Positions 1-64,000 of a stretch of 64,000 bases of DNA are shown here, piece by piece. The DNA is taken from positions 32,001 to 96,000 of the forward strand of contig CALKCF010000002.1 in the NCBI GenBank assembly GCA_938083505.1, given 5' to 3'. Numbering within the stretch: the stretch's first letter is position 1; the number at the start of each line of letters is the position of its first letter. The translations under genes and the position numbers were made by a program. The notes below the pieces were generated by a model. That model saw nothing but the letters and a program-made list of their open reading frames with translations. It was not told where the DNA came from and ran no database searches. Source of the DNA: an uncultured archaeon. GTDB taxonomy: Archaea > Thermoproteota > Nitrososphaeria_A > Caldarchaeales > Wolframiiraptoraceae.

Positions 1-2
1 TT

Positions 3-80
3 AGGCCTGAAGTTGTGATCATTTTTGCTGCTGCAATGATTGTCATGGTTCTGGTCGTTGCCAGGATCTGGCCGTTTTAG
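3..80 (+). CDS. secG: Preprotein translocase subunit Sec61beta/SecG, C-terminal part (runs off window start)
   Basis: Frame 3 reads RPEVVIIFAAAMIVMVLVVARIWPF-stop. The P-x-x-V motif followed by one C-terminal TM helix is typical of archaeal Sec61beta. Not in the ORF track. Confidence 0.65.
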   Translation, partial: RPEVVIIFAAAMIVMVLVVARIWPF

Positions 81-355
81 GTCTCGTCTATAGCCTGCTG
101 ACCTAAACCTGTTAGTGTCCAGAGGTTTTTGCCCTTATCTTTCAGTGTTTTGATTATACCTTCTGTGCCCATATTCTTGAGGTGTCTCCTTACAGCCGAC
201 GGTGTTAGGCCGATCTCCTCCGCGATCTGTATCGTTGACATAACATTACGCTCCTTAAGCATCTCGATTATCGCGCTTCGCACTTTAATTCCCCTTGACG
301 TGTTCTTTATTCTGCTCAAGAAAGCCCTTGGATTTACTTCCCGATGGGGTGGCAT
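77..355 (-). CDS. Winged-helix (ArsR/HTH_11-like) transcriptional regulator
   Basis: 92 aa with HTH segment STIQIAEEIGLTPSAVRRHLKNM and wing WTLTGLGQ. Confidence 0.8.
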   Translation of the reverse strand: MPPHREVNPRAFLSRIKNTSRGIKVRSAIIEMLKERNVMSTIQIAEEIGLTPSAVRRHLKNMGTEGIIKTLKDKGKNLWTLTGLGQQAIDET

Positions 356-407
356 GTCTCAAAAATCATTAAATATGGTGCGATTAATTCTTTTAATAAG
401 ATTTTGT

Positions 408-576
408 TTAATAAATTTCATCAACTTTAATAGGTTGCTTTAAAACCCATAAATGACCGCAACGTGGGGCACCACATGTCCCATACTTTTTCAACATTAC
501 AGTCTCTCGGTTTAAAGGGGATTACAAGTTCATAGCCGCATCTCGGACACTTAATATCCTTTTTATTTCCACACAT
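408..576 (-). pseudogene. Small CPxCG zinc-finger microprotein with a 1-nt frameshift
   Basis: ATG at 576 gives MCGNKKDIKCPRCGYELVIPF...MWCP. Removing one C of the CCCC run (466-469) continues RCGHLWVLKQPIKVDEIY-stop and restores a second CPRCG. Confidence 0.6.
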
Positions 577-1684
577 CTTTTCTGCTAACCCTCAAAACAG
601 GCGGTATTAAGGCGGCCCTTATAGCATGGTCTGCCAGTACGATTGCAACGACTGCCTCCACAACAGGTACGGCTCTAGGAACGATCGTCGGGTCATGTTT
701 ACCCTTTACCTCGATCTCGACCTCTTTCATGCTGCTAAGGTCCACAGTCATCTGTTTCTTAGTTATCGAAGGTGTTGGCTTGAAAGCAACCCTAACGATC
801 AGCGGCATGCCCGTAGATATTCCGCCGAGTATACCACCTGCGTTGTTCGTGACCGTTACGACTTTTCCGTTTACTATCGTGTAAGGATCGTTGTTCTGTG
901 AGCCCAGCAACCTAGCTGCGGCAAACCCTGCGCCGAATTCTACACCCTTAACCGCCGGTATTGCAAAGAGCGCTCTGCTTAGGTCAGAATCCAGCGATGA
1001 GAATATAGGTTCACCAAGACCAACAGGTAGCCCGAGTACCTGGCATTCGACTATGCCGCCGAGGCTGTCGCCCTTCTCTCTAACCTCATTTATTCTCCTG
1101 ATCATCTCGTTAGCTACTACCTCGTCTGGACATCTGACCTCGTTACTGTACCTCTTGCTCCTAATATCATGCAAGGTGAAGTTTTTAGCCCTTATACCGC
1201 CTATTTCCAGAGCGTAGGCCATAATCTCGATTCCCAACGTCTTTGAGAGCAATTTCTTGGCGATAGCTCCTGCCATCACTAGGCTAGCAGTAACCCTACC
1301 AGAGAACCTCCCACTACCTCGCCAATCTGCGAACCCACCATATTTCACATGAGCGACGTAATCTGCATGTCCTGGTCTAGGCCTATTAACAAAAACCCTA
1401 TAATGCTCTGAGTTTACGTCCTTATTCCACACGAGCATGCAGATGGGCGAGCCTGTCGTCCTACCTTCGAACACGCCCGACAGTATCTCAACTTTGTCCT
1501 CTTCTGCTCTAGTTGATGTAACGCTGAGCACGCCCGGCTTCCTCAAGTCTAGTTCTCTTTGAATGTCAGCTTCTGAAAGCTCCAAACCTGCCGGACAACC
1601 ATCAACAACCGCTCCGACACACTTTCCGTGACTCTCGCCGAAACTTACGACAACAAACCTCTCGCCTAAGATATTCCCCGTCAA
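563..1684 (-). CDS. aroC: Chorismate synthase
   Basis: FGESHG, RPRPGHAD, GRFSGR, FKPTPSI and GKHDP motifs. Confidence 0.97.
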   Translation of the reverse strand: MTGNILGERFVVVSFGESHGKCVGAVVDGCPAGLELSEADIQRELDLRKPGVLSVTSTRAEEDKVEILSGVFEGRTTGSPICMLVWNKDVNSEHYRVFVNRPRPGHADYVAHVKYGGFADWRGSGRFSGRVTASLVMAGAIAKKLLSKTLGIEIMAYALEIGGIRAKNFTLHDIRSKRYSNEVRCPDEVVANEMIRRINEVREKGDSLGGIVECQVLGLPVGLGEPIFSSLDSDLSRALFAIPAVKGVEFGAGFAAARLLGSQNNDPYTIVNGKVVTVTNNAGGILGGISTGMPLIVRVAFKPTPSITKKQMTVDLSSMKEVEIEVKGKHDPTIVPRAVPVVEAVVAIVLADHAIRAALIPPVLRVSRKDVWK

Positions 1685-1739
1685 ACCCAGGTGTTAGTTT
1701 ACGCTCTGGATTTAAAGCTTATTATGTATGTTTGCGGAC

Positions 1740-2195
1740 TTACCAGACTGGGACTTCGTATCTGAACATTATTCTTTCTCCGCCTCTTAGCTTATAACTT
1801 CCGGCACCGACTGTTGCATACTCCCATTCTGCCTTTTCCTCGTTCCAGATGTACCACATCCAGTACTTGCCCATTTCTGGGTCGTTCCTTATTCCATCGA
1901 TGGATTCTATGAATTCTCCTAAACCACTAAAGTATTTTGTCTCCACAACAGCCATCCTCCTCAAGGCCTCGAGGGCTGATGCTCCCTTTGTCAACCAGAT
2001 AACTTCCGTTTTAGTCGCATTTCCATTATCTATGGTAACCTCGATTTTGAGCAACAGCCCCCTAAGCTCGTTTATGTTCTCCGCCTGTTCGGCTAACTGC
2101 ATCTGCAGAGCGTAAACCTGGTAGCCCACGTACACTAACGCAAGGCTCAACATTATGAATGCGATTATGATTGCTTGAGATTCTTTACTAACCAA
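1740..2195 (-). CDS. Membrane-anchored DUF4430 (transcobalamin-like C-terminal beta domain) protein
   Basis: N-terminal TM helix and coiled coil, then G-F-I-x-S-I-D-G...YWMWY...VGAGSYKL, the DUF4430 signature. Confidence 0.75.
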   Translation of the reverse strand: MVSKESQAIIIAFIMLSLALVYVGYQVYALQMQLAEQAENINELRGLLLKIEVTIDNGNATKTEVIWLTKGASALEALRRMAVVETKYFSGLGEFIESIDGIRNDPEMGKYWMWYIWNEEKAEWEYATVGAGSYKLRGGERIMFRYEVPVW

Positions 2196-2201
2196 AGAGG
2201 C

Positions 2202-2873
2202 TCACCTCCAGCTCTCGCCTGAGGCGACCCTTATACTGGATCGGGCTACAACGGCTACTGGAACCTTAACCTTCACCATAAGCTTGGCGAGCGCGACGAG
2301 TGGCGGGATAAACACTAACGACGTAAGGTGATAGAGGGTAAATGGTATTTGGCCGATGAAAGATAACCAGAAGGATCCAATCCATAGTCCGCAACCTATT
2401 ACACCAGTCCAAAAATCGAAAAGCAAGATGGCAATCGCTGTCGTGAGGAGCGTGCTACCGAGTAACCTCTTGTACCTATCGAACATCGAAAGTTTGCTCC
2501 GCATGCCAAGTAACCATGCAAAAACGAAACCGGACCACTTAAAGAGCCATACGTGCCAAAGTCCGGGACCGAAAAAGATTAAGTCAAAGACTATTACGCT
2601 GGCAAGTGCTAAAACGCCAAAATACCTGTTGAACATCCTCCAAAACTTGCTTCCTCCTAATGGAAGCGAGAAAGATCCGACAGTCACGAGTGTCGGTATG
2701 ACCCATTCTAGGTTTGGCAACAGCTCTATTCCGGCAATGGCCCTGTATGCCCAGAACAGAGCCGAAAAAAGGGTCCCTAGCAGGACGAACAGCCCAAATC
2801 TTCTCGATAAGATCTCATCGAGTGTTTTTCCATACCATATTTTGTTTGATAACTGGACAAACACACTTAACAT
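2202..2873 (-). CDS. Integral membrane protein, probable ECF S-component (BtuM/CbrT-like vitamin transporter)
   Basis: About 6 TM helices, PN(L)E motif near the N-terminus, FDFWTG and QIPFTLYHL resembling BtuM-type S-components. Adjacent to and co-oriented with the DUF4430 gene. Confidence 0.55.
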   Translation of the reverse strand: MLSVFVQLSNKIWYGKTLDEILSRRFGLFVLLGTLFSALFWAYRAIAGIELLPNLEWVIPTLVTVGSFSLPLGGSKFWRMFNRYFGVLALASVIVFDLIFFGPGLWHVWLFKWSGFVFAWLLGMRSKLSMFDRYKRLLGSTLLTTAIAILLFDFWTGVIGCGLWIGSFWLSFIGQIPFTLYHLTSLVFIPPLVALAKLMVKVKVPVAVVARSSIRVASGESWR

Positions 2874-2951
2874 GGCTGGATGGATATACCATCCAATATT
2901 TAAGAGTTATGTGTTAAAAAGGTCATGCATGCATAATACAAGGCACATAGA

Positions 2952-3872
2952 TTAGGCCGGCATGAAAACAGGACTGGAATCCGTTATCGGTCTGGCGGCC
3001 TCAAGAACCCGAGCTAAATAGGGCGGTATCGTAAAGATTCTCTGGTGAATGTCAGGAGAGTAAAATTCAAGATGCTCGACCCCTCTTTCTTTCAACCTAC
3101 GCTCAACCTCTTCTGGAGTAAGGCTAAGGGGGTCGGCTGCCTTTGAGCCTAGGACAAAACCCCACTCTGATGCATACGACGGTACGAAGGCATGGTATGC
3201 CCTAGCAACTGGAAACGTACACGCGACGGTCTTGTAAATGGCCGCGAAACAATTCCTGCTGTAGTAAGTGGACGTAGCTTGGGTCACGAACACGCCATCA
3301 TTGTTCAGCTTTCTCGCCAATATCCGGTAAAATTCTGTAGTGTATAGAAGGTAGGAAGGTCCACCTTCCAAGGGGTCCGTCACGTCGATTATCGCCACGT
3401 CAAACGAGTTATCCGGAAGCCGTTCGACGTATCTTCTTCCGTCCTCGATTACTATCTCAGCCCTTGGATCGTCAAAGGAGTTCATATGGAATTCCGGCAG
3501 ATACTTCTTACATAGCTGGACCACTTCCTCATCTAAGTCGACCATCACGGCTTTCTCAACCGTCCTGTGTTTCAAGACTTCCCTAAGCGTCGCTCCCTCG
3601 CCGCCACCTATTATCAAGACCCTTGAAGGTTTTAGATGCGTGAGCATAACAGGGTGTACCAAAGATTCGTGGTAAATCTTTTCATCCGCACTTGACGACT
3701 GCACCTTGCCGTCAAGAACCAAGCATAAACCAAAGTCATAGGTTTCTACTATATCGACCTCCTGATACTTCGTCCTACCGCTATAGATGACACGCTTGAT
3801 TATGTGGAGTACTGCCGAGGTTGGTGTCTGCCATTCTAGCAAAAGTCTCCAATTTACTCCTCCTTCTGCCAA
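2952..3872 (-). CDS. speE: Spermidine synthase / polyamine aminopropyltransferase
   Basis: LDGKVQS, YHESLVHP, VLIIGGGEGATLREVLKH and DVTDP motifs. Confidence 0.96.
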   Translation of the reverse strand: MAEGGVNWRLLLEWQTPTSAVLHIIKRVIYSGRTKYQEVDIVETYDFGLCLVLDGKVQSSSADEKIYHESLVHPVMLTHLKPSRVLIIGGGEGATLREVLKHRTVEKAVMVDLDEEVVQLCKKYLPEFHMNSFDDPRAEIVIEDGRRYVERLPDNSFDVAIIDVTDPLEGGPSYLLYTTEFYRILARKLNNDGVFVTQATSTYYSRNCFAAIYKTVACTFPVARAYHAFVPSYASEWGFVLGSKAADPLSLTPEEVERRLKERGVEHLEFYSPDIHQRIFTIPPYLARVLEAARPITDSSPVFMPA

Positions 3873-4234
3873 ACCTCCTCGACCTCTATGAATCCACGCT
3901 TAAGCTCCTTGACATATGCACGTTTTGGTCTGATGTTCTTGCAGATGACCTCATATGCCTTCCAAGGGTCTACACGCTCCCCACATGTGAAAAGGTCAAC
4001 GGCAGCGTAACCATATTCTGGCCATGTGTGTATTGAGAGATGAGACTCCGCAATCGCTAAGATACCGGTAACACCACCGCCCTGTGGAAACTTTTTAAAA
4101 AATTCTCCGAGAACTTTAGCCCCCGAGGCTTCCGCAGCCTCGAGTAAGGTCGTCCTCAGAGCTTCTAGGTTTCTGAGGATCGAAACATCACATCCATACA
4201 GTTCTGCTATTAGATGCCGTCCCAACCCCTTCAC
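3854..4234 (-). CDS. speD: S-adenosylmethionine decarboxylase proenzyme (class 1B)
   Basis: ESHLSIHTWPE autocleavage motif and DLFTCG. Start placed at GTG 4234 behind a GGAGGTG RBS. The archaeal arginine decarboxylase paralog cannot be fully excluded, but speE linkage favours SAMDC. Confidence 0.88.
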   Translation of the reverse strand: MKGLGRHLIAELYGCDVSILRNLEALRTTLLEAAEASGAKVLGEFFKKFPQGGGVTGILAIAESHLSIHTWPEYGYAAVDLFTCGERVDPWKAYEVICKNIRPKRAYVKELKRGFIEVEEVWQKEE

Positions 4235-4334
4235 CCAAATCACCTCCCTCAAAGTGAAGGAGTGGTCCGTCCCACCCCCTTTTATGATGAATTGTTTTTA
4301 GTTTGTTTGAATGTTGAAGTTGGCTACTTTTAAA
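4232..4334 (-). promoter_or_regulatory. speD promoter and structured 5' leader with an anti-RBS segment
   Basis: TTTAAAA box near 4328-4334. Leader segment CCACUCCUUCAC (4254-4265) is complementary both to upstream GGGGGUGG (4272-4279) and to the RBS/start region. Confidence 0.4.
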
Positions 4335-4429
4335 CCCTTCGGCATTTTATTTCTCATCAACTCAATTAAATTTTAATTTAAGACACAAATTAACGAATGA
4401 GTTGAACGGATTCAAAATTCTAATTAGTA

Positions 4430-5582
4430 ATGAGCTCGAAGAGCATTTTTTTGCTTTTACTTGCAACCCTTGTCGTGTTTCTCATTGGTTTCTGGCTTCA
4501 CATACCTTATGGCGGTGGCTATGTGTACAGCGACATAGTCTCAGTATACCAAGTCAGGCTGGAGGGGTTTCCACCAAAAGCTCCATATGTTGAGGTCTTC
4601 TTTGAGTACCCGGTAATAATCGCTACTTTAGCCTACGCTTCCGGCTTGATGGCAAGCTTGTTCACCAAGGAACACTATACCGCCCTTACCATTTACTATA
4701 CAATCACCTCAATAATCTTGTTCCTTGCAACGTTCTTAACAGTCTTGGAGGTTAGAAAATTATGCAGAAAGAAGGATTTATGCGTACTTTATAATCACGC
4801 CGAGTATGCTTTTCATGAACCTCCTTAACTGGTATATCGTAGGCGTTTACTTCATGGTAAGAGCTATTAGACTATTCCTCAAAGACAAGGCCGCATCTTC
4901 TGCTATCTTCTTCGGGATTTCGGCCGCATCGAACCTGATAACAGCGATTCCATCGGTTGCTATGTTAATAACGCATGGTGATTTTAGAAGAAGAATGCAA
5001 TTCCTCATCCTAGGCCTCGCAACCTATTTCATCGTAAACCTTCCAGCGCTCGTCCTGAATCCTAGCAACTGGTTAAGGTTTTGGGAATACCATGCTTCGT
5101 GGTACGTAGAGTGCAACTGGCAGATACTGTTGTTTAATATGTTTGACCCGAATGCGAGAATATTCTCGGCAAGATTAATGCCCATGTTATTCATCCTACT
5201 ACTGGCTGTAGTTTACAAAACCCAGCTTCCAAAACACAGTAAAATTTTGTTGGCATCTTGGTTAGCTATGGCCTGGTTCCTGTTTGCCAACTACGTCTAC
5301 GCACCCCAGATGAACATAACGCTCCTACCCTTCTTTACACTTCTAGCCGTGGCACCGTATCAACTCTTCATACTCTTTGATGTTTTGAACTCTGCGATAA
5401 TCGTGGCAGGGTTTTCGAGATTCTTGCAGAACGTATTGGGTATAAAATACGAGCTCAAGTCGTGGGGCATAGATTCACCCATACAATGGATGGCCATCGC
5501 TAGGTCTTTTATCCTTCTGGGATTCATCCTTTATTCGCTATATATAATTTTAAGAAGATCACCTAGTAATCTCATAGCCTGA
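4430..5582 (+). pseudogene. GT-C fold membrane glycosyltransferase (GT87/DUF2029-like), split by a frameshift near 4765-4775
   Basis: N-part has YSDI and PY...EYPV motifs. The second frame is open from 4740 and reads RIYAYFIITPSMLFMNLLNW into multi-TM segments with VYAPQ. The two ORFs form one family-length protein. Confidence 0.7.
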
Positions 5583-6680
5583 GATTGTTTTGAAAAGCTC
5601 CTTAGCTTTCTTGTTGCTTTCGAAGTACGTCCTTATCGGCTCAAGTATCTTATCGAGAGCGTCAACAACTGCTCTTTTTAAGTCCAATGGGTGGATATTA
5701 CCAAGTTCGTAATCTTTCTTTAAGTCTTCAAAATTCTCGTATAAAACGTCTCCACCATACTTTTGTGGTCTTTCTATATACAGCTTCCCCATTTTCGGGA
5801 AGATTATGTACTTACAGTATTCTATTATAGGGTTTGATTTTGTGTTCTTCGGTGGACAGTAAGCTTTCATCACCTTTTCCTCCAAAACTTCCCTGCTGTC
5901 ATGCACGTATATGCTGGTCTCAGGTACACTCTTGCTCATCTTCGAGCTTATCTGCATATCTATTTCAGAATCGTCATCAAGTCCTTTCGCTCCCATAGGT
6001 CCTGTTAGTCCCATGAGCATATGATGGTGTACTGCTACAGGCTTTGGCCGTCCAAGCTTTGGAGCGATCTCTCTAGCCAACATATTGGCCCTCCTTTGAT
6101 CAAGACCGAGCTGACATATATCGACGCCAAGATAGAATATGTCAGCAACCTGCATTGCTGGATAGAAGAGTTGGGCAGCCTCCTGAAGCTCGCCCTCCTG
6201 TCTACCCATTATCGGGAGGCACCTAAGGAACCTCTTGAGCGTAGCCTCTTTCGCCACATTTATAACCAGCTTCCAGTATTCTCTATCGGCCGCGACGTCG
6301 TTAGCCCAAACGATCTCCACCTTGTTAACGTCTATACCAGAGGCCTTCCAAACCTCTATTAGGTATTCGCCGACCTTTCTTATCTTCTCCAAGTCACCAT
6401 CCATCTTCTTGTTTACCATTGCATGCCAGTCTGCAAGCAACAACTTGAACCTGCAACCAGCATCCAGCATGTCTTTCAGCTTTATTGCCCTGAGTACCGC
6501 AAACGGTATATGGGCAAAACCGCTTGGCTCGAATCCATCATAAGCGACTGGTTTATCGTTCGTTTCGAGGAGTTGTCTCAATTCCTGAAGCGTTATCACC
6601 TCTTCGGTCGGCGCTCTAGTTATCAACTCCATCCTTGTCTCGACGTCCAAATTGACCACGTCCCTTCTAAAACTACGCAC
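5559..6680 (-). CDS. tyrS: Tyrosyl-tRNA synthetase
   Basis: YDGFEPSG, ADWHA, YPAMQVADI, GLDQR, KMSKS and HPLDLK. Confidence 0.97.
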   Translation of the reverse strand: MRSFRRDVVNLDVETRMELITRAPTEEVITLQELRQLLETNDKPVAYDGFEPSGFAHIPFAVLRAIKLKDMLDAGCRFKLLLADWHAMVNKKMDGDLEKIRKVGEYLIEVWKASGIDVNKVEIVWANDVAADREYWKLVINVAKEATLKRFLRCLPIMGRQEGELQEAAQLFYPAMQVADIFYLGVDICQLGLDQRRANMLAREIAPKLGRPKPVAVHHHMLMGLTGPMGAKGLDDDSEIDMQISSKMSKSVPETSIYVHDSREVLEEKVMKAYCPPKNTKSNPIIEYCKYIIFPKMGKLYIERPQKYGGDVLYENFEDLKKDYELGNIHPLDLKRAVVDALDKILEPIRTYFESNKKAKELFKTISGYEITR

Positions 6681-6717
6681 CTACCTACATGAGTATTTAA
6701 AAAATACTGTAGCGGGT

Positions 6718-6795
6718 TTTGCCCCACCACGAACACCACACCCCATAGAGCAGGGCGGCAACCCTTTCTCGGTGCGGCTCAAGGCATGGTGGGGC
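6718..6795 (-). ncRNA. Candidate small structured RNA (H/ACA-guide-like hairpin)
   Basis: On the minus strand: 11-bp terminal stem GCCCCACCAUG/CGUGGUGGGGC, internal loop, 8-bp stem GCCGCACC/GGUGUGGU, then AAA. G-U wobbles form only on this strand. TATA-like TTTTAAGTA lies about 25 nt upstream. Confidence 0.5.
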
Positions 6796-6832
6796 AGTAG
6801 TAAAAATAGTTAGGACGTACTTAAAACTCTTA

Positions 6833-8506
6833 CTATAATTTACTAAACAGGCTACGAAGTTTCTGCAGCTCTATCTCGGCTGCGCTCACGGGCATCGTTA
6901 TGCCGAAATTTTCCAGGACTTCTGGGCTTATCTCACCCATTATCCCTACCTTAACATCGTTAACCTCTACCTCTGCGACTCTTCCCTCAATGAAACTTGC
7001 ATGCTCAACCTCTCTTAAACTCCATTCCCTTAAGCCGAGGCTTCTTAATAGTTCTTCCGTAATAGATTTAACTTCTGAGAACGACGTGTCAACATGGGAG
7101 CTTACGAACGCTAATTTAACCTCCCTCCTAACACCTTCATCGGAAGATTCATCAACTATCAGCACATCACCTATCTCAAAAAGCTTGTGTGGGTAAGGAT
7201 TTTGTTTGTTCATTTTCAAGTTATAGAGTAAGCTTGGAATGATCCACGTCCTAAGTATGTCGTACTCGGCCGAGACCGGATTAAGAATCTTCACAGGATT
7301 CTGCGGCTCGAGCTTCATCCAACGATAGTCCCTAGTGCTGTTGGAAAGTGTGAGGTTTACTACTTCTGTAAAACCAAGGCCAAACATTATTTCCTTACAT
7401 ACATCCTCAAAATTCGTGTCAAGATGGTATCTGCCGAAGCCCAACGTCTTAGGCATCACTGGTTGTAAGTTCTTATATCCAAGACCCACAGCTATCTCCT
7501 CAACTAGGTCAACCGGATGTAGGACGTCGAGTCGGTACGCAGGCACTTCGGCAAATATCGCGTCGCCCTTAATCCTCTTAACACCAATCCTTGACCTTCT
7601 TAATGCTCTTACGGCCTCCTTCATCGATATGTTTAGGCCAAGCAAACCGTTGGCGTAGCTTAGCTTAAGCTTCCATGTCTTCGTCATAAAGTTCGGCGTC
7701 TTTATTCTCATTCCATCGTAAATTATCTTTACCTGTCTGATCTTTCCGCCCATGTCCGCAAGCGCCGCCGTCAGTATGTTTAAAGCGCCGCTTACAGCTT
7801 CCAAGTCCGTACCGGTTACGTCTATGAAGAGTGTCTCCGTACCCTCCGTTAGCTCTGTCAACGCCGCGTTTATTATGGGCGGGAGCGAAAGCACTTCTCC
7901 GCATGAATCCATGATAACCGGAAACAAACCAGTTCCGGCCACTATATGGCCATACTTACGGCCGACCTCATGCTGCTCGACTATCTCCTGCGGCGTCATC
8001 CTCCTAAAGCTTTTGAGTGGTACGAAGCTTATTTCGTCCCCTCTTAAGGCCTTGTAGATTATCGGCGGTTTTATGGCGCCGGCGTTGTGCAAGCCTATGG
8101 CCACTTTCCTCCTATTTCTTCCCACGACCCAGTGCAGGTCTTCTTGCATAGCTATCAGCTCCTCAATATCTTCTGCCGATAGGGTGAGGCCCTCAACGTA
8201 GGCCGCTACGATCCAAGGTCTAACTGTTTTAACGTTCTTATCGACCTTTAAGAACGTCTTGGGAGGGAGCGTACGGAACGTAGGAGCGCCGGTCTCTATA
8301 TCAAGAATGCCTTTAAGGGCCCTTGCAAGACCTGCAGGGCTTGAAAAGTCCGGTCTGTTGGGATTATATTCCACCTTAACGCAGTCTGTCCCTAACTCCT
8401 CGATGGCGACACCTATACTTGTTAGGGCATCAATTAACACGTCTTTGTCTAGTCTTTGGCGCAATAATTTGAATAGCCTTTCCAGCTTAAGGTTAAGTAT
8501 CGGCAT
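6833..8506 (-). CDS. pheT: Phenylalanyl-tRNA synthetase beta subunit
   Basis: NPNRPD, B3/4 domain QEDLH...RRKVAIGLH, RLDVLHPVDLVEE, LFEIGDV. Confidence 0.97.
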   Translation of the reverse strand: MPILNLKLERLFKLLRQRLDKDVLIDALTSIGVAIEELGTDCVKVEYNPNRPDFSSPAGLARALKGILDIETGAPTFRTLPPKTFLKVDKNVKTVRPWIVAAYVEGLTLSAEDIEELIAMQEDLHWVVGRNRRKVAIGLHNAGAIKPPIIYKALRGDEISFVPLKSFRRMTPQEIVEQHEVGRKYGHIVAGTGLFPVIMDSCGEVLSLPPIINAALTELTEGTETLFIDVTGTDLEAVSGALNILTAALADMGGKIRQVKIIYDGMRIKTPNFMTKTWKLKLSYANGLLGLNISMKEAVRALRRSRIGVKRIKGDAIFAEVPAYRLDVLHPVDLVEEIAVGLGYKNLQPVMPKTLGFGRYHLDTNFEDVCKEIMFGLGFTEVVNLTLSNSTRDYRWMKLEPQNPVKILNPVSAEYDILRTWIIPSLLYNLKMNKQNPYPHKLFEIGDVLIVDESSDEGVRREVKLAFVSSHVDTSFSEVKSITEELLRSLGLREWSLREVEHASFIEGRVAEVEVNDVKVGIMGEISPEVLENFGITMPVSAAEIELQKLRSLFSKL

Positions 8507-8657
8507 CTTATCGGCTCACCTAACTAAATTTACGGTACTACTGAGTTGCTATAGGTCAGTCCTTAAAAAATATTTTTAAATATTCTTAAAGAGCAAATGT
8601 TATCGCAGAATTAAGTACATATATCAAAAGACTTGAGAACAAACTCAAGGGATAAAG

Positions 8658-9638
8658 ATGGTTGGCGAGGATTCTGTAACGAAAAGGTATGAGGTGCGTA
8701 GACTACTTCAAAAAATGAGAGATGGTATTATCAAGGAACTCTCAGTAACCATCGACCCAAAACTCGGTATAACCTACCCAGAGGCTGAGGTCGATTTGAA
8801 GAGCAACGTACAGAATACACTCGAAGCGCTACACCAAGAGGGTTACCTTTTAAAAAAGCAGAAAGAAAATGTGATGATTTGCAAAAAATGTAGCGGCGCA
8901 TCGTTCATGATAATGCATCGTTGTCCAAACTGTAATTCTTTAAGCTTAAGAAAAGGAATGATTATCCAGCACCTGACATGTGGATATACGGAGTTAGAGT
9001 CAATATTTGCTGAGCGCAATTATGTATGCCCAAAATGTAAAAAGAAGCTCAGAGCCTTAGGTGTTGATTATGTGAAGCCTGGCATACAATACGTCTGTAA
9101 TGAGTGTGGCAATATAACACAAAGCCCAGCAATTTTACTTAAATGCTGGACATGCGGAGAGCTGCAGACGATCGATGAGGCGAGGTACATAGAGATTAAT
9201 ACTTATCTGTTAGACTATACTAAGCGCGAGCTCTTGGCAAAGGTGACTTTTAACCTGACACCCATCATCCAGAGAATTTCTGCAGTAGGTTGGATTGCAA
9301 AGAAAGATTATAAGATAACAGGCAAATCGGGCGTCGAGCACACCTTTACGTTGGCTTTATGGTCATATGAACATGGTTTAAGTAAAACTCCAGATATTGT
9401 TGCGGATATCCACATGGATATTGTTGACGAAACACGCGTGCTTGCGCTATATGCGAAAGTTCTCGACGTCGGAATAGAGAACGCAATACTTGCTGCGGTT
9501 CCAATAGCAAGCGAGAAAGCGAAGACTCTAGCAAAATATTATGAAATAACCATAGTAGAGGCTGAGAATACGGATGTTTTGATAGAAAAACTCGCTTTTT
9601 CAATAGAGGACGTTATAAAAAAGTTGATACTACGTTAG
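8658..9638 (+). CDS. TackOD1-like multi-zinc-ribbon protein with a C-terminal PD-(D/E)xK restriction-endonuclease-like domain
   Basis: CKKC, CPNC, H-x-x-CGY, CPKC...LRALGVDY, CNEC and CWTC repeats. The C-terminus GKSGVEHTF...VLALYAKVLDV is typical of archaeal Mrr-like domains. Confidence 0.7.
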   Translation: MVGEDSVTKRYEVRRLLQKMRDGIIKELSVTIDPKLGITYPEAEVDLKSNVQNTLEALHQEGYLLKKQKENVMICKKCSGASFMIMHRCPNCNSLSLRKGMIIQHLTCGYTELESIFAERNYVCPKCKKKLRALGVDYVKPGIQYVCNECGNITQSPAILLKCWTCGELQTIDEARYIEINTYLLDYTKRELLAKVTFNLTPIIQRISAVGWIAKKDYKITGKSGVEHTFTLALWSYEHGLSKTPDIVADIHMDIVDETRVLALYAKVLDVGIENAILAAVPIASEKAKTLAKYYEITIVEAENTDVLIEKLAFSIEDVIKKLILR

Positions 9639-9639
9639 A

Positions 9640-10929
9640 TCACCACCGCATGCTTGGTTTGAGTAGTTCACATATGTAGGCATAGAACCTAATGATGGAA
9701 TATATCGGTCTGTAGAACAAGGAAACCAAAGGCAATAGATAAGCACTCTTTAGGTCTGATAAGAATTCGATTACGGAAAATGCGCTTAGAACCGTGTGCA
9801 ACTCTATTATCAGGTAAAACAGAACAAGCAACAATCCAACACCCAAGATATTCTGCGTGTACATAAAATACGCAAACCATGTCGGCCTAATAATCACGGC
9901 CAAAATATCCATCAAAACCATGTCTGGTGCGCCCATTATGGCGGGCGTTCCAAAAATTCTTCTGAAAAATAAGCTCCTATGCATTATCAGAACCCTAACT
10001 TGACCCCTATGCCATCTTTCCCTCTGCTTGAACCATGAGCGCCAAGTTTCGGGAACTTCGGTGAATGCGTAAGATTCAGGTACGAAAATAACCCTACCCT
10101 TTATCTTGTGCACCTTTAGTGTGAGATCAAAATCTTCACCAAGTACCGGGTCGAATCCTCCAATGGACTCTAAAATGTGTTTTCTTACGATAGACTTTGC
10201 ACCAGGTATTATAAGCAACGTTCTGAACAATGCTTGCAACCTTCTGCCTATATCGAAAGCCACTACATATTCATAAGACTGCAACCTTGTTAGTAGATTC
10301 TTGTTTACATTTAACACTCTCAAATTTCCGCTCGCGGCCAATATCTTTGGATTGGAAAAGTATGCGGCAATCTTGCTGATAGAATCCCTTGCGATGATCG
10401 TATCAGCATCAACCGTTACTATAACCTCACCCTTTGCAAAATCTAAGCCATAGTTCAACGCATACGCCTTAATTCCTCCTTTGGGTTTCGACAGAAGTTT
10501 TATCTGTCCCTTAAACTTCGATGCAATGATATATGTTCCATCCGTAGAACCATCGTCCACGACTATTATCTCTTTAAACTTATAATCGTTTTCAAGAACA
10601 GAAGATATACAGGCGGTTATGGTTCTCTCCTCGTTGTGGGCAGGTATTATGATACTTATTATGGGAGTGTATGTAAGTCGCGGGGGCTTCCTGACGATTT
10701 CGTAAATCGGCAATACCACGGATTTGCCGATAGCTCTGGTATAGTCTAAGAGAAACGTTGGAAGGGATATCAGAAGGAAGTCCCGGACACCGATATTAAA
10801 ATAGCTCATGATAGAAATCATAACGTAAAGCATCAAAGGGATTAACGCGAGGTTTATTCCGAATGCCAATAGATTAAATCTGCTAACTTTGACCATGTGG
10901 TCTATATCACAACTCTTTAAATTTTCCAA
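9640..10929 (-). CDS. Processive family 2 glycosyltransferase (cellulose synthase/PgaC/IcaA-like)
   Basis: PAHNEE, DDGSTD, KAYALN, DAD, GED and QRERW (QxxRW) motifs with flanking TM helices. Confidence 0.9.
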   Translation of the reverse strand: MENLKSCDIDHMVKVSRFNLLAFGINLALIPLMLYVMISIMSYFNIGVRDFLLISLPTFLLDYTRAIGKSVVLPIYEIVRKPPRLTYTPIISIIIPAHNEERTITACISSVLENDYKFKEIIVVDDGSTDGTYIIASKFKGQIKLLSKPKGGIKAYALNYGLDFAKGEVIVTVDADTIIARDSISKIAAYFSNPKILAASGNLRVLNVNKNLLTRLQSYEYVVAFDIGRRLQALFRTLLIIPGAKSIVRKHILESIGGFDPVLGEDFDLTLKVHKIKGRVIFVPESYAFTEVPETWRSWFKQRERWHRGQVRVLIMHRSLFFRRIFGTPAIMGAPDMVLMDILAVIIRPTWFAYFMYTQNILGVGLLLVLFYLIIELHTVLSAFSVIEFLSDLKSAYLLPLVSLFYRPIYSIIRFYAYICELLKPSMRW

Positions 10930-10938
10930 AATATACTT

Positions 10939-12483
10939 TTATAGTCTTCCGCTCTTTATGTCCACGTAAACTCTGGCCATGCTCCTTATCCAGTTAAGGT
11001 CGTTAACGTATAACGTCCTTATGTCGTCGAGCTTGAATAATGCCATTGCTAATCTTTCCAAACCACCACCCCATGCCAATACTGGATATCTGACGCCCAA
11101 CGGAACGGTAACCTCCGGCCTGAATATGCCCATGCCAAACAACTCTAACCACTCACGCTTCTCAGGTATGTAAACGATGACTTCTGCCGACGGTTCCGTG
11201 TAGGGGAAATAGGACGGCCTGAATATTATCTCCTTGAGGCCTATTCTGCTACAGAACTCCTTTATGAGGCCCATCAACTCCCTGAACGTCGCTTTCTTAT
11301 CCATTATTATGCCTTCTACTTGGTGAAATTCGGCGAGGTGCTTCCAGTCAACCTTTTCATTCCTGTATATCCTGTCAACTGAGAATACTTTGATGGGTGG
11401 TTCGTTGTGGTATGCAAGATGCCTGATGGTCGTCGCGGTCGTATGCGTCCTGAGTACCAGCTTTCTGGCCTCCTGCTCACTCCACTTATACCTCCATCCC
11501 TTAGAGCCCGTGTTGCCACCAAACTCATGTGATTGCCTCACAGGCTCGACGAGCTTTTCTGGAAGTCTGCCAACATTAGGGTATGCCAAGTAAAAGGTGT
11601 CGTGCATTTCTCGCGCCGGATGGTCCTGGGGTTGGAATAACGCATCGAAGTTCCAGAATGCAAGCTCGACGAGTGGTCCCTTAATTTCTTCAAAGCCGAG
11701 TTCGATGAAGACGTCCTTTATCAGCTTGATGAGAGTTGTAAGAGGATGACGTTTTGCTACGAAAACAGGTTTTGTGGGTGCGTGTATATCGAAGGGGCTC
11801 AGTTCAAAATCGCGCCATTTGCCCGTTATCAGCAGATCGGGCGTTAACCTTGTAATCAAGGGTCGCTCCAATTCCAACTCCTCTAACGGTATGTTGCGTA
11901 TCAGCTCGCTCGGAGCCATCGTGTACTTTCTTTCCTCGTACAACTCCACGACTCCTGGCCTACCGGAAAGCTCAAGGCAAGCATCCAGAAGCTCCGGCGG
12001 TAGGGCGTCAACCCTTAACTCACCCCTTCCAAGCCATCCTAACAGTTTCTCCTCGGCCGTGACCTCTGGCACCTCACCAACGATTTCAATGACCTTGAAA
12101 CCATCACGATCCTTAATGGTTATCCAGCCCTTCTTTTTAGCCCACATTATCGCGACCGCCAGCTCACCTTGCAAGATCTGTTCCTTCTCAAGCTCGCTTA
12201 CGCTCATACAACCTTCGGCGTTTTTCAAAACGTTGACAAGTCTCCTTTCTGGAAGACCGATCTTGAGGTACTCAATCCCAGTCGGACCCAATTTAGCCAT
12301 CTTTATGGACGTCTCTTTTACCTCAATCAACCCTTTCTCCTTAAGCCAGAGCGAAGCCTTAGCCACGGCGCCTTCATCCTTTGATATCGCGATAGCAACC
12401 TCGCCGTATTCCATCGGCCTGCTCTTCTCTATAAGTGTCCGAAGGATAAGCCTTTCAAGCCAATGAAGCCTCAGCTTAGCCAT
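10939..12483 (-). CDS. pheS: Phenylalanyl-tRNA synthetase alpha subunit
   Basis: FWNFDALFQPQDHPAREMHDTF, LRTHTT, HLAEFHQVEG, YFPYTEPS, GMGIFRPEV, GLERLAM. Confidence 0.98.
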   Translation of the reverse strand: MAKLRLHWLERLILRTLIEKSRPMEYGEVAIAISKDEGAVAKASLWLKEKGLIEVKETSIKMAKLGPTGIEYLKIGLPERRLVNVLKNAEGCMSVSELEKEQILQGELAVAIMWAKKKGWITIKDRDGFKVIEIVGEVPEVTAEEKLLGWLGRGELRVDALPPELLDACLELSGRPGVVELYEERKYTMAPSELIRNIPLEELELERPLITRLTPDLLITGKWRDFELSPFDIHAPTKPVFVAKRHPLTTLIKLIKDVFIELGFEEIKGPLVELAFWNFDALFQPQDHPAREMHDTFYLAYPNVGRLPEKLVEPVRQSHEFGGNTGSKGWRYKWSEQEARKLVLRTHTTATTIRHLAYHNEPPIKVFSVDRIYRNEKVDWKHLAEFHQVEGIIMDKKATFRELMGLIKEFCSRIGLKEIIFRPSYFPYTEPSAEVIVYIPEKREWLELFGMGIFRPEVTVPLGVRYPVLAWGGGLERLAMALFKLDDIRTLYVNDLNWIRSMARVYVDIKSGRL

Positions 12484-12573
12484 ACCACGACCTATCTTTG
12501 TCAGTTAGGCTGGTATAAAAAAGGTGTTTTGCGGCGCAATAAATATATGTAACATAAGGTCCAAGCTTTATAC

Positions 12574-12867
12574 ATGATAGATTATGCCGTGCTGATACCT
12601 AACATCATTCTGTTTGTAGTAGGTTTTCTGATAGGCTTCGGCCTCATTAAAGTTTTAAAGGGTGCGCTCCTAATAATAATGGCCATTGTCATACTCAGTA
12701 TTGTCGGCATAACGATAGCTGGCTTTGTGCTGCCGGGTTTTCATGAGCTCCCTAGCGTCGTAGCATCCCTAGAGGACGTTGCTAAAGGCTTTCTTGCGGT
12801 CTTGAAAACCTACCCCATGCTGACCGCGGGCCTTCTCATAGGCTTAATAGCAGGCATAGTTAAGTAA
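12574..12867 (+). CDS. Small integral membrane protein (FUN14-like)
   Basis: 97 aa, 3 hydrophobic helices, G-F-L-I-G-F-G-L-x-K pattern. Confidence 0.55.
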   Translation: MIDYAVLIPNIILFVVGFLIGFGLIKVLKGALLIIMAIVILSIVGITIAGFVLPGFHELPSVVASLEDVAKGFLAVLKTYPMLTAGLLIGLIAGIVK

Positions 12868-12922
12868 CGGTAGGTGGTTTTGGGATTTATAGTAAGGCTT
12901 CCTAAGAGAGGACAGATTAGAC

Positions 12923-13474
12923 ATGTCTCCCGAAGAGACTTATCTCGTTAAGCTCAAGCTGTACTTTGATGGTGAGAAGGTTTACACAGAAGTATCGGAG
13001 CAGTCTTTAGCCCTTTTGTCGAAAGGTTATGGTCAGCTCGATAAAGAGAACGGAATAATTACCTACAGTAATGTGGAGGCTCTTTATCTACTCGAAAGCA
13101 AGATGGCATCCGTCATTTCCGGGAATTCTGAGACGTCGTTTAACGAGCTCCTTAGCGCCCTTGAGAGTAAGAGCGAAACATTGTGGAGGGACTATGTAAT
13201 CTACAGAGACCTAAGGAACAGACGCTACACAATCAAAGAAGGGTTCAGTCCAGATCTCATCTTTAGAGTCTTCGAAAGGGGCGAGTTCCAGAAGGAGGCT
13301 GCAAAATACCTGGTAGCTCCCTTAAGCGAGGGGAAAAGTATCAAGCTCAGTAAGCTCAAACAACTGTTATCCATCTGTAGGGCCCTTAAGAAAGAGATGA
13401 TAATTTCCGTCATCGATAGAAGGAACGAGGTCGTGTACTATCTGGCAAATCAGGTCGATTTGAGGAATGTCTAA
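12923..13474 (+). CDS. tRNA-splicing endonuclease, structural (beta-type) subunit
   Basis: EALYL and YVIYRDLRNRRY..KEG match EndA. The catalytic Tyr/His are not evident (FRVF, AAKY), consistent with the non-catalytic subunit of a heteromeric enzyme. Confidence 0.8.
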   Translation: MSPEETYLVKLKLYFDGEKVYTEVSEQSLALLSKGYGQLDKENGIITYSNVEALYLLESKMASVISGNSETSFNELLSALESKSETLWRDYVIYRDLRNRRYTIKEGFSPDLIFRVFERGEFQKEAAKYLVAPLSEGKSIKLSKLKQLLSICRALKKEMIISVIDRRNEVVYYLANQVDLRNV

Positions 13475-14330
13475 AAAGGGTGGCTTCAGCAAGCTCGTAG
13501 CATACATTAAGTTAACGAGACCACAAAACGGAATTATGATGTTTATAGCTGTACTCGTCGGCGTTGTTTTCTCAGAGAGCAGGTCCATGCACGTCTATCA
13601 GGCATCGTTGGCTTTTGTGACAGCATTCTCCCTTAGTGGAAGCTCTATGGCGATAAACGACTATTTCGACAGAGATGTTGATGCCGTGAACTCGCCGAAC
13701 AGACCCATACCTTCGGGCAAGGCATCACCGAAAGGTGTCATCATCTTTTCATCCATCTTAGGAACCTTAGGTTTGATGGCCGCCGCATTTACCTCATACG
13801 TTTGCTTAGCATTCGCTATATTTGCGTATACCTCCGCTATTTTGTATAACTCGCTGGTCAAGACGAGTGGGTTGCCTGGAAATATGTTGGTGAGTTTTAA
13901 CGTGGTAGCACCGTTTATCTACGGCTCACTCATAAGCGATGGCATGATTGGGGCAAAGGTACTCACCTTTGCTCTGTTGGCTTTCTTAGCAAACACGGGA
14001 AGGGAGGTGATTAAGGGAATTTCCGATGTCGAAGGTGACGCGCTTAGGGGCGTGAAGTCTATAGCTAGGAGCATAGGCGAGAAGCGTGCGGCCATACTCG
14101 GCGCGGTCCTTTACGTTTCAGCAGTCTGTCTTAGCCCCCTGCCTTACATCCTTGGCTATGTCTCGTTCTTGTATGTGCCTATTGTGCTCGTATGCGACGC
14201 TGGCTTCATTTACTCCTCGGTATCGATAATAAAATCACCAACAAAAGATAATGCTATAAGGGTAAAGAACCATTCTTTGTTGTGGATGCTTATAGCCTTG
14301 CTTTCTTTCATAGCCGGAGGCTTTTTATAA
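13467..14330 (+). CDS. Digeranylgeranylglyceryl phosphate synthase (UbiA family)
   Basis: LTRP-x-N, NDYFDRDVDAVN-x-P-x-RPIPSG, REVIKGISDVEGD. Confidence 0.9.
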   Translation: MSKKGGFSKLVAYIKLTRPQNGIMMFIAVLVGVVFSESRSMHVYQASLAFVTAFSLSGSSMAINDYFDRDVDAVNSPNRPIPSGKASPKGVIIFSSILGTLGLMAAAFTSYVCLAFAIFAYTSAILYNSLVKTSGLPGNMLVSFNVVAPFIYGSLISDGMIGAKVLTFALLAFLANTGREVIKGISDVEGDALRGVKSIARSIGEKRAAILGAVLYVSAVCLSPLPYILGYVSFLYVPIVLVCDAGFIYSSVSIIKSPTKDNAIRVKNHSLLWMLIALLSFIAGGFL

Positions 14331-14368
14331 AAACCCTTAATTTGAACTCATGTGTCTCCGAAAGAATG

Positions 14369-14453
14369 GCGGGGGTTGCCAAGCCTGGTCAACGGCGCAG
14401 GGCTTAGGACCCTGTCCCGTAGGGGTTCGTGGGTTCAAATCCCACCCCCCGCA
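14369..14453 (+). tRNA. tRNA-Leu(TAG)
   Basis: Acceptor stem GCGGGGG/CCCCCGC, anticodon arm CAGGG-CT-TAG-GA-CCCTG, long variable arm, T-loop TTCAAAT. Confidence 0.97.
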
Positions 14454-14537
14454 TTAATTTACTAGTATAATGTTAAAATATCTTCACACTATAACTTAAC
14501 ATGCTACAGAATACCAGACCCAACCAGCCCGATAAAG

Positions 14538-15200
14538 ATGAGTGAAGAGGTTGAGATAACACCTACAACCCAAGAAATACCCTCAGACCTATTCGACATA
14601 ATAGTTGGGCACAATGATGTTAAGGAGATCCTGTAGAGGGCGATAAGGTCTAAAGAAACTGTACACTGCCTACTACACGTCTCACCGGCCAGCGCCAAGT
14701 CCCTATTCATCGAAGAGCTCTCAAGACTCCCAAACAGCAGATTCATCCTCGGATCATCCCTCTCAAAGGCCGGACTAATAGAGACACTATTCGAATACAA
14801 GCCGAGATACCTAATACTCGACGAGATAGATAAGATAGACTCCGCCGACAACCTAAGCGCCCTACTAAGCCTAATGGAGAGAGGAATAGTGGTCGAGATA
14901 AAGTATAAGCGGCATAGTAGGATACAGCTAACAACAACAGTACTCGCAGCCTGCAACAAGGTAGAATTCCTACCACCAGAGCTACTGAGCATGTTCCTAA
15001 GACTAAGATTTAGAGACTACACCATCGACGAATTCCTGGAAGTAGTGAAGGTAGTGCTGACAGAGCGGGAGAACATACCGTTCCCAACAGCAACCTACAT
15101 AGACGAAAAAGTCCTCACAGAGCTGCTAAGCAGGGATCCGAGAAATGCAATAAAAATAGCCCGGCTTTTAGAATACTTTCACACAATGGTTCAGCGCTAA
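14538..15200 (+). pseudogene. AAA+ ATPase relic (small MCM/RuvB-like type) with in-frame TAG at 14634
   Basis: Read through the stop: DLFDIIVGHNDVKEIL*RAIRS..VHCLLHVSPASAKS (decayed Walker A), YLILDEIDK (Walker B), LLSLMERG, VLAACN. Confidence 0.8.
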
Positions 15201-15416
15201 TCTCATCTTATTATTCATTTGCATTATTTCGTCCAGATTAGCTGAGATTTATACAGCCTACTGACTCAATACTTCAGTCATAAGGGTTGACTTTAGAACT
15301 GTAGCCAGAGAATAAAGGGTGTTGTTGCATCTATCCCTGTATTCTCACGCTCCCTTAAAGGTGTTCGGGGTGCAACCTTGAGGAGAATGAAGAAAGACAG
15401 TATCCAGTATGTTGGC

Positions 15417-16907
15417 TTAGTCACCATACAATATTCTGAGTATGGGCCTTAGAAATGGTGAGAGGGCGGCTAGGGCTTTCTCTGAGATAAGAGCTGTAGA
15501 CAACTCCTTCAAGTCCTCTCTAGTGATTATTCTGAGTCGAGCATAGAGTATGTAGGAGGGGATGAGGATTAATGGTATCCCGAGGATTGGTAAGAGCTTG
15601 AGAAGAAGAATGACTAGGTATGCGCAGAGAGGTATCAGCAATGTTATCAGATTATCCTTCAGGCCCAACTGGTATCTAGCCTTCTTGGATAGGTGGATGA
15701 CGAGGAGTAGGCTTGGTATGAAGCCGAGGGCGAAGGAGGCCGCGGCTCCCTCCTCTGCGAGAGTCTGTATCAGGGTTAGGTAGAGGGCTAGCCTAGCCGC
15801 ATTTCCGGCCACCCCGATGGCTGTGACTTCACCATACCTCCCGGCGGCGTATGCGTAGATTGTATAGCTATTCACGATGGGTGCTAGCAGGAAGCCTGCG
15901 CTCAGGATCATTATTGGAGCTGAGGCAGGGATATATGACTGCCCCAGCAATGATGGGATAAGGGCCGGGTATGCAATCAGTGTGAAAGCAAGCGGAAAGG
16001 TCATGGCTGAGGCTAGCCTAGCGGCCCTCACCATAAACCTCTTTCTGCCATCCTCCATCGAGCTCAGAACAGGGAAAGACAGGGTCAAAACATTCATGGG
16101 CAGCGCCAGTATACCCGTAGTTATAGCAAAAGCTATAAAATATGTCCCGGTCTCGTAGCTCCCAACCAAGCCTCTCAGACCCAAAACCCCTAGCCACTGA
16201 CCCATAAGCGTAAGGATCGATGGAATCCAAGTGGCAAGCCCTGCCTCAAGCGACTCCCTAACAGCCCGCAGAGATGTAGAGAACTCCACCCTAAGCCTTC
16301 GGAGCTGCCGGCTCGCCAATAACAACAGCATCGCGTCCGATACTAGGGCGGCCGAGACATAGCCCAGCATTATCCCGTAGAACCCCAAACCGAGATAGAC
16401 CAGCGAAATTCCTATCACTAACCTACCCAGACCCGTTATGAGATTCGCCAGAGCGACGTACTCCGTCCTCAGAATCGAGCTGAAGAACGATATTACTACA
16501 AACGGCCAACCATTCATCCCAATCAACATCAGCAGAGATGTGAAGAATACGGAGTCAGGGTCCAGCGGAACAACACCTACAAACAGCCCTAATACCAAGA
16601 ATATCAGCGCGGAAGCCACGTCAATCACAAATAGGAATATTAGTGGCGAGTAGAAGTAGCGGCCCAATTCTATCGAATCTCGACGGCCAAACTCCCTGCC
16701 GAGCAAGCGCATAACACCAGTCGGTATTCCGAAAGAGAGGGTTGAGAGGAGCAGACCCTCGATCGCGAGCACAGTAGCAACGCGCCCCACAACCTCCGGC
16801 GACACAAGAGGTGAGACGAGGAGCCAATAAACGAACCCGAAAAAGCTGGTCAGAATAGACCCAATACTGAGCCAAACACCCCCCCTCAGAACCCTATCCA
16901 GACTCAT
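15417..16907 (-). CDS. Oligosaccharide flippase (Wzx/MOP superfamily)
   Basis: 496 aa with about 12-14 TM helices and Wzx-type patterns, within a glycosylation cluster. Confidence 0.85.
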   Translation of the reverse strand: MSLDRVLRGGVWLSIGSILTSFFGFVYWLLVSPLVSPEVVGRVATVLAIEGLLLSTLSFGIPTGVMRLLGREFGRRDSIELGRYFYSPLIFLFVIDVASALIFLVLGLFVGVVPLDPDSVFFTSLLMLIGMNGWPFVVISFFSSILRTEYVALANLITGLGRLVIGISLVYLGLGFYGIMLGYVSAALVSDAMLLLLASRQLRRLRVEFSTSLRAVRESLEAGLATWIPSILTLMGQWLGVLGLRGLVGSYETGTYFIAFAITTGILALPMNVLTLSFPVLSSMEDGRKRFMVRAARLASAMTFPLAFTLIAYPALIPSLLGQSYIPASAPIMILSAGFLLAPIVNSYTIYAYAAGRYGEVTAIGVAGNAARLALYLTLIQTLAEEGAAASFALGFIPSLLLVIHLSKKARYQLGLKDNLITLLIPLCAYLVILLLKLLPILGIPLILIPSYILYARLRIITREDLKELSTALISEKALAALSPFLRPILRILYGD

Positions 16908-17173
16908 TTCTTAGCACCGATGCGCCTAGCGATCCTTATAATCATAAGACGTTAAGTATCTTCAGTCTTTTGCCTGTGGATATCTCGCTATTGATGAAGC
17001 AGACTCTCGATTCTGGCTTTCCCACGCTATGCCAATCAATTGTTTTCTTTCATTTCCTTGACTATCAGGGCATGTCTACCCCAAGCTTAAACCCTCCAAT
17101 AATAACATGTACACCTCCCTATCTCTCCCAATAAGCCTCTTCAACCAGCCGACCATGTTTTAAAGTAGTTCTC

Positions 17174-20100
17174 TTAACTGACTGTGAGCCTTTTATGGAA
17201 AATGATTTTTAGCTTTAACGATTTCTTCCGTTCTAGAATGCTTTTTTCCCTCACCCAATCGTAGACCAAATATGTAGTGCAAGCTATTAGGGTGGTGATT
17301 GATACTATTAAGCCTATGTAAAACCATTTTTGAGGCTCGTATTCGATGGTAATCTCCAAGAGGCCAGTCTGGTTTATCCAGAAGCCATTTATCACGCCGT
17401 ATAATGGCATGGACTGTATTCTTTCTCCATTTACATACGCAACCCATAGAGAGTCGTAAGATTCTGCGAAAGAGAGCATAAATGGTTTGGTTGCGTTTAC
17501 CTTTACCACGTATTTTGTTGGATCGATTTTCTGGTAGCTTATCACCTCTGCTGGATTTTCTTTAGGTGCAAAAATGTCTTCCAAGGTTTCGTTATTATTT
17601 TGGACCGAGTAGAGCCAAATTACGTCCAAGTCTGCTAATGCGTTTATAACCTCTATCATATGTCTTCCTTTTTCTAGGTTTATCGGCCCGATGTAGATCC
17701 ACTTCAGTTGCGGTGAGCTGACTTCATATTTCTTTTCGTTTATATTTATTGTTAGGTTTCCTTTGCTTCTGATTCCGAGTGTGTAGCTTCCAGGTTTTAT
17801 TATCTCTATTTCACCCCAGACTTTTGATGTTAGGTTTAATTCTAGGACTTTACCATTGCTGGCTTCTCCGCCATACTTATTCGATACTATGCTATTTTGG
17901 TAGTAGAGATCTGACTCCGCTTCTAGGACATAGATTATCCTTTTGTCCTGAAGAAGCTGTTCTATTTGATTTTGGACATTTTGATATTCCTGTTTGGGGA
18001 TTAATGCGAATAGGTTTATTGCATTGAGTCCTCCAATGTTTATTAGAGTTATTCTATGAGAGCCTTTTTCTAGATGTAGAACATCTATTTGTTTCCATAC
18101 AAATTTGTTAAGTTGATCTTTAGTGTTTATAGTGTAGCTTTTATTGTCTAGTTGGATTTGAATACTTCCACCTCGCTGGTTTTGGAAGAGGCGGATTAGA
18201 AATACGTATTCGTCTGTTTCATGTATTGTAAATGGAATTTCCAGAGCAACTGTCTTGTCTTTCAGGGTTGAAACAGCCCAAGTGAAAACTAACCCTTCAC
18301 TATAGTCAGATTGCCAGTTCTCAATACCGAATTTTTCTAAGTAAGGGTGCCAATCTGCATGTAGTAAATCTGCTGTTGAGGATTTAGACCAGAGTCTCGC
18401 TGGATTGACGAAATATGTAAATTTAAAGGGTGCTAAAATGACGCCCACCTTGCTAGCCTTCGCATAGAGACATAGTGATTCGAAATCAAGTATTGCTGCT
18501 TGAGCTGCTTTTACCACATCATCCCTACACTCGGTTATCACTGCGATATGAAATGGAAATTGCGGAAATGTTATCGTGTAGAAATTTTCCCCATCTAGAT
18601 CAGATAATATCAAACTCTTTGGGATGTAGAAAAGTGTGAGATTACGCGGATTCTCACATATCGTCAGATAATTTAGTTTATTACAATTCAAATACTGGTA
18701 GTCCACTCTAAAGTTTGATGCGCCTAATATATCGGTTCTCTTAATGATATATTTTATGTTGAGATCGTCTAGAAGCTGCTGAGGCCCCTCTTTTCGAGTC
18801 AACATTTTCACATATTCGAGACCTATATTGTGTGTTGAGCCTATGGATCGTTCCAAGTTTTTAGATATTGATTTTTGATCGTTCCAAACATATCTCCATG
18901 TGCCAAGAATCTTTTGAGCCGAGCTCGGATATATCCATAAAACCTTGTGATCCAAAAGGATTTTATCTTTCATGTCGTAATACTCTAGTGGCATGTAGGT
19001 TGGTGAATATACATCATTTATATAGACTAGCGATGGGGAAGATACTACATTCATAATGATCAGAGCTAGGAGTAAGAATGTCAGGCTAGAACTTTTTTTG
19101 CCCCTTAACGAGCTAAGACCCAATAGTAGTATCATAATAAGGAATATTGGAAGTAAAATGCTAAGTCTTCCCCATTCTCTAAGCGGAGCGAAGAGGTCGA
19201 TATATCCCAATTGTCCGAAGATGTGAATGATGTTGTAGAGGAGGGGATTATTCGTTCCTTGAATAAAGAAGATCAGCCCTATAACGAACACTGCTGAAGG
19301 AAGAACGAGTGCTTTATGTTTCTTTTGTGATACCTCTGAGATGAGTATTGCGAATGTAAACATGAATAAAAGTAGAGAAGTCACACGAAACAGGGGGTTT
19401 TTGAGAAGGGTCGCTGGAACTTTTGGCCACCAATTATTGGAAAACGTGAAGATGTTAATCAAATTTCCATTTCTCGAAAGCATCGATAGCTGATCTATAC
19501 TCATGGGAATAGGATACTCTAGACCCTTAAACATATGCAATAACAGAAGTGGCATGTTCATAAAGAAATAGATAATAATAGGTCCACCAATAAATAAAAG
19601 AAGATTCTTTGCTTTCTTATTAAACAAGAATATCGAAGATATAGTTAAGAACGTATGTATGATAAACATGTAGATAAAGTTGTGAGGTATTATACCGTAG
19701 ATCGCAAATAGCAACGAATAAATTATTAAATTCTTCAGTCTTCTATTCGATATATAGGCCAATCCAAAATATAGATATAATGGAAATATCGCATAAGCAA
19801 CCCATATCCATATATGTGCCAGCCTTTCAACTGACCATAGATTGAGGTAATAGAATAAAGTTATAACCAGAACTAGCATGGCTCGGCGACTTTTTCCTGC
19901 TTCAAACAGAGAACTTAGCTTTAATATACCATAACAGCCTAGAATAATTGAGACTAAAATGGCGACACTTGTAATCTGACTATCAGTAATGGTAGATATT
20001 AAATTTGTTAACGCAGTTATACTTCCTTCCAACAAAAAACTCCGTATAATGTGTAATGTTGGGGCCCCGAGCCGCTCGTTAAATACATAGTAGATCATTC

Positions 20101-20272
20101 GATATTTTTCAAGTCCGGAACTGACACCTATATTTGATGAGAAATCTCCATAAGCAAAATTTAAGTAGCCGTCAAGCAGCGGAAAAAGCAGAGGTTTAAA
20201 TAGAGCAATAAAAATAACTAAAGAAAGCAAAAAAGATACTAAAGGTAAATTTTTTGTGAAAAACTTCTTCAT
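17174..20272 (-). CDS. Large membrane protein: N-terminal GT-C-like multi-TM domain, beta-sandwich (CBM-like) modules and a YfhO-like C-terminus
   Basis: About 12 TM helices, then LNIKYIIKRTD, repeated galactose-binding-like modules, and C-terminal FAESYD..W...INGFWI...EYEPQ plus TM. Confidence 0.7.
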   Translation of the reverse strand: MKKFFTKNLPLVSFLLSLVIFIALFKPLLFPLLDGYLNFAYGDFSSNIGVSSGLEKYRMIYYVFNERLGAPTLHIIRSFLLEGSITALTNLISTITDSQITSVAILVSIILGCYGILKLSSLFEAGKSRRAMLVLVITLFYYLNLWSVERLAHIWIWVAYAIFPLYLYFGLAYISNRRLKNLIIYSLLFAIYGIIPHNFIYMFIIHTFLTISSIFLFNKKAKNLLLFIGGPIIIYFFMNMPLLLLHMFKGLEYPIPMSIDQLSMLSRNGNLINIFTFSNNWWPKVPATLLKNPLFRVTSLLLFMFTFAILISEVSQKKHKALVLPSAVFVIGLIFFIQGTNNPLLYNIIHIFGQLGYIDLFAPLREWGRLSILLPIFLIMILLLGLSSLRGKKSSSLTFLLLALIIMNVVSSPSLVYINDVYSPTYMPLEYYDMKDKILLDHKVLWIYPSSAQKILGTWRYVWNDQKSISKNLERSIGSTHNIGLEYVKMLTRKEGPQQLLDDLNIKYIIKRTDILGASNFRVDYQYLNCNKLNYLTICENPRNLTLFYIPKSLILSDLDGENFYTITFPQFPFHIAVITECRDDVVKAAQAAILDFESLCLYAKASKVGVILAPFKFTYFVNPARLWSKSSTADLLHADWHPYLEKFGIENWQSDYSEGLVFTWAVSTLKDKTVALEIPFTIHETDEYVFLIRLFQNQRGGSIQIQLDNKSYTINTKDQLNKFVWKQIDVLHLEKGSHRITLINIGGLNAINLFALIPKQEYQNVQNQIEQLLQDKRIIYVLEAESDLYYQNSIVSNKYGGEASNGKVLELNLTSKVWGEIEIIKPGSYTLGIRSKGNLTININEKKYEVSSPQLKWIYIGPINLEKGRHMIEVINALADLDVIWLYSVQNNNETLEDIFAPKENPAEVISYQKIDPTKYVVKVNATKPFMLSFAESYDSLWVAYVNGERIQSMPLYGVINGFWINQTGLLEITIEYEPQKWFYIGLIVSITTLIACTTYLVYDWVREKSILERKKSLKLKIIFHKRLTVS

Positions 20273-20299
20273 AATTCACCAATCAACTTCTCTTTTTTG

Positions 20300-21190
20300 A
20301 CGGATGTTCTAAAAAAGCATATAAGTCCATTCTGGTGGATATGATAAGAGTTTATTAATATCAACAACTGTGATGTCATTGTCATGCGATGCAAGTGGAA
20401 CATCAATATTTTCTTGGAATGAAATACTCAACTGTATAGCCTAAGCCTCTCAGCATAAATAGCAAGTCAATATGTTTATGTTTGCCCAGCAATGTGGGAT
20501 GCATCTCAATAAAGAGGTCGGGTAGGTGTTTAGAGATTCTTCTATAACACCCTTTGACTAAGTGGTATTCATGACCTTCTACATCCATTCTAATCAAATC
20601 AATTTTTCGAGTGATTGAAGAAGCTCATCTCCTGTTGTGACTACAATTTCGAATTGGGATACATTATCATGATCCTCGTCTTCTAACAAGCGGTGCCAGT
20701 TTGAACCATGGCTATATATTATTTTTGACAATACAACTTTATCAGATAAAGCCACATTAATTGCCTTTACATTATTGATATTATTTAGCTTGATATTCTT
20801 CATTAAATATTAGAAGTTTAGCCGAACGGGTTCAATACTAATAACTACACCATCCATACCAAGAAGCTTCGCTTTTAAAATTGTGTAATATCCTATATTA
20901 CTACCAACATCAACTACAACCACTTTGCTTATAGTCTTCTTTAGTTTTTTAATTTTTTGATTAGTATTTTCGTTGATAATGGTTCATGTATTTTAAATAT
21001 TTTTAATTCTCGTGATATGCCACGGTCGTGGAGGATAATGTACATTTTTTGGCTTGTATTTAGTCATAATAATATCTATTTTATGGGGTGGAGGCCAAAT
21101 GTGAATTACCAAATTGAAAATGAATGTTTTGGTTGCCTTCCGTAGACCCCATATTCTGGCTACAGTAATATTTGATGAATTCCCCAAGTT
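20300..21190 (-). pseudogene. FkbM-family methyltransferase, fragmented
   Basis: Pieces in different frames: DRGISRELKIFKIHEPLST, VVVDVGSNIGYY, SIEP, NIKLNNINNVKAINVALSD, IRMDVEGHEY. Confidence 0.8.
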
Positions 21191-21437
21191 TCTTAATATT
21201 CTTGAAAACCATAGTTCTCATCCTTTTTATATACCCTATTTAAGTTCGGGGAAGGGTTTATGGCCTGGTTTGTCTCAGCTGACTTGCATTGGATAGGTTT
21301 GAGGTGGAACGTATAATCTCTGTCATATCTACTACCGTCTCTAGGCATTATCCTAGGTTTGTGGTGATGAGCCTGTACGAGCTGATAGCCTTCGGTGTTA
21401 TGGCCCATAAGTATTTTGATACCTTGGTTAAGCGTCT

Positions 21438-21800
21438 ATGCCTCGAATAAGGTATAACAAGGTTGTTGAGAGGCTTAATAGGTATGAGGAGCTTCTACTG
21501 AGGTGTTTAAGTATGTTTGAACTAGGCGATCTTGTTATTGTGGATTCTACACCTATAGAGACCAAGGCCTTGGCTAGGCATGGTAGGCATCGGAGGAGGG
21601 GTGAGAGCACCTTGATAGAGGAGGCCGAGTCGATGGAATATAATGCCTCAAAAAGGGGTTCTACGAAGGCTACAAAGCCACTGTTGCCTCAGACGGCTTA
21701 TACGTCCGCCTGATAGGGATAGACCCTGCCAGCGTCCACGACGAAGGCTTTGATGAATAGGTTCGTAGAGGGGTTTCAGGGGTTAAGGTCATGGTTTCAC
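21438..21800 (+). mobile_element. IS982-family transposase remnant
   Basis: IVDSTPIET..LAR motif, then YNASKRG(F)Y-x-GYK and DPASVHD in a shifted frame. Truncated. Confidence 0.7.
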
Positions 21801-21849
21801 ACCCACAACTCTTCTTTCACTACTTTAACACCTGGAGGGTTCCTGCTAT

Positions 21850-22570
21850 TTAATCACTTTTCACTTTACTTGCTAAATATCCTAATCCTGCTGAAAAATA
21901 TTCTAAGATTTTTAAAATGATTACTCCTAAAGTAAGTGAGGGCTTAGAATAAAATCGCTTATTTTTGAGGAAGATTGAAAATCTGTAAAAAATGTCCATT
22001 TGCTTATCGGCGTATTCGCCAAATTTTTCTTTGTATTTGGAGGCGTTTTTTCCATAGTAAAACTTCTTTTTCAACCACTTCCAAAGAGAGAAGTTTTCCT
22101 CGTGATGTAAGATTTCAGCCTTTATTCTTTGCTTAACATTATAGCCTAGTGATTCTATCTTTTGTGGCAAGATGGTCTCCTCAAAGAAAATTATGTCTTC
22201 GTCAAAACCATTTACCTTCTTAGCTAGATCTTTCTTGAAAAATCTTGCAGACTCTATTTCTGTTCCAGCGTAGAAACTTCTCTCGAAATCTCTAACCTTA
22301 GTCCAAGATGAGTTGCCAATAGATTTTTCCGGAATAATTATGCCACCAATCCCTTTGTCATTTTTCATTAGACTGGCACACTCTCAAATTACATTTCTGG
22401 TCAATTCCATATCGGGATCTATAAAGTAAACATATTTACCTCCAGCCTTTTTGAGACCAAAAGTTTTTTACTTCAAAACGTTTGGCATCTAACTCTAAAA
22501 CTTTTACCCATGATTTTTTGTAATTTCTTTAAGAAACACCCTTAAAGTGTTTAAGCAATCTAGGATACAA
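21850..22570 (-). pseudogene. Family 2 glycosyltransferase, N-terminally disrupted
   Basis: Upstream of the 172-aa ORF the frame reads GKYVYFIDPDMELTRNVI*EC. GFDEDI and YYGK motifs lie downstream. Confidence 0.75.
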
Positions 22571-22611
22571 TATAATATGTTGTATATATTATAAATCATA
22601 ATATTTTGGTT

Positions 22612-23573
22612 TTAACTTTGGATGATCTTAATGAGCGTAGTTAATCGTTGAATATATGTATGTTCCTTGTAAGCTCTTTTTTGTGCTCGCTCAGAAATTC
22701 TTTTCCTTTCTTCCTTCATTGCTATGTAATATCTAGCTAGTTTAATGAGCTCATTATTGTCGTTATACACGATAACTTCTTCCCCACTTTTAAACATATT
22801 ATCTATCCCATAAGCATTATCGGTGAGAAGGAATGCTCCACTTCCCGTAGCTTCAAAGGTTCTCATATTAACTTTATATGGTAAGTCATCCTCCATGTGT
22901 ACGTTTAGGACTATTTTCGCAGCATTAAAAGCCTTAACCATTTCTGTCCCGTATATCCCATCATCTGCCTCAACTCCATGAAAGAAATACTTCCAGTATG
23001 GACCCCAAACCTTAACTTTCAGTCCAACTTTTTTAAGCAATTTTATAATTCTGCCCCTTCTCAACGTGTATGTACCAACAAAACATATATCTGAGCCGTA
23101 AAGCCTAGTCTCCTCATCACTTAGTTTAACCCTTCTATGCACAGTTGGTTCACACGCAAACGGAAGAAAGTGAACGTTATTGCATCCTATTCTTTTATAC
23201 ATTTCCATAGCCCTCTCTGAGGCTGTAAAGATGTAATCATAGCTTGGTGCTATATATCTAACGAGGCTATTGAAAAATCTCGGATCGTCAGGATACCATA
23301 AGGCCGTCCTCGCCCCCAAGTTTTCTTTAATCCATTCAATAGTCTCCGGTTTCACCGCTTCGCCCTTAATTGACAAAACTAAATCTGGACAGAATGTTTC
23401 GGCACTCCTCCTTATCTCCTCATTTACCTTATTCAGCCATAGCAGATTCGCTATATCCCTTAAGGATTTAGACCTAGTAATTGCCATTCTAACGGTGTTT
23501 ACAAACCGACCGAGCCTTTCTTTATAACCATAGAATTTGACAGCATATCCGAGCCTAGTAGCAGTATTCTCAT
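22612..23573 (-). pseudogene. CgeB/DUF3880-type GT-B glycosyltransferase with an N-terminal frameshift (291-aa ORF remains)
   Basis: WYPDDP, LPFAC, DICFVGT, NMRTFEATGSG, HTY..R. ATG at 23573 (MRILLLGS) is out of frame with GYAVKFYGYK. Confidence 0.75.
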
Positions 23574-23622
23574 AGCTAAAATAGTTTAAGGTTATTTTGC
23601 AGTCCAGTACATGATGCCCTGT

Positions 23623-25635
23623 TTACGCTTTGTAGAATATAATATTGGTTTTAGTTAATTTCTTCAACCGTTCTAGCGTGACGTTATTCTTTATCCAACT
23701 ATAAGCCAAGTACAGGGTACAGGCGATTAGAGTTATACCGGATATTATTGAACCAATATGGAACCATTTTTGGGGCGGGTACTCTATGATGATCTCCAAT
23801 AAGCCGGTCTGGTTGATCCAAAAACCATTAATGAAACCATAAAGAGGAATTGATGAATAGCTTTCGTTGGAAACATAGGCGCGCCATTCACTGTCATAAG
23901 GGGCCGCAAATGCTAGTAAGAAAGGAGATGAGGTGTTTATTGTTACTTTCCATAAGGTAGGACTTTCTTGTTTATACTTAATTATTTCTGTCTTCCCCAT
24001 ATTTTGCAGAAAAACTTCTTTCAACTTTTTGTTTTCATCGCTTGTATAAATCCATATATCTCCTAAACGCGTGTTATCTAACGCTTTAATTTTTAGTTCT
24101 TGGCAACCCCTTGTTAAAAATGTGGAACCGACATCGATTATTCCATATTGGTTAGAAGCTACATAGAATGTTTGGTTGGCGATGGTTATTTCGGCAGTTC
24201 CTAAAATTTCAGCCGAAATTCTATAGTTACCTTCTTTGAGGATATGCAAGTTTTTTATTACGATTTTCTGTTTTGGAATTATCAAGATATCATCGAATTT
24301 CTGTTTTGGAATTATTAAGATATCATCGAACCATGTGGTTGCATTTCCTTTTGACGTGTCTAACACCCAGCCGGCATTTAATGCTATCCGTAGCATAGTT
24401 ATTTCACTATCTAATTCTAAGTCGGCAATGTGTTTCTTCCAATTATATGATCCATATTGAGCTGCGGGCACTTGAATGAGTTGAATCCATGTGTTTGTAG
24501 TCCTGTTTAATCCTTCTATGACTATATGGCTTGCTTCGGCATTTTCCTGTTTTATATGCGTTACTATTTGATATTCGCCTGGAGTTATTGGTATCGCTGA
24601 GCTTCTTATCCAGCTCCAATGCCAAGTGGAGGTTACCTGTGTTGTTACTTTAAGGCTAACGTTTCCTCGATATTTTACCTGGTCGTCAAGTGTAGCCGTA
24701 AACCCTTCTTCTGGTTGAGACCAGTAAAGTGGATAATGGTCTACTGCTTCTTCAAAAGAAGGGTTCTTTACAATGTTAGTTTCAAAACTTAGTGGATCTA
24801 TGAGGTAAATTATTGTTGCGTTTTTTAGTTTTGATGTGAGCATTTGTTCTGTTTGCCCTTTGCTCAATATTAATATTTGGTCTATGTAGTTTTCTCCGTC
24901 TATGTTGGAGATTGTTAATGTATGAGATTGACTTGAGTTTCCTTGGTATAGTTTCACCCACTCAAGTGAAAAGGCACTAGATAAAGTTATCACATTTCTT
25001 TCATTCTCACCATCTAACATGAATCTTATTTTTCCTCCGTTTGGCCATTTAAGGATCTTCGCCCATATTTCAAAAAGGCCTTTCATTTCTATTGGTATTT
25101 TTAACTCGCTTTCAGCTTTCGTGAACGCTCCGTTGTTTATTGTAGATGCGAAGAGATAATTGTACCAGAACCAGTTTTTGCTATTTATCCAACCTTTTTG
25201 GGCGTCTGTTTGTATTGCATAGTTTCCAGGATCTATTTTTGTCCCTAACAATATTGATATTATGTCAAGCATGTCGTTTTTTATAACGAATATTGGAGTA
25301 TTGATTTTCAGTTGAGTAATGTCAGTTAAATAAGCAATGTCTGTTAGGTTTAATAATTTTGCTAGGTGGATCAATATTGATAGTTCAGCCGTCCCATATA
25401 TTACCGTGGAAGGCGTATATATGAATTCTGTTGTTTTTGTATTTTGATACAACTTGAACTCAGGTTTTTCGTCTTTAAGTTCGAGGTCCCGTTGATGCGT
25501 GATGAAGTTAGATGTCACGTCAGGCTCCCACTTTTCGAGGAGGTAGGGATAAAGAGCTAACGGGACGTAAAGTGGATACTTTGATGTAAAGTCTTTTCTT
25601 TGGATTACGTATTTTGTGGCGAATAGGCTTATCAA
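23623..25635 (-). pseudogene. 5'-truncated paralog of the 1032-aa membrane protein, with a CBM4/9-like domain
   Basis: C-terminus nearly identical to 17174..20272 (INGFWINQTGLLEI.IEY.PQKWF.IG). VKNPSFEE...WFDD CBM-like module. Begins at the KYVI-x-RKD motif and lacks the TM domain. Confidence 0.7.
24265..24330. repeat. 33-bp tandem duplication (one mismatch), in frame
   Basis: tttctgttttggaattat(c/t)aagatatcatcgaa twice, encoding FDDILIIPKQK twice on the minus strand. Confidence 0.95.
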
Positions 25636-25814
25636 ATTACCGAATTGTTGTGTTTAGTTTTCGTCTTTAGATGTAGTCGCGACATTTCAGGTGCTACAAG
25701 AAATACTACGAAGATCCAAAGATGGATGGGTTTAAGCACAACCCCCATGTACAAATAGTTTTTATAATAAGCTTAAAACTTATTATGAAGTTGATAAATA
25801 AAGTATGTTTTTAG

Positions 25815-26579
25815 ATGATCGTGACAGAAAATGTCCGTAAACTTCTTAAAGCCCACGAAGGGCTAAAACGTGAAGTTTACTTAGATATTGAGAACTCAAG
25901 CTTCGTTCTCCCAGAAGTGATTGAAGCTATGCTTCCATACTTTAACAAACGTGCTTATGTCAACCCTACGCTTACTCATAAACCGGGATGGGAAGCTTAC
26001 GACGCTATAATGGAGTCAGCCCAAACAATTGCAAGGTATTTTGGCTGTAAAAGTATCGAAGAGATCAACTTTACGCCAGGAGAGGCTGAGGCTAACAACC
26101 TTGCCTTGCTTGGTGCAGTCTCTCAAATGTGTGTAAAACGCGGAAAAATCGTGATTTCTGAGATTGAACCGTTAAGCATCATGCACGTAGCGGAAATACT
26201 TTCCAAACAAGGATTTTCAATGATTAAAGTGTCCGTGGATGGTGAGGGTTTTATAGACCTTGAAAAACTTAAAGAGGCTGTAGACGATGAAATAGTTATC
26301 GCGAGCTTCTCCGCTGTTAACTGTGAAGGTGAGGCATTAACCATTGAGTTAAGCTTGAACAGTGTGTACGTTTCAAGCGGAAGCGCTTGCACAAGACACT
26401 TATTGCAACCAAGCCATGTGTTAGTCGCCATAGGTAGAAAATTTGAGGAAGCTCACGGCAGCATCCTCATGAAAGCTACACGTATACGCACAGAGGCGGA
26501 TATAGACTATGTATTTGAAGTTTTGTCAAAGGTCGTTGAAAGACTTAGAGGAATAACGGGCTCAATGGTGGCCGAGTAG
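25815..26579 (+). pseudogene. iscS: IscS/NifS-type cysteine desulfurase with a large in-frame internal deletion
   Basis: N-terminal VYLD..S, NP and FTPGEAEANN are joined at SAVN|CEGEAL (about 26321) directly to C-terminal SSGSACT...SHVL. The PLP-Lys (SxHK) segment is absent. Confidence 0.8.
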
Positions 26580-26581
26580 TC

Positions 26582-27043
26582 TTGTCGCGCTTCCCCCTAC
26601 CCTACACTCAAAAAATCTTGGATCTGTTTAGGAATCCAAAGAATTTAGGGAAAATGAAGGACGCCACTGTTTCAGCGGTAGCCGGCAACCCTCAATGCGG
26701 AGATATGATAACTTTCTATTTGAAGATCAACGAGCAAGACGTGAGTGAAAAGTCGACATTTGAAAGAACTGAAAAAATTAATCAGATGAAGCTTGAAGAT
26801 GCTTGGAAAATTTTGTGGAAGAGCATTGTCGAAGAGTTGGGAGGGCTGCCGGCTGTCAAATTTCACTATGGCATATTGGCTGTTGGAGCTTTGAGACGGG
26901 CTATTCGCGCTTCCTACAAAATGCGGCAACAAATTCCAGAGTGGCTACCGAAAGAATTAACCTTTGAAGAAAAACAAGCATTAGAAGAGGAGCTGGCAAA
27001 AATCCTTTCGAAGAGAATGAAGATGGTAGAAGAAGGTGCTTGA
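26582..27043 (+). pseudogene. iscU: IscU/NifU scaffold, degenerate (in-frame deletion, two of three Cys lost)
   Basis: FRNPKNLG and GNPQCGD present. The GC-x-x-x-x-A segment is missing after KSTFE, and KFHY replaces KxHC. Confidence 0.75.
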
Positions 27044-28284
27044 AGATGTTCAATCCCTACAAGGTTAGGGAAGACTTCCCTATATTGAAACGAAAGATAG
27101 ACGGTAATCAGATCATATACTTTGACAATGCGGCAACATCCCAAAAGCCAAGGCAGGTCATCGAAGCGATGAAAAAGTTCTACGAAGAACAAAATGCCAA
27201 CGTTCACCGCGCAGTGCATACATTATCACTGGAAGCTACGGAACTTTATGAGGAGGCCCACGAGGAGGTTGCTGAATTCATAGGCGCCAAGAGTATGGAA
27301 GAAATAATCTTTGTAAGGGGCACAACGGAGGCCATAAACCTCGTTGCCTATTCGTGGGGGCTTCACAACCTTAAACGGGGAGACGAGGTTCTCGTAACTC
27401 TCATGGAGCATCATAGCAACATAGTTCCATGGGAGATTCTCTCAGAAATAAAAGGATTTAAAGTTAAGTATTTAGATGTTAACCTGGATGGTACATTAAA
27501 CTATGAATTGTTAAAGGAAATGTTAACACCTAGAGTAAGGCTTGTCTGCGTAACCCATGTTTCGAACGTGACGGGCGTCATTAATGATGTGGAAACTGTT
27601 GCGAAACTCGCCCATGAAAATGACGCTTTAGTTCTTGTGGATGGTGCCCAATCAGTACCCCACATACCCGTAAATGTCCAAAAGTTGGACTGTGACTTCT
27701 TGGCTTTCTCCGGTCACAAGATGCTTGGGCCAACGGGGATAGGCGTCTTGTATGGTAAACGGGAAATTCTTGAAAAAATGAAGCCCTTTCATGGCGGTGG
27801 CGGAATGATTAATGAAGTTTCCTTTAACCTAGAGATGCATAGATGCAAAATCTCATGGAACGAACTACCATGGAGGTTTGAGGCTGGAACCCCGGACATA
27901 GGTGGGGCTGTTGGCTTAACGGCCGCCATAAAGTATTTGAGGACTCTTGGAATGGAAAACGTGAAGACCCACGAATACAAATTAACCGAATACACCATGA
28001 AACACTTGAAGGAATGCCCAAAAGTCACGGTTTACGGTCCTAAAGATGCTGCGCTAAAATGTGGGATAATACCATTCAATGTTGAAAGATTAGATTCTCA
28101 TGATGTAGCCTTACTTTTAAACAGTTATGGAATAATGATAAGGAGCGGGTTCCACTGCGCCCAGCCTCTTCACGAAAAGCTTAAAATTCCCTCATCCGCA
28201 AGAGTCAGCTTTTACGTTTATAATACTCAAGAAGAAGTGGACCGCTTTATCGAAGCCTTAAAGGAGATAGAAGGGGTTTTATGA
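27040..28284 (+). CDS. sufS: Cysteine desulfurase, SufS (class II)
   Basis: YFDNAATSQKP, MEHHSN, DGAQS, FSGHKMLGPTG, FEAGTP and RSGFHCAQP. Confidence 0.95.
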   Translation: MKMFNPYKVREDFPILKRKIDGNQIIYFDNAATSQKPRQVIEAMKKFYEEQNANVHRAVHTLSLEATELYEEAHEEVAEFIGAKSMEEIIFVRGTTEAINLVAYSWGLHNLKRGDEVLVTLMEHHSNIVPWEILSEIKGFKVKYLDVNLDGTLNYELLKEMLTPRVRLVCVTHVSNVTGVINDVETVAKLAHENDALVLVDGAQSVPHIPVNVQKLDCDFLAFSGHKMLGPTGIGVLYGKREILEKMKPFHGGGGMINEVSFNLEMHRCKISWNELPWRFEAGTPDIGGAVGLTAAIKYLRTLGMENVKTHEYKLTEYTMKHLKECPKVTVYGPKDAALKCGIIPFNVERLDSHDVALLLNSYGIMIRSGFHCAQPLHEKLKIPSSARVSFYVYNTQEEVDRFIEALKEIEGVL

Positions 28285-28559
28285 CCGCAAACACGAGCCT
28301 TAAGGAATATATAGCGAGGATAGAAGAGGCATGTGGTGAAGAAAAGGACATCATAGTTCACTTCAAATATGAGAAAAAGGATGAGGTAATAAAGAGAATA
28401 CTCAAAAAAGCAAAGGTGGAGAGGACGGTCGCCGGAATAATCCTCGACCTAACTTACAAGGAGTTTTCCATCCGCCTTTATAATATGGGGAAGGCCGTAT
28501 TCAGAAAAGTGAAAGAAAAAAGTCGGGTGCAAGAGGTTTTAGCTGAACTTTTGTTATAG
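28281..28559 (+). CDS. Hypothetical protein, translationally coupled to sufS
   Basis: ATGA overlap with the sufS stop; 92 aa. Confidence 0.65.
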   Translation: MTANTSLKEYIARIEEACGEEKDIIVHFKYEKKDEVIKRILKKAKVERTVAGIILDLTYKEFSIRLYNMGKAVFRKVKEKSRVQEVLAELLL

Positions 28560-28719
28560 CTCATCGCTTAAGCTAACCTCTCATAAAGTAAAATTTACCG
28601 GTAAATTTGTGCGTAACTCCCAGCCTCAACATATTTTTGCTAGTAAATTGTATAGAGTGTTGCGTTTTGCGGCCAAACTTAGCATCTCTATGATGCCGTG
28701 GGTGCCTTAATAACTTCGC

Positions 28720-29373
28720 TCAAGGAATGAACTTCTTATCGCGTCCGGATATCGCGATAATCACAGCATAATAAATTATACCAATGTAAAAACACAGATG
28801 TGCTAGAAAGCGTAAAGGATGCTTAACTCTGAATGGCATGCTAAGCTGCCTCAACCACTCCTTAAGGTTCCGTTCATTCTTAAGCATATACAGTGCTTTA
28901 TTGAACCGCATCAGGAAAAGCTTTTTAAAGGTCGGCACCTTCTTTTGGTGCTTTACACCTTTTACCCCCAAGAATAGCCCAAGCCTCCTAGCCCTATCGT
29001 TAAAATCTATATCCTCCTCGTAAACTCTTATGAATCTCTCGTCAAACCCGCCCACCTTCATGTAAACATCCGGTCTGAAGAACCAACTCGCAGCGCTATG
29101 AACTATCATAGAACTTTCATAAGCCATTTTTACAAGATTCAGAAATACCTCCGATTCAAAGCTCACATCATCATCGATAAGCGCTATAACATCAACGCTA
29201 TTGGCTATTTCTTTAACGCCTATGTTTCGCTGTCTGGAAACATTTTTTCCATATATGACCTTTATAACACTAACGTAATTTTGAATACTGTCCAGCGATT
29301 TTTTTGTCTCCTCGCTTAAGGATCCACCTAACCTGACAGGAATGACAACCCCTATTTTCACTTTGTGGTCCAT
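28720..29373 (-). CDS. Family 2 glycosyltransferase (short)
   Basis: VVIP, RNIG, IDDD, GGFDERF..EEDIDF. Confidence 0.85.
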   Translation of the reverse strand: MDHKVKIGVVIPVRLGGSLSEETKKSLDSIQNYVSVIKVIYGKNVSRQRNIGVKEIANSVDVIALIDDDVSFESEVFLNLVKMAYESSMIVHSAASWFFRPDVYMKVGGFDERFIRVYEEDIDFNDRARRLGLFLGVKGVKHQKKVPTFKKLFLMRFNKALYMLKNERNLKEWLRQLSMPFRVKHPLRFLAHLCFYIGIIYYAVIIAISGRDKKFIP

Positions 29374-29660
29374 GATAGAAGCGCTTATAATCTTTATATG
29401 GGTTACGCCACTCTATAGGTTGAGGATAATCACTGATGAAACTAAGCACGCTTATCTCACACCTCTATACAAGTTTCATACGAAGTTTCAGAAGTTGATA
29501 TTTGATAACTACTCCAATCGTATACGGTTTTGTTAAGAGGTTAAGTAGAATTATTTTATAGTAAAATTTAGGTTTATGTAGTGCGACGATTTAGGAAAAT
29601 GCATTTTCACGTATGGATGCATTAGTAACAAAACTATCAAAAAATAAACTGGCAAACAAA

Positions 29661-30036
29661 TCAACCACGGTACAGTTCACATGTTTCCGGTAACGTGATG
29701 AACCGTTTATGTATATCACATACCACATCTTCTCTCCTTAAAATTTTGCATACTTCGCAAAATTTCAGCATAGCTTCAACTGATGAAAGGTTATGTGCCA
29801 CTATGCCTGCTGCAATTTGATCGGCCAGGGAACGGACGGGGTCTATGGACTCTAACTGTTTTAGTATTTTCACCCCTCTTTGTAAAGATATTAACTTATT
29901 GCCGTTTGGGTTATTCCTATTTTTTTGTTATAGTTACTTGTGAGAAAATGTATTTTTTATTAAATTAATTCTTGGCTATTAGAGACCTGAACCCGGGAAG
30001 TATTAGCTTTACAACGGCCTTGCAAGGTGCTCTCAA
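29661..30036 (-). pseudogene. COG2522-like HTH transcriptional regulator, decayed
   Basis: Fragments LRAPCKAVVKLILPGFRSLIAK, SQV...GITQTAIS*YL..KRG, and the C-terminal C-x-x-C...CDIH ORF (29661..29873). Confidence 0.65.
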
Positions 30037-30165
30037 TATGGATAACTCTAAAATCTTTATCTATATAAAGTGCAACAGATAAACTCATTTCCTTGTTTTT
30101 AGAAGTGTGGGTAACTCAACAAGTTGTGCACTTACACTTATATTCTAAAGTTTATAACGAAAACA

Positions 30166-30396
30166 TTAACACCTCATAACGAAAACACGCCAGTTTTCGT
30201 TATCGTCCGTTTCAACTTTAATAACTTTAACATTCAATTCCCTTGCAGCCTTAATTATATCATCTCTTGATGGTTTATGTGTTCCCTTCACCACTAATAT
30301 CTCTCCGTGTTCAAGGTTATCTACACTTCTCCTAAACTTTATCAGAGGTACAGGACAGATATCGCCGGATGTATCTAAAATTTTGTACTTCTCCAT
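30166..30396 (-). CDS. tusA: TusA/SirA-family sulfur carrier
   Basis: 76 aa with LDTSGDICPVP (CPxP) motif. Confidence 0.9.
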   Translation of the reverse strand: MEKYKILDTSGDICPVPLIKFRRSVDNLEHGEILVVKGTHKPSRDDIIKAARELNVKVIKVETDDNENWRVFVMRC

Positions 30397-30398
30397 AA

Positions 30399-31562
30399 TT
30401 AATTGCCCTCCTTATGGCTGAAATTCGAGCATTTTACAGCCTTCATTAAAGTTTCGACTAACATTACCTTTCCTGTTCTTAGGTTCAACACATGCTTTTC
30501 TCTTTCCTCCTGCGCTTTTGCTTTAAGCTCTTCAAATTCTTTGTAATGTTCTTTAAATTCCACACCTGTGATACCTCTTAAGTGCCTCCGCAAAAACTCT
30601 CCATAATTTTCGCATGAGTCAGGGATGATAGTAACAACCACTCCTCTTCTTCCTTCATTGTTTAATCTTTCAGCAATTTTTAGGGCTCCAAAAAAATTGG
30701 TACCGCTCGAAATCCCTGCAGGGATGTCCGCGTTCCAAAGCGCTAACATTGCGTTATATGCATCTTTATCGGTGACCTCCATTATCTCATCACATACTGT
30801 TTTTGCTTCTTTGAAAAAATTTGATGCACCTAGCTCGTCTTTACTCCTAAGTCCAAGCTGATGGTGACCCTCTTCAGGAATAAGCCCTACAAATCTTATA
30901 CCTTCTACGTTTTGTCTCAGCCAATTTGCGCACCCAATCATGGTTCCGCACGTTCCAAGAGCAATAACGAAATGTGTCATTTCTCCAGCAGTTTGATGAT
31001 ATATTTCTGGTGCTGTTGTTAAAAAGTGAGATAGCGGATTGCCAATGTCGTCATATTGGTCGAAATTGATCACCTCGGGGTCTATTTTTTCTACATACCT
31101 GGCCGCTGCTATGGCTTCGCCCCTTTTAGCTGCTACTGTAGGGCAGTATTTGTCAGAGAACGTTTCGATTTTTGTCTTATTCTTAATCAATTTCGTAATT
31201 AGCCATTCATTTTCTTTAACAGTATTTTCGGACATGTAAACTGTGAAATCAAACTTCTCCATCAAAAGAAAAGAACCAGCTAGTCCAAAATTTCCGGAAG
31301 TTGCTGTAACAACTTTTCTTTTCCCATCTAATTTCCCTTCATGTAATTTTAGGTAATACATTGTGGCAAAAGGTCTGGCCTTTACTGATTCCCCAAAATT
31401 CGTATACTCCAACTTTGCATATATGGGAACTTCTTTGTCGAATGGGTTTATAGTTCGGGGTATGCGTATAAGTGGAGTAAATCCTATTCCTAACTCTTTT
31501 AACCAGGAATAAAAATGACGGAGGGTGAACTTTTTACTAACTGTTAGGATTTCGTTCAGCAT
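30399..31562 (-). CDS. PLP-dependent cysteine synthase-family enzyme (CysK/CysM-like, divergent)
   Basis: G-x-TPL, YAKLEYTN..SVK (PLP Lys), ATSGNFG, QY..N..H, GTCGT, GISSG, IIPD. Confidence 0.88.
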   Translation of the reverse strand: MLNEILTVSKKFTLRHFYSWLKELGIGFTPLIRIPRTINPFDKEVPIYAKLEYTNFGESVKARPFATMYYLKLHEGKLDGKRKVVTATSGNFGLAGSFLLMEKFDFTVYMSENTVKENEWLITKLIKNKTKIETFSDKYCPTVAAKRGEAIAAARYVEKIDPEVINFDQYDDIGNPLSHFLTTAPEIYHQTAGEMTHFVIALGTCGTMIGCANWLRQNVEGIRFVGLIPEEGHHQLGLRSKDELGASNFFKEAKTVCDEIMEVTDKDAYNAMLALWNADIPAGISSGTNFFGALKIAERLNNEGRRGVVVTIIPDSCENYGEFLRRHLRGITGVEFKEHYKEFEELKAKAQEEREKHVLNLRTGKVMLVETLMKAVKCSNFSHKEGN

Positions 31563-31578
31563 GGTATCATCCCTACTG

Positions 31579-32082
31579 TTAGTCTTTCTGAGGAGGACAA
31601 GTTTCGTTTAGATCCGTGTTTAACATATAATCTGTTGGGATTTGTCTGCAGAATCTCAGAATCATGTTAGCTACAATCATGGATTTTGAAGCGAACCTTG
31701 GCCTGCGATACACCATACTAAGAGGTTCTACTTTGAGCTGGCGGTTCAAAAAAGCGGCGGTTTCACTAAGCTTTTCTAAAAAGATCTCTTTAATAACAGA
31801 GTAACTGCTACTTATAGTAAAGTCGATTTTTTCAGCGGGTGGTTCTGTTAGGATTTTAAAATTTTTCACAACACCTTTGTCCAGTTGAATGAAGAGCGTT
31901 ATTTTTTCGCTGGAGTATAGCTCTCGCAATTTTGGAGGAATGTCTGTAATAACGTATGCAAGATTTAAACTGTAGCCGGAGGTGAGTCTATTAAATTCCT
32001 CGTCTTTGGTTCTGGCACCTTGAACAACTCTGACCGCTTCACGAACCCACTCTGGGGAAAGGAACAACAATTTTTCAGACAT
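31579..32082 (-). CDS. SCP2 (sterol carrier protein 2)-like domain protein
   Basis: FLSPEWV start and DFTISSSY...AAFLNRQLKV pattern of SCP2 folds. Start placed at ATG 32082. Confidence 0.65.
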   Translation of the reverse strand: MSEKLLFLSPEWVREAVRVVQGARTKDEEFNRLTSGYSLNLAYVITDIPPKLRELYSSEKITLFIQLDKGVVKNFKILTEPPAEKIDFTISSSYSVIKEIFLEKLSETAAFLNRQLKVEPLSMVYRRPRFASKSMIVANMILRFCRQIPTDYMLNTDLNETCPPQKD

Positions 32083-32098
32083 TGTTTTATTTCCCTCA

Positions 32099-32524
32099 CT
32101 AAACGTAGATAATTGTAGCATCTTTGGCGTCTTCTGTTAAGAACGAAGCTAGCCCGCGCACTCCATCTGTATTATCAGTTAACTCATCCATTGTTAAGTT
32201 GTGAAATGCCATGGCGGCGGGACAAGCGTATATCTTCCCTCCCAAACTGCGAAGAAGTTTTAGCTGCTCTGAGATTTTTGGTAGACCGTTTTTTCTCCTT
32301 CTTTTATGAATTTCCTTTCTTATTGACTCATCTGTTTCCTCTCCCACTTCATCCTCAAACCCCTTCCTCAATCTTAGAATCCCTCCGTAACTGAACAGCA
32401 CATAGACCGTTTCTCCAAGCGCAGAAGAAACTGTTGCAAGGTTTAAAGCAGATACCACTCGCTCATAGGACGCGGTGTTTATGATTAAAGCTTTTTTCTG
32501 GATTCTTGTCTGATGGTTGGACAT
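32099..32524 (-). CDS. DsrE/DsrE2-like sulfur-relay protein
   Basis: ALNLATVSSALG..V.VLFSY, KIYACPAAM with the conserved Cys, GLASFL. Confidence 0.85.
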   Translation of the reverse strand: MSNHQTRIQKKALIINTASYERVVSALNLATVSSALGETVYVLFSYGGILRLRKGFEDEVGEETDESIRKEIHKRRRKNGLPKISEQLKLLRSLGGKIYACPAAMAFHNLTMDELTDNTDGVRGLASFLTEDAKDATIIYV

Positions 32525-33051
32525 TAGGCTAAAACCCTTGCTTTTAAGCCTCGCTTTTCTCTTTCAGCATCTTTTATTCTTTCTGCCCATTCAAGAAGAG
32601 GAATGTCTTCTTTGCGTATTCTTTCAAGATTTTCTGCTAACTCGTTAAGCTCTTTTTGAGTTAATTTTTCAGCAAAAAGGACGATACCCTCACATTCAAT
32701 GGGATGGGAAAGGATATCGCTCCTGATTATGTCCGGCAATATTTTAGCTTGTTCCTCCGAAATTTTTCCCTTACTTAAGATTTCTACAAGCTCCCTTCCT
32801 CTTTTTACTATTCGATCATGTACACCAAGCAAGTATTCTAAGTACTGTCTTCCAAAGAACTTCTCAAATGTTAAATAGAGACTTTCTTCCTCCCATCTAA
32901 AGTGTGGGCCTCCTATTTTATCTAGACGAATCATTATTTCCAGCGCTTTTGTCGCGTCTTTCTTGCTTACTGCGTCTATTAGTTCCAAAAGCATGTCTCT
33001 GACCTTTGCGTGATCACTTCTAAATTCAGCTATGGGATCTAATTTTGGCAT
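32524..33051 (-). CDS. Hemerythrin/HHE cation-binding domain protein
   Basis: DH, HFRWEEESLY, H and HPIECE ligand pattern. ATG at 33051 behind a GGAGGTG RBS. Confidence 0.8.
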   Translation of the reverse strand: MPKLDPIAEFRSDHAKVRDMLLELIDAVSKKDATKALEIMIRLDKIGGPHFRWEEESLYLTFEKFFGRQYLEYLLGVHDRIVKRGRELVEILSKGKISEEQAKILPDIIRSDILSHPIECEGIVLFAEKLTQKELNELAENLERIRKEDIPLLEWAERIKDAEREKRGLKARVLA

Positions 33052-33796
33052 TTTAAACACCACCTCCTTTTCTTTAGGTGTAATTATAACAGCGTTATAG
33101 ATAAATTTTTCGGTCATTAGATGTTGCATAAGGGTTGCAACACGTCAAGTAAAAGCACACATATCTCCAGAAGAAGAATCTCAATACGTTTAGGAAACAG
33201 TATAGAGATCATCAAGTTATCTATGGTGTTTTTTATTTCTTTATTTTACAAACTTGATACCTCATTCCTTGCAAAAGCTTATGCTCCTTTCGAGTTCCTG
33301 GTTTTGTTTTTAGTTTTTCTACTGTTTGGTGTATTTCGTTGGTAGGTCAACTATCATAAAACTTAATTTCCTGATTATTTCGTCTTTTGCAAAATTGTTT
33401 CCAATTTTGGGCATAAAAAATAAATTAAGGCATCATTCAAGAATTTATCGCCCAAGAAACAAGCCATAGTATTTGCCTCAGGAGCAATTGGCCTTTATGA
33501 TTTCCTCTTGATTTGCTTAATCTACGCCATAATATATCTGGAAACTTGGATTGGAGCTTTAGTAAGCATAATAACAGCCGAAAATATCCTCTTCACACTA
33601 TTTTTTAGCACAAAACTCGGGGGATCTTCCCAAGGCTAGAAAATCATTGTATGTTTCACATAGTTCCAACACCTAAAAACTCAAGAAAATACCATCCGAG
33701 GTGTTCTTAAAGTTGTATTTTCTTTATCGTCTTATCTTTTGGACGGAAAACGAGTAATGTAACACTTCATGGAATGGTTCCGGAACTAGGGGGTAT

Positions 33797-33873
33797 TGGA
33801 GCCTCGGGCGGGATTTGAACCCGCGATCGCCGGCTTACCAAGCCGGCGCCCCACCCGGCTAGGCTACCGAGGC
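33797..33873 (-). tRNA. tRNA-Thr(GGT), CCA encoded
   Basis: Acceptor GCCTCGG/CCGAGGC, anticodon arm CCGGC-TT-GGT-AA-GCCGG, T-loop TTCAAAT, then T-CCA. Confidence 0.97.
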
Positions 33874-33960
33874 CGAATAATTGATACAAACGAAAATTAT
33901 TAGCTTTACCGTTAAGTTGCAAAAATAATTTATAAATGCGCTGAAGTAAAAGCTCAACTA

Positions 33961-34088
33961 GGGGGCGTGGCCCAGAGGAGGAAGTCTCCGGGGAGCAAGG
34001 TCTACGGCGCCGGGCTCCAGATCCACTCATGTAGTGGGTTAAGGGTGTAGAAACCCGGAGACCGCCGGTTCGAATCCGGCCGCCCCCA
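33961..34088 (+). tRNA. tRNA-Trp(CCA) with two introns (20 nt at 15/16 and 32 nt at 37/38)
   Basis: Removing 33976-33995 and 34021-34052 yields a complete cloverleaf: GGGGGCG/CGCCCCC, GCC/GGC, CCGGG-CT-CCA-GA-CCCGG, GCCGG-TTCGAAT-CCGGC, A73. Confidence 0.88.
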
Positions 34089-34171
34089 CATAACCAGATT
34101 AGTTCAGCGTCATTAGAAATTTTTCTGGATGCTGTGCTGAAGTAATTCAAGAGGGGGCGTGGTTGCCACGC

Positions 34172-35008
34172 TTATGAAGGTTGTAGAACCAACCTCATAG
34201 CGACTATTAGGAGCGTAAGGCCCAGAAGCCTCTTGATCTTCGCGTCGCCTACACGGCTGGAAATGCGCGCACCCACCTGAGCACCCAGCATGCCACCTAG
34301 GCCTAGGAAAATGGCATAATCGAATAGGATGTTGTTCAGCGTGGAATGGGTAATGGAGCCGAACAGCGTTGTGAATACGAGTATAAAATGAGATGTGGCG
34401 GTTGCGATGTGTACGGGCATGCCTAGTATGTGTATCATAATAGGAACATGTAGCACGCCACCGCCGATTCCGAAGATGCTGGATGCCAAGCCAGCGAAGA
34501 AGCTTGTTATAAGCCCTAAGGGTACGTTAACTGAATACTCGTAGACTTTACCGTCGGAATCGACAAACCTCCTTTCGTATCCTCCAGCCTTCACGTTGCT
34601 AGACTGCTTCGTATGTTTGAGCAAAAGATAAAGCGATGTCCAAACCAAAAGGGCCGCAAAGATTGCCTTAAACATGAAGGACCCAAGGTGACCTGCAAGG
34701 TATGCACCCGCGATCGCGCCCGGAATCGTAGGAATCACGAGTATGAGTCCAAGCCTGACATCAGCCCTCCTCAGCCTCAAGTACGAAACGCTTCCGGACA
34801 GAGTGTTTAAGAAAACGAAAAACAAGCTAGTTCCAGCCGCCACCTTAGGCTCAAAGCCATATAGCAATATGAGAGCTGGAACAAGATACGCCCCACCACC
34901 TATCCCTATTAACGTCCCCAATCCGCCTATTCCAAAACCGAGGGCTGTTAATGCCAGCTCCTCATACCATAACATTATCAAACACCCAAAATTTCGCTCA
35001 TGTAACAT
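34172..35008 (-). CDS. TauE/SafE-family sulfur-compound exporter (TSUP)
   Basis: Duplicated GIGGG...VP motifs, AAGTSL and ATATSH, about 8 TM helices. Confidence 0.9.
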   Translation of the reverse strand: MLHERNFGCLIMLWYEELALTALGFGIGGLGTLIGIGGGAYLVPALILLYGFEPKVAAGTSLFFVFLNTLSGSVSYLRLRRADVRLGLILVIPTIPGAIAGAYLAGHLGSFMFKAIFAALLVWTSLYLLLKHTKQSSNVKAGGYERRFVDSDGKVYEYSVNVPLGLITSFFAGLASSIFGIGGGVLHVPIMIHILGMPVHIATATSHFILVFTTLFGSITHSTLNNILFDYAIFLGLGGMLGAQVGARISSRVGDAKIKRLLGLTLLIVAMRLVLQPS

Positions 35009-35231
35009 GTGGAAGAAAGAATTCGTCTTTCTTTATTCAATAACGACCGCCTGTCATTTACGGCAAATTTTCTCGAATGATTTAAATATATCTTTAAACG
35101 CGGGGTAAAAAAAATTGATTATTAAGACGAAAAGTAAACGAATGTATGCGACCTTAGATGCCTCTTCAAAGATGTCCATAAACTTTAAAAACAAGATGTC
35201 GGTGTAGTTTTCAATACGACGGTGGGTTAAT

Positions 35232-35372
35232 ATGATATATCCAGGCATATTATCAGTTGAGGAAGAGGAGGAATTCGAAGAAGAATTTGAGGAAGAGTTT
35301 GAAGAAGAATTTGAGGAGGAGTTTGAGGAGGAAGAAGAGTTCGAAGAGGAAGAGCTTGAAGAAGAATTTTAA
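35232..35372 (+). CDS. 46-aa polyglutamate micropeptide with (EEEF)n repeats
   Basis: ATG preceded by GGTGG and a TTTAAAAA box near 35184. Repeat units vary only at synonymous positions (GAA/GAG, TTT/TTC) in this frame. T-rich tract follows. Confidence 0.7.
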   Translation: MIYPGILSVEEEEEFEEEFEEEFEEEFEEEFEEEEEFEEEELEEEF

Positions 35373-35388
35373 CGCTTGGGGTAATAAC

Positions 35389-35970
35389 TTAATTTCTTCC
35401 ACTAACTTTTTTATTTATGTGCTTTTTCCTAAACTCAACAACACTTATTTCCTCGAAAAACAGACTAACGGATTTGAGAGTTTTGTGATCGAGTTCTAGT
35501 TTTGAGGCTACATCCCATAACCTTTTCAGATCGGAAACGCTTGAAATTACCAGTAAGATTTTGCCAGAACATGAAAGCATGCGACATGCTTGCTGCAAAA
35601 ACTTGAGTGAGATATCTACACCATGCTCACCACCAAATATTGAAACGTCCCTTAAACACTCGTCAGGGAGGTACGGTGGGTTAAAAACTATCAGGTCAAA
35701 GCCTGAGCCTTCCCTGAAGGGCGAGAGGAGATCGCAGCAGACCACATCGGTGTTTGCCCTTTTGTTGTATTTATGAAGCCATTCCAGCGTAGCATAGCAT
35801 GAGTTCAAATCTATGTCTGTAGATACTAAGTATTCGGACTTTTGCGTCAACGCTACGGAAACTAGGCCGCTACCAGAACCTACCTCCACCGCCTTTCTGA
35901 CATAAGGCATATCCTTAACGGTATCGATTAATAAGAAGGTATCCTCTGAAGGCTGGTATACCCCGTTCAT
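35389..35970 (-). CDS. HemK2/Mtq2-family release-factor glutamine methyltransferase
   Basis: VYQPSEDTFLL, EVGSGSG and FNPPYLP. Start at ATG 35970 overlapping the asnS stop. Confidence 0.9.
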   Translation of the reverse strand: MNGVYQPSEDTFLLIDTVKDMPYVRKAVEVGSGSGLVSVALTQKSEYLVSTDIDLNSCYATLEWLHKYNKRANTDVVCCDLLSPFREGSGFDLIVFNPPYLPDECLRDVSIFGGEHGVDISLKFLQQACRMLSCSGKILLVISSVSDLKRLWDVASKLELDHKTLKSVSLFFEEISVVEFRKKHINKKVSGRN

Positions 35971-37271
35971 GGATAAACCCTTGCGGGCGTCCTCGGAAAT
36001 AGCGTGACGCTCCTGATATGTGTCATGCCAAGCAGCCACCAAAGCATCCTTTCCAAGCCGAGACCGAAGCCGCTATGTGGTACCGATCCATACTTCCTTA
36101 AATCTAGGTACCACTCATAGTCTGAAGGGTTAAGGCCAGCCTCCTTGATTCGCTGGACGAGTAGCTCGTAATCGTGAATCCTTTGACCTCCGCCAACTAT
36201 CTCACCATAACCTCCAGGTGCCAGAAGGTCAGCACTGAGCGTAACCCTTGGGTCCGATGGGTCGGGCATGTGGTAGAAAGCCTTTGTCTCTTTGGGGTAA
36301 TGAGTGACGAAAAATGGCTTATCGAATTCCTTGGAAAGCTCCCTCTCCTCGTCGGCTCCAAGATCTTGCCCCCATTCTATGTTGAAACCTTTGTTTTTCA
36401 GAATCTCTAACACCTCGGCATACTTTATTCTAGGGTAGGGAGGTTCTGCGATCGAAGGGTCTATACTCTTCCCCAAAATCTTGAGGCATGGTTCAGCAGA
36501 CTCCGCCAATGCCTTGATGGTTTCGCCGACGAGCTTTTCAACAATCACCATCATGTCCTCCAGCGTAGCGTTGGCCATCTCAGCCTCAACGTGCCAAAAC
36601 TCGGTTAGATGTCTCCTAGTTCTGCTGAGTTCAGCCCTGAAGCTAGGCTGTATCGTGTAAACCTTCTCTAACCCGAATATCGCTGCCTCTTGATAGAATT
36701 GAACACTCTGGGTCAAGTAAACGTTCTTGCCGAAGTAGTCTACCTTAAACAGCGTAGCACCACCCTCGACGGCGGCCGTTATGAACGTAGGACAATGGAC
36801 CTCAGTAAACCCATTCTTCCTAAACCATTCGTGAAGAAGACCGGTCAGTAATGCACGTATCTTCATTATAGCGGCGACCTTAGGGCTCCTAATGTGCAGG
36901 TGTCTGTTGTCCAGCAGGAACTTAATGCTGGCGCCGGGCTTTATGGGGAATTCAGCTAATGATTTACCTATGACCTTAAACGACCTACATTGGATTTCCG
37001 TTCCACCTGGCGCCCTCGGGTCCTTTTTTACGAGGCCCGTTACTATAACTGAGGATTCCCTTGTAACGTCTAAGGCTTCCGTAAAGTCTGTTTCATCAGT
37101 AAGCCCCCGCTTCACCGTAACCTGGATTGTTCCTGTGGAGTCTCTAAGCTCCAGAAAAACCAATCCTCCATGCATTCTTTTGTTCCTGACCCAGCCAAAT
37201 ACTTCGACTTCCTCGTTCTCCGGCACCCTAAATGCTTCAGTAATGTGCAACCTTCTGGCCAATTTGGGCAC
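35967..37271 (-). CDS. asnS: Asparaginyl-tRNA synthetase
   Basis: OB-fold GWV, YLTQSVQ, FRAE.SRTRRHLTEFW, GEIVGGGQR, YGSVPHSGFGLGLER. Confidence 0.92.
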   Translation of the reverse strand: MPKLARRLHITEAFRVPENEEVEVFGWVRNKRMHGGLVFLELRDSTGTIQVTVKRGLTDETDFTEALDVTRESSVIVTGLVKKDPRAPGGTEIQCRSFKVIGKSLAEFPIKPGASIKFLLDNRHLHIRSPKVAAIMKIRALLTGLLHEWFRKNGFTEVHCPTFITAAVEGGATLFKVDYFGKNVYLTQSVQFYQEAAIFGLEKVYTIQPSFRAELSRTRRHLTEFWHVEAEMANATLEDMMVIVEKLVGETIKALAESAEPCLKILGKSIDPSIAEPPYPRIKYAEVLEILKNKGFNIEWGQDLGADEERELSKEFDKPFFVTHYPKETKAFYHMPDPSDPRVTLSADLLAPGGYGEIVGGGQRIHDYELLVQRIKEAGLNPSDYEWYLDLRKYGSVPHSGFGLGLERMLWWLLGMTHIRSVTLFPRTPARVYP

Positions 37272-37317
37272 CCACCCCTAAAAGTTTAGGGCACGTTTTG
37301 AATGTTTCCAATAAAGC

Positions 37318-37713
37318 TTATAATACTTGGGACCCTTCCCTTACATCCCTTTCAGGGATTATCGGCGCTATGACATTTTCTGACTCAGCAGCCGCCAATA
37401 TCATACATTCGGATATCTCACCTCTAACAGTCTTCGGCTTGAGGTTCACCAAGAACACGAATTTCTTACCGATAAAGTGCTCTGGTTCATATATGTGGCC
37501 AAGGCCAGTTATCGCCTTTTTCTTGAAGAAGCCAAAGTTGACAAGCATCTTTATGAGTCTGTCAGTTCCGGTAACCCTTTCTGCATACTCGACTAGACCC
37601 ACCCTAATGTCGAACCTCTTAAACTCCGACATTTCAACCTGCGACAATTGACTTCGAACTTGTAGATTCCTAAATCGTTTAAAAAGATTACTTAGCAATG
37701 CCAACTTCAGCAC
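37318..37713 (-). CDS. Stand-alone tRNA-binding OB-fold protein (Trbp111/CsaA/MetRS C-terminal-like)
   Basis: FKRFDIRVG, LVNLKPK.VRG..SECMILAA, GSQV. The true start is probably downstream of 37713. Confidence 0.85.
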   Translation of the reverse strand: MLKLALLSNLFKRFRNLQVRSQLSQVEMSEFKRFDIRVGLVEYAERVTGTDRLIKMLVNFGFFKKKAITGLGHIYEPEHFIGKKFVFLVNLKPKTVRGEISECMILAAAESENVIAPIIPERDVREGSQVL

Positions 37714-37794
37714 TCCACTTCATTAATTTCAATTGTTATAAAAATTCGAAAAATTTTTATAACAATAAATTTGTATAAAATATAGTGAATAAAC

Positions 37795-37899
37795 ATGCCA
37801 AAGAAAAAGGCAAAGAAGACAAGTGCAAAAAAGAAGAAACGTACAAAAAAGGCCAAGGAGGAAGAAAAAGCACCAGAAACCCCTGCTGAAGCGGGATAA
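37795..37899 (+). CDS. 34-aa Lys-rich basic micropeptide MPKKKAKKTSAKKKKRTKKAKEEEKAPETPAEAG
   Basis: ATG downstream of TTTTATAA/TATAAAA boxes, fills an intergenic gap, T-rich terminator-like tract near 37955-37972. Confidence 0.6.
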   Translation: MPKKKAKKTSAKKKKRTKKAKEEEKAPETPAEAG

Positions 37900-37983
37900 C
37901 CTACTACAAAGCATTCCAAGTACTAAACCGTTGAAGCCATCTCCTGATAATTTTACCTTCTTTTATTTTTTGTAAACTGACCT

Positions 37984-38496
37984 TCAAACGACTATCGTCT
38001 CTTTGCGTGTTAAGAATATTGATGATAAAAAACCAAAAACGCCCGAGAATGCTAAGACAATTAGATATGGTATCACAAGGTTAAGCGGATGGGGCAGTAT
38101 AAAGTTTTCTATGAATGCATTCACCTTAACTAACCAGAATTGATGACCGTATACCTCTGCAAAAACTAAGCCCGTCAAACTAAGCCATGAGAGGATAACA
38201 GACGAAGGTATGAGTAACGATAGTTTTAAGGAGGCAGAGAACTTTCCGGCTACCAATCCAGCGAGTGCGGATGCGGCTGCCCACACTATGACGCACGTTA
38301 GACCCTCACTACTGCCCATAAAACCCGTGAATAGGGGTGCCAAAAGCGCCGTATATGCCTGAAGCAACACTGAGAGCACTAAAAGTTGGAAATTCACAGG
38401 TTCTGGCCATGAGGGGCTATGACCAGTAAATAAGGCGACGGAAGTTAAGGTAAGCATCGCCATACCGATTATGAAACTGGCAATCAGCCTAACCAT
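37984..38496 (-). CDS. Hypothetical integral membrane protein
   Basis: 170 aa with 4-5 hydrophobic helices. Confidence 0.65.
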   Translation of the reverse strand: MVRLIASFIIGMAMLTLTSVALFTGHSPSWPEPVNFQLLVLSVLLQAYTALLAPLFTGFMGSSEGLTCVIVWAAASALAGLVAGKFSASLKLSLLIPSSVILSWLSLTGLVFAEVYGHQFWLVKVNAFIENFILPHPLNLVIPYLIVLAFSGVFGFLSSIFLTRKETIVV

Positions 38497-38635
38497 ACTG
38501 TTTAACTTATGAGCTAGCTTATCATAAACCTTCCCTTAAAAGCGTATACAGTAAATTGTACGCCGGTAGTCGTCCGTATTATTTGGGCAATATTGAGCAA
38601 TATTTTTATAGCGAGCGTTTTGTGCTAAACATAGT

Positions 38636-38863
38636 ATGCAGACAGCTTACATATTGCTGACAATAGAGCCTGGACATGAGGAGGAGACGTTAGCCGAGCT
38701 AAAACAGATAACCAATGTAAAAGAGGCTTACAGGGTGTACGGAGTTTACGATATAGTAGTTAGAGTAGAGGCCGAGGACCATGAGAAGCTTAGGATGATG
38801 ATATCCAAGATAAGGCACATTCAAAGGATCAGGTCGACTACTACGCTTATAGTGTGGGAGTAG
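38636..38863 (+). CDS. Stand-alone Lrp/AsnC ligand-binding (RAM) domain protein
   Basis: AYILL..EPG, VYGVYDIVVRVE, IRSTTTLI; no HTH. Confidence 0.9.
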   Translation: MQTAYILLTIEPGHEEETLAELKQITNVKEAYRVYGVYDIVVRVEAEDHEKLRMMISKIRHIQRIRSTTTLIVWE

Positions 38864-39049
38864 TCTGCTAACCTCTCCTCAATCATAACATACTCAATAT
38901 CCGGAAGTCACATCTCTTGTCCCTTAAACCCGTGATGCTGGGAGCCCTCCATACCTCGGTTTCACCCGATAGTCCGAGGAGGAATGCGACCGTTGTACTG
39001 TATCGAGGGGTCTGATTAAAAGTTATTAAAGCACTATTAGCTGATTAAA

Positions 39050-40576
39050 TTGATGAAATTTGAAGTAATTTCGACGAATTTAGAAGGTGTAAGGGTTGAT
39101 TCTCTCATTATTCAATTCTTTGAGGGTGCTGAGGTTCCAGAAGCTGTGGTTACGCTACCCGAGAGTATCAAAGAGGAGATAGAGCCCTCGATTGGGACAG
39201 GCGGCTTCAAGGCCAAGCTCGGTCAGGTGCTTCCAGTGTATCCAAAATCTGCGGACGCCATCCGCTGCTTTCTGCTATTAGGCCTGGGAAGTAGGAAAGA
39301 TTTCAGCCTAGAGGCTGTAAGGCAGGCTCACGGTTATGCGGCCATAAGAGCCAAGGAGATAGGCAGTAAGAGCATAACGGTGCCCATATTCAGCATACCT
39401 CCCTACACCGCTCCCGAGATAACTGCCAGCGTTGTCGAGGCAATAAACCTGGCTTTTTACAGGTTTGACAGGTACAAGTCAAAGGTCGAGGATGGTAAAT
39501 ATCCGGAGCTTGTCAGACTCGTGGCAGATCCGGACGTAAGGAATATGTGTGATGCAGCGGCCAATGAGGCCGCCATAGTCTCGGAGGCCGTAAAGCTTGC
39601 GAGGGACTTAACCAACATGCCAAGTAGTGATATACCGCCAAAAAAGATGGCGGAGATAGCGACCGAGGTCGGAATGGTAAGCGGTTTCTCTACAAAGGTC
39701 TTAGAGGCAGAGGTGCTTGAAAGAATGGGAATGGGAGGCATAGTGAACGTCGGGAAAGGTAGCTCCAACCCGCCGGTCTTGATAATCATGAAGTACGACG
39801 GTGGCGGCGATACTTATGTGGTCGTAGGGAAAGGTGTGGTGTTCGATAGCGGAGGTATATCCCTAAAGCCGTCGGAGAAGATGGAGGAGATGAAGTATGA
39901 CAAAGCGGGCGCAGCCGCAGTCATCGCACTCATGAAGGCGGTAGCGGAACTTAAGCTTCCCGTAAGGCTAATAGGTATAGTGCCCGCCGTCGAAAACCTG
40001 CCAAGTAGCAACGCACTTAAGCCCGGCGATATAATAAGATTCAGAAACGGAAAGACTGCGGAGATTATAAGCACGGATGCGGAGGGTAGGTTGATACTTG
40101 CGGACGCTCTTGCCTACGCATCCGAGATGCGACCAAAGGTCATAGTAGACTTGGCAACACTGACCGGTGCCTGCGTTATAGCCCTCGGAACGCATGCAAG
40201 TGGCTTATTCAGCAACAACGACGAGCTAGCTGAGGCGCTTATAAAGGCAGGAGAAAAGACTGGAGAGAGACTTTGGAGACTTCCGCTCTGGAAGGATTAC
40301 TTCGAGCAGATAAAGAGCGATGTGGCTGATATGAAGAACGTCGGCGGTAGAGCCGCAGGCGCGATAACCGCGGCAGCCTTCCTGATGAACTTTGTAGAGG
40401 GGAACATACCTTGGGCCCATATAGACATAGCTGGGACTGCATGGACCCAAGAATCGTCGCCAGAGAAGAGCTACATACCGAAAGGTGCTACAGGCGTTGG
40501 TGTTAGATTACTCGTCGAATTCCTGAAGTCGGAGATTAAACGAGTTAAGCCTTACCCATCGGATGCCAACACTTAA
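39050..40576 (+). CDS. pepA: Leucyl aminopeptidase (M17)
   Basis: VGKGVVFDSGG, MKYDKAG, STDAEGRL, DLATLTGA, WAHIDIAG. Confidence 0.95.
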   Translation: MMKFEVISTNLEGVRVDSLIIQFFEGAEVPEAVVTLPESIKEEIEPSIGTGGFKAKLGQVLPVYPKSADAIRCFLLLGLGSRKDFSLEAVRQAHGYAAIRAKEIGSKSITVPIFSIPPYTAPEITASVVEAINLAFYRFDRYKSKVEDGKYPELVRLVADPDVRNMCDAAANEAAIVSEAVKLARDLTNMPSSDIPPKKMAEIATEVGMVSGFSTKVLEAEVLERMGMGGIVNVGKGSSNPPVLIIMKYDGGGDTYVVVGKGVVFDSGGISLKPSEKMEEMKYDKAGAAAVIALMKAVAELKLPVRLIGIVPAVENLPSSNALKPGDIIRFRNGKTAEIISTDAEGRLILADALAYASEMRPKVIVDLATLTGACVIALGTHASGLFSNNDELAEALIKAGEKTGERLWRLPLWKDYFEQIKSDVADMKNVGGRAAGAITAAAFLMNFVEGNIPWAHIDIAGTAWTQESSPEKSYIPKGATGVGVRLLVEFLKSEIKRVKPYPSDANT

Positions 40577-40636
40577 ATTATGCTGGAGACCTGAGAATTT
40601 TTGCCTAATAAAAGGCGTGTTTAGTCGTCTGGACCT

Positions 40637-43402
40637 GTGTTTGTAGGTGGACTGAGGTTGCATAGGGTCGCGGTCATAGATTACGATTTCTGTCAGCCAA
40701 CCAAGTGCGGCCAGCCCTGCATATCATTCTGCCCGCCCGTGAGGAATAAGATAGAGGCCATCAAGCTCGGTGAGAAGGGATTTCCAGTAATTAACGAAGT
40801 GCTGTGTATTGGGTGCGGTATATGCCTCGACCCGAACACACCAGTGGTAACAGAGGCTGGTTTGAAGCCCATTAGAGAGGTTAAGGTAGGCGACAAAGTA
40901 CTCACACATAAAGGAAGGTTTAGGACTGTTCTCTCAAAAAGCGTCAGGCTGTATACCGGCCCCCTCTACAGAATAGAGGTACATGGTATACCGGACCCGA
41001 TACTGCTAACCGAGGATCATCCTTTACTCGTCGCTTCAAAGAACCAAGAAGCGGATGATTTTACGTTTGCCTGGAAAACCCCGCCCGAACTGAAAGAAGG
41101 CGATTACCTTTGTGCTCCAATAGTTACAAACGAAGGTTGTTTAGGGCAGCAAGAACAGCTCACTATCACTACCTCAGGAGTGCTAGCCCAATCGTTATCC
41201 TTTGAATTGACGTTCAAGCTCGGTATAATATTCGGTTATTACCTTGCCAGGGGGTCTGTAGAGCGTGAAAAAGTCGTATTTAGATTCGAAAGGGAGGGTA
41301 TGGTTAAAAAGGCAGAGGAGCTTCTAGAGAAATGCTTCGGTGTGAAAGTCATCCAGAAAGGCCCCAGATCGTTCTTTGTAAACTCGGAGCCTTTAGCCAA
41401 TCTGTTCCGCAACATTCTCGGAGGCTCGGAAGATTCTAAGAGGATACCAATGAGCTTCCTATCCGCATCCTTAGACTTCTTAAAAGGTTTCATCTTAGGA
41501 TTCATAGAGGCTGGGGATAATCGTACGAGTCCTTACATTTCCATGAATAATGCATACATCTTAAAGTTGATGGGAGCAAGGCTTAGCTTACCGTTATCAA
41601 TAAAAAAGGTCGCAAATGCTTATGCAATCTCACTCAGCGATAGGGGGAATGTATCATCAGGAGGTTACCAACTAAACATAATAAACTCAGTGAAGGTTGA
41701 GTTTGTGAAAGATTACCTAGTAATAAACTTAGAAGTCGAAGATGACGAGACATACAACGCCGTAGGGCTTATAGTTCATAACTGTGTTAAGAAGTGCCCG
41801 TTTGAAGCGATCACGATAGTTAACCTGAGCGAAGAGCTTGGTAGGGACATGGTGCACCAATACGGTGTGAATTCGTTCAGGCTTTACAGGCTTCCATACT
41901 TGGAGAAGGAAAAAGTCATCGGTATAATCGGAAAGAACGGCATAGGTAAGACCACAGCGTTGCAGATACTTGCGGGCCGTATTGTCCCGAACTTAGGCAA
42001 GTTATGCGAGGAGAAATCCCTACATGATGTTGCCAGAATGTTCAGGGGCTCACTTATACAAGATTATTTGACGAAGCTCGCCAGCGGTGATGTAAAAATT
42101 TCATACAAGCCGCAATACATCGACACGATACCAAAAGTCGTTAAAGGTAAAGTTGGCGCAATTTTGTTAAAGATTGGTCCCGAAGAGCGTGTTAACAAGC
42201 TAATAGACATGCTGGAGCTCCGCAACCTATTGGATAGGGATGTTTCTGTACTTAGCGGCGGTGAGCTCCAACGCCTTGCGATAGCGGCTTGCCTTGCAAG
42301 GGATGCTAATGCGTTCATACTAGACGAGCCGACCAGCTTCCTTGATATAAAGCAAAGGTTTAGGATAGCTTCAGTAATCAGGGAGCGCGCGCGGGAGGGC
42401 ATGGCCCTCGTATCTGACCATGACCTCGCGGTTCTTGACTATATATCGGATAAGGTTTTCGTGTTTTACGGCGAGCCAGGGGTATACGGCATCGTCGCAG
42501 GCCCTTATGGTGTTAGGGAGGGCATAAATATATTCATAGAAGGATACATACCTGACGAGAATGTAAGGTTTAGGAGTGAAAGGATATTGTTCCAGCTGAG
42601 GCCTCCAACGGAGGCTTATGAAGAGGGTTACTTAAGGCTCTACTGGCCGAGCATGACAAAAACCTATGATGTCTTTAGGCTGGAGGTCGAAGAGGGCTAT
42701 GCATATCCTGGCGAGGTGATCGGTATAGTGGGTCCAAACGGTATAGGTAAAACAACCTTCATAAAAATATTGGCGGGCATCGAGAAGGCTGATGCGGAGT
42801 TTCAGTTACCTTATAGGACGATAAGTTACAAGCCACAGTATCCAGAGATAAAGGACGAGAAAGTTGAAGTCGTTCTTAAAGAAGCTGCTGGAAGCAAGTT
42901 CAATACCGACCTTTACCAATCAGAGCTGATTAGAGCATTGGGTCTACATAAGATACTTGAAAGGAATGTTAGAGAGCTGAGTGGTGGCGAGCTCCAGAAG
43001 GTTGCAATAGCTGAGGCCCTTTCAAAGGATGCTGAAATTTACCTGATAGACGAACCGAGCGCGTACCTGGACGTCGAAGAAAGGTATACAGTCGCAAAGT
43101 TGCTGAAGAGGATAACACGCGAAAGGCAGGCCCATACATTCCTCGTTGAGCATGACCTTATGGTATTAGACTTTGCATCAAGCAGATTGATGGTTTTCTC
43201 GGGCGAGCCGGGTATCAGCGGACATGCCAGCAAACCCATGGACCTTAGGTCAGGGTTCAACGCTTTTCTAAAAGATATGGGTGTCACATTCAGGAGGGAC
43301 CAACAGACGTTCAGGCCGAGAGCGAACAAGCCCGATTCTAGATTGGACAAACAACAAAAAGCGATCGGTGAGTATTACTATCCAGTACCGACCTCGGAGT
43401 AA
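40637..43402 (+). CDS. rli: Ribosome recycling ABC ATPase ABCE1/Rli1, intein-containing precursor
   Basis: N-terminal Cys-rich 2x[4Fe-4S] domain, two ABC domains (GKNGIGKTT, LSGGELQ, GPNGIGKTT), C-terminal TFRRD...RANK...GEYYY. Start may be TTG 40658. Confidence 0.96.
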   Translation: MFVGGLRLHRVAVIDYDFCQPTKCGQPCISFCPPVRNKIEAIKLGEKGFPVINEVLCIGCGICLDPNTPVVTEAGLKPIREVKVGDKVLTHKGRFRTVLSKSVRLYTGPLYRIEVHGIPDPILLTEDHPLLVASKNQEADDFTFAWKTPPELKEGDYLCAPIVTNEGCLGQQEQLTITTSGVLAQSLSFELTFKLGIIFGYYLARGSVEREKVVFRFEREGMVKKAEELLEKCFGVKVIQKGPRSFFVNSEPLANLFRNILGGSEDSKRIPMSFLSASLDFLKGFILGFIEAGDNRTSPYISMNNAYILKLMGARLSLPLSIKKVANAYAISLSDRGNVSSGGYQLNIINSVKVEFVKDYLVINLEVEDDETYNAVGLIVHNCVKKCPFEAITIVNLSEELGRDMVHQYGVNSFRLYRLPYLEKEKVIGIIGKNGIGKTTALQILAGRIVPNLGKLCEEKSLHDVARMFRGSLIQDYLTKLASGDVKISYKPQYIDTIPKVVKGKVGAILLKIGPEERVNKLIDMLELRNLLDRDVSVLSGGELQRLAIAACLARDANAFILDEPTSFLDIKQRFRIASVIRERAREGMALVSDHDLAVLDYISDKVFVFYGEPGVYGIVAGPYGVREGINIFIEGYIPDENVRFRSERILFQLRPPTEAYEEGYLRLYWPSMTKTYDVFRLEVEEGYAYPGEVIGIVGPNGIGKTTFIKILAGIEKADAEFQLPYRTISYKPQYPEIKDEKVEVVLKEAAGSKFNTDLYQSELIRALGLHKILERNVRELSGGELQKVAIAEALSKDAEIYLIDEPSAYLDVEERYTVAKLLKRITRERQAHTFLVEHDLMVLDFASSRLMVFSGEPGISGHASKPMDLRSGFNAFLKDMGVTFRRDQQTFRPRANKPDSRLDKQQKAIGEYYYPVPTSE
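40823..41782 (+). mobile_element. Intein (320 aa) with a degenerate LAGLIDADG endonuclease domain
   Basis: Block A CLDPNT, block B TEDHPLL, blocks F/G VINLEVEDDETYNAVGLIVHN|C. Excision restores CIGCGICVKKCPF. Confidence 0.96.
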
Positions 43403-43451
43403 TTATTTTAGGATAGGAAAAATTAAATATTTTTAAGTTTAGAGCCAGAGC

Positions 43452-45744
<2,293 letters not shown>

Positions 45745-45792
45745 ACACTAGAGTTTTATAACCAGCCCCAATCTTTTTATGCGTGATAAGGT

Positions 45793-46260
45793 TTGGTAAG
45801 GCTTAGCTATGAGAATAGGTTGAAGGAACTCGGCTATTCGTTACCAGAGCCTCCCAAACCGGTCGCATCATATGTTCCGAGCATAAAAGTGGGCAAACTG
45901 CTTTTCGTGAGCGGGGTTCTACCCATAGTAAATGACAGATTGCTGTATACCGGTAAGCTCGGTAGAGAAGTCACGTTGGAGCAAGGATATGAGGCGGCTA
46001 AAGTTGCTGTATTGAACGCTCTTTCTATCGTAAAGTCTTCACTCGGCACTCTTGAAAAGGTGAATAGGGTTGTTAGGCTGGTCGGTTACGTGGCATCGGC
46101 AGAAGGTTTTAACGAGCAGCCGAAAGTCGTCAATGGTGCTTCGGACCTTCTCGTAAAAGTATTCGGTGAAAAGGGGAAGCACTCGAGGGTTGCGGTTGGT
46201 GTCATGGAACTACCAAAGGGCGCTCCGGTAGAGATCGAGATTATACTTCGGACAAAGTAG
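45793..46260 (+). CDS. RidA/YjgF-family protein
   Basis: YVP, VSG, VVNGASDLL..FG..G.HSR.AVG..LP....VEIE. Confidence 0.92.
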   Translation: MVRLSYENRLKELGYSLPEPPKPVASYVPSIKVGKLLFVSGVLPIVNDRLLYTGKLGREVTLEQGYEAAKVAVLNALSIVKSSLGTLEKVNRVVRLVGYVASAEGFNEQPKVVNGASDLLVKVFGEKGKHSRVAVGVMELPKGAPVEIEIILRTK

Positions 46261-46271
46261 GGTAGGGATAT

Positions 46272-46919
46272 ATGCCCAAACAAAAGCTAATAATTTTTGA
46301 TATAGACGGTACGTTGTATAGGAATGACGAGTACGAGAAAAACTTGCATAAGGAAATCGTAGAGTTGCTCGCAGAGAAGCTCAGCTGCAGTCCTGAAGAG
46401 GTTAGAGTTAAACTCAGAGCTTTAAGGAAAGAAACTGCAAGTATAAGCTGGTGCTTAATAAAGCTCGGGATAAACCTGAAGAAGTTTTACGAAGAGCTCG
46501 CAAAAAGAGTAAATCCATCAAAGTACATAAGAGAGACAAAGGACGTCAAAGTTTTGCTAAGAAAGCTTAAGGAGGCTGGATTCAGGCTAGCGGTACACAC
46601 GAATTCCGGCAGGGCGCTTGCTCTTAAAGTGCTCGAGGCCCTTGGGATAGATCCATTGACGTTTGACGTAATGGTCACGAGCGACGATACAGAACCGAAG
46701 CCCTCCCGTGACGGATACTTAAAGGTCCTTGAACTCGCAGACGTAACCGCTGAAGAGGCCGTGTACGTCGGCGACCGCTACGATGTTGATTTGAAGACTG
46801 CAAAGGAGCTTGGTATTAAGACGGTTATCGTGGGAAAAGGTACGATCCCAAATGACGTAGACTTTAAAGTCGAAAACATACTTGAAATCGAAAAGCTTTT
46901 CCTGAAGATGGAAGGATAA
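46272..46919 (+). CDS. HAD-superfamily hydrolase
   Basis: FDIDGTLY, TNS, KP, VGDRYDVD. Confidence 0.92.
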   Translation: MPKQKLIIFDIDGTLYRNDEYEKNLHKEIVELLAEKLSCSPEEVRVKLRALRKETASISWCLIKLGINLKKFYEELAKRVNPSKYIRETKDVKVLLRKLKEAGFRLAVHTNSGRALALKVLEALGIDPLTFDVMVTSDDTEPKPSRDGYLKVLELADVTAEEAVYVGDRYDVDLKTAKELGIKTVIVGKGTIPNDVDFKVENILEIEKLFLKMEG

Positions 46920-46990
46920 TGTTTACGTCATGCATCTTATTTAAGTATAAAAGGAAACAGACGTAGAGTAATTATTTTGGGTAAAAAAGC

Positions 46991-47590
46991 TTGGGATGTA
47001 AACTTATGGGTGCAAATTCTGACACAATACAAAGATTCGTATCAGAATTGGAAAAGGTAGGTGCAACCGCTAAGTTTCTTAGAACGCGTACAGAGGTCGT
47101 TAGATATCTCTCAGATTTCGTAATGAAGAAAGGAGCTAATCTTGTGCTCACGTGTGGTTTGGAGCACGAGTTGTCCTTCGAACTCTCTAAGGTTATAAAC
47201 TCGATGGGCATATCCTGCTTTGACATAGACGTTGTCGATAAACGTAACCTTCGCAAGCTCCTTGAGGCGGCATATATAGGTATAACGGATGCAGACTTGG
47301 CAGTTGCCGAGACAGGTTCGCTTATCATAATAAGCGAGAATGACGCAAAGAGGCTTATATCTTGTTTACCACCAATCCATGTAGCAATACTTTCAAAGGA
47401 AAACATACTCGATAACTTTTTAGAAGTTTCTGAATGGCTTAGAAAAGCGCAGAGCACTGGCAGGTATACGGTATCCATAATCACCGGACCGAGCAGGACC
47501 GCTGATATAGAGCTTGAGATCGTGATAGGCGTTCACGGACCCCACGAACTGCATGTCATAATATTGGAGGGGATGTCAGATGAAAAGTAG
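46991..47590 (+). CDS. lutC: LutC/YkgG (LUD domain) protein
   Basis: GIT.AD.AVAETGS, LPPIH, ITGPSRTADIE...GVHGP. Confidence 0.9.
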   Translation: MGCKLMGANSDTIQRFVSELEKVGATAKFLRTRTEVVRYLSDFVMKKGANLVLTCGLEHELSFELSKVINSMGISCFDIDVVDKRNLRKLLEAAYIGITDADLAVAETGSLIIISENDAKRLISCLPPIHVAILSKENILDNFLEVSEWLRKAQSTGRYTVSIITGPSRTADIELEIVIGVHGPHELHVIILEGMSDEK

Positions 47591-49706
47591 GAATATAATC
47601 GCTGAGGTTTCCGAAGCGCTGAAGAACAAGAACCAGATTGAGAATCTGAAGATCGCCATGTTATATATGAGAGACAAAAAAAATGCTGCTATGGCAGAGT
47701 ATAATGAGAAGGAATTGCTTGAGTTAAAGAGCATAAGGCAAGCATCGTTAAACTCGCTCGACGAAAACATTAAGCTACTTAAGGACAGGCTTGAGAGGAA
47801 TGGCTGTAGTTTTTACTTCGCTAAAACTGCCAAAGATGCGTGTGAGTATGTTGTAAGCTTAGCAAGGGTCAAGGGTGTTAAAAGAATCGTTAAGGCGAAG
47901 TCCATAACTACGGAAGAGATAGAACTGAACAAGCGGCTTGCGTCTGAAGGTTTTGAGGTTATAGAGACAGACTTAGGTGAATGGTTGGTTCAGTTAGCTG
48001 ACCATAAACCGTCACACCTGACTGCTCCGGCCATACATTTCTCAAGGTACGAAATAGTTAAGCTCATAGAGGACAGGTTAGGGGTCAGGCTACCGGCAGA
48101 CCCTAAAGAGATCACAAAATTTGTGCGCGCATTCCTTAGAGAGAAGTTTATCACGGCAGACATGGGAATAACGGGAGGGAACATCGTTGTCGCGGAGACT
48201 GGGAGCTTAGTGCTTGTGACGAATGAAGGAAACGGGAGACTGGTCACAGCACTTCCTCGCATTCATGTTGCTATCGTAGGGGTTGAGAAAATTGTCAGAA
48301 CCTGGGAAGATGCCGTAAAGATACTAGACGTTTTACCGAAAAGTGCCACCGGACAGAAGATGGCAACGTACATTACGATACTGAATTCAGGCTCTGAAAC
48401 ACCATTGCCGAATAATGAATTCGTTAAACGGGAGTTCCATCTAGTTTTGTTGGATAACGGAAGGCTTAACGCGCTTCAGGACAAGATTCTGTCTGATGCG
48501 TTGAAATGCATAAGGTGCTCGGCATGTTTCAATGTCTGCCCAACATATAGGGTTTTAGGAGGCCACGTCTTCGGTTACATCTACAACGGCCCAATTGGCA
48601 TACCTTGGACGTACATATCGCATGGTCTTGAAAATGCGGCAGGTTATGCATCCCTTTGCATATCTTGTGGGCTATGCCGAGAAACATGTCCACTCAGCAT
48701 AGACATACCAACAATAGCCTCCGAGATAAAGCGAAGGTACGGGGAAAGCAACGGTTATCGTTGGGTTGACAAAAGGCTCGCCGGTTATGAAAGTCTCGTG
48801 AAGCTTGCAAGCAGTGTGGCGCCCGCGTTAAACTTCTTAGCCAGCACGAGCGTGATGAGGTGGGCTTTGGAAAAATTCTTAGGCATAGATAGAAGGGTAA
48901 ACCTTCCAAAGTTCTCAAAGAAGACTTTACCTGAGTTGTTGGATAGTGTGCTCGTTCAACATATAGAAAGTGATAGAAAGGTTGCATACTTCGCTGACAG
49001 CATGGCCTACTACGTAGACGTAGATGTTGGGTTAGCAACAATTAATGTACTTCTGAAGAATCGTTTCGAGATCGTTATGCCACCTCAGAAAGGTAGCGGT
49101 ATGCCTTCGTTCCTCTATGGTCTTTTAGACGGCACAAAGAAGGTTGCGGAGTACAACGTTAAGTACATGCACGAATACGTATCTAAAGGTTACGATGTAG
49201 TTTCTGCAGAACCGACAGCAATCTACTGCTTCAGATTCGTATATCCTAAGTTGCTCGAAACAAAAGAAGCACAGGAAGTGGCAGAGAGAAGTTACGAGTT
49301 GTTTGGCTACCTTTTGAGAATGCTAGAGAGCGGTATGTTAGACCTAAGCTTTAAGCGATACAATGGTGTCAAAGCGGTCTATCATCTTCCGTGCCATTCC
49401 AAGCATTTAAGCAAGGAGAAACCCGTCTTAAAGTTTTTGGAAATTCTTGGAATGGAAATAGAGTTCGTTGATTATGGTTGCTGCGGTATGGGCGGCACAT
49501 GGGGCATGAAAAGGGGCTATGAGGGTTACGAGATAAGCAAGGTGATAGCCGAGCCGCTTGTTACAGCAATCTCTAACTCAGGCGCGGATCTCATCGTTAC
49601 AGAGTGCAGCCTCTGTAGGATGCAAATAGAACGTTTTAGTGGCAAAAAGATAGTTCACCCGGTAATATTGTTGGACAAGGCATATAAAGGTCTACCAATA
49701 CCCTGA
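47580..49706 (+). CDS. lutB: LutB-like LUD + 4Fe-4S protein fused to C-terminal CCG (LutA/GlpC-like) domains
   Basis: ETDLGE, PSHLTAPAIH, NEGNGR, CIRCSACFNVCP, CISCGLCRETCP, YHLPCH, GCCGMGG, TECSLC. Confidence 0.85.
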   Translation: MKSRNIIAEVSEALKNKNQIENLKIAMLYMRDKKNAAMAEYNEKELLELKSIRQASLNSLDENIKLLKDRLERNGCSFYFAKTAKDACEYVVSLARVKGVKRIVKAKSITTEEIELNKRLASEGFEVIETDLGEWLVQLADHKPSHLTAPAIHFSRYEIVKLIEDRLGVRLPADPKEITKFVRAFLREKFITADMGITGGNIVVAETGSLVLVTNEGNGRLVTALPRIHVAIVGVEKIVRTWEDAVKILDVLPKSATGQKMATYITILNSGSETPLPNNEFVKREFHLVLLDNGRLNALQDKILSDALKCIRCSACFNVCPTYRVLGGHVFGYIYNGPIGIPWTYISHGLENAAGYASLCISCGLCRETCPLSIDIPTIASEIKRRYGESNGYRWVDKRLAGYESLVKLASSVAPALNFLASTSVMRWALEKFLGIDRRVNLPKFSKKTLPELLDSVLVQHIESDRKVAYFADSMAYYVDVDVGLATINVLLKNRFEIVMPPQKGSGMPSFLYGLLDGTKKVAEYNVKYMHEYVSKGYDVVSAEPTAIYCFRFVYPKLLETKEAQEVAERSYELFGYLLRMLESGMLDLSFKRYNGVKAVYHLPCHSKHLSKEKPVLKFLEILGMEIEFVDYGCCGMGGTWGMKRGYEGYEISKVIAEPLVTAISNSGADLIVTECSLCRMQIERFSGKKIVHPVILLDKAYKGLPIP

Positions 49707-49726
49707 AACCATACCTGCAAAAAGGG

Positions 49727-50284
49727 TTGAGGCCAGAGTTGAGGTACGGTAGCGGCGATGATGGAACTACTGAGCTTTTAGGAGGGGTCAGAGTCCCAAA
49801 GGACGATCCAAGGGTCGAAGTTTTAGGAACACTCGACGAGCTGAATGCTATCCTAGGCCTTGCCAGAACTTTGACCGGATACCACGACGTAAAAGACGTT
49901 TTATCGCGCATACAAAGGTCGTTGTATGTTGTTGGTGTTGAGATAGCATCAGTCAACACACCAGCGTACAAAACGACCGTTAATGAAGGGATGTTAAAAG
50001 AGCTTGAAGACTTAATCGGACGTTACGAGTCCGAAGTGTACGCGACGACGGGGTTCGTAATACCTTATGGCGCTACGAGTAGCGTAGTATTGCACATAGC
50101 AAGATGTGTTGCCCGAAGACTGGAGAGGAGAGTTGTATCGCTAAAAGCGAGTTTCTACGTAAGCAAAACGCTTCTTGCATACCTGAATAGGCTTTCTACG
50201 TTCCTCTTCATCTTGGCAAGGGCAATAAACGCCAGAGGGTACGTTGAAGAAGAGGTTCTGGAGGTTAAAAACCTAATTGAATGA
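49727..50284 (+). CDS. PduO-type cob(I)alamin adenosyltransferase
   Basis: GDDGTT, K...R....GTLDELNA, ARRLERR, YLNRLS. Confidence 0.9.
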   Translation: MRPELRYGSGDDGTTELLGGVRVPKDDPRVEVLGTLDELNAILGLARTLTGYHDVKDVLSRIQRSLYVVGVEIASVNTPAYKTTVNEGMLKELEDLIGRYESEVYATTGFVIPYGATSSVVLHIARCVARRLERRVVSLKASFYVSKTLLAYLNRLSTFLFILARAINARGYVEEEVLEVKNLIE

Positions 50285-50290
50285 CGAAAC

Positions 50291-50971
50291 CTAACGACGC
50301 TCAGAATGTATGTATTTATCCGCTTCCTTCTCCAGCATATCCACCAACAGCACCGATGCCATTCCAAGCTCACGCGCCGGTAGGAATCTGTCGGAATTTG
50401 CGCTGAACGAAATATTAGCCACCGCTGGTACGTATTCCCGTTTCTCTGCCGCCCAAAGTTGACAAAGGACTCGAACCCTCGGAAGTATCTGGAAGGAGAA
50501 ACCCATGCCTCCCAATTTTTCACGTTTTCCACCCAATGCCTTACAAGCATATTCGTACGCATCCACCATATTGCCGAACTTCTTAACCAACCGTTTTAAG
50601 ACAAAATCCTCAAACTCTCTAATGTAATGGACTGCGCCAGCAACGTCTTTATAGTTTACCCATGTGGCACCTAGCGGTGTACCGTCGCCAGTTATAAGAT
50701 ATTTGAGGATTATGTATTGGATGTTTATGGGTGCAGGTTTATCGGTTAACAGGTCGACGACGCGTCCTTCTGAGACCTCAACTGAATACGTTCTATTAAG
50801 GAAAGTTATTATAAACCTACCTTTGAGGCCCGATCCACGGGGCGATATGTATGCAACAGCGCATTTTCTGGCGACCTCGCCAAGATTTCTTTGAGATAGT
50901 TCAGCAAATGCCTTTTTGGTTTCAATAGTTATTAAGTCGTCAGACATCCTAATCGTATGGTATCCTGACAT
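50291..50971 (-). CDS. DUF3786-family protein
   Basis: QYIILKYL...G.W..Y, F...LPRV......W pattern. Confidence 0.7.
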   Translation of the reverse strand: MSGYHTIRMSDDLITIETKKAFAELSQRNLGEVARKCAVAYISPRGSGLKGRFIITFLNRTYSVEVSEGRVVDLLTDKPAPINIQYIILKYLITGDGTPLGATWVNYKDVAGAVHYIREFEDFVLKRLVKKFGNMVDAYEYACKALGGKREKLGGMGFSFQILPRVRVLCQLWAAEKREYVPAVANISFSANSDRFLPARELGMASVLLVDMLEKEADKYIHSERR

Positions 50972-51082
50972 CCCGGCCGTAATCCAAAGTAATCCATGTT
51001 TCTATATGAATTTTGTCGTGGAAGAGTTTTTTAAGAAAAGTTTTAAGACATGCACCTACAGCTCATATTGTGGTGCTAACAG

Positions 51083-51916
51083 TTGGTACGCAAAAGTCAA
51101 CATAAGCAGACCACTTTTGAGATAATAAGCGTCGGAAATGAGTTGCTAATAGGCAAGGTTGTCAACACGAACGCTAGTTGGTTGGCTAAAAGGATTACAG
51201 AGATCGGCGGATTTGTTAGGAGGATTACGGACGTCAGGGATGATCTGTCTGAGATTTCTTCGGCTGTGAAGGAGGCACTAAAGAGGGGTACGAAATGGAT
51301 AATAACGAGCGGTGGCCTCGGGCCAACCTTTGACGATATGACGCTAAGCGGTGTTGCTAAGGCTGTAAAGAGGCCGTTAAAGCTAAACAAGCGAGCCTAT
51401 CAGATGATATTTGAGAAGTACAAGGAGATGTTCGAGCGCGGCATCCTCAAGAGCTTAGACATAACACCAGAGCGAAGGAAGATGGCCGAGCTCCCTACAG
51501 GCGCCATTCCGTTACAGAATCGGGTGGGTACAGCACCGGGTGTGCTTATAAAATTCGGCCGTCAAAGGATAGCTTGCTTACCTGGTGTTCCGGCAGAGTT
51601 AATAGACATTTTTGAAAACGAGTTGCTGCCGATAATTCAAAAATCGATAAAACGCACATACATGGTTGAGAGGGTGTTAATCGTAAAGGACGTTATAGAG
51701 TCTGCGTTAGCGCCAGTGATAAAGGAAGTGATGTCGAGGCATCCTACAATATACATAAAATCGCATCCAAAAGGTAGAGAGTCTGGCGCATCCATAATAG
51801 AGTTGCATCTGACAACAACCACTTCATCACCTGAGAAGATTGAGAAAGAGATGGAACAGGCCGTGCAGGAGCTAAGGGAAAAAGTAGCAGCATTGGGTGG
51901 AATGGCAGAGCAATGA
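51083..51916 (+). CDS. CinA N-terminal/COG1058 molybdopterin-binding-like protein (ADP-ribose/FAD pyrophosphatase)
   Basis: VGNELL.G..VNTNA, GGLGPTFDDMT, GTAPG, LPGVP.E, YIKSHP. Confidence 0.9.
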   Translation: MVRKSQHKQTTFEIISVGNELLIGKVVNTNASWLAKRITEIGGFVRRITDVRDDLSEISSAVKEALKRGTKWIITSGGLGPTFDDMTLSGVAKAVKRPLKLNKRAYQMIFEKYKEMFERGILKSLDITPERRKMAELPTGAIPLQNRVGTAPGVLIKFGRQRIACLPGVPAELIDIFENELLPIIQKSIKRTYMVERVLIVKDVIESALAPVIKEVMSRHPTIYIKSHPKGRESGASIIELHLTTTTSSPEKIEKEMEQAVQELREKVAALGGMAEQ

Positions 51917-53007
51917 ATCTAGATGAACCTACTATTTACGAAAAGTCTGAGGTAAGGGAGTTCTTGGTGCAACTCAGGACAGGGCTGGATGGTTTCTTAG
52001 AATGCATGAGTTCTGCCGAACATATTTCGCTCAACTTGCACCCTAATATAAGCTCTGTGGTGTTCTTAGGGGTCGGTGGCTCAGGAATAGTTGGCGACCT
52101 TTTATCCGATATTACGGCAAAATACAGGGATTTGCCAATCATCTGCCACAAGGACTACTCCTTCCCTTCCTATCTAACGAGGGGCACGCTGGTCGTTGCT
52201 GTCAGCTACTCGGGTAATACTGCTGAGACTCTCTCTGCGATGGTTAAGGCTTACGATGTAGGCTCGCCTATGTTTGCTATTACATCGGGCGGCTTGATGG
52301 AAAAAATTTGTAAGAAGTTAGGGATACCAATAGTCAAGATCAGAACGGGCCTGTTGCCGCGGATGGCCGTCCCTCATATGCTAGGTGCCGCAGTTTCGGT
52401 CTTAGCGAATGTCGGAATCATAAACACATCTTTCAATGAGCTTAGGAATGCCGTTGAGAGGGCGAAACGTACGCAGGAATCTGTGGAGGTTCATGTAGAA
52501 ACTGAATCGAATATAGCAAAGCAGGTTGCAAACAACATATGCAACAAAACGGCGTTCATATACTCTTACGGACCCCTCTCCTCCGTCGGTTATCGTCTAA
52601 AGTGCCAGCTAAATGAGAACGCTAAGATGCTTGCAGTGAACCAATGTTTACCTGAAATTTTACATAACGATATAGAGGGGTGGGATCCGGCGGCAGCTAA
52701 TTGCTTGGCGGCTGTCATGCTAAGGTGTAAAGATGAGCACCCAGCTATAAAAGAAGCGCTGGATAACATGGAGACAATTCTAGGTGAACGTTTCGGTATC
52801 GCTATCTCAAAAATAGTAAGCGAAGGTGACGATGCTACCAAAATCCTCTCCACCATGGTTATATGCGATTACGTAAGCCTCTACGCAGCAATTATGAAAG
52901 GGGTAGACCCTGCGAGGGTCGATAGAATAAAGCTTATGAGGGAGGGCATTGTAAGCAACGCGAAGTTGCTCGAACAAGTTGCGAGGAGGTTTGGAGTCGA
53001 ACATTGA
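51913..53007 (+). CDS. Bifunctional phosphoglucose/phosphomannose isomerase
   Basis: GVGGSG, SYSGNTAET, TSGG, PR, QLNENAK, PEILHN.IEG. Confidence 0.92.
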   Translation: MNLDEPTIYEKSEVREFLVQLRTGLDGFLECMSSAEHISLNLHPNISSVVFLGVGGSGIVGDLLSDITAKYRDLPIICHKDYSFPSYLTRGTLVVAVSYSGNTAETLSAMVKAYDVGSPMFAITSGGLMEKICKKLGIPIVKIRTGLLPRMAVPHMLGAAVSVLANVGIINTSFNELRNAVERAKRTQESVEVHVETESNIAKQVANNICNKTAFIYSYGPLSSVGYRLKCQLNENAKMLAVNQCLPEILHNDIEGWDPAAANCLAAVMLRCKDEHPAIKEALDNMETILGERFGIAISKIVSEGDDATKILSTMVICDYVSLYAAIMKGVDPARVDRIKLMREGIVSNAKLLEQVARRFGVEH

Positions 53008-53525
53008 GTATTGGGTGCATCACACTCAATAGGAGAATGCTTCTGGTCACTGTTTCTACGATATTATTGGTGATCGTTCTTCTGTCGGGCTCTTTAGTAA
53101 CTTTAAGTCAGGAGGAGAGTGAAGAAAGGATTCAACAAATTAGTGAGCTTCTTCGTGACATAAACGTTTGGAAGATATTCTTTAACAACTTCCAGATAGC
53201 TTTACTGATGCTCATTCCAGCACTCGGCATACTTGCCGGTGGGTACATCATTTACTCTACAGGGACAGTCTTCGCGGCTTACTCAGCTCAGTCAGGCATA
53301 CCATCCGTGTACCTCGCCGGGCTTGCGGTATTGTCACCATACGGTATTCTAGAATTCTTGGGTTATGGGCTGGCGATGTCCGAAGGGTTGCTGATAATTT
53401 ATGCAAGCTTTAAGAAGAGGCTAAGGTCTGAGGTTAAAGTGCTTCCTTTAATAATTTTGGCGATGGCTGGTTTACTGCTTACGGCAGCAGCTTTGGAGAT
53501 GCTGATGATAGAACTGTATTCTTAA
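53004..53525 (+). CDS. SpoIIM/DUF95-family membrane protein
   Basis: IFFNN, PYGILE, AAALE motifs. Confidence 0.8.
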   Translation: MSIGCITLNRRMLLVTVSTILLVIVLLSGSLVTLSQEESEERIQQISELLRDINVWKIFFNNFQIALLMLIPALGILAGGYIIYSTGTVFAAYSAQSGIPSVYLAGLAVLSPYGILEFLGYGLAMSEGLLIIYASFKKRLRSEVKVLPLIILAMAGLLLTAAALEMLMIELYS

Positions 53526-54241
53526 AAACTCAACAAATTTTTGAATATCACTCCTAGTAGATCTCCATAAAATACGGAGACAACGAAACCGCCGGTTATG
53601 AAGACCAGCAACGGTATGCCGGGGGTGAGCCATGCTTTGTCGCCTTCGACCTGAGGTTCGACATCGATAAAAATGTTGAATGAAAATCTGCGCTTACCAT
53701 CCAAGACACTTTCCATTGGTATCCAGAACTTTTTAGTCTTCACATCCTTACATAACGTTCCAAGGAAGCACGCTAAAGCTTTTCTTGAAATAGGTTCATG
53801 TTCCAAACCATCAAATATTTTATCACCTTTAATCATACGTATGATGTTGTATATCGCAAAACCCATCGGTAAAGCCGCTGATATCAACAAACCGTTCATG
53901 AAAGCGAATATCGCTGTAAAAGGATGTATAGCAGCGGCTGGCCAGTATATGGGCATTATCAAAGAGATAGTGGTCAAGGCTTTTGCATCGGCTCCGCCGT
54001 AGAGCCTGGCATAGTACAGGCCGAAGAACGTAGCGGCACCTAAACCTATCGAAATTAGACCTAAAAAAGTATAGTTAGATAACCCTGCCACCGCAAAGTC
54101 ATACGTTGTTATGATCGCACCAATAAAGCCAAAAACTATCCATAGTTTGTCGCTAACTTCCCTGAACCTTAAGTCGCTATAGGACGCGTAACACATCATC
54201 ACCAGTATCAGAGCTATCCTGATTACCTCTAAATTTAACAT
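53522..54241 (-). CDS. A24 prepilin/preflagellin peptidase (FlaK/PibD-like)
   Basis: SYSDLRFREV, GGADAK, WLTPGIP. Confidence 0.9.
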   Translation of the reverse strand: MLNLEVIRIALILVMMCYASYSDLRFREVSDKLWIVFGFIGAIITTYDFAVAGLSNYTFLGLISIGLGAATFFGLYYARLYGGADAKALTTISLIMPIYWPAAAIHPFTAIFAFMNGLLISAALPMGFAIYNIIRMIKGDKIFDGLEHEPISRKALACFLGTLCKDVKTKKFWIPMESVLDGKRRFSFNIFIDVEPQVEGDKAWLTPGIPLLVFITGGFVVSVFYGDLLGVIFKNLLSF

Positions 54242-54259
54242 GATCTTAACTTTCTTTGA

Positions 54260-55510
54260 TTAAGGCCAGTTCCCTAAAGCCTTTACTGCCTCCGCAACCC
54301 TTTTTATTGCAACAGTTATTGCCGCCTGTCGTGCACTCACCTCATACTCTTTGGCAGACCTGAGGACCTCATCGAATGCTTTTATCATCTTCCTCTCCAA
54401 GTTCGCCATGACTTCTTCTACAGACCATTTAGTGCGTGTAAGGTTTTGAACCCACTCGAAGTAACTAACGGTTACACCGCCCGCGCTGGCTAGGATGTCT
54501 GGTACAACGAGGATGCCCTTTTCGAATAAAATCCTATCCGCCTCTGGGGTTATCGGTCCATTGGCCGCTTCTATTATTGCCGAGGCTTTGATGTTATCCG
54601 CATTCTTTGCCGTTATCACATTCTCTATGGCGGCAGGGATTAGAAAGTCGCACTCCAACTCTAGAAGTTCTTCGTTCGTTATATTCTTAGCTTTTCCGTA
54701 GTTTACAACAGAGCCTGTCATTTTTTTGTTCTCTAAAACTTTCTCGACATGTAGTTGTTCGTTAGAGTATATACCACCTTTTGAGTCGCTTACGGCTATG
54801 ATCCTACAACCCATATCTTGAAGCAACTTAGCCGACATGTATCCCACATTACCGAATCCCTGTATGACGACCTTAGCACCTTTTAACGGTTTCCCTAAAT
54901 ATTTACTGACCTCTCTTGTGATAATGGCCACACCCATGCCGGTAGCCTCATTCCTACCTTCACTCCCACCTAAAGCGATGGGCTTACCGGTTACAACCGC
55001 AGGTGCTAGTTCACCTTTTATCTTGCTGTAAGTGTCCATTATCCAGGCCATTATCTGGGCATCTGTGTAAATATCAGGTGCAGGTATGTCCAAGTAGGGA
55101 CCTATGATGTTCGCTATTGCCATTGTATATCTCCTGGTGAGCCTTTCGAGCTCTGCCTGGCTCATACCTTTTGGATCACACCTTATACCTCCCTTTGCTC
55201 CACCGAACGGTATGTCCACTACAGCACACTTCCAAGTCATCAGCATGGCCAATGCCGTAACTTCCTCAAGGGTTACGTCCGGATGATACCTTATGCCACC
55301 TTTATACGGCCCCCTTGCAGAATTGTGTTGAACTCTATACCCAGTGAAAACCCTGAGTTCACCGTTGTCCATTCTACAGGGCAGAGATACCGTAACGGTG
55401 CGCTCAGGCTTCCTTAGAACGTCGCACAAGTCATGGCTTAAACCTATTGCTTGCGCCGCTTCATCAAACTGCCTTATCATGTATGACAAGAAGGACATGT
55501 TTGACATCAT
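54260..55510 (-). CDS. gdhA: Glutamate dehydrogenase
   Basis: RGPYKGGIRYHP, KCAVVDIPFGGAKGG, DIPAPD, GFGNVG, EAANGP, VSYFEWVQN. Confidence 0.95.
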   Translation of the reverse strand: MMSNMSFLSYMIRQFDEAAQAIGLSHDLCDVLRKPERTVTVSLPCRMDNGELRVFTGYRVQHNSARGPYKGGIRYHPDVTLEEVTALAMLMTWKCAVVDIPFGGAKGGIRCDPKGMSQAELERLTRRYTMAIANIIGPYLDIPAPDIYTDAQIMAWIMDTYSKIKGELAPAVVTGKPIALGGSEGRNEATGMGVAIITREVSKYLGKPLKGAKVVIQGFGNVGYMSAKLLQDMGCRIIAVSDSKGGIYSNEQLHVEKVLENKKMTGSVVNYGKAKNITNEELLELECDFLIPAAIENVITAKNADNIKASAIIEAANGPITPEADRILFEKGILVVPDILASAGGVTVSYFEWVQNLTRTKWSVEEVMANLERKMIKAFDEVLRSAKEYEVSARQAAITVAIKRVAEAVKALGNWP

Positions 55511-55588
55511 GTTTAGAAAATTTTTGGTAAATTGTTGATATAAATACTTTTCGTAAATTTTCTCATCAGTAAAAGAATTCTAAAACGT

Positions 55589-56848
55589 TCATAAATCCTC
55601 GATCCTCCACATATATTCTTCGAACTCTTCACGAGCGTATGCTTCTGTAGCGACGTCTATGTTGCCCTCTCTTAACAGCATTGCTTTTTTGACCCTTCTT
55701 TTTGCTACCTTTTCAGCAACACTTCTAGGCGAACTGTTTGAGTGGGCTGACTCTATTAGAACCCTCTTTACGTTGGTAGTTATTTTATACTTGATCAACT
55801 CAAACGCTTGCACCTCAGTTCCGCCTATATACTCGACATAAGAACCGATGACTCCGCCTGCGTTAACGAGAAAGTCTGGTATTATCCATACACCTTTTTC
55901 CCGCAATATCTCTTCTGCACCTTTCGTCGTTGGTATGTTTGCTGCCTCAACAACTATCCTCACTTTAGATGAGGCAAGGATGCTTACGTTTTGCTCGTTT
56001 ATCGTGTACGAAGAAGCAGCAGGTATGAATATGTCCGCTTCTTTCTCAAATATCTTATCTCTAGGCTCTTTTATTCCAATCTTTAAATCGCTAAGCATGG
56101 GGGCTTTCGTTTTTGTTCTTAAGAACTTCAGCTCCTCCATTATTTCTGGTATGTCCAAACCATTTGGGTCACATATGCAAGCTGAGGCATCATTTATAGC
56201 GATAACTTTGTACCCCATCTCGTCAAGGAACTTTGCTGTGAACGAGCCCACGTTGCCGAAACCTTGTATTGCGACCCTGGCCTCCTTTGGTTCTATGTTC
56301 AATATGTTTAACTTGTTCAGAATCTTGACCGACAGGTCTGTTGCAATTGCCACACCGTAGCCTGTGGTACCGAGCTCATGCGGTATGCCTCCCAACTCTG
56401 TAGGCTTGCCAGTGCACGCCCTCATGTCACCTATCTCATGCGCGAATACGGCCATATCCATCTCCGTCGTTCCCATATCTGTAGCCGCTATGTATTGCAA
56501 CGGCACGTATGGTTTAATGGCCTTTGCAAATGCCCTAACCCATGCTACCCTATCAACTTCTAAAGGGTTGCCCCTGATGCCTCCCTTTGCTCCGCCGAAT
56601 GGCAGCCCGGCCATGGCACACTTCCAGGTCATGACCCTTGCAAGTAAGAAAATCTCCTTAGGCGTTACCGTTGGTTGGAACCTTATCCCACCTTTTCCTG
56701 GACCCATGGCCGTGTTATCTATTACCAAGACACCTTGCATCTTTGTATGGGGGTCGTAAACTTGTATGACCTTTTCTGGCCCCCATTCGTCAGCTAAGTC
56801 CCAAGCATCAAAATCCTTTCTAAAAGACTGAGCTGACATTATTCTCAC
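55589..56848 (-). CDS. Glu/Leu/Phe/Val dehydrogenase-family protein (second, divergent GDH)
   Basis: GPGKGGIRF, KCAMAGLPFGGAKGG, ATDMGT, GFGNVG, EAANIP, NAGGV. Confidence 0.9.
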   Translation of the reverse strand: MRIMSAQSFRKDFDAWDLADEWGPEKVIQVYDPHTKMQGVLVIDNTAMGPGKGGIRFQPTVTPKEIFLLARVMTWKCAMAGLPFGGAKGGIRGNPLEVDRVAWVRAFAKAIKPYVPLQYIAATDMGTTEMDMAVFAHEIGDMRACTGKPTELGGIPHELGTTGYGVAIATDLSVKILNKLNILNIEPKEARVAIQGFGNVGSFTAKFLDEMGYKVIAINDASACICDPNGLDIPEIMEELKFLRTKTKAPMLSDLKIGIKEPRDKIFEKEADIFIPAASSYTINEQNVSILASSKVRIVVEAANIPTTKGAEEILREKGVWIIPDFLVNAGGVIGSYVEYIGGTEVQAFELIKYKITTNVKRVLIESAHSNSSPRSVAEKVAKRRVKKAMLLREGNIDVATEAYAREEFEEYMWRIEDL

Positions 56849-57195
56849 CTCCTCACAATCTCAGAAGGTTTTCTCAGAAATTTTCATATTCTGTATTCCC
56901 CTCTTCTTGTTAAGAGAGGATCTTAAAATTTTCAATGGAGTGTACAAATTGCTAATCCCATCTATTATTTTCTTCAGCATAAACTTATTAATATTTTCTG
57001 TACAACCCTACTGCTGCACGTATAATATTGGAGCAAATCTCTTCGTCACTCCTTTAACGTTATGCTACATAATACGCTATATAAATAACATAATTCTTCT
57101 CCATGTTATGTTAGCGTGAACGTTTCACGAACATCTTGCGGGTTTTTAATACTATAGCGAAATTTTATATAGGGATGCCTGAGTTTGGTTAAAGG

Positions 57196-59025
57196 ATGTC
57201 TACATTTGCTCATAGATTCAGGGGCAGGGATTTTGTACCAACAATCTCCCAAAGATCGCTCTTAGAAAAGCTCGATAAGGGTTACGCCAAATTGGCTAGG
57301 CTCGATCAGAGACTGCTACCTTTATCACATGAATCCGTGCCAGAGCCCACAATATACGTTAACGGTAAACCAGCGTCCGTGCTCAGTATAAGTTCCGAGC
57401 TGAAGCTTGGAGAGGATGCTCAATCTGAGAAATTTTCTGTCATCCGATGGATGACAGAGTTCGTCTCAGGACTTTATGGACCGTTCAGGATGAGCAAGCT
57501 AATAACAGATAAAGATGGTTTAAAGTATTTGGCAAGCGATGTCAGGACGATTCTAAAGAAAGTAGGATTAGCGCATCCAATAGCCCAGCTCATGGCTGGT
57601 GCTGGTTTAACCATGTCGAAGACTGTGGGTGATGGAGCCGTGTATACTATAATCCTAGGTGGCAAGATTTTAGAAAGATGTCTAGAGCTCATGCTGAAAG
57701 GTCTTAACGTATCGACAATACTCGACGGGCTTTTGGATGTGCTTAACCAAAGCCTACGTATAGTGGAGCACCTTTCAATTGATATTTCATCTCAACGCGA
57801 AAGGATGCTAACTCTAGTTATGAAGACTAGTGTGATGAACAGATTGCCTGAACATGTTCAGCACAAATTTGTAAACATCCTACAAAAAGTGATGGAAATT
57901 GTAGGGATGGAGGAATTAACGTCTGTTGATGTAAATAAGGTACTCGACGTTAAAGCCATTGAGAGCGGAACGTTAGAGGATTCATTCGTCTTGGACGGTG
58001 TTGCCGTTTTCAAAGAAATGGCTCATCCAGATATGCCGAAAAGGATAGAGAACACAAAAGTCGCTGTGCTTAAAGATGAACTGAGAGTGCATGAAAGGAT
58101 TGGACGTCACCTAAACTATTCATTAGAACTCGGTGATGTGGGCTTAAAGGATTTGCTAGAAGATAAAAATGCATATATCTCTGATCTGGTTAAAAAAATC
58201 ACGGACCTGAATGTTGGCTTCCTCGTCGTCGAAAAAGGGGCGGACCCAATTGCCATTGAAAAGCTCGCAAATGCAGGAATAGCCACCATATATGGGCTCC
58301 CGCACCCGGAAGTGGAGTTGATAGCCAGGGCAGTTAACGCAATACCAACAAAAATGACGCTGCTGGAAGCATCAGACCTTGGGTGGGCAGGAATCGTAGA
58401 GCAGGTTGAATTTGACGAGAAAAAGGTAATACTTATCCATAAATGCAAAAGACCCAGAAGCGTTACCGTCCTGCTTAGAGGTGTAACAAATATGCTACAA
58501 AGTGATGTGGAGAGGTGCATCAAGCATTCTCTTCCAGTTTTCTCCATCATTAAAGAATGTTGTAAGGTTGTCTATGGCGGCGGTGCCTCTGATTTAGAGT
58601 TATCATTGCGCCTTAAGGAATATGCCGAGAGCATTTCAGATAAGAGGCAGCTGGTCGTTAAAGCTGTAGCGGATGCATTTGAGGATGTAGTATCGGTCTT
58701 GTCCAGGAACTTAGGTCAAGATTCTGTAGAGGTATTAAGCAAGCTGAAGTCAGAACATGTGTCTGGAAAAGTTGATGCATGTGTTAACTTTGAAGGTAGT
58801 ATTGGAAACGCTAAAGAGTTAGGCTTATACGAGTTATCTGCTGTTAAGCAGCAGGCTATTAAGACTGCCTTCGAGCTTGCTTACACTATCCTCAGAATAG
58901 ATGGCATAATAACCGGCAGAAAATTGTCAGAATCTGAGTATTACTATGTGAAAAGGACTAAAGGAACTTCCCCAGAAAGACTGAGTGAGCTTAAGAAAGA
59001 ATACGGCCTCGAGAGTTTAGAATGA
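57196..59025 (+). CDS. Divergent group II chaperonin (thermosome/TCP-1)-like protein with degenerate ATPase motifs
   Basis: YGP, HPIA, VGDG, HPDMPKRIEN, VTVLLRG, GGGA and ILRID are in thermosome order, but the nucleotide motifs are altered. Confidence 0.85.
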   Translation: MSTFAHRFRGRDFVPTISQRSLLEKLDKGYAKLARLDQRLLPLSHESVPEPTIYVNGKPASVLSISSELKLGEDAQSEKFSVIRWMTEFVSGLYGPFRMSKLITDKDGLKYLASDVRTILKKVGLAHPIAQLMAGAGLTMSKTVGDGAVYTIILGGKILERCLELMLKGLNVSTILDGLLDVLNQSLRIVEHLSIDISSQRERMLTLVMKTSVMNRLPEHVQHKFVNILQKVMEIVGMEELTSVDVNKVLDVKAIESGTLEDSFVLDGVAVFKEMAHPDMPKRIENTKVAVLKDELRVHERIGRHLNYSLELGDVGLKDLLEDKNAYISDLVKKITDLNVGFLVVEKGADPIAIEKLANAGIATIYGLPHPEVELIARAVNAIPTKMTLLEASDLGWAGIVEQVEFDEKKVILIHKCKRPRSVTVLLRGVTNMLQSDVERCIKHSLPVFSIIKECCKVVYGGGASDLELSLRLKEYAESISDKRQLVVKAVADAFEDVVSVLSRNLGQDSVEVLSKLKSEHVSGKVDACVNFEGSIGNAKELGLYELSAVKQQAIKTAFELAYTILRIDGIITGRKLSESEYYYVKRTKGTSPERLSELKKEYGLESLE

Positions 59026-59054
59026 AAGAAAAAATAAAAAATGTTTGTAATATT

Positions 59055-60476
59055 TTACACCGGAAGCGCAGCCTTTAACTCCTCAAACTTTCTCACGTAA
59101 TACTCGTTGTTGTCAGGAAGATCTGGTGACAGGAAATACCTTGTCATCTTCTGTTTATCCTCTACGGAGCCAAGGTCCCTGACATTACCTCTCGGATGCG
59201 GCGTGCCCTCTCTGGGCGGCTCACCTGTCCAGAAATGCTTAAAGTATACATCAGGTAGGAAGAGGGCATTCTGTAACCTTTCTGGTACTGTTGCAAATTC
59301 TGGTCTATCTGGCCATATAACCCTCATTACCTCCTCTATCGGCAGGTAAGTGCTCTTGCCCTCGTAGAACCAACCATAGAACTCGTCTCCCATGGCATTC
59401 TTATAATCCTCCCAAGCCCATGCGGGCGTCGGATATCCTTGCCTAGTGTAAAGCATCTGTGTGAAAAGCTCAAGGTGCCAGTTGAGTAGCCTTATACCTT
59501 CTTCTGCAACCTCAGGTGAGACTAAGGAGGATACATAGCCGGAGTTGTACCAGAAGAATGGACCGTGCTGTAAAGCTGCGTAGTACGCAGGTGTCCCAGC
59601 TTTTCTCGTATCAAAGCACACTGGCTGCCATGTGCTGGCCAGCCATATTTCCCTAGTTGAGAATAGCGTAACTATATCCCCGTAGGAGAACCAAAACGTC
59701 TTTATGAATCCTTGCTTAACATACGGTAGGAGGTAGTTAAAAACGGCATCGACTTCTTGCTTGGTTAGATTAGTTATGGCACCTGAAAAAGTCATCTGCT
59801 CGGTTGCCTCTAGATAGTTTGCAGTCTCGCTAAATACCGTGAAACCTTCGTCCTGCATTCCAGTCCTTCCTTTCCATTCTGGGTTCCAAAGTTCTGAGTA
59901 AGCCAGCGTTCTTTTAGTACCGCCACGCTCATCATAAGGTATGAATTCTGGAAGGTATGTTACGGAGTCGAAGTTCCACATGACTGGGACGGCGACGAGG
60001 GACTTTCCAGGTTCCTTCCAAAGCAGGTAATTGAACCTCTCTGCCTGTGCTGGCTTAAAGTATTTCTCAACATGATAGAACATTTCTAAGACTTTATCTT
60101 CTCTCCACCTAGGCACTTTCTCAACGGGTATTGTCCTAGCTAAACCCTCTGCTATGATAGGCCTGTATCTTCCAGAAGCGGCCACGTCCCATGCGGCGGG
60201 GTTAGCCAGTTGCTTCTGAGTCATAACGAAGAAGTCTAGATAAGTCGTTTCAACATCTATGCCCGTTAGCTTTTCATACTCCCTCTCAGCCTCAGGCGGG
60301 AAATAGAACGGATGTGTTGAGTACCTAATTTTTGACGGTTTTGTCACAGTCGGTGTTGGTGTCGGTGTTGGTGGGGCGCTCGTATAGACATAGTACGCCA
60401 ACCCACCGACAATGGCAGCGGCAGCAATTCCTCCAACAGCAGCCAAGAATTTCCTTCTAGAAATTTTTTCCGACAT
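59055..60476 (-). CDS. ABC transporter substrate-binding protein (PotD-like), Tat-exported
   Basis: SRRKFL twin-arginine signal, TM helix, PT-repeat linker; last gene of a potABC-like operon. Confidence 0.85.
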   Translation of the reverse strand: MSEKISRRKFLAAVGGIAAAAIVGGLAYYVYTSAPPTPTPTPTVTKPSKIRYSTHPFYFPPEAEREYEKLTGIDVETTYLDFFVMTQKQLANPAAWDVAASGRYRPIIAEGLARTIPVEKVPRWREDKVLEMFYHVEKYFKPAQAERFNYLLWKEPGKSLVAVPVMWNFDSVTYLPEFIPYDERGGTKRTLAYSELWNPEWKGRTGMQDEGFTVFSETANYLEATEQMTFSGAITNLTKQEVDAVFNYLLPYVKQGFIKTFWFSYGDIVTLFSTREIWLASTWQPVCFDTRKAGTPAYYAALQHGPFFWYNSGYVSSLVSPEVAEEGIRLLNWHLELFTQMLYTRQGYPTPAWAWEDYKNAMGDEFYGWFYEGKSTYLPIEEVMRVIWPDRPEFATVPERLQNALFLPDVYFKHFWTGEPPREGTPHPRGNVRDLGSVEDKQKMTRYFLSPDLPDNNEYYVRKFEELKAALPV

Positions 60477-60552
60477 TGTTGATTACTTTTTTTCAAGTTG
60501 TATTTAAATTTTTTAACGAATAATTGTTTGTAAATATAAACATAATTTCCGT

Positions 60553-61374
60553 TTAACGGACTCTTCTAGACATTATATAAGCGAATATTGCTAAGCCTAT
60601 GAATGCTATTATTGCAATCAGTGTACCGGCAGCAAACCACTTCGGGGTTATCGGGTTTATTGATAGCTCGTTTTTAATATAGGTTGCTAAAGTACCCGTA
60701 CCTTTCATGACGAACTGTGTTCTGATCACCTCACCCCACGAGAGTAGGAAGCCTATTATCGCTGCCGATATTACCTCGAATATTATCAAAGGTAGCGTTA
60801 TACGTCTGAATACGTTGAGGGGGCTTGCTTTTAATACGCTAGCTGCATACTCGTATGTGGCCAGGTCGGGATCGAATCTTGACATCATAAGTATGAGGCC
60901 GAAGGGTACCGTGTAAACCGTAAGAACTGCTGCAACTGCCAGAAGGGACGATTCAATGCCGAAAAGTCTAAACATGAAGGCTACGCCTAAGCCAAGCGCA
61001 ACACCAGGAACTATGAAGCCTAAAATGAACAGGTAGAATAGCAGGTCCCTGCCCACTATTCTCTTCCTAAGAGCTAATGCTGTCGTAGTAACTAAGAGGC
61101 ACGTCAGTAGTGCAGTGAGGATTGATACAAATAACGAGTTGTTTAAGGCTGTAAAGAAATTATTGTCATGCAGTATTGAGATGTATGCAGAGTACTCGTA
61201 ACCGGTCGGTGGTTTTATGTACCAATCCCATGTAAGGCCCTCTATCGGAAAGCTTATTTTAGCGCCGCTCTTGAAGGATAGGGCTATCATGAAGAATACC
61301 GGAAGGTATATAAAAAGTATAATTAAGGCGATGTAAACTTTTGCTAACCTATCTCCCCATCCCATTTCCAACAC
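60553..61374 (-). CDS. ABC permease (PotC-like)
   Basis: YLP..SF, TWDWY, EAA-loop variant, TLP. Confidence 0.88.
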   Translation of the reverse strand: MLEMGWGDRLAKVYIALIILFIYLPVFFMIALSFKSGAKISFPIEGLTWDWYIKPPTGYEYSAYISILHDNNFFTALNNSLFVSILTALLTCLLVTTTALALRKRIVGRDLLFYLFILGFIVPGVALGLGVAFMFRLFGIESSLLAVAAVLTVYTVPFGLILMMSRFDPDLATYEYAASVLKASPLNVFRRITLPLIIFEVISAAIIGFLLSWGEVIRTQFVMKGTGTLATYIKNELSINPITPKWFAAGTLIAIIAFIGLAIFAYIMSRRVR

Positions 61375-61378
61375 CTCG

Positions 61379-62269
61379 CTAATATACCAGCTTCTTTATA
61401 TCAACCACCTTCAGAAGTACGTAAAGCACAAGCAGAGCTATCACTACCAAAATTGTCGAAAGCGCGGCGGCGTAAGGCCATACGAAGTTAGCGGCATAGT
61501 TGGCTACCGATAAACCAAGCGTCTGTATACCTCCTGCCCATAAGGCTGGCGTTATGTAGTCTCCCAAAGTACTTACGAAGACGAATATGAAGCCCATCAC
61601 GACACCAGGAAGCGATAGCCTAAACGTTATATCAAAGAAGACACGGTGCGGTGGAGCCTTCAATACCTTGGCCGCGTTTATTATATCGGGATCTATTCTC
61701 GTTAAAGCAAGATACGATGGGAATATCATCCAAAGCAGATAGGTTTGAGGCCAGATTATGAGTAAAGCGCTACGCCCGAATAATAGCTCCAAAGGTTCTT
61801 TAATCACACCTAATGACATTAAGCTATAGTTAACTATGCCGCTCTCCCCCAATATCGGTAGCCAAGCAACAACACGGATGCTCCAGTCAATCAAGAAAGG
61901 TACGAGCAACAAGCTGACTACGAAAAACCTTGCGCGTGTACTTTTAACCCTAAACACCAAAAAGTATGCCATAGGATAACCAAGCAAGAAAGCTATCAAA
62001 CATGCAATTAAGGACATTCCAAATGTGTTTAACAGTATTGTTGACATTTGAGGTGACGTAAAGAATGTGACGTAATTACTCAGCGTAAAGTTTTCAGGGC
62101 CCGCAAGCGTAAACCTTTCAAAGAAGCTTATGCTGACTATCATGCTAAGGGGTATCAGCAAAAAAAGCAATAACAGCACAAAGCCTGGAAGAAGCAATAG
62201 GTAGCGGGAGTACTTGGAAACCCTGTCGAGAACGCCCATCTTCAATTGAGGGATGCTCAAGTCATACAC
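61379..62269 (-). CDS. ABC permease (PotB-like)
   Basis: FTLSNY, GYPMAY, LSLPGV, GDYITP. Confidence 0.88.
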   Translation of the reverse strand: MYDLSIPQLKMGVLDRVSKYSRYLLLLPGFVLLLLFLLIPLSMIVSISFFERFTLAGPENFTLSNYVTFFTSPQMSTILLNTFGMSLIACLIAFLLGYPMAYFLVFRVKSTRARFFVVSLLLVPFLIDWSIRVVAWLPILGESGIVNYSLMSLGVIKEPLELLFGRSALLIIWPQTYLLWMIFPSYLALTRIDPDIINAAKVLKAPPHRVFFDITFRLSLPGVVMGFIFVFVSTLGDYITPALWAGGIQTLGLSVANYAANFVWPYAAALSTILVVIALLVLYVLLKVVDIKKLVY

Positions 62270-63397
62270 CTACTTTCCGTATATTACTTCTTCTATGTCC
62301 AATCCTTCTATCATACACGGCTTCTCTATTAACAGGGCATCTTTTGCGCTCCATCCTAGAAGGTATGTCGACCCGAGGGTAAGGTTGCCCACTTTCTCAG
62401 TGGGAACGGAGACCTTTATTTTTGCGTTACCACCCGTTTGGAATACGTACTCCATGTAGTGACCGAAGTAGTAGTAACTGACAAGCTTAGCTTCTATTTT
62501 GTTTTCATATAGTTTAGCTTCCTCTCCTATCTTTACACGTTCAGGTCTTATCGCATACGCTACCTTATCACCAGATGAGAGAGTGTTCTTATTTTTGGGA
62601 TTTGCCTTGAGTTCGCCTATATCGGTGTTAAGGTAACACAGCTCACCATCCCAGGACTTAATTTGTGCCGAGAACAGATTTATCTCGCCGACGAATCTTG
62701 CGGCGAAAACCGTGGCAGGATTGTTGTAAACTTCTTCAGGCTTTCCGATCTGTTCTATTACTCCCGTGTTCATAACCATGACAGTATCTGCAAGGCTAAG
62801 TGCATGTTCTTGGACATGGGTTGTCAAGATGAAAGTGTTACCTACTTTTCTATGAATTTCTTTAAGATCCTCCATCAACTTCCTTTGTAGCCTGTAATCT
62901 ACATGGCTGAGCGGCTCATCAAGTAGAAGAATGCTTGGATTAATGACGAGTGCCCTCGCTAGCGCAACCCTTTGCCTTTGTCCACCACTCAGCTCAAGCG
63001 GCATTCTCTTTTCGAGTCCAGCTAAACCGACTAACTTTAGAGCTTCCTTCACCTCTTTCTCTATTTCTGACTTGTTCTTTCCTAACATCCTAAGACCGAA
63101 TGCTACGTTATCGAAGACGTTCATGTGTGGGAACAGAGCGTAGGTCTCCAACATCATCGAGACATCCCGCTTGTAGGGCGGAACATTCTTCATATCCATG
63201 CCGTTTATGTAAAGCTTCCCGGAGTCGTAATCTAATATACCTGCGATAATTTTCAATAGGGTACTCTTACCACATCCGCTAGGACCGACTATGACGAAGA
63301 AGTCCCCTGAATCTATGTCAAACGTTACTTTATTGAGTGCTAAAACTTCTTTTCCGTACCACTTCACGAGGTCCCTGGTCTCTAGGGCTTTACCCAT
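62270..63397 (-). CDS. ABC ATP-binding protein (PotA-like)
   Basis: GPSGCGKST, YALFPH, LSGGQRQRVALARAL, LLDEP, TOBE domain. Confidence 0.92.
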   Translation of the reverse strand: MGKALETRDLVKWYGKEVLALNKVTFDIDSGDFFVIVGPSGCGKSTLLKIIAGILDYDSGKLYINGMDMKNVPPYKRDVSMMLETYALFPHMNVFDNVAFGLRMLGKNKSEIEKEVKEALKLVGLAGLEKRMPLELSGGQRQRVALARALVINPSILLLDEPLSHVDYRLQRKLMEDLKEIHRKVGNTFILTTHVQEHALSLADTVMVMNTGVIEQIGKPEEVYNNPATVFAARFVGEINLFSAQIKSWDGELCYLNTDIGELKANPKNKNTLSSGDKVAYAIRPERVKIGEEAKLYENKIEAKLVSYYYFGHYMEYVFQTGGNAKIKVSVPTEKVGNLTLGSTYLLGWSAKDALLIEKPCMIEGLDIEEVIYGK

Positions 63398-63484
63398 GCC
63401 GGCATTACCTCTTCTATATTTTTAGGAAATATTACATTTTGACCTGCTTATATTTTTATCTTTAAATTAAACTTGCAGGGTTTT

Positions 63485-63514
63485 AGCATAAACTTTTTCG
63501 AAAAAGTTTATGCT
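63485..63514. promoter_or_regulatory. Perfect 30-bp palindrome in a divergent promoter region
   Basis: AGCATAAACTTTTTC|GAAAAAGTTTATGCT between the potA-like and DUF917 genes. Confidence 0.7.
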
Positions 63515-63607
63515 TTATGTCCAGAAGATCTTCCCGCAATTCGTTTGCATGTACGAAAAACTTATAAAAGGAATCTTCCCTCATTCTGCCCGTCGGAGGA
63601 ACTTCTA

Positions 63608-64000
63608 ATGAGAATTTTAAGGGAGAAAGAGCTAATAGATATAGTATACGGAGCCACTTTGCTTGGAGCTGGTGGCGGTGGTTCTCCTGAGAACGGAATA
63701 CAGCTTGTCAAGAGCATATTAGAAATTAGCGGAGAGGTTCGGATGGTAAGCCCAGAGGAAGTGCCGGATTATAGCATGGTAGCGGTCGTAGCGGGTATGG
63801 GTGCTCCAGAAGTATTGCTTAAGAGGGGATGGAGAAACGAGGACATACCTGCCCTTAGATTGTTGGAGCAAGTAGTTGGTAGGAAGATGGATTACATTAT
63901 TGCAATCGAAACAGGAGGCTTTAACTCTATAACACCACTTCATGCCGCTGTAGCAAGCGGCGTTCCAGCAATCGACGGTGACGGTGTAGGAAGAGCAATA
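63608..64000 (+). CDS. DUF917-family protein (partial, runs off window end)
   Basis: Open frame from ATG 63608: GATLLGAGGGGSP, GMGAP, IETGGFNS, IDGDGVGRA. Not in the ORF track. Confidence 0.88.
   Translation, partial: MRILREKELIDIVYGATLLGAGGGGSPENGIQLVKSILEISGEVRMVSPEEVPDYSMVAVVAGMGAPEVLLKRGWRNEDIPALRLLEQVVGRKMDYIIAIETGGFNSITPLHAAVASGVPAIDGDGVGRAI

Follow-up and report, generated by a model that had tools for sequence, protein, structure and literature searches.

The source of sulfur for cysteine is still unsettled in many archaea, many of which lack CysE, sulfate reduction or both. CysM enzymes tolerate sulfur donors that are bulky or anionic. For Mycobacterium tuberculosis CysM the donor is a protein thiocarboxylate: in the CysM-CysO-Mec+ system of this organism (with MoeZR) cysteine synthesis depends on such a thiocarboxylate, with CysM taking its sulfur from an adjacently encoded carrier. 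Another carrier, TusA, receives its sulfur in Escherichia coli from PLP-dependent desulfurases. TusA is also the acceptor in the relays typified by DsrE3A/TusA of Metallosphaera cuprina and by the sHdr-associated cascade, in both of which preferred transfer from DsrE3 to TusA has been demonstrated experimentally (PMC4175335, PMC11094781).

The locus described here, from a hot-spring Candidatus Terraquivivens (Caldarchaeales), places a hemerythrin-like, a DsrE-like and an SCP2-like gene in one operon with a CysM-like PLP enzyme and TusA. The earlier note knew of no described pathway with this combination, and our literature searches likewise recovered no description of either the combination or its hemerythrin-DsrE(-SCP2) module.

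An acquired five-gene operon and its genomic setting

The 64-kb window, i.e. the whole stretch of DNA analysed, contains five co-oriented minus-strand genes at 30166-33051, each of which exceeds its curated Pfam cut-off (Table 1). The hemerythrin and DsrE genes share base 32524, the DsrE-SCP2 and SCP2-PALP gaps are of 16 nt each, the former when Met at 32082 is taken as the SCP2 start, which is the one that agrees with its homologues in alignments, and the PALP-TusA gap is of 2 nt. The hemerythrin start at 33051 is backed by a Shine-Dalgarno sequence (GGAGGTG) 8 nt upstream of the ATG and by orthologues that are also 175 aa long; the leader upstream of it probably contains the promoter. All five genes match the lengths of their orthologues, and their pairwise dN/dS values against two orthologous loci (0.05-0.40) show them to be under purifying selection. 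These observations bear out the picture of five tightly packed, intact genes drawn in the earlier note.

Table 1. Features of the operon and its surroundings (positions within the window)
Feature	Position	Strand	Basis
Hemerythrin-like protein, 175 aa	32524..33051	-	Pfam PF01814, 34.4 bits (cut-off 25.3)
DsrE-like sulfur-carrier protein, 141 aa	32099..32524	-	PF02635, 36 bits (cut-off 22.7); PF13686, 28.5 bits
SCP2-like protein, 167 aa	31579..32082	-	Pfam PF02036, 25 bits
CysM-like fold-type II PLP enzyme, 387 aa	30399..31562	-	Pfam PALP (PF00291), 126 bits
TusA sulfur carrier, 76 aa	30166..30396	-	Pfam PF01206, 60.3 bits (cut-off 28.6)
Operon leader, ribosome-binding site and A/T-rich TATA-like stretches	33052..33110	-	read from sequence
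Pseudogene, HTH_3 regulator with Cys-rich C-terminal half	29661..30040	-	only last 70 codons open
SufS	27040-28284		intact
TauE	34172-35008		native, syntenic flank

The operon was horizontally acquired by insertion, and lies within a strain-specific insert situated between tRNA-Leu and tRNA-Thr, which is a patchwork with many pseudogenes. One of these, the remnant of a gene for a ~126-aa HTH_3 protein, follows the operon: its C-terminal half survives as the ORF at 29661-29873, and its N-terminal half (up to about 30040) can be read in the sequence with two in-frame stops and one frameshift, in agreement with the earlier description of a dead Cys-rich regulator. Other loci have intact homologues of this protein, which follow TusA in L101 and L103, adjoin the PLP gene in L017, and accompany native versions of the hemerythrin-DsrE-SCP2 trio in L202 and L203. 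Of the two further sulfur-related genes that the earlier note placed near the operon, SufS is intact and belongs to the DNA, lacking synteny, that separates the tRNA-Leu flank from a conserved GT2 gene, whereas TauE belongs to the native flank outside the insert; its adjacency reflects native synteny and is probably coincidental.

The native cysK of this genome is a pseudogene, and its native SCP2/Hr/DsrE locus is broken, with all three genes reduced to pseudogenes. Hence, the island copy has the look of a replacement, and the genome offers a natural experiment, in which the loss of the native genes and the retention of the acquired ones argue that the function is needed. This genome is also one of the archaea without CysE, sulfate reduction or both: sulfite reductase, ATP sulfurylase and a true CysE were not found in it.

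Two conserved modules and their component proteins

All five genes recur together, with their order unchanged, on three metagenome contigs (L018, L021 and L101), whose PLP enzymes are 78-90% identical; given this confinement to one narrow lineage, the full arrangement represents a single evolutionary event. The cluster is thus conserved elsewhere, though the idea of one system needs amending: the five genes do recur together, but they comprise two independently conserved modules that also occur apart and combine in different ways, namely the PLP enzyme with TusA, and the hemerythrin with DsrE, with or without SCP2. The operon is a fusion of these. The hemerythrin-DsrE(-SCP2) module is rare and widely scattered across many archaea and bacteria. 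The cysteine synthases that it meets come from two PLP clades, and the genes stand in three arrangements; the island clade accounts for the locus in this window, L018, L021 and L101.

T. yellowstonensis (L201) has the order CysK-like-Hr-SCP2-DsrE, and a Bryobacteraceae MAG (L222) the order Hr-DsrE-SCP2-PALP-JAB-ThiS/ThiF/rhodanese; in the tree both enzymes group within the CysK-like clade native to Caldarchaeales, and gene orders and hosts differ.

The PLP enzyme retains the catalytic residues K61 (SVKAR), S89/N91 (TSGNFG), G203-T204-C205 (GTCGT) and S285, which are invariant in 27 sequences, and thereby displays the Lys motif, Asn loop, phosphate loop and Ser of the CysK/CysM superfamily. Its AF2 model has a pLDDT of 91.3, the top Foldseek matches are CBS and OASS, and among PDB entries CysM comes closest (E 1e-28, about 30% identity). 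Nevertheless, it constitutes a separate, long-branched clade of this superfamily (SH-aLRT 100%), and its NCBIfam cysKM/cysM scores of ~150 bits fall short of cut-offs of 344-394, with 148.5 bits against 394 for the CysM equivalog (TIGR01138/NF008735) and 121 bits against 351 for the CysK equivalog (TIGR01139). Residues invariant specifically in this family (27-sequence alignment) are C140 in an extra YCP loop, C205 in the phosphate loop, R239 in an HHQLGLRS motif, and R354 and H357 in a conserved helical C-terminal extension of ~65 aa; the extra loop and extension singled out in the earlier note are therefore both conserved features.

TusA can be assigned to its family by the CPxP carrier-cysteine motif (PF01206), with C14-P15-x-P17 (CPVP) invariant in nine orthologues. 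Of the 17 PLP-family loci with flanks, 15 have a TusA gene no farther than 500 nt away; among 111 loci of ordinary CysK/CysM the number is 2. Kinship among the PLP-family loci means, however, that this count overstates their independence. The pairing is kept over 40-90% identity and in downstream, upstream and divergent arrangements, and is found in Bathyarchaeia, Thorarchaeota and others. Sulfate-assimilation genes are frequent neighbors of the pair, and the genes found beside it include sulfite reductase, PAPS reductase and ATP sulfurylase (L013 and L019), NIR_SIR (L020), CysRS (L017) and ThiS/ThiF (L013 and L015). Structure prediction points weakly to a complex of the two proteins, though it delivered no interface: the score was 0.51 (best control 0.00), with contacts agreeing by at least 87% between runs and partner pLDDT of at least 85, on a scale where the mark was reached by 58/80 solved complexes and 2/110 mismatched pairs, and at scores of 0.60 or less by just 7/80 solved complexes and both of the passing mismatches.

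Of 51 sequences of the hemerythrin-like protein family, 42-49 retain the putative di-iron ligands H14, H50-x3-E54, H78 and H116-x4-[E/D]121, and 47 have a cysteine, C120, adjoining the last of these motifs (H116-x3-C120-[E/D]121). Along with the all-helical AF2 model (pLDDT 95.8), whose best structural neighbors are the distant hemerythrin-like proteins 3cax and 6q09, these features place the operon protein in the hemerythrin/HHE domain family (PF01814), with a metal site that is putative. It belongs to a family of its own, small in size (101 clusters at E <= 1e-10 out of 1.84 billion representatives), with a conserved C-terminal PLLEW segment. The best-conserved special feature is the cysteine, whose place at the putative metal site suggests a part in sulfur chemistry more than in sensing; the O2/redox control envisaged in the earlier note is a conjecture. 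A RIC/YtfE/ScdA identity was considered and rejected, no N-terminal ScdA_N (DUF1858) match being found.

By its sequence the second protein belongs to the DsrE family (PF02635), with the likely carrier Cys101 (IYACPAAM) invariant in 28/28 homologues adjoining a hemerythrin gene. No DsrF/TusC or DsrH/TusB paralogue is present in the operon or in any of the related loci scanned, and this single DsrE-type gene speaks against a DsrEFH/TusBCD hetero-hexamer. The SCP2 profile matches the third protein with 25 bits (cut-off 21.3) only over residues 75-132 of the scanned 180-aa ORF (31579-32121); alignments revealed no conserved cysteine in it, and sequence searches no solved relative.

A candidate sulfur relay to cysteine and its competitors

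We tentatively prefer, at slightly less than even credence, to see the operon as an acquired cassette that makes cysteine from protein-bound (sulfane) sulfur, passed from DsrE via TusA to the cysteine synthase, rather than from free sulfide. The hemerythrin-like, SCP2 and DsrE proteins might form an upstream module that captures or activates sulfur from, e.g., sulfide, polysulfide, hydrophobic S8 or a cysteine desulfurase. The DsrE-like protein would bear a persulfide on Cys101 and hand its sulfur to Cys14 of TusA, which would dock onto the dedicated PLP enzyme; the latter would join this sulfur to an aminoacrylate derived from O-phosphoserine or O-acetylserine. Cysteine might form directly, once sulfide has been released reductively at the enzyme, or via a TusA-S-S-Cys or cysteine-persulfide intermediate, which Cys140 could help resolve. 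That sulfur flows in this direction, and what we propose for the substrate, the hemerythrin chemistry and the SCP2 ligand, is our inference, and the roles of hemerythrin and SCP2 are conjectural. The earlier proposal of protein-channelled sulfur reaching a PLP beta-replacement enzyme is, in view of the PLP-TusA pairing and the invariant carrier cysteines, the best-supported reading; its suggestion of a thioether or lipophilic product is not, because the neighbors (sulfite reductase, PAPS reductase, ATP sulfurylase, CysRS and CysO/JAMM/MoeZ) indicate cysteine. On the other hand, where sulfite reductase adjoins, free sulfide would be available and a carrier not obviously needed, and TusA could be serving a neighboring cysteine desulfurase or Fe-S machinery instead of the synthase.

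A competing explanation, which we regard as unlikely, is a cassette for Fe-S supply or repair, in which a RIC/YtfE-like hemerythrin acts as iron donor or as protector against NO or O2, persulfide moves by way of DsrE and TusA from SufS/NifS to scaffolds of the IscU type, and the PLP enzyme is an ordinary sulfide-using synthase supplying the desulfurase with cysteine. Such a role would accord with several neighborhoods: an Omnitrophota MAG (L226) where Hr-DsrE adjoins TusA-IscU-NifS, with a RIC-like DUF1858+hemerythrin gene upstream; T. tengchongensis, whose native trio is less than 2 kb from TusA-NifS-IscU and ThiF; an Archaeoglobus MAG (L228) with Hr-DsrE between COX1/cytochrome c and MFS/NarI genes; and the genome under study, which has a second operon, DsrE-TusA-NifS-IscU-HTH, as well as SufS and NifS-like/IscU-like genes 2-4 kb from the cluster in the window. 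Yet PLP and TusA are tightly paired with neither desulfurase nor scaffold nearby in L019, L015 and L020, the hemerythrin lacks the RIC-defining domain, and the family-specific invariant cysteines and conserved extension would be superfluous in an ordinary synthase. A quite improbable option is that Hr-DsrE-SCP2 and TusA work with Hdr/CCG-type disulfide reductases in processing polysulfide, persulfide or S8, whether by reduction to sulfide or by oxidation, with the synthase only a sink for released sulfide. HdrA/HdrC/HdrB(CCG)/FrhB genes indeed adjoin the five-gene set in the two closest relatives (L018 and L021), DsrE3/TusA relays supply the sHdr complexes of sulfur oxidisers (PMC11094781), and in L247 Hr-DsrE is followed by a Fer4/CCG protein and an FAD-linked oxidase fused to this type of SCP2 (P0203, 55% identity). 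This fusion is, however, known from a single 4.6-kb contig, most of the Hr-DsrE loci examined have no Hdr neighbor, and no Hdr/CCG gene accompanies the cluster in the 64-kb window.

We consider it very unlikely that the flow is reversed, with the PLP enzyme breaking down cysteine or a derivative and passing sulfur to TusA for thiolation of tRNA or cofactors. A weak partial NCBIfam match to the cysteine desulfhydrase Cds1 and the general precedent of desulfurase-fed TusA in E. coli might speak for it; however, fold-type II enzymes yield sulfide by beta-elimination without enzyme persulfides, the neighboring genes are assimilatory rather than thiolation enzymes, and the death of the native cysteine synthase argues for a biosynthetic replacement. 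Even less credence attaches to the notion that insertion brought the five genes together by chance and that they do not function jointly. The patchwork nature of the insert and the separate occurrence of both modules would allow it, but the conserved order of these genes on three further contigs, the recurrent meeting of the upstream module with synthases of two clades, the operon-like spacing and the purifying selection on every gene all oppose it.

The preferred relay from DsrE through TusA to cysteine also has a more far-reaching form, which we regard as unlikely: a Cys-bearing di-iron hemerythrin and an SCP2 protein holding S8 or polysulfane would load DsrE, and through it TusA and the CysM-like clade, as an unrecognised route of sulfur assimilation. 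If true, the physiological donor of this clade would be TusA persulfide, and thermophilic archaea and some bacteria would possess a route that parallels the CysO thiocarboxylate pathway, works with persulfide and avoids free H2S.

Comparison with known systems

The operon hemerythrin resembles RIC/YtfE/ScdA in its hemerythrin-type helical bundle and His/Glu ligand motifs, and in some loci its relatives are likewise set beside Fe-S assembly or NO-related genes. It differs in the PLLEW segment and in the nearly invariant cysteine by the last ligand motif, whose location at a di-iron-type site hints at iron-sulfur chemistry of a new kind. The encoding of a DsrE-family protein with a single active cysteine beside TusA is reminiscent of the DsrE3-TusA relays; those, however, deliver sulfur for oxidation by a dissimilatory Hdr-like complex with lipoate-binding proteins, whereas the sink here is a biosynthetic PLP enzyme, and the DsrE of the operon is a short form always paired with the hemerythrin-like protein. 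If the proposed relay is correct, the scope of DsrE/TusA transfer, so far energy metabolism and tRNA thiolation, would come to include the biosynthesis of an amino acid.

With CysM of E. coli and Salmonella the island enzyme shares the fold and PLP-binding residues, and its R239 aligns within the CysM GIRR motif, which bears the CysM-specific active-site arginine. To these it adds the Cys140 loop, a Phe in the Asn loop, the phosphate-loop Cys and the helical tail, and its family nearly always has TusA as a gene neighbor. The CysO-CysM-Mec+ pathway itself was rejected for the operon, since profile searches found no ThiS, JAB or ThiF among the five genes or their immediate neighbors, though a CysO-type set of this kind is attached to the Hr-DsrE-SCP2 trio in L222. 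As in that system, a CysM-type enzyme adjoins the gene for a small carrier, whose supply is here proposed from the genes; but the carrier is TusA with a cysteine persulfide instead of a ThiS-fold protein with a C-terminal thiocarboxylate, JAMM peptidase and E1-like activator are missing from the operon, and the enzyme belongs to its own clade with the YCP loop and C-terminal extension. Were the proposal true, this TusA-linked clade would represent the second case of carrier-protein-dependent cysteine synthesis, after CysO-CysM.

The five-gene operon and its genomic setting

The ORF listing together with Pfam and NCBIfam scans recovered the five co-oriented genes described in the earlier note, coding for a hemerythrin-like protein (Hr), a DsrE-like protein, an SCP2-like protein, a CysK/CysM-like PLP enzyme of the PALP type and TusA, and their spacing of -1, 16, 16 and 2 nt along the operon agrees with the tight packing claimed for them. 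The Hr gene starts at an internal ATG at 33051 with a GGAGGTG 8 nt upstream, and its orthologues are likewise 175 aa long. The operon is also intact, as had been proposed, with its acquired genes under purifying selection (dN/dS 0.05-0.40). The Cys-rich HTH regulator following it is indeed dead: the 70-codon ORF at 29661-29873 is the C-terminal half of what is, in its intact form, a ~126-aa HTH_3 protein with a Cys-rich tail, while the N-terminal half contains two in-frame stops and one frameshift. Intact versions are found downstream of TusA in L101, a metagenome contig with the same five genes, and in the locus L103, and also beside related modules elsewhere. The regulator belongs to a family of small HTH_3 proteins, found repeatedly next to TusA, DsrE, NifS and PLP modules, whose C-terminal tail is of the CxxC...CxxC type and which may sense sulfur or metals.

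Genes of the operon, copies of the Cys-tailed HTH_3 family and Hr-DsrE loci of other hosts (G000, the genome studied; C2, its contig, of which positions 32001-96000 form the window)
Feature	Location	Strand	Description
Hr-like gene	window 32524-33051	minus	175 aa; Pfam/NCBIfam scan
DsrE-like gene	window 32099-32524	minus	141 aa; Pfam/NCBIfam scan
SCP2-like gene	window 31579-32082	minus	167 aa; Pfam/NCBIfam scan
CysK/CysM-like PLP enzyme gene	window 30399-31562	minus	387 aa; Pfam/NCBIfam scan
TusA gene	window 30166-30396	minus	76 aa; Pfam/NCBIfam scan
HTH_3 Cys-tail family	window 29661-30040		dead
HTH_3 Cys-tail family	L101:7521-7901		five-gene contig
HTH_3 Cys-tail family	L202:8101-8448		beside native trio
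HTH_3 Cys-tail family	G000:C2:194195-194521		
L222	Bryobacteraceae MAG		Hr-DsrE-SCP2-PALP-JAB-ThiS/ThiF/rhodanese; CysO/CysM/Mec/MoeZ-type set
L226	Omnitrophota MAG		Hr-DsrE-TusA-IscU-NifS; RIC-like gene upstream
L228	Archaeoglobus MAG, 3556-9188		Hr-DsrE flanked by COX1-family/cytochrome c genes and MFS/NarI genes
L247	unassigned contig, 168-4523		Hr, DsrE, 38-aa ORF, Fer4/CCG (HdrD/GlcF-like), 76-aa ORF, FAD_binding_4/FAD-oxidase_C-SCP2 fusion

The regions 10000-14472 and 33797-44000 of the window are syntenic with three other genomes of Candidatus Terraquivivens (Caldarchaeales), the genus to which the studied genome belongs and whose members are hot-spring thermophiles (PMC9246946), at 73-82% nucleotide identity. 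Between these flanks only a GT2 gene and a short segment at the dead regulator are syntenic, the flanks lie 19.7 kb apart as against 4.2 kb in one congener, and the G+C content over most of the intervening DNA is 0.36-0.40 versus 0.42-0.46 for the contigs. The operon therefore lies in a strain-specific insert situated between tRNA-Leu and tRNA-Thr. At the DNA level, window 30179-33749 matches the metagenome contig L018 with 85% identity, and the remaining genes of L018 are 76-77% identical to a congener; going by these identities, the donor lineage probably belonged to the same family. The same 85% identity still holds upstream of the operon, at 33130-33749, where L018 has a 179-aa gene with a weak match to Peptidase_M50; this segment of the window has no ORF of at least 100 aa, and thus its gene is probably degraded. 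Elsewhere in the window (25815-27043) NifS-like (254 aa) and IscU-like (153 aa) ORFs cover their Pfam profiles only partially, the former spanning positions 1-149 of the 371 of Aminotran_5, as would fit internal deletions, and the adjoining SufS is full length. The TauE exporter, which had been noted near the operon, is rejected as a part of the system in the window, as it sits in the flank syntenic with congeners. The sulfate-assimilation operon of L019, another locus of the PLP enzyme family, does contain a TauE.

Several native counterparts of these genes have decayed in the same genome. The cysK-type orthologue (G000:C3:199967-200949), ~72% identical to the intact orthologue of congeners, is a pseudogene, interrupted by both frameshifts and in-frame stops. 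The native locus at G000:C1:92863-96597 (SCP2 / Hr-DsrE / HTH_3 / ThiF / TusA-NifS-IscU) has undergone partial decay: only fragments of SCP2, Hr and DsrE are left, NifS retains residues 20-103 alone and IscU is broken up, while the permease, ThiF and CTP synthase that flank them are all intact. Thus, the five-gene island copy looks like a replacement of native counterparts. A second intact operon (G000:C2:191608-194521) codes for a DsrE-like protein (136 aa), TusA (76 aa), NifS (413 aa), IscU (166 aa) and an HTH_3 protein (108 aa) with a Cys-rich tail, and may replace the decayed NifS-IscU. Neither sulfite reductase nor ATP sulfurylase nor a true CysE was found in this archaeal genome of 1.15 Mb, which is 98.5% complete.

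The PLP enzyme family and its association with TusA

Among 5.8 billion proteins searched, 42 relatives of the PLP enzyme reach E <= 1e-64, after which there is a gap until ordinary cysteine synthases appear at E 1e-28. The named ones belong to Bathyarchaeia, Thorarchaeota, 'Aenigmatarchaeota' and MSBL1. In a maximum-likelihood tree the family forms one long-branched clade (100% SH-aLRT) apart from the CysK, CysM and CBS-type enzymes. The closest solved protein is CysM. The catalytic set (K61, the TSGN loop, the phosphate loop and S285) is invariant, as are the clade-specific residues F92, C140-P141 of an inserted loop, C205, H233/Q235/R239 and R354/H357, the last two being situated in a helical extension of ~65 aa.

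Across all loci retrieved, 15 of the 17 family loci with enough flank have a TusA gene no more than 500 nt from the PLP gene, versus 2 of 111 ordinary CysK/CysM loci. This pairing is kept in three gene arrangements and with two TusA subtypes. No PLP-TusA fusion was recovered among 52 near-length homologues, which contain PF00291 alone, save for one CBS-domain protein. Complex prediction for the two proteins lends weak support, with a score of 0.51 (best control 0.00): of 80 solved complexes 58 reach the mark of the predictor, as do 2 of 110 mismatched pairs, and no more than 7 of the 80, but both of the passing mismatches, did so with a score of 0.60 or under. Contact agreement between runs was at least 87%, with a partner pLDDT of at least 85, and the output gave no interface.

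Genes for sulfite reductase, PAPS reductase and ATP sulfurylase adjoin the PLP-TusA pair in two family loci (L013 and L019), a NIR_SIR gene in L020 and a CysRS gene in L017. These neighbors suggest that cysteine is the likely product. The thioether or lipophilic product suggested as a possibility in the earlier note was abandoned as the leading idea, as all informative neighborhoods of the clade concern sulfate assimilation or cysteine. In two loci from Bathyarchaeia/Thermoproteota (L024:2124-4970 and L025:1943-6728) a TusA-linked member and an ordinary CysK-type gene lie a few kb apart, and hence the two enzymes are not simply alternatives. A 452-aa PALP paralogue with an N-terminal extension, directly followed by a ThiF-family E1-like gene (G000:C8:7713-10133), may be another kind of carrier-protein-dependent synthase.

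The hemerythrin-DsrE(-SCP2) module

Hr and DsrE, with or without SCP2, constitute an independent module native to the genus. In T. tengchongensis SCP2 is divergent from Hr-DsrE, after which come the HTH_3 regulator, ThiF and TusA-NifS-IscU, while T. yellowstonensis has the order CysK-like-Hr-SCP2-DsrE. A profile scan of species-representative genomes recovered 34 loci, with DsrE after Hr in 27 and SCP2 present in ~11, from hosts that include Caldarchaeales, Archaeoglobi, Desulfurococcales, Ignisphaera and 'Methanoperedens' among the archaea, and also Deltaproteobacteria, Dehalococcoidia, Armatimonadota and Omnitrophota. The complete set of five genes in this order is confined to the window and the metagenome contigs L018, L021 and L101, which together represent one lineage; HdrA/C/B-FrhB genes flank the set in L018 and L021. 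The COX1-family/cytochrome c genes of the Archaeoglobus locus possibly code for a NO reductase, so that in some hosts the pair may be connected with nitrogen-oxide stress. The FAD-linked oxidase of L247 has a C-terminal SCP2 domain 55% identical to the operon type, and, as this is a single 4.6-kb contig, the fusion may be an artefact of assembly or gene calling.

Hr belongs to a small family, for which 1.84 billion representatives yielded 101 clusters at E <= 1e-10. The family keeps the ligand pattern H / HxxxE / H / HxxxxD-E, with C120 next to the last ligand in 47 of 51 members. Cys101 of DsrE is invariant, and SCP2 has no conserved cysteine in the alignments. Sequence searches of solved structures gave marginal matches from which no function is transferable for DsrE (2qs7, E 6e-4) and Hr (DcrH, E 5e-3), and nothing for SCP2. 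A Foldseek search with the Hr model had no match at E <= 0.001, with distant hemerythrin-like folds only, and a profile search for Hr fusions among longer proteins found none, which is weak evidence. Remote SCP2 homologues (26-32% identity) adjoin alcohol dehydrogenases rather than sulfur genes, so the SCP2 fold alone is uninformative on sulfur.

Possible functions and comparison with known systems

The best reading of these associations, if a tentative one, is a carrier-protein route to cysteine, in which sulfur would be relayed from DsrE to TusA and on to the dedicated CysM-like enzyme, with the Cys-bearing Hr and SCP2 acting upstream in the capture or activation of sulfane sulfur. The main rival, that Hr, DsrE and TusA serve in Fe-S supply or repair beside an ordinary synthase, is favored by some of the neighborhoods, but we consider it rather unlikely, and it leaves the near-obligate PLP-TusA pairing unexplained. 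A sulfane-sulfur redox role tied to Hdr/CCG proteins appears more doubtful still, and could coexist with the carrier-protein route to cysteine.

Full-text literature searches turned up no account of TusA combined with a cysteine synthase, CysM or OPS sulfhydrylase, of hemerythrin with DsrE, or of SCP2 with DsrE/TusA, in line with the initial impression that no pathway with such a gene combination had been reported. The proposed route would work similarly to the CysO-CysM pathway and to the DsrE3-TusA relays (PMC4175335, PMC11094781), but it is a member of neither.

Follow-up and report, generated by a model that had tools for sequence, protein, structure and literature searches.

A Predicted Class-1-Type Intein with a Degenerate Endonuclease Domain in the Ferredoxin-Type Motif of Archaeal ABCE1

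The intein of P. abyssi MoaA, as related in two accounts (Callahan et al. 2011, via PMC3922620 and PMC10663303), sits in an oxygen-sensitive archaeal host and has a cysteine at extein position -3 that can form a disulfide with Cys1, through which, according to these accounts, the activity of the intein can be controlled. The intein of M. tuberculosis SufB (Pps1) occupies an essential host of Fe-S metabolism, and its splicing is reported in the literature to be inhibited by toxic metals and by ZnO nanoparticles. Solved inteins with a two-domain fold include PhoVMA (7QST), TliVMA (7QSS/7QSU), and PI-PkoII (2CW7), which are hosted by an A-ATPase, in its P-loop region, or by a DNA polymerase. We describe here an intein in the ABCE1 (RLI) protein of an archaeon, encoded within a 64,000-nucleotide window (the whole stretch of DNA that was analysed) of contig CALKCF010000002.1, that resembles each of these in part. 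It has the Cys-3 and Cys1 of the MoaA intein, a likeness of geometry, but the MoaA host is an oxidoreductase whereas the insertion here is in the ferredoxin-type CxxCxxCxxxCP motif of a translation factor; moreover, redox control is published for MoaA, while for the ABCE1 intein it would be hypothetical. SufB/SufD inteins are among its moderately distant matches, but the Pps1 intein is distant in sequence, has a bacterial host, and is inserted off the ferredoxin-type cluster-ligand motif. The fold of the VMA inteins and PI-PkoII is recovered in structural comparisons (Foldseek E values of 4e-16 to 1e-13, TMq 0.66-0.71), but at only 15-19% identity, and the ABCE1 intein differs in having lost both endonuclease acids and in its shortened DNA-binding extensions.

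The ABCE1 precursor and its insert

ABCE1 is a ribosome-recycling ATPase essential to all archaea and eukaryotes; to our knowledge, few inteins are found in translation factors in general. The open reading frame (40637..43402, plus strand) encodes 921 aa and is identified as RLI/ABCE1 by NCBIfam model NF009945 (score 793.7 bits where the cut-off is 469, with the best stretch at residues 382-915), together with profile matches to PF04068 (Fer4_RLI) and two PF00005 domains. Homologues begin M-H-R-V-A-V, and translation probably initiates at the TTG codon at 40658. There is one copy in the 1.15-Mb genome, which is 98.5% complete, and the N-terminal domain contains the eight cysteines for two [4Fe-4S] clusters (C19, C24, C28, C32, C57, C60, C383, and C387). 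We note that ABCE1 precursors of 910-980 aa currently carry either the plain label RLI or the label 'LAGLIDADG endonuclease, partial'.

The insert corresponds to residues 63-382 (nucleotides 40823-41782, 320 aa) and splits the motif CIGCGI/CVKKCP (slashes mark insertion points), beginning with Cys, ending in His-Asn, and being followed by Cys (+1); the component features are listed in Table 1. The N-extein can be aligned with the Fe-S domain in the ABCE1 structures 6TMF and 3BK7 as far as the residue preceding the third motif cysteine, and Cys+1 is therefore the cluster-ligand cysteine of CxxCxxCxxxCP. In an alignment of the ABCE1 inteins, C1, T63-E-D-H66, H319-N320, and C+1 are invariant (10/10). 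An AF2 model of the intein has a HINT plus LAGLIDADG fold (pLDDT 85.6, pTM 0.84), and its top Foldseek matches are solved inteins, with probability 1.00 (PhoVMA, TliVMA, PI-PkoII, PI-SceI, and PI-PfuI). Pfam and TIGR intein models return only sub-threshold scores for the insert, and because these curated models stay below their cut-offs, the identification rests on homologues, predicted structure, and junctions, which together characterize the insert as a genuine, LAGLIDADG-associated intein of predicted class 1 type (Cys1, TxxH, His-Asn, Cys+1). Neither the curated models nor a search using this intein as query detected another intein in the genome, although the count from the curated models, which miss an intein at this level, is weak alone. 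The sequencing runs listed with this organism comprise a single one, probably of the source sample and in the form of contigs, with no RNA run among them; no contig in this organism joins across the intein.

A first-pass annotation of the window had proposed an intein here, and its boundaries prove exact to the base. It had also noted, correctly, that the +1 nucleophile is itself an Fe-S ligand, and that both P-loops are free (the Walker A loops GKNGIGKT and GPNGIGKT are uninterrupted). Its description of the splicing blocks as intact holds for Cys1, T63-x-x-H66, H319-N320, and Cys+1, but overlooks block F, in which Asn302 replaces the usual Asp and Glu309 replaces the usual His. Both substitutions are invariant in all of the ABCE1 inteins, suggesting a conserved variant and not a defining failure, and the splicing chemistry may be somewhat atypical.

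Table 1. Features of the intein-bearing ABCE1 gene (window coordinates)
Feature	Position	Strand	Basis or remark
N-extein of ABCE1/RLI	40637..40822	+	First Fe-S motif (C19, C24, C28, C32-P) and first two Cys of second; PF04068, alignment to 6TMF/3BK7
N-extein C57 (position -6)	40805-40807	+	
N-extein C60 (position -3)	40814-40816	+	
Intein N-terminal HINT lobe, intein aa 1-121	40823..41185	+	Invariant C1, T63, H66, P67; beta-rich, pLDDT above 90
Intein Cys1	40823-40825	+	
Intein block B, T63-x-x-H66	41009-41020	+	
Degenerate LAGLIDADG homing-endonuclease domain, intein aa about 122-262	41186..41608	+	Alignment with relatives, mini-inteins, profile match, model
Endonuclease helix 1, GYYLAR143G (R143 codon)	41249-41251	+	Acid lost
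Endonuclease helix 2, GFIEAG231D (G231 codon)	41513-41515	+	Acid lost
Intein C-terminal HINT lobe, intein aa 263-320	41609..41782	+	Alignment, model
Intein block F, VINLEVEDDETY (Asn302)	41726-41728	+	
Intein block G end, H319-N320	41777-41782	+	
Cys+1 codon	41783-41785	+	Third Cys of CxxCxxCxxxCP
C-extein of ABCE1/RLI	41783..43402	+	Stop codon included; Cys+1, VKKCP, and two ABC ATPase domains, Walker A loops uninterrupted in both

Distribution, inheritance, and loss of the endonuclease acids

Among ABCE1 orthologues, the intein is found in at least seven genomes of Candidatus Terraquivivens, the genus in the Caldarchaeales (formerly 'Aigarchaeota') to which this hot-spring archaeon belongs, and in 7/7 of those compared. 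The site is empty in all 34 genomes examined from 10 neighbouring genera of the same family and order, where it reads CIGCGICVAKCP or CIGCGICAAKCP. A second clade of ABCE1 inteins occupies the same site in Thermoplasmata-like metagenome-assembled genomes (MAGs), with endonuclease motifs intact. Within Candidatus Terraquivivens, the intein and extein trees agree on their supported splits ((L005,L006) versus the rest, and L002 with L007), and the intein has therefore been inherited vertically after one old invasion. Synonymous divergence is alike in the intein and the exteins (dS about 1.1-1.6), whereas dN, at 0.03-0.06 for the exteins, rises to about 0.19-0.20 for the HINT lobes and to 0.30 for the endonuclease domain; with synonymous sites saturated (dS 1-2.6, several undefined), dN/dS is qualitative and serves only to rank the regions. 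No stop codon or frameshift is present in any of the intein-bearing ABCE1 copies compared.

The endonuclease-derived domain has a profile match to the endonuclease domains of the Tli and Pho VMA inteins (1e-18), and both LAGLIDADG helices are present in the model (H131-143 and H217-229). However, GYYLARG and GFIEAGD stand where related inteins have GYYLAEG and GLWLGDG in the alignment, and the catalytic acids are absent from both. They are substituted in every member of the genus (by R, K, or N at the helix 1 position and by G or K at that of helix 2), whereas E and D are present in the NuoI and Thermoplasmata-like relatives. By this comparison the Candidatus Terraquivivens endonuclease is predicted to be dead, as the motifs had suggested to the first-pass annotation. 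The whole domain has been cleanly deleted in a sister species (G002; L007, L024) and in P0007, leaving an in-frame mini-intein of about 180 aa, and it is shortened in P0008/P0070 with the reading frame undisturbed.

Kinship with NuoI inteins

When the intein alone is used as the query, with flanks removed, the best hosts other than ABCE1 are NuoI-type proteins with two [4Fe-4S] clusters, the Fe-S subunit of complex I. These are the nearest inteins outside ABCE1 (29-38% identity, E values down to 2e-50), and they are inserted directly before the third cysteine of the second CxxCxxCxxxCP of a 2x[4Fe-4S] ferredoxin fold, separating CVFCG(F/L) from CVDACP and themselves beginning with Cys. They occur in Candidatus Calditenuis fumarioli of the same order (L018), in P0011 and P0067-P0069, and in many Nitrososphaerales MAGs, and an N-terminal signature, C(L/I/V)DPxTPV...GDxVLTH, is common to the NuoI and ABCE1 inteins. 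They differ not only in host protein but in that the endonuclease motifs are intact (GYYLAEG and GLWLGDG in Candidatus Calditenuis fumarioli), the C-terminus is often Ser-Asn and not His-Asn, and many of the NuoI proteins have two inteins, the additional one lying six residues upstream, ahead of the first cysteine. Their presence is patchy, with both sites, one, or neither occupied. Our literature search found no paper on NuoI inteins.

The ABCE1 and NuoI inteins form a clade (support 95/91), and empty ABCE1 and NuoI sites have a common DNA core, TGCGGnnTC/TGCGT...TGCCCCTT. Because the other members of the clade sit at an Fe-S ligand cysteine of the homologous NuoI motif, the most likely route to the ABCE1 site is an ectopic jump from one ferredoxin-type motif to another, which may have run from NuoI to ABCE1 or in reverse. 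Neither quick nor careful trees resolve the branching order of the four intein groups or the donor, and a single ABCE1 intein clade is not rejected (AU test, p = 0.42), a result that fits one or two invasions of ABCE1.

Retention of the intein in ABCE1

The observed pattern is that expected of a selfish element undergoing decay while caught at an essential site, since the intein occurs in one genus only, its endonuclease is dead, a mini-intein derivative has arisen, and its relatives at the equivalent motif position of NuoI have intact endonuclease motifs. We consider it very probable that this account, of a class-1-type intein acquired once, inactivated in its endonuclease, and left as a trapped remnant, is correct as a whole. 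An ancestor of Candidatus Terraquivivens would have acquired the intein once, just before the third cysteine of the ABCE1 ferredoxin-type motif; both catalytic acids then disappeared from the endonuclease, and one species has lost the domain entirely, such that the element would no longer home. It would persist because only an exact deletion from this essential, single-copy gene spares the Fe-S ligand. The 921-aa precursor would have to splice to unite C57 and C60 with C383 and C387, and because both [4Fe-4S] clusters require a C-extein ligand, splicing would precede cluster insertion. That the intein does splice we infer from its essential single-copy host and the strong purifying selection on the exteins (dN/dS 0.03-0.05), and splicing is presumably efficient and constitutive, and not regulated, in a reduced cytoplasm.

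A rather unlikely elaboration of the kinship described above is that a single intein lineage has specialized on ligand cysteines of ferredoxin-type CxxCxxCxxxCP motifs, moving among NuoI Cys1, NuoI Cys3, and ABCE1 Cys3 by way of the motif DNA, and that its endonuclease-dead copy in ABCE1 acts as a maturation gate, with a Cys-3/Cys1 disulfide or captured metal holding the precursor, on which no Fe-S cluster could form before splicing. If so, ribosome recycling would be linked to a reduced, Fe-S-competent cytoplasm. The more general proposal, raised as a possibility by the first-pass annotation, is that the intein has been retained because it works as a conditional switch coupling ribosome recycling to redox or Fe-S status. 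In one such scheme, a disulfide of Cys1 with Cys-3 (or Cys+1), or metal bound at Cys -6, -3, 1, and +1, would hold the precursor such that ABCE1 maturation pauses under oxidation or stray metal. The spacing of C60-G61-I62/C63, which pairs a cysteine at extein -3 with Cys1, is that of an engineered DnaE redox trap as well as of the native P. abyssi MoaA intein, and the Pab and Mma PolII inteins are cited as being under redox control through other cysteines (PMC3922620, PMC10663303); in yeast, the delivery of Fe-S clusters to ABCE1/Rli1 is sensitive to oxidants (PMC8153317). In all species of the genus the intein has also endured long past the death of its endonuclease, and its persistence through dS above 1 is compatible with a benefit. 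Nonetheless, the geometry is an automatic by-product of the site because the insertion precedes the third cysteine of CxxCxxC, and Cys-3 and Cys+1 are cluster ligands that are invariant with or without an intein. Furthermore, ten neighbouring genera live in similar habitats without the intein, the nearest NuoI inteins, with their intact endonuclease motifs and patchy presence, fit selfish spread, and a review sees the Rli1 clusters as targets of damage and not as sensors (PMC8153317). We thus regard the switch as unlikely; the first-pass interpretation stands for an intein in the Fe-S motif with a degenerate endonuclease, but not for its retention as a switch.

A further explanation, which we judge distinctly improbable, is that the catalytically dead LAGLIDADG domain has been reused, either for nucleic acid binding, as in the LAGLIDADG-derived DNA binder WhiA (which is among the Foldseek matches), or as an aid to precursor folding, and hence is kept in six of the seven species. 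The domain is evolving non-neutrally (dN/dS about 0.2, with 57% amino acid identity at dS above 1, and no stop or frameshift), its fold is confidently predicted (pLDDT about 90 across most of residues 131-260), and the constraint is not fully explained by simple decay. Yet the domain has been deleted in the mini-intein lineages and shortened in P0008/P0070, and the constraint, which the saturated dS makes only qualitative, could simply mean that HINT folding must stay undisturbed. Lastly, that the insert is never removed, leaving either a pseudogene or an ABCE1 with a permanent insertion domain, might be argued from the sub-threshold intein models and the non-canonical block F, but is extremely improbable given that it would part the cluster ligands of a protein that is essential and encoded by a single gene copy, and given the purifying selection on the exteins, a fold that is that of solved inteins, and junction residues that are invariant over two deep clades.

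As a trapped remnant, the ABCE1 intein is an ordinary kind of selfish element, and it is the site for which we found no describing paper; the literature search, with InBase outside its scope, returned none naming ABCE1/RLI as an intein host, in agreement with the first-pass view that it is not a recognized one. The site provides a natural precursor with splice nucleophiles inside a four-cysteine Fe-S motif, and is therefore a convenient thermophilic model for the effects of redox, metals, and Fe-S assembly on splicing. Much as inteins are known to cluster at P-loops, the related NuoI and ABCE1 inteins illustrate cleanly how one intein family can track a short cofactor-binding motif through host proteins that are themselves unrelated.

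An intein in the iron-sulfur domain of ABCE1

The archaeal ribosome-recycling ATPase RLI/ABCE1 is readily recognized in the window, scoring 793.7 bits with the NCBIfam equivalog NF009945 (cut-off, 469; best stretch, residues 382 to 915) and matching Pfam Fer4_RLI (residues 10 to 37) and two ABC_tran domains. The listed GTG start is probably wrong and the TTG at 40658 the true one, because homologues begin M-H-R-V-A-V and this TTG is preceded by AGGTGG. The insert that the first-pass annotation placed inside CIGCGI-CVKKCP proves correct to the base. It begins with Cys and ends with His-Asn, the next host residue is Cys, and the preceding part of ABCE1 (the N-extein) aligns with the Fe-S domain of the solved ABCE1 structures 6TMF (chain d) and 3BK7 up to one residue before the third Cys of CxxCxxCxxxCP. 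Orthologues from neighboring genera are uninterrupted at the site (CIGCGICVAKCP or CIGCGICAAKCP). The flanking genes have no apparent functional link to the intein.

Features at the ABCE1 locus (window positions; ↓, insertion junction)
Feature	Position (nt)	Strand	Size	Basis or remark
M17 leucyl aminopeptidase-like gene	39050-40576			Sequence motifs (..TDAEGRL..)
RLI/ABCE1, as listed (GTG start)	40637-43402	+	921 aa	NF009945, Pfam
Insert in ABCE1	40823-41782	+	320 aa (residues 63-382)	Splits CIGCGI↓CVKKCP
Endonuclease domain of insert, lacking both catalytic acids	41186-41608			
Phosphoglycerate kinase-like gene	43452-44690			Sequence motifs

Matches of the insert to PF14890 (22.8 to 25.8 bits; cut-off, 35.8), TIGR01445 (19 to 21 bits; cut-off, 24.5), and PF13403 all fall below cut-off. 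Nonetheless, Cys1, block B (T63-x-x-H66-P), H319-N320, and Cys+1 are invariant in all 10 insert-bearing ABCE1 proteins. An AlphaFold2 model built from a nine-row alignment (pLDDT 85.6, pTM 0.84; poor only in linker 105-125) most resembles, by Foldseek, solved structures of inteins that include an endonuclease: PhoVMA (7QST) and TliVMA (7QSU/7QSS) rank first, with E about 1e-15 to 4e-16 and TMq 0.68 to 0.71, ahead of PI-PkoII, PI-SceI, and PI-PfuI. A profile of the alignment matches the endonuclease domains of the same PhoVMA and TliVMA inteins at 1e-18. On its splice residues, predicted fold, and profile match, the insert is an intein. The initial description of its splicing blocks as intact holds for Cys1, TxxH, His-Asn, and Cys+1. 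Block F (V-I-N302-L-E-V-E-D-D-E309-T-Y) has Asn and Glu in place of the common Asp and His; because both residues are invariant across two ABCE1 intein clades, it is a conserved variant rather than a decayed block.

Inheritance of the intein and loss of its endonuclease

Among 41 genomes of the window's order, the site is occupied in all seven of the same genus and empty in all 34 from ten other genera, where ABCE1 is about 595 to 614 aa. Carriers include Candidatus Terraquivivens yellowstonensis, tengchongensis, tikiterensis, and ruidianensis, and an 'uncultured Nitrososphaeria' MAG of the genus carries a mini form. The supported splits of the extein tree recur in the intein tree (loci L005 and L006 versus the rest; L002 with L007), and dS of the intein is no lower than that of the exteins; both observations point to a single ancient invasion and vertical inheritance since then rather than to recent homing. 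Only one ABCE1 gene is present in the window's own genome (1.15 Mb, 98.5% complete), whose NuoI is intein-free, and searches with the intein, PF14890, and TIGR01445 detected no second intein there.

A second ABCE1 intein clade occupies the identical site in Thermoplasmata-like or 'Methanobacteriota' MAGs (P0009, P0010, P0012, L025, and L026); these inteins are 371 to 372 aa, with GYYLAEG and GLWRGDG intact. We note that the metagenome of the window (run X1) contains an 18-kb contig from another relative of higher abundance (83% identity across the N-extein, window 40718-40824) in which ABCE1 runs straight into ...CVAKCPFEAI, an empty site co-occurring with the endonuclease-dead intein.

Related inteins have the endonuclease motifs GYYLAEG and GLWLGDG, whereas the window intein has GYYLAR143G and GFIEAG231D; by these motifs the endonuclease is dead, as first suspected, and is being lost. 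Across the other six species of the genus, R, K, or N stands at the first acidic position and the second motif takes the form EAGG, EAKG, EAGN, SVGK, or CAGR, and the endonuclease periphery in the ABCE1 clade is shorter by about 13 and about 20 residues. A clean deletion of intein residues about 122-262 leaves a 180-aa mini-intein in one species of the genus (G002; loci L007 and L024) and in the metagenomic protein P0007, and P0008 and P0070 have a shorter internal deletion. Mean dN among the seven genus genes (Nei-Gojobori) is 0.03 for the N-extein, 0.06 for the C-extein (the part after the intein), about 0.19 to 0.20 for the HINT lobes, and 0.30 for the endonuclease domain. The dead domain is thus the fastest-evolving region, yet its dN/dS of about 0.2 is not neutral, although such ratios are qualitative only because dS is saturated (about 1.1 to 1.6 in all regions). 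Six species retain it free of stops despite dS above 1, and one has deleted it; a likely folding constraint may account in part for its non-neutral evolution.

Related inteins in NuoI and other Fe-S proteins

With the flank-free intein as query against 1.84 billion representatives, the best non-ABCE1 hosts are NuoI-type 2x[4Fe-4S] proteins (P0067, P0068, and P0069; E 2e-50 to 8e-38). Their intein enters the second ferredoxin motif ahead of its third Cys (CVFCG(F/L)↓C...(H/S)N↓CVDACP), a site homologous in position to that in ABCE1, and in many of them another intein lies six residues upstream (DYGR↓C...HN↓CVFCG). Archaeal NuoI can hold up to two inteins within one CVFCGFCVDACP motif, before Cys1 and Cys3 (P0067, P0068, and P0069; L018:641-2776; L019:586-2541), with both, one, or neither present depending on the genome; the Cys1 intein of P0069 is already a 173-aa mini-intein. 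Within the window's order, a Cys3 intein whose endonuclease motifs are intact occurs in Ca. Calditenuis fumarioli, and a Cys1 intein in an 'Aigarchaeota' MAG; the Cys3 intein is common among Nitrososphaerales MAGs. A further insertion, not an intein, separates the two Fe-S motifs of NuoI in this lineage: it measures about 118 aa in the window's own genome (G000:C8:26381-27205, outside the window) and recurs in L019 and, in longer form, in P0068 and L018.

Maximum-likelihood trees recover each of two ABCE1 and two NuoI groups as monophyletic (support, 99 or more) and unite all four in one clade (95/91); this support does not extend to the order of the groups within it, and a single ABCE1 clade is not rejected by the AU test (p = 0.42). 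Empty ABCE1 and NuoI sites are identical at 25 to 29 of 48 nt and share the core TGCGGnnTC↓TGCGT...TGCCCCTT, which makes an ectopic jump between ferredoxin motifs, in either direction, plausible. In L091 and L094 (archaeon MAGs YP1.bin46 and FK4.bin31), a related intein is inserted into a radical-SAM-type motif ahead of its third Cys (SGCNWLCRY↓C...SN↓CQNYD), with another Fe-S ligand Cys as the +1 nucleophile and again Cys at -3.

Splicing, cluster assembly, and redox control

Six of the eight ligand cysteines lie in the N-extein, and C383 (+1) and C387 follow the intein. In the 2x[4Fe-4S] ferredoxin fold, a cluster is bound by three Cys of one motif and the Cys-Pro cysteine of the other; if this ligation applies, both ABCE1 clusters would require a C-extein ligand, and with Cys+1 having to be free for attack on the thioester, splicing would come ahead of cluster insertion. 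Splicing is presumably efficient, since ABCE1 is essential and single-copy.

An adaptive redox switch would be chemically reasonable, because C60-G-I↓C63 has the Cys-3/Cys1 spacing found both in an engineered DnaE redox trap and, as a native feature, in the MoaA intein of P. abyssi, where a disulfide stops the first splicing step until reduced (PMC3922620, PMC10663303). Both Cys-3 and Cys+1, however, bind a cluster and are invariant with or without the intein, and the geometry is therefore no independent evidence for selection. Moreover, ten neighboring genera manage without the intein, its relatives resemble ordinary mobile inteins, and a review holds the ABCE1/Rli1 clusters to be targets of damage instead of sensors (PMC8153317), and we consider such a switch improbable. 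Sensitivity to oxidants or Zn in vitro is likely to be expected of any Cys1/Cys+1 intein and would not alone prove regulation.

ABCE1 is not known to be an intein host, and a literature search, conducted without InBase and key supplements, found no paper linking inteins with ABCE1/RLI or NuoI; public annotations name these proteins RLI or partial LAGLIDADG endonuclease. We conclude that the ABCE1 site is a new insertion site for a well-known type of element, accompanied by an evolutionary tie to the NuoI inteins and by a tentative regulatory idea with published precedent.
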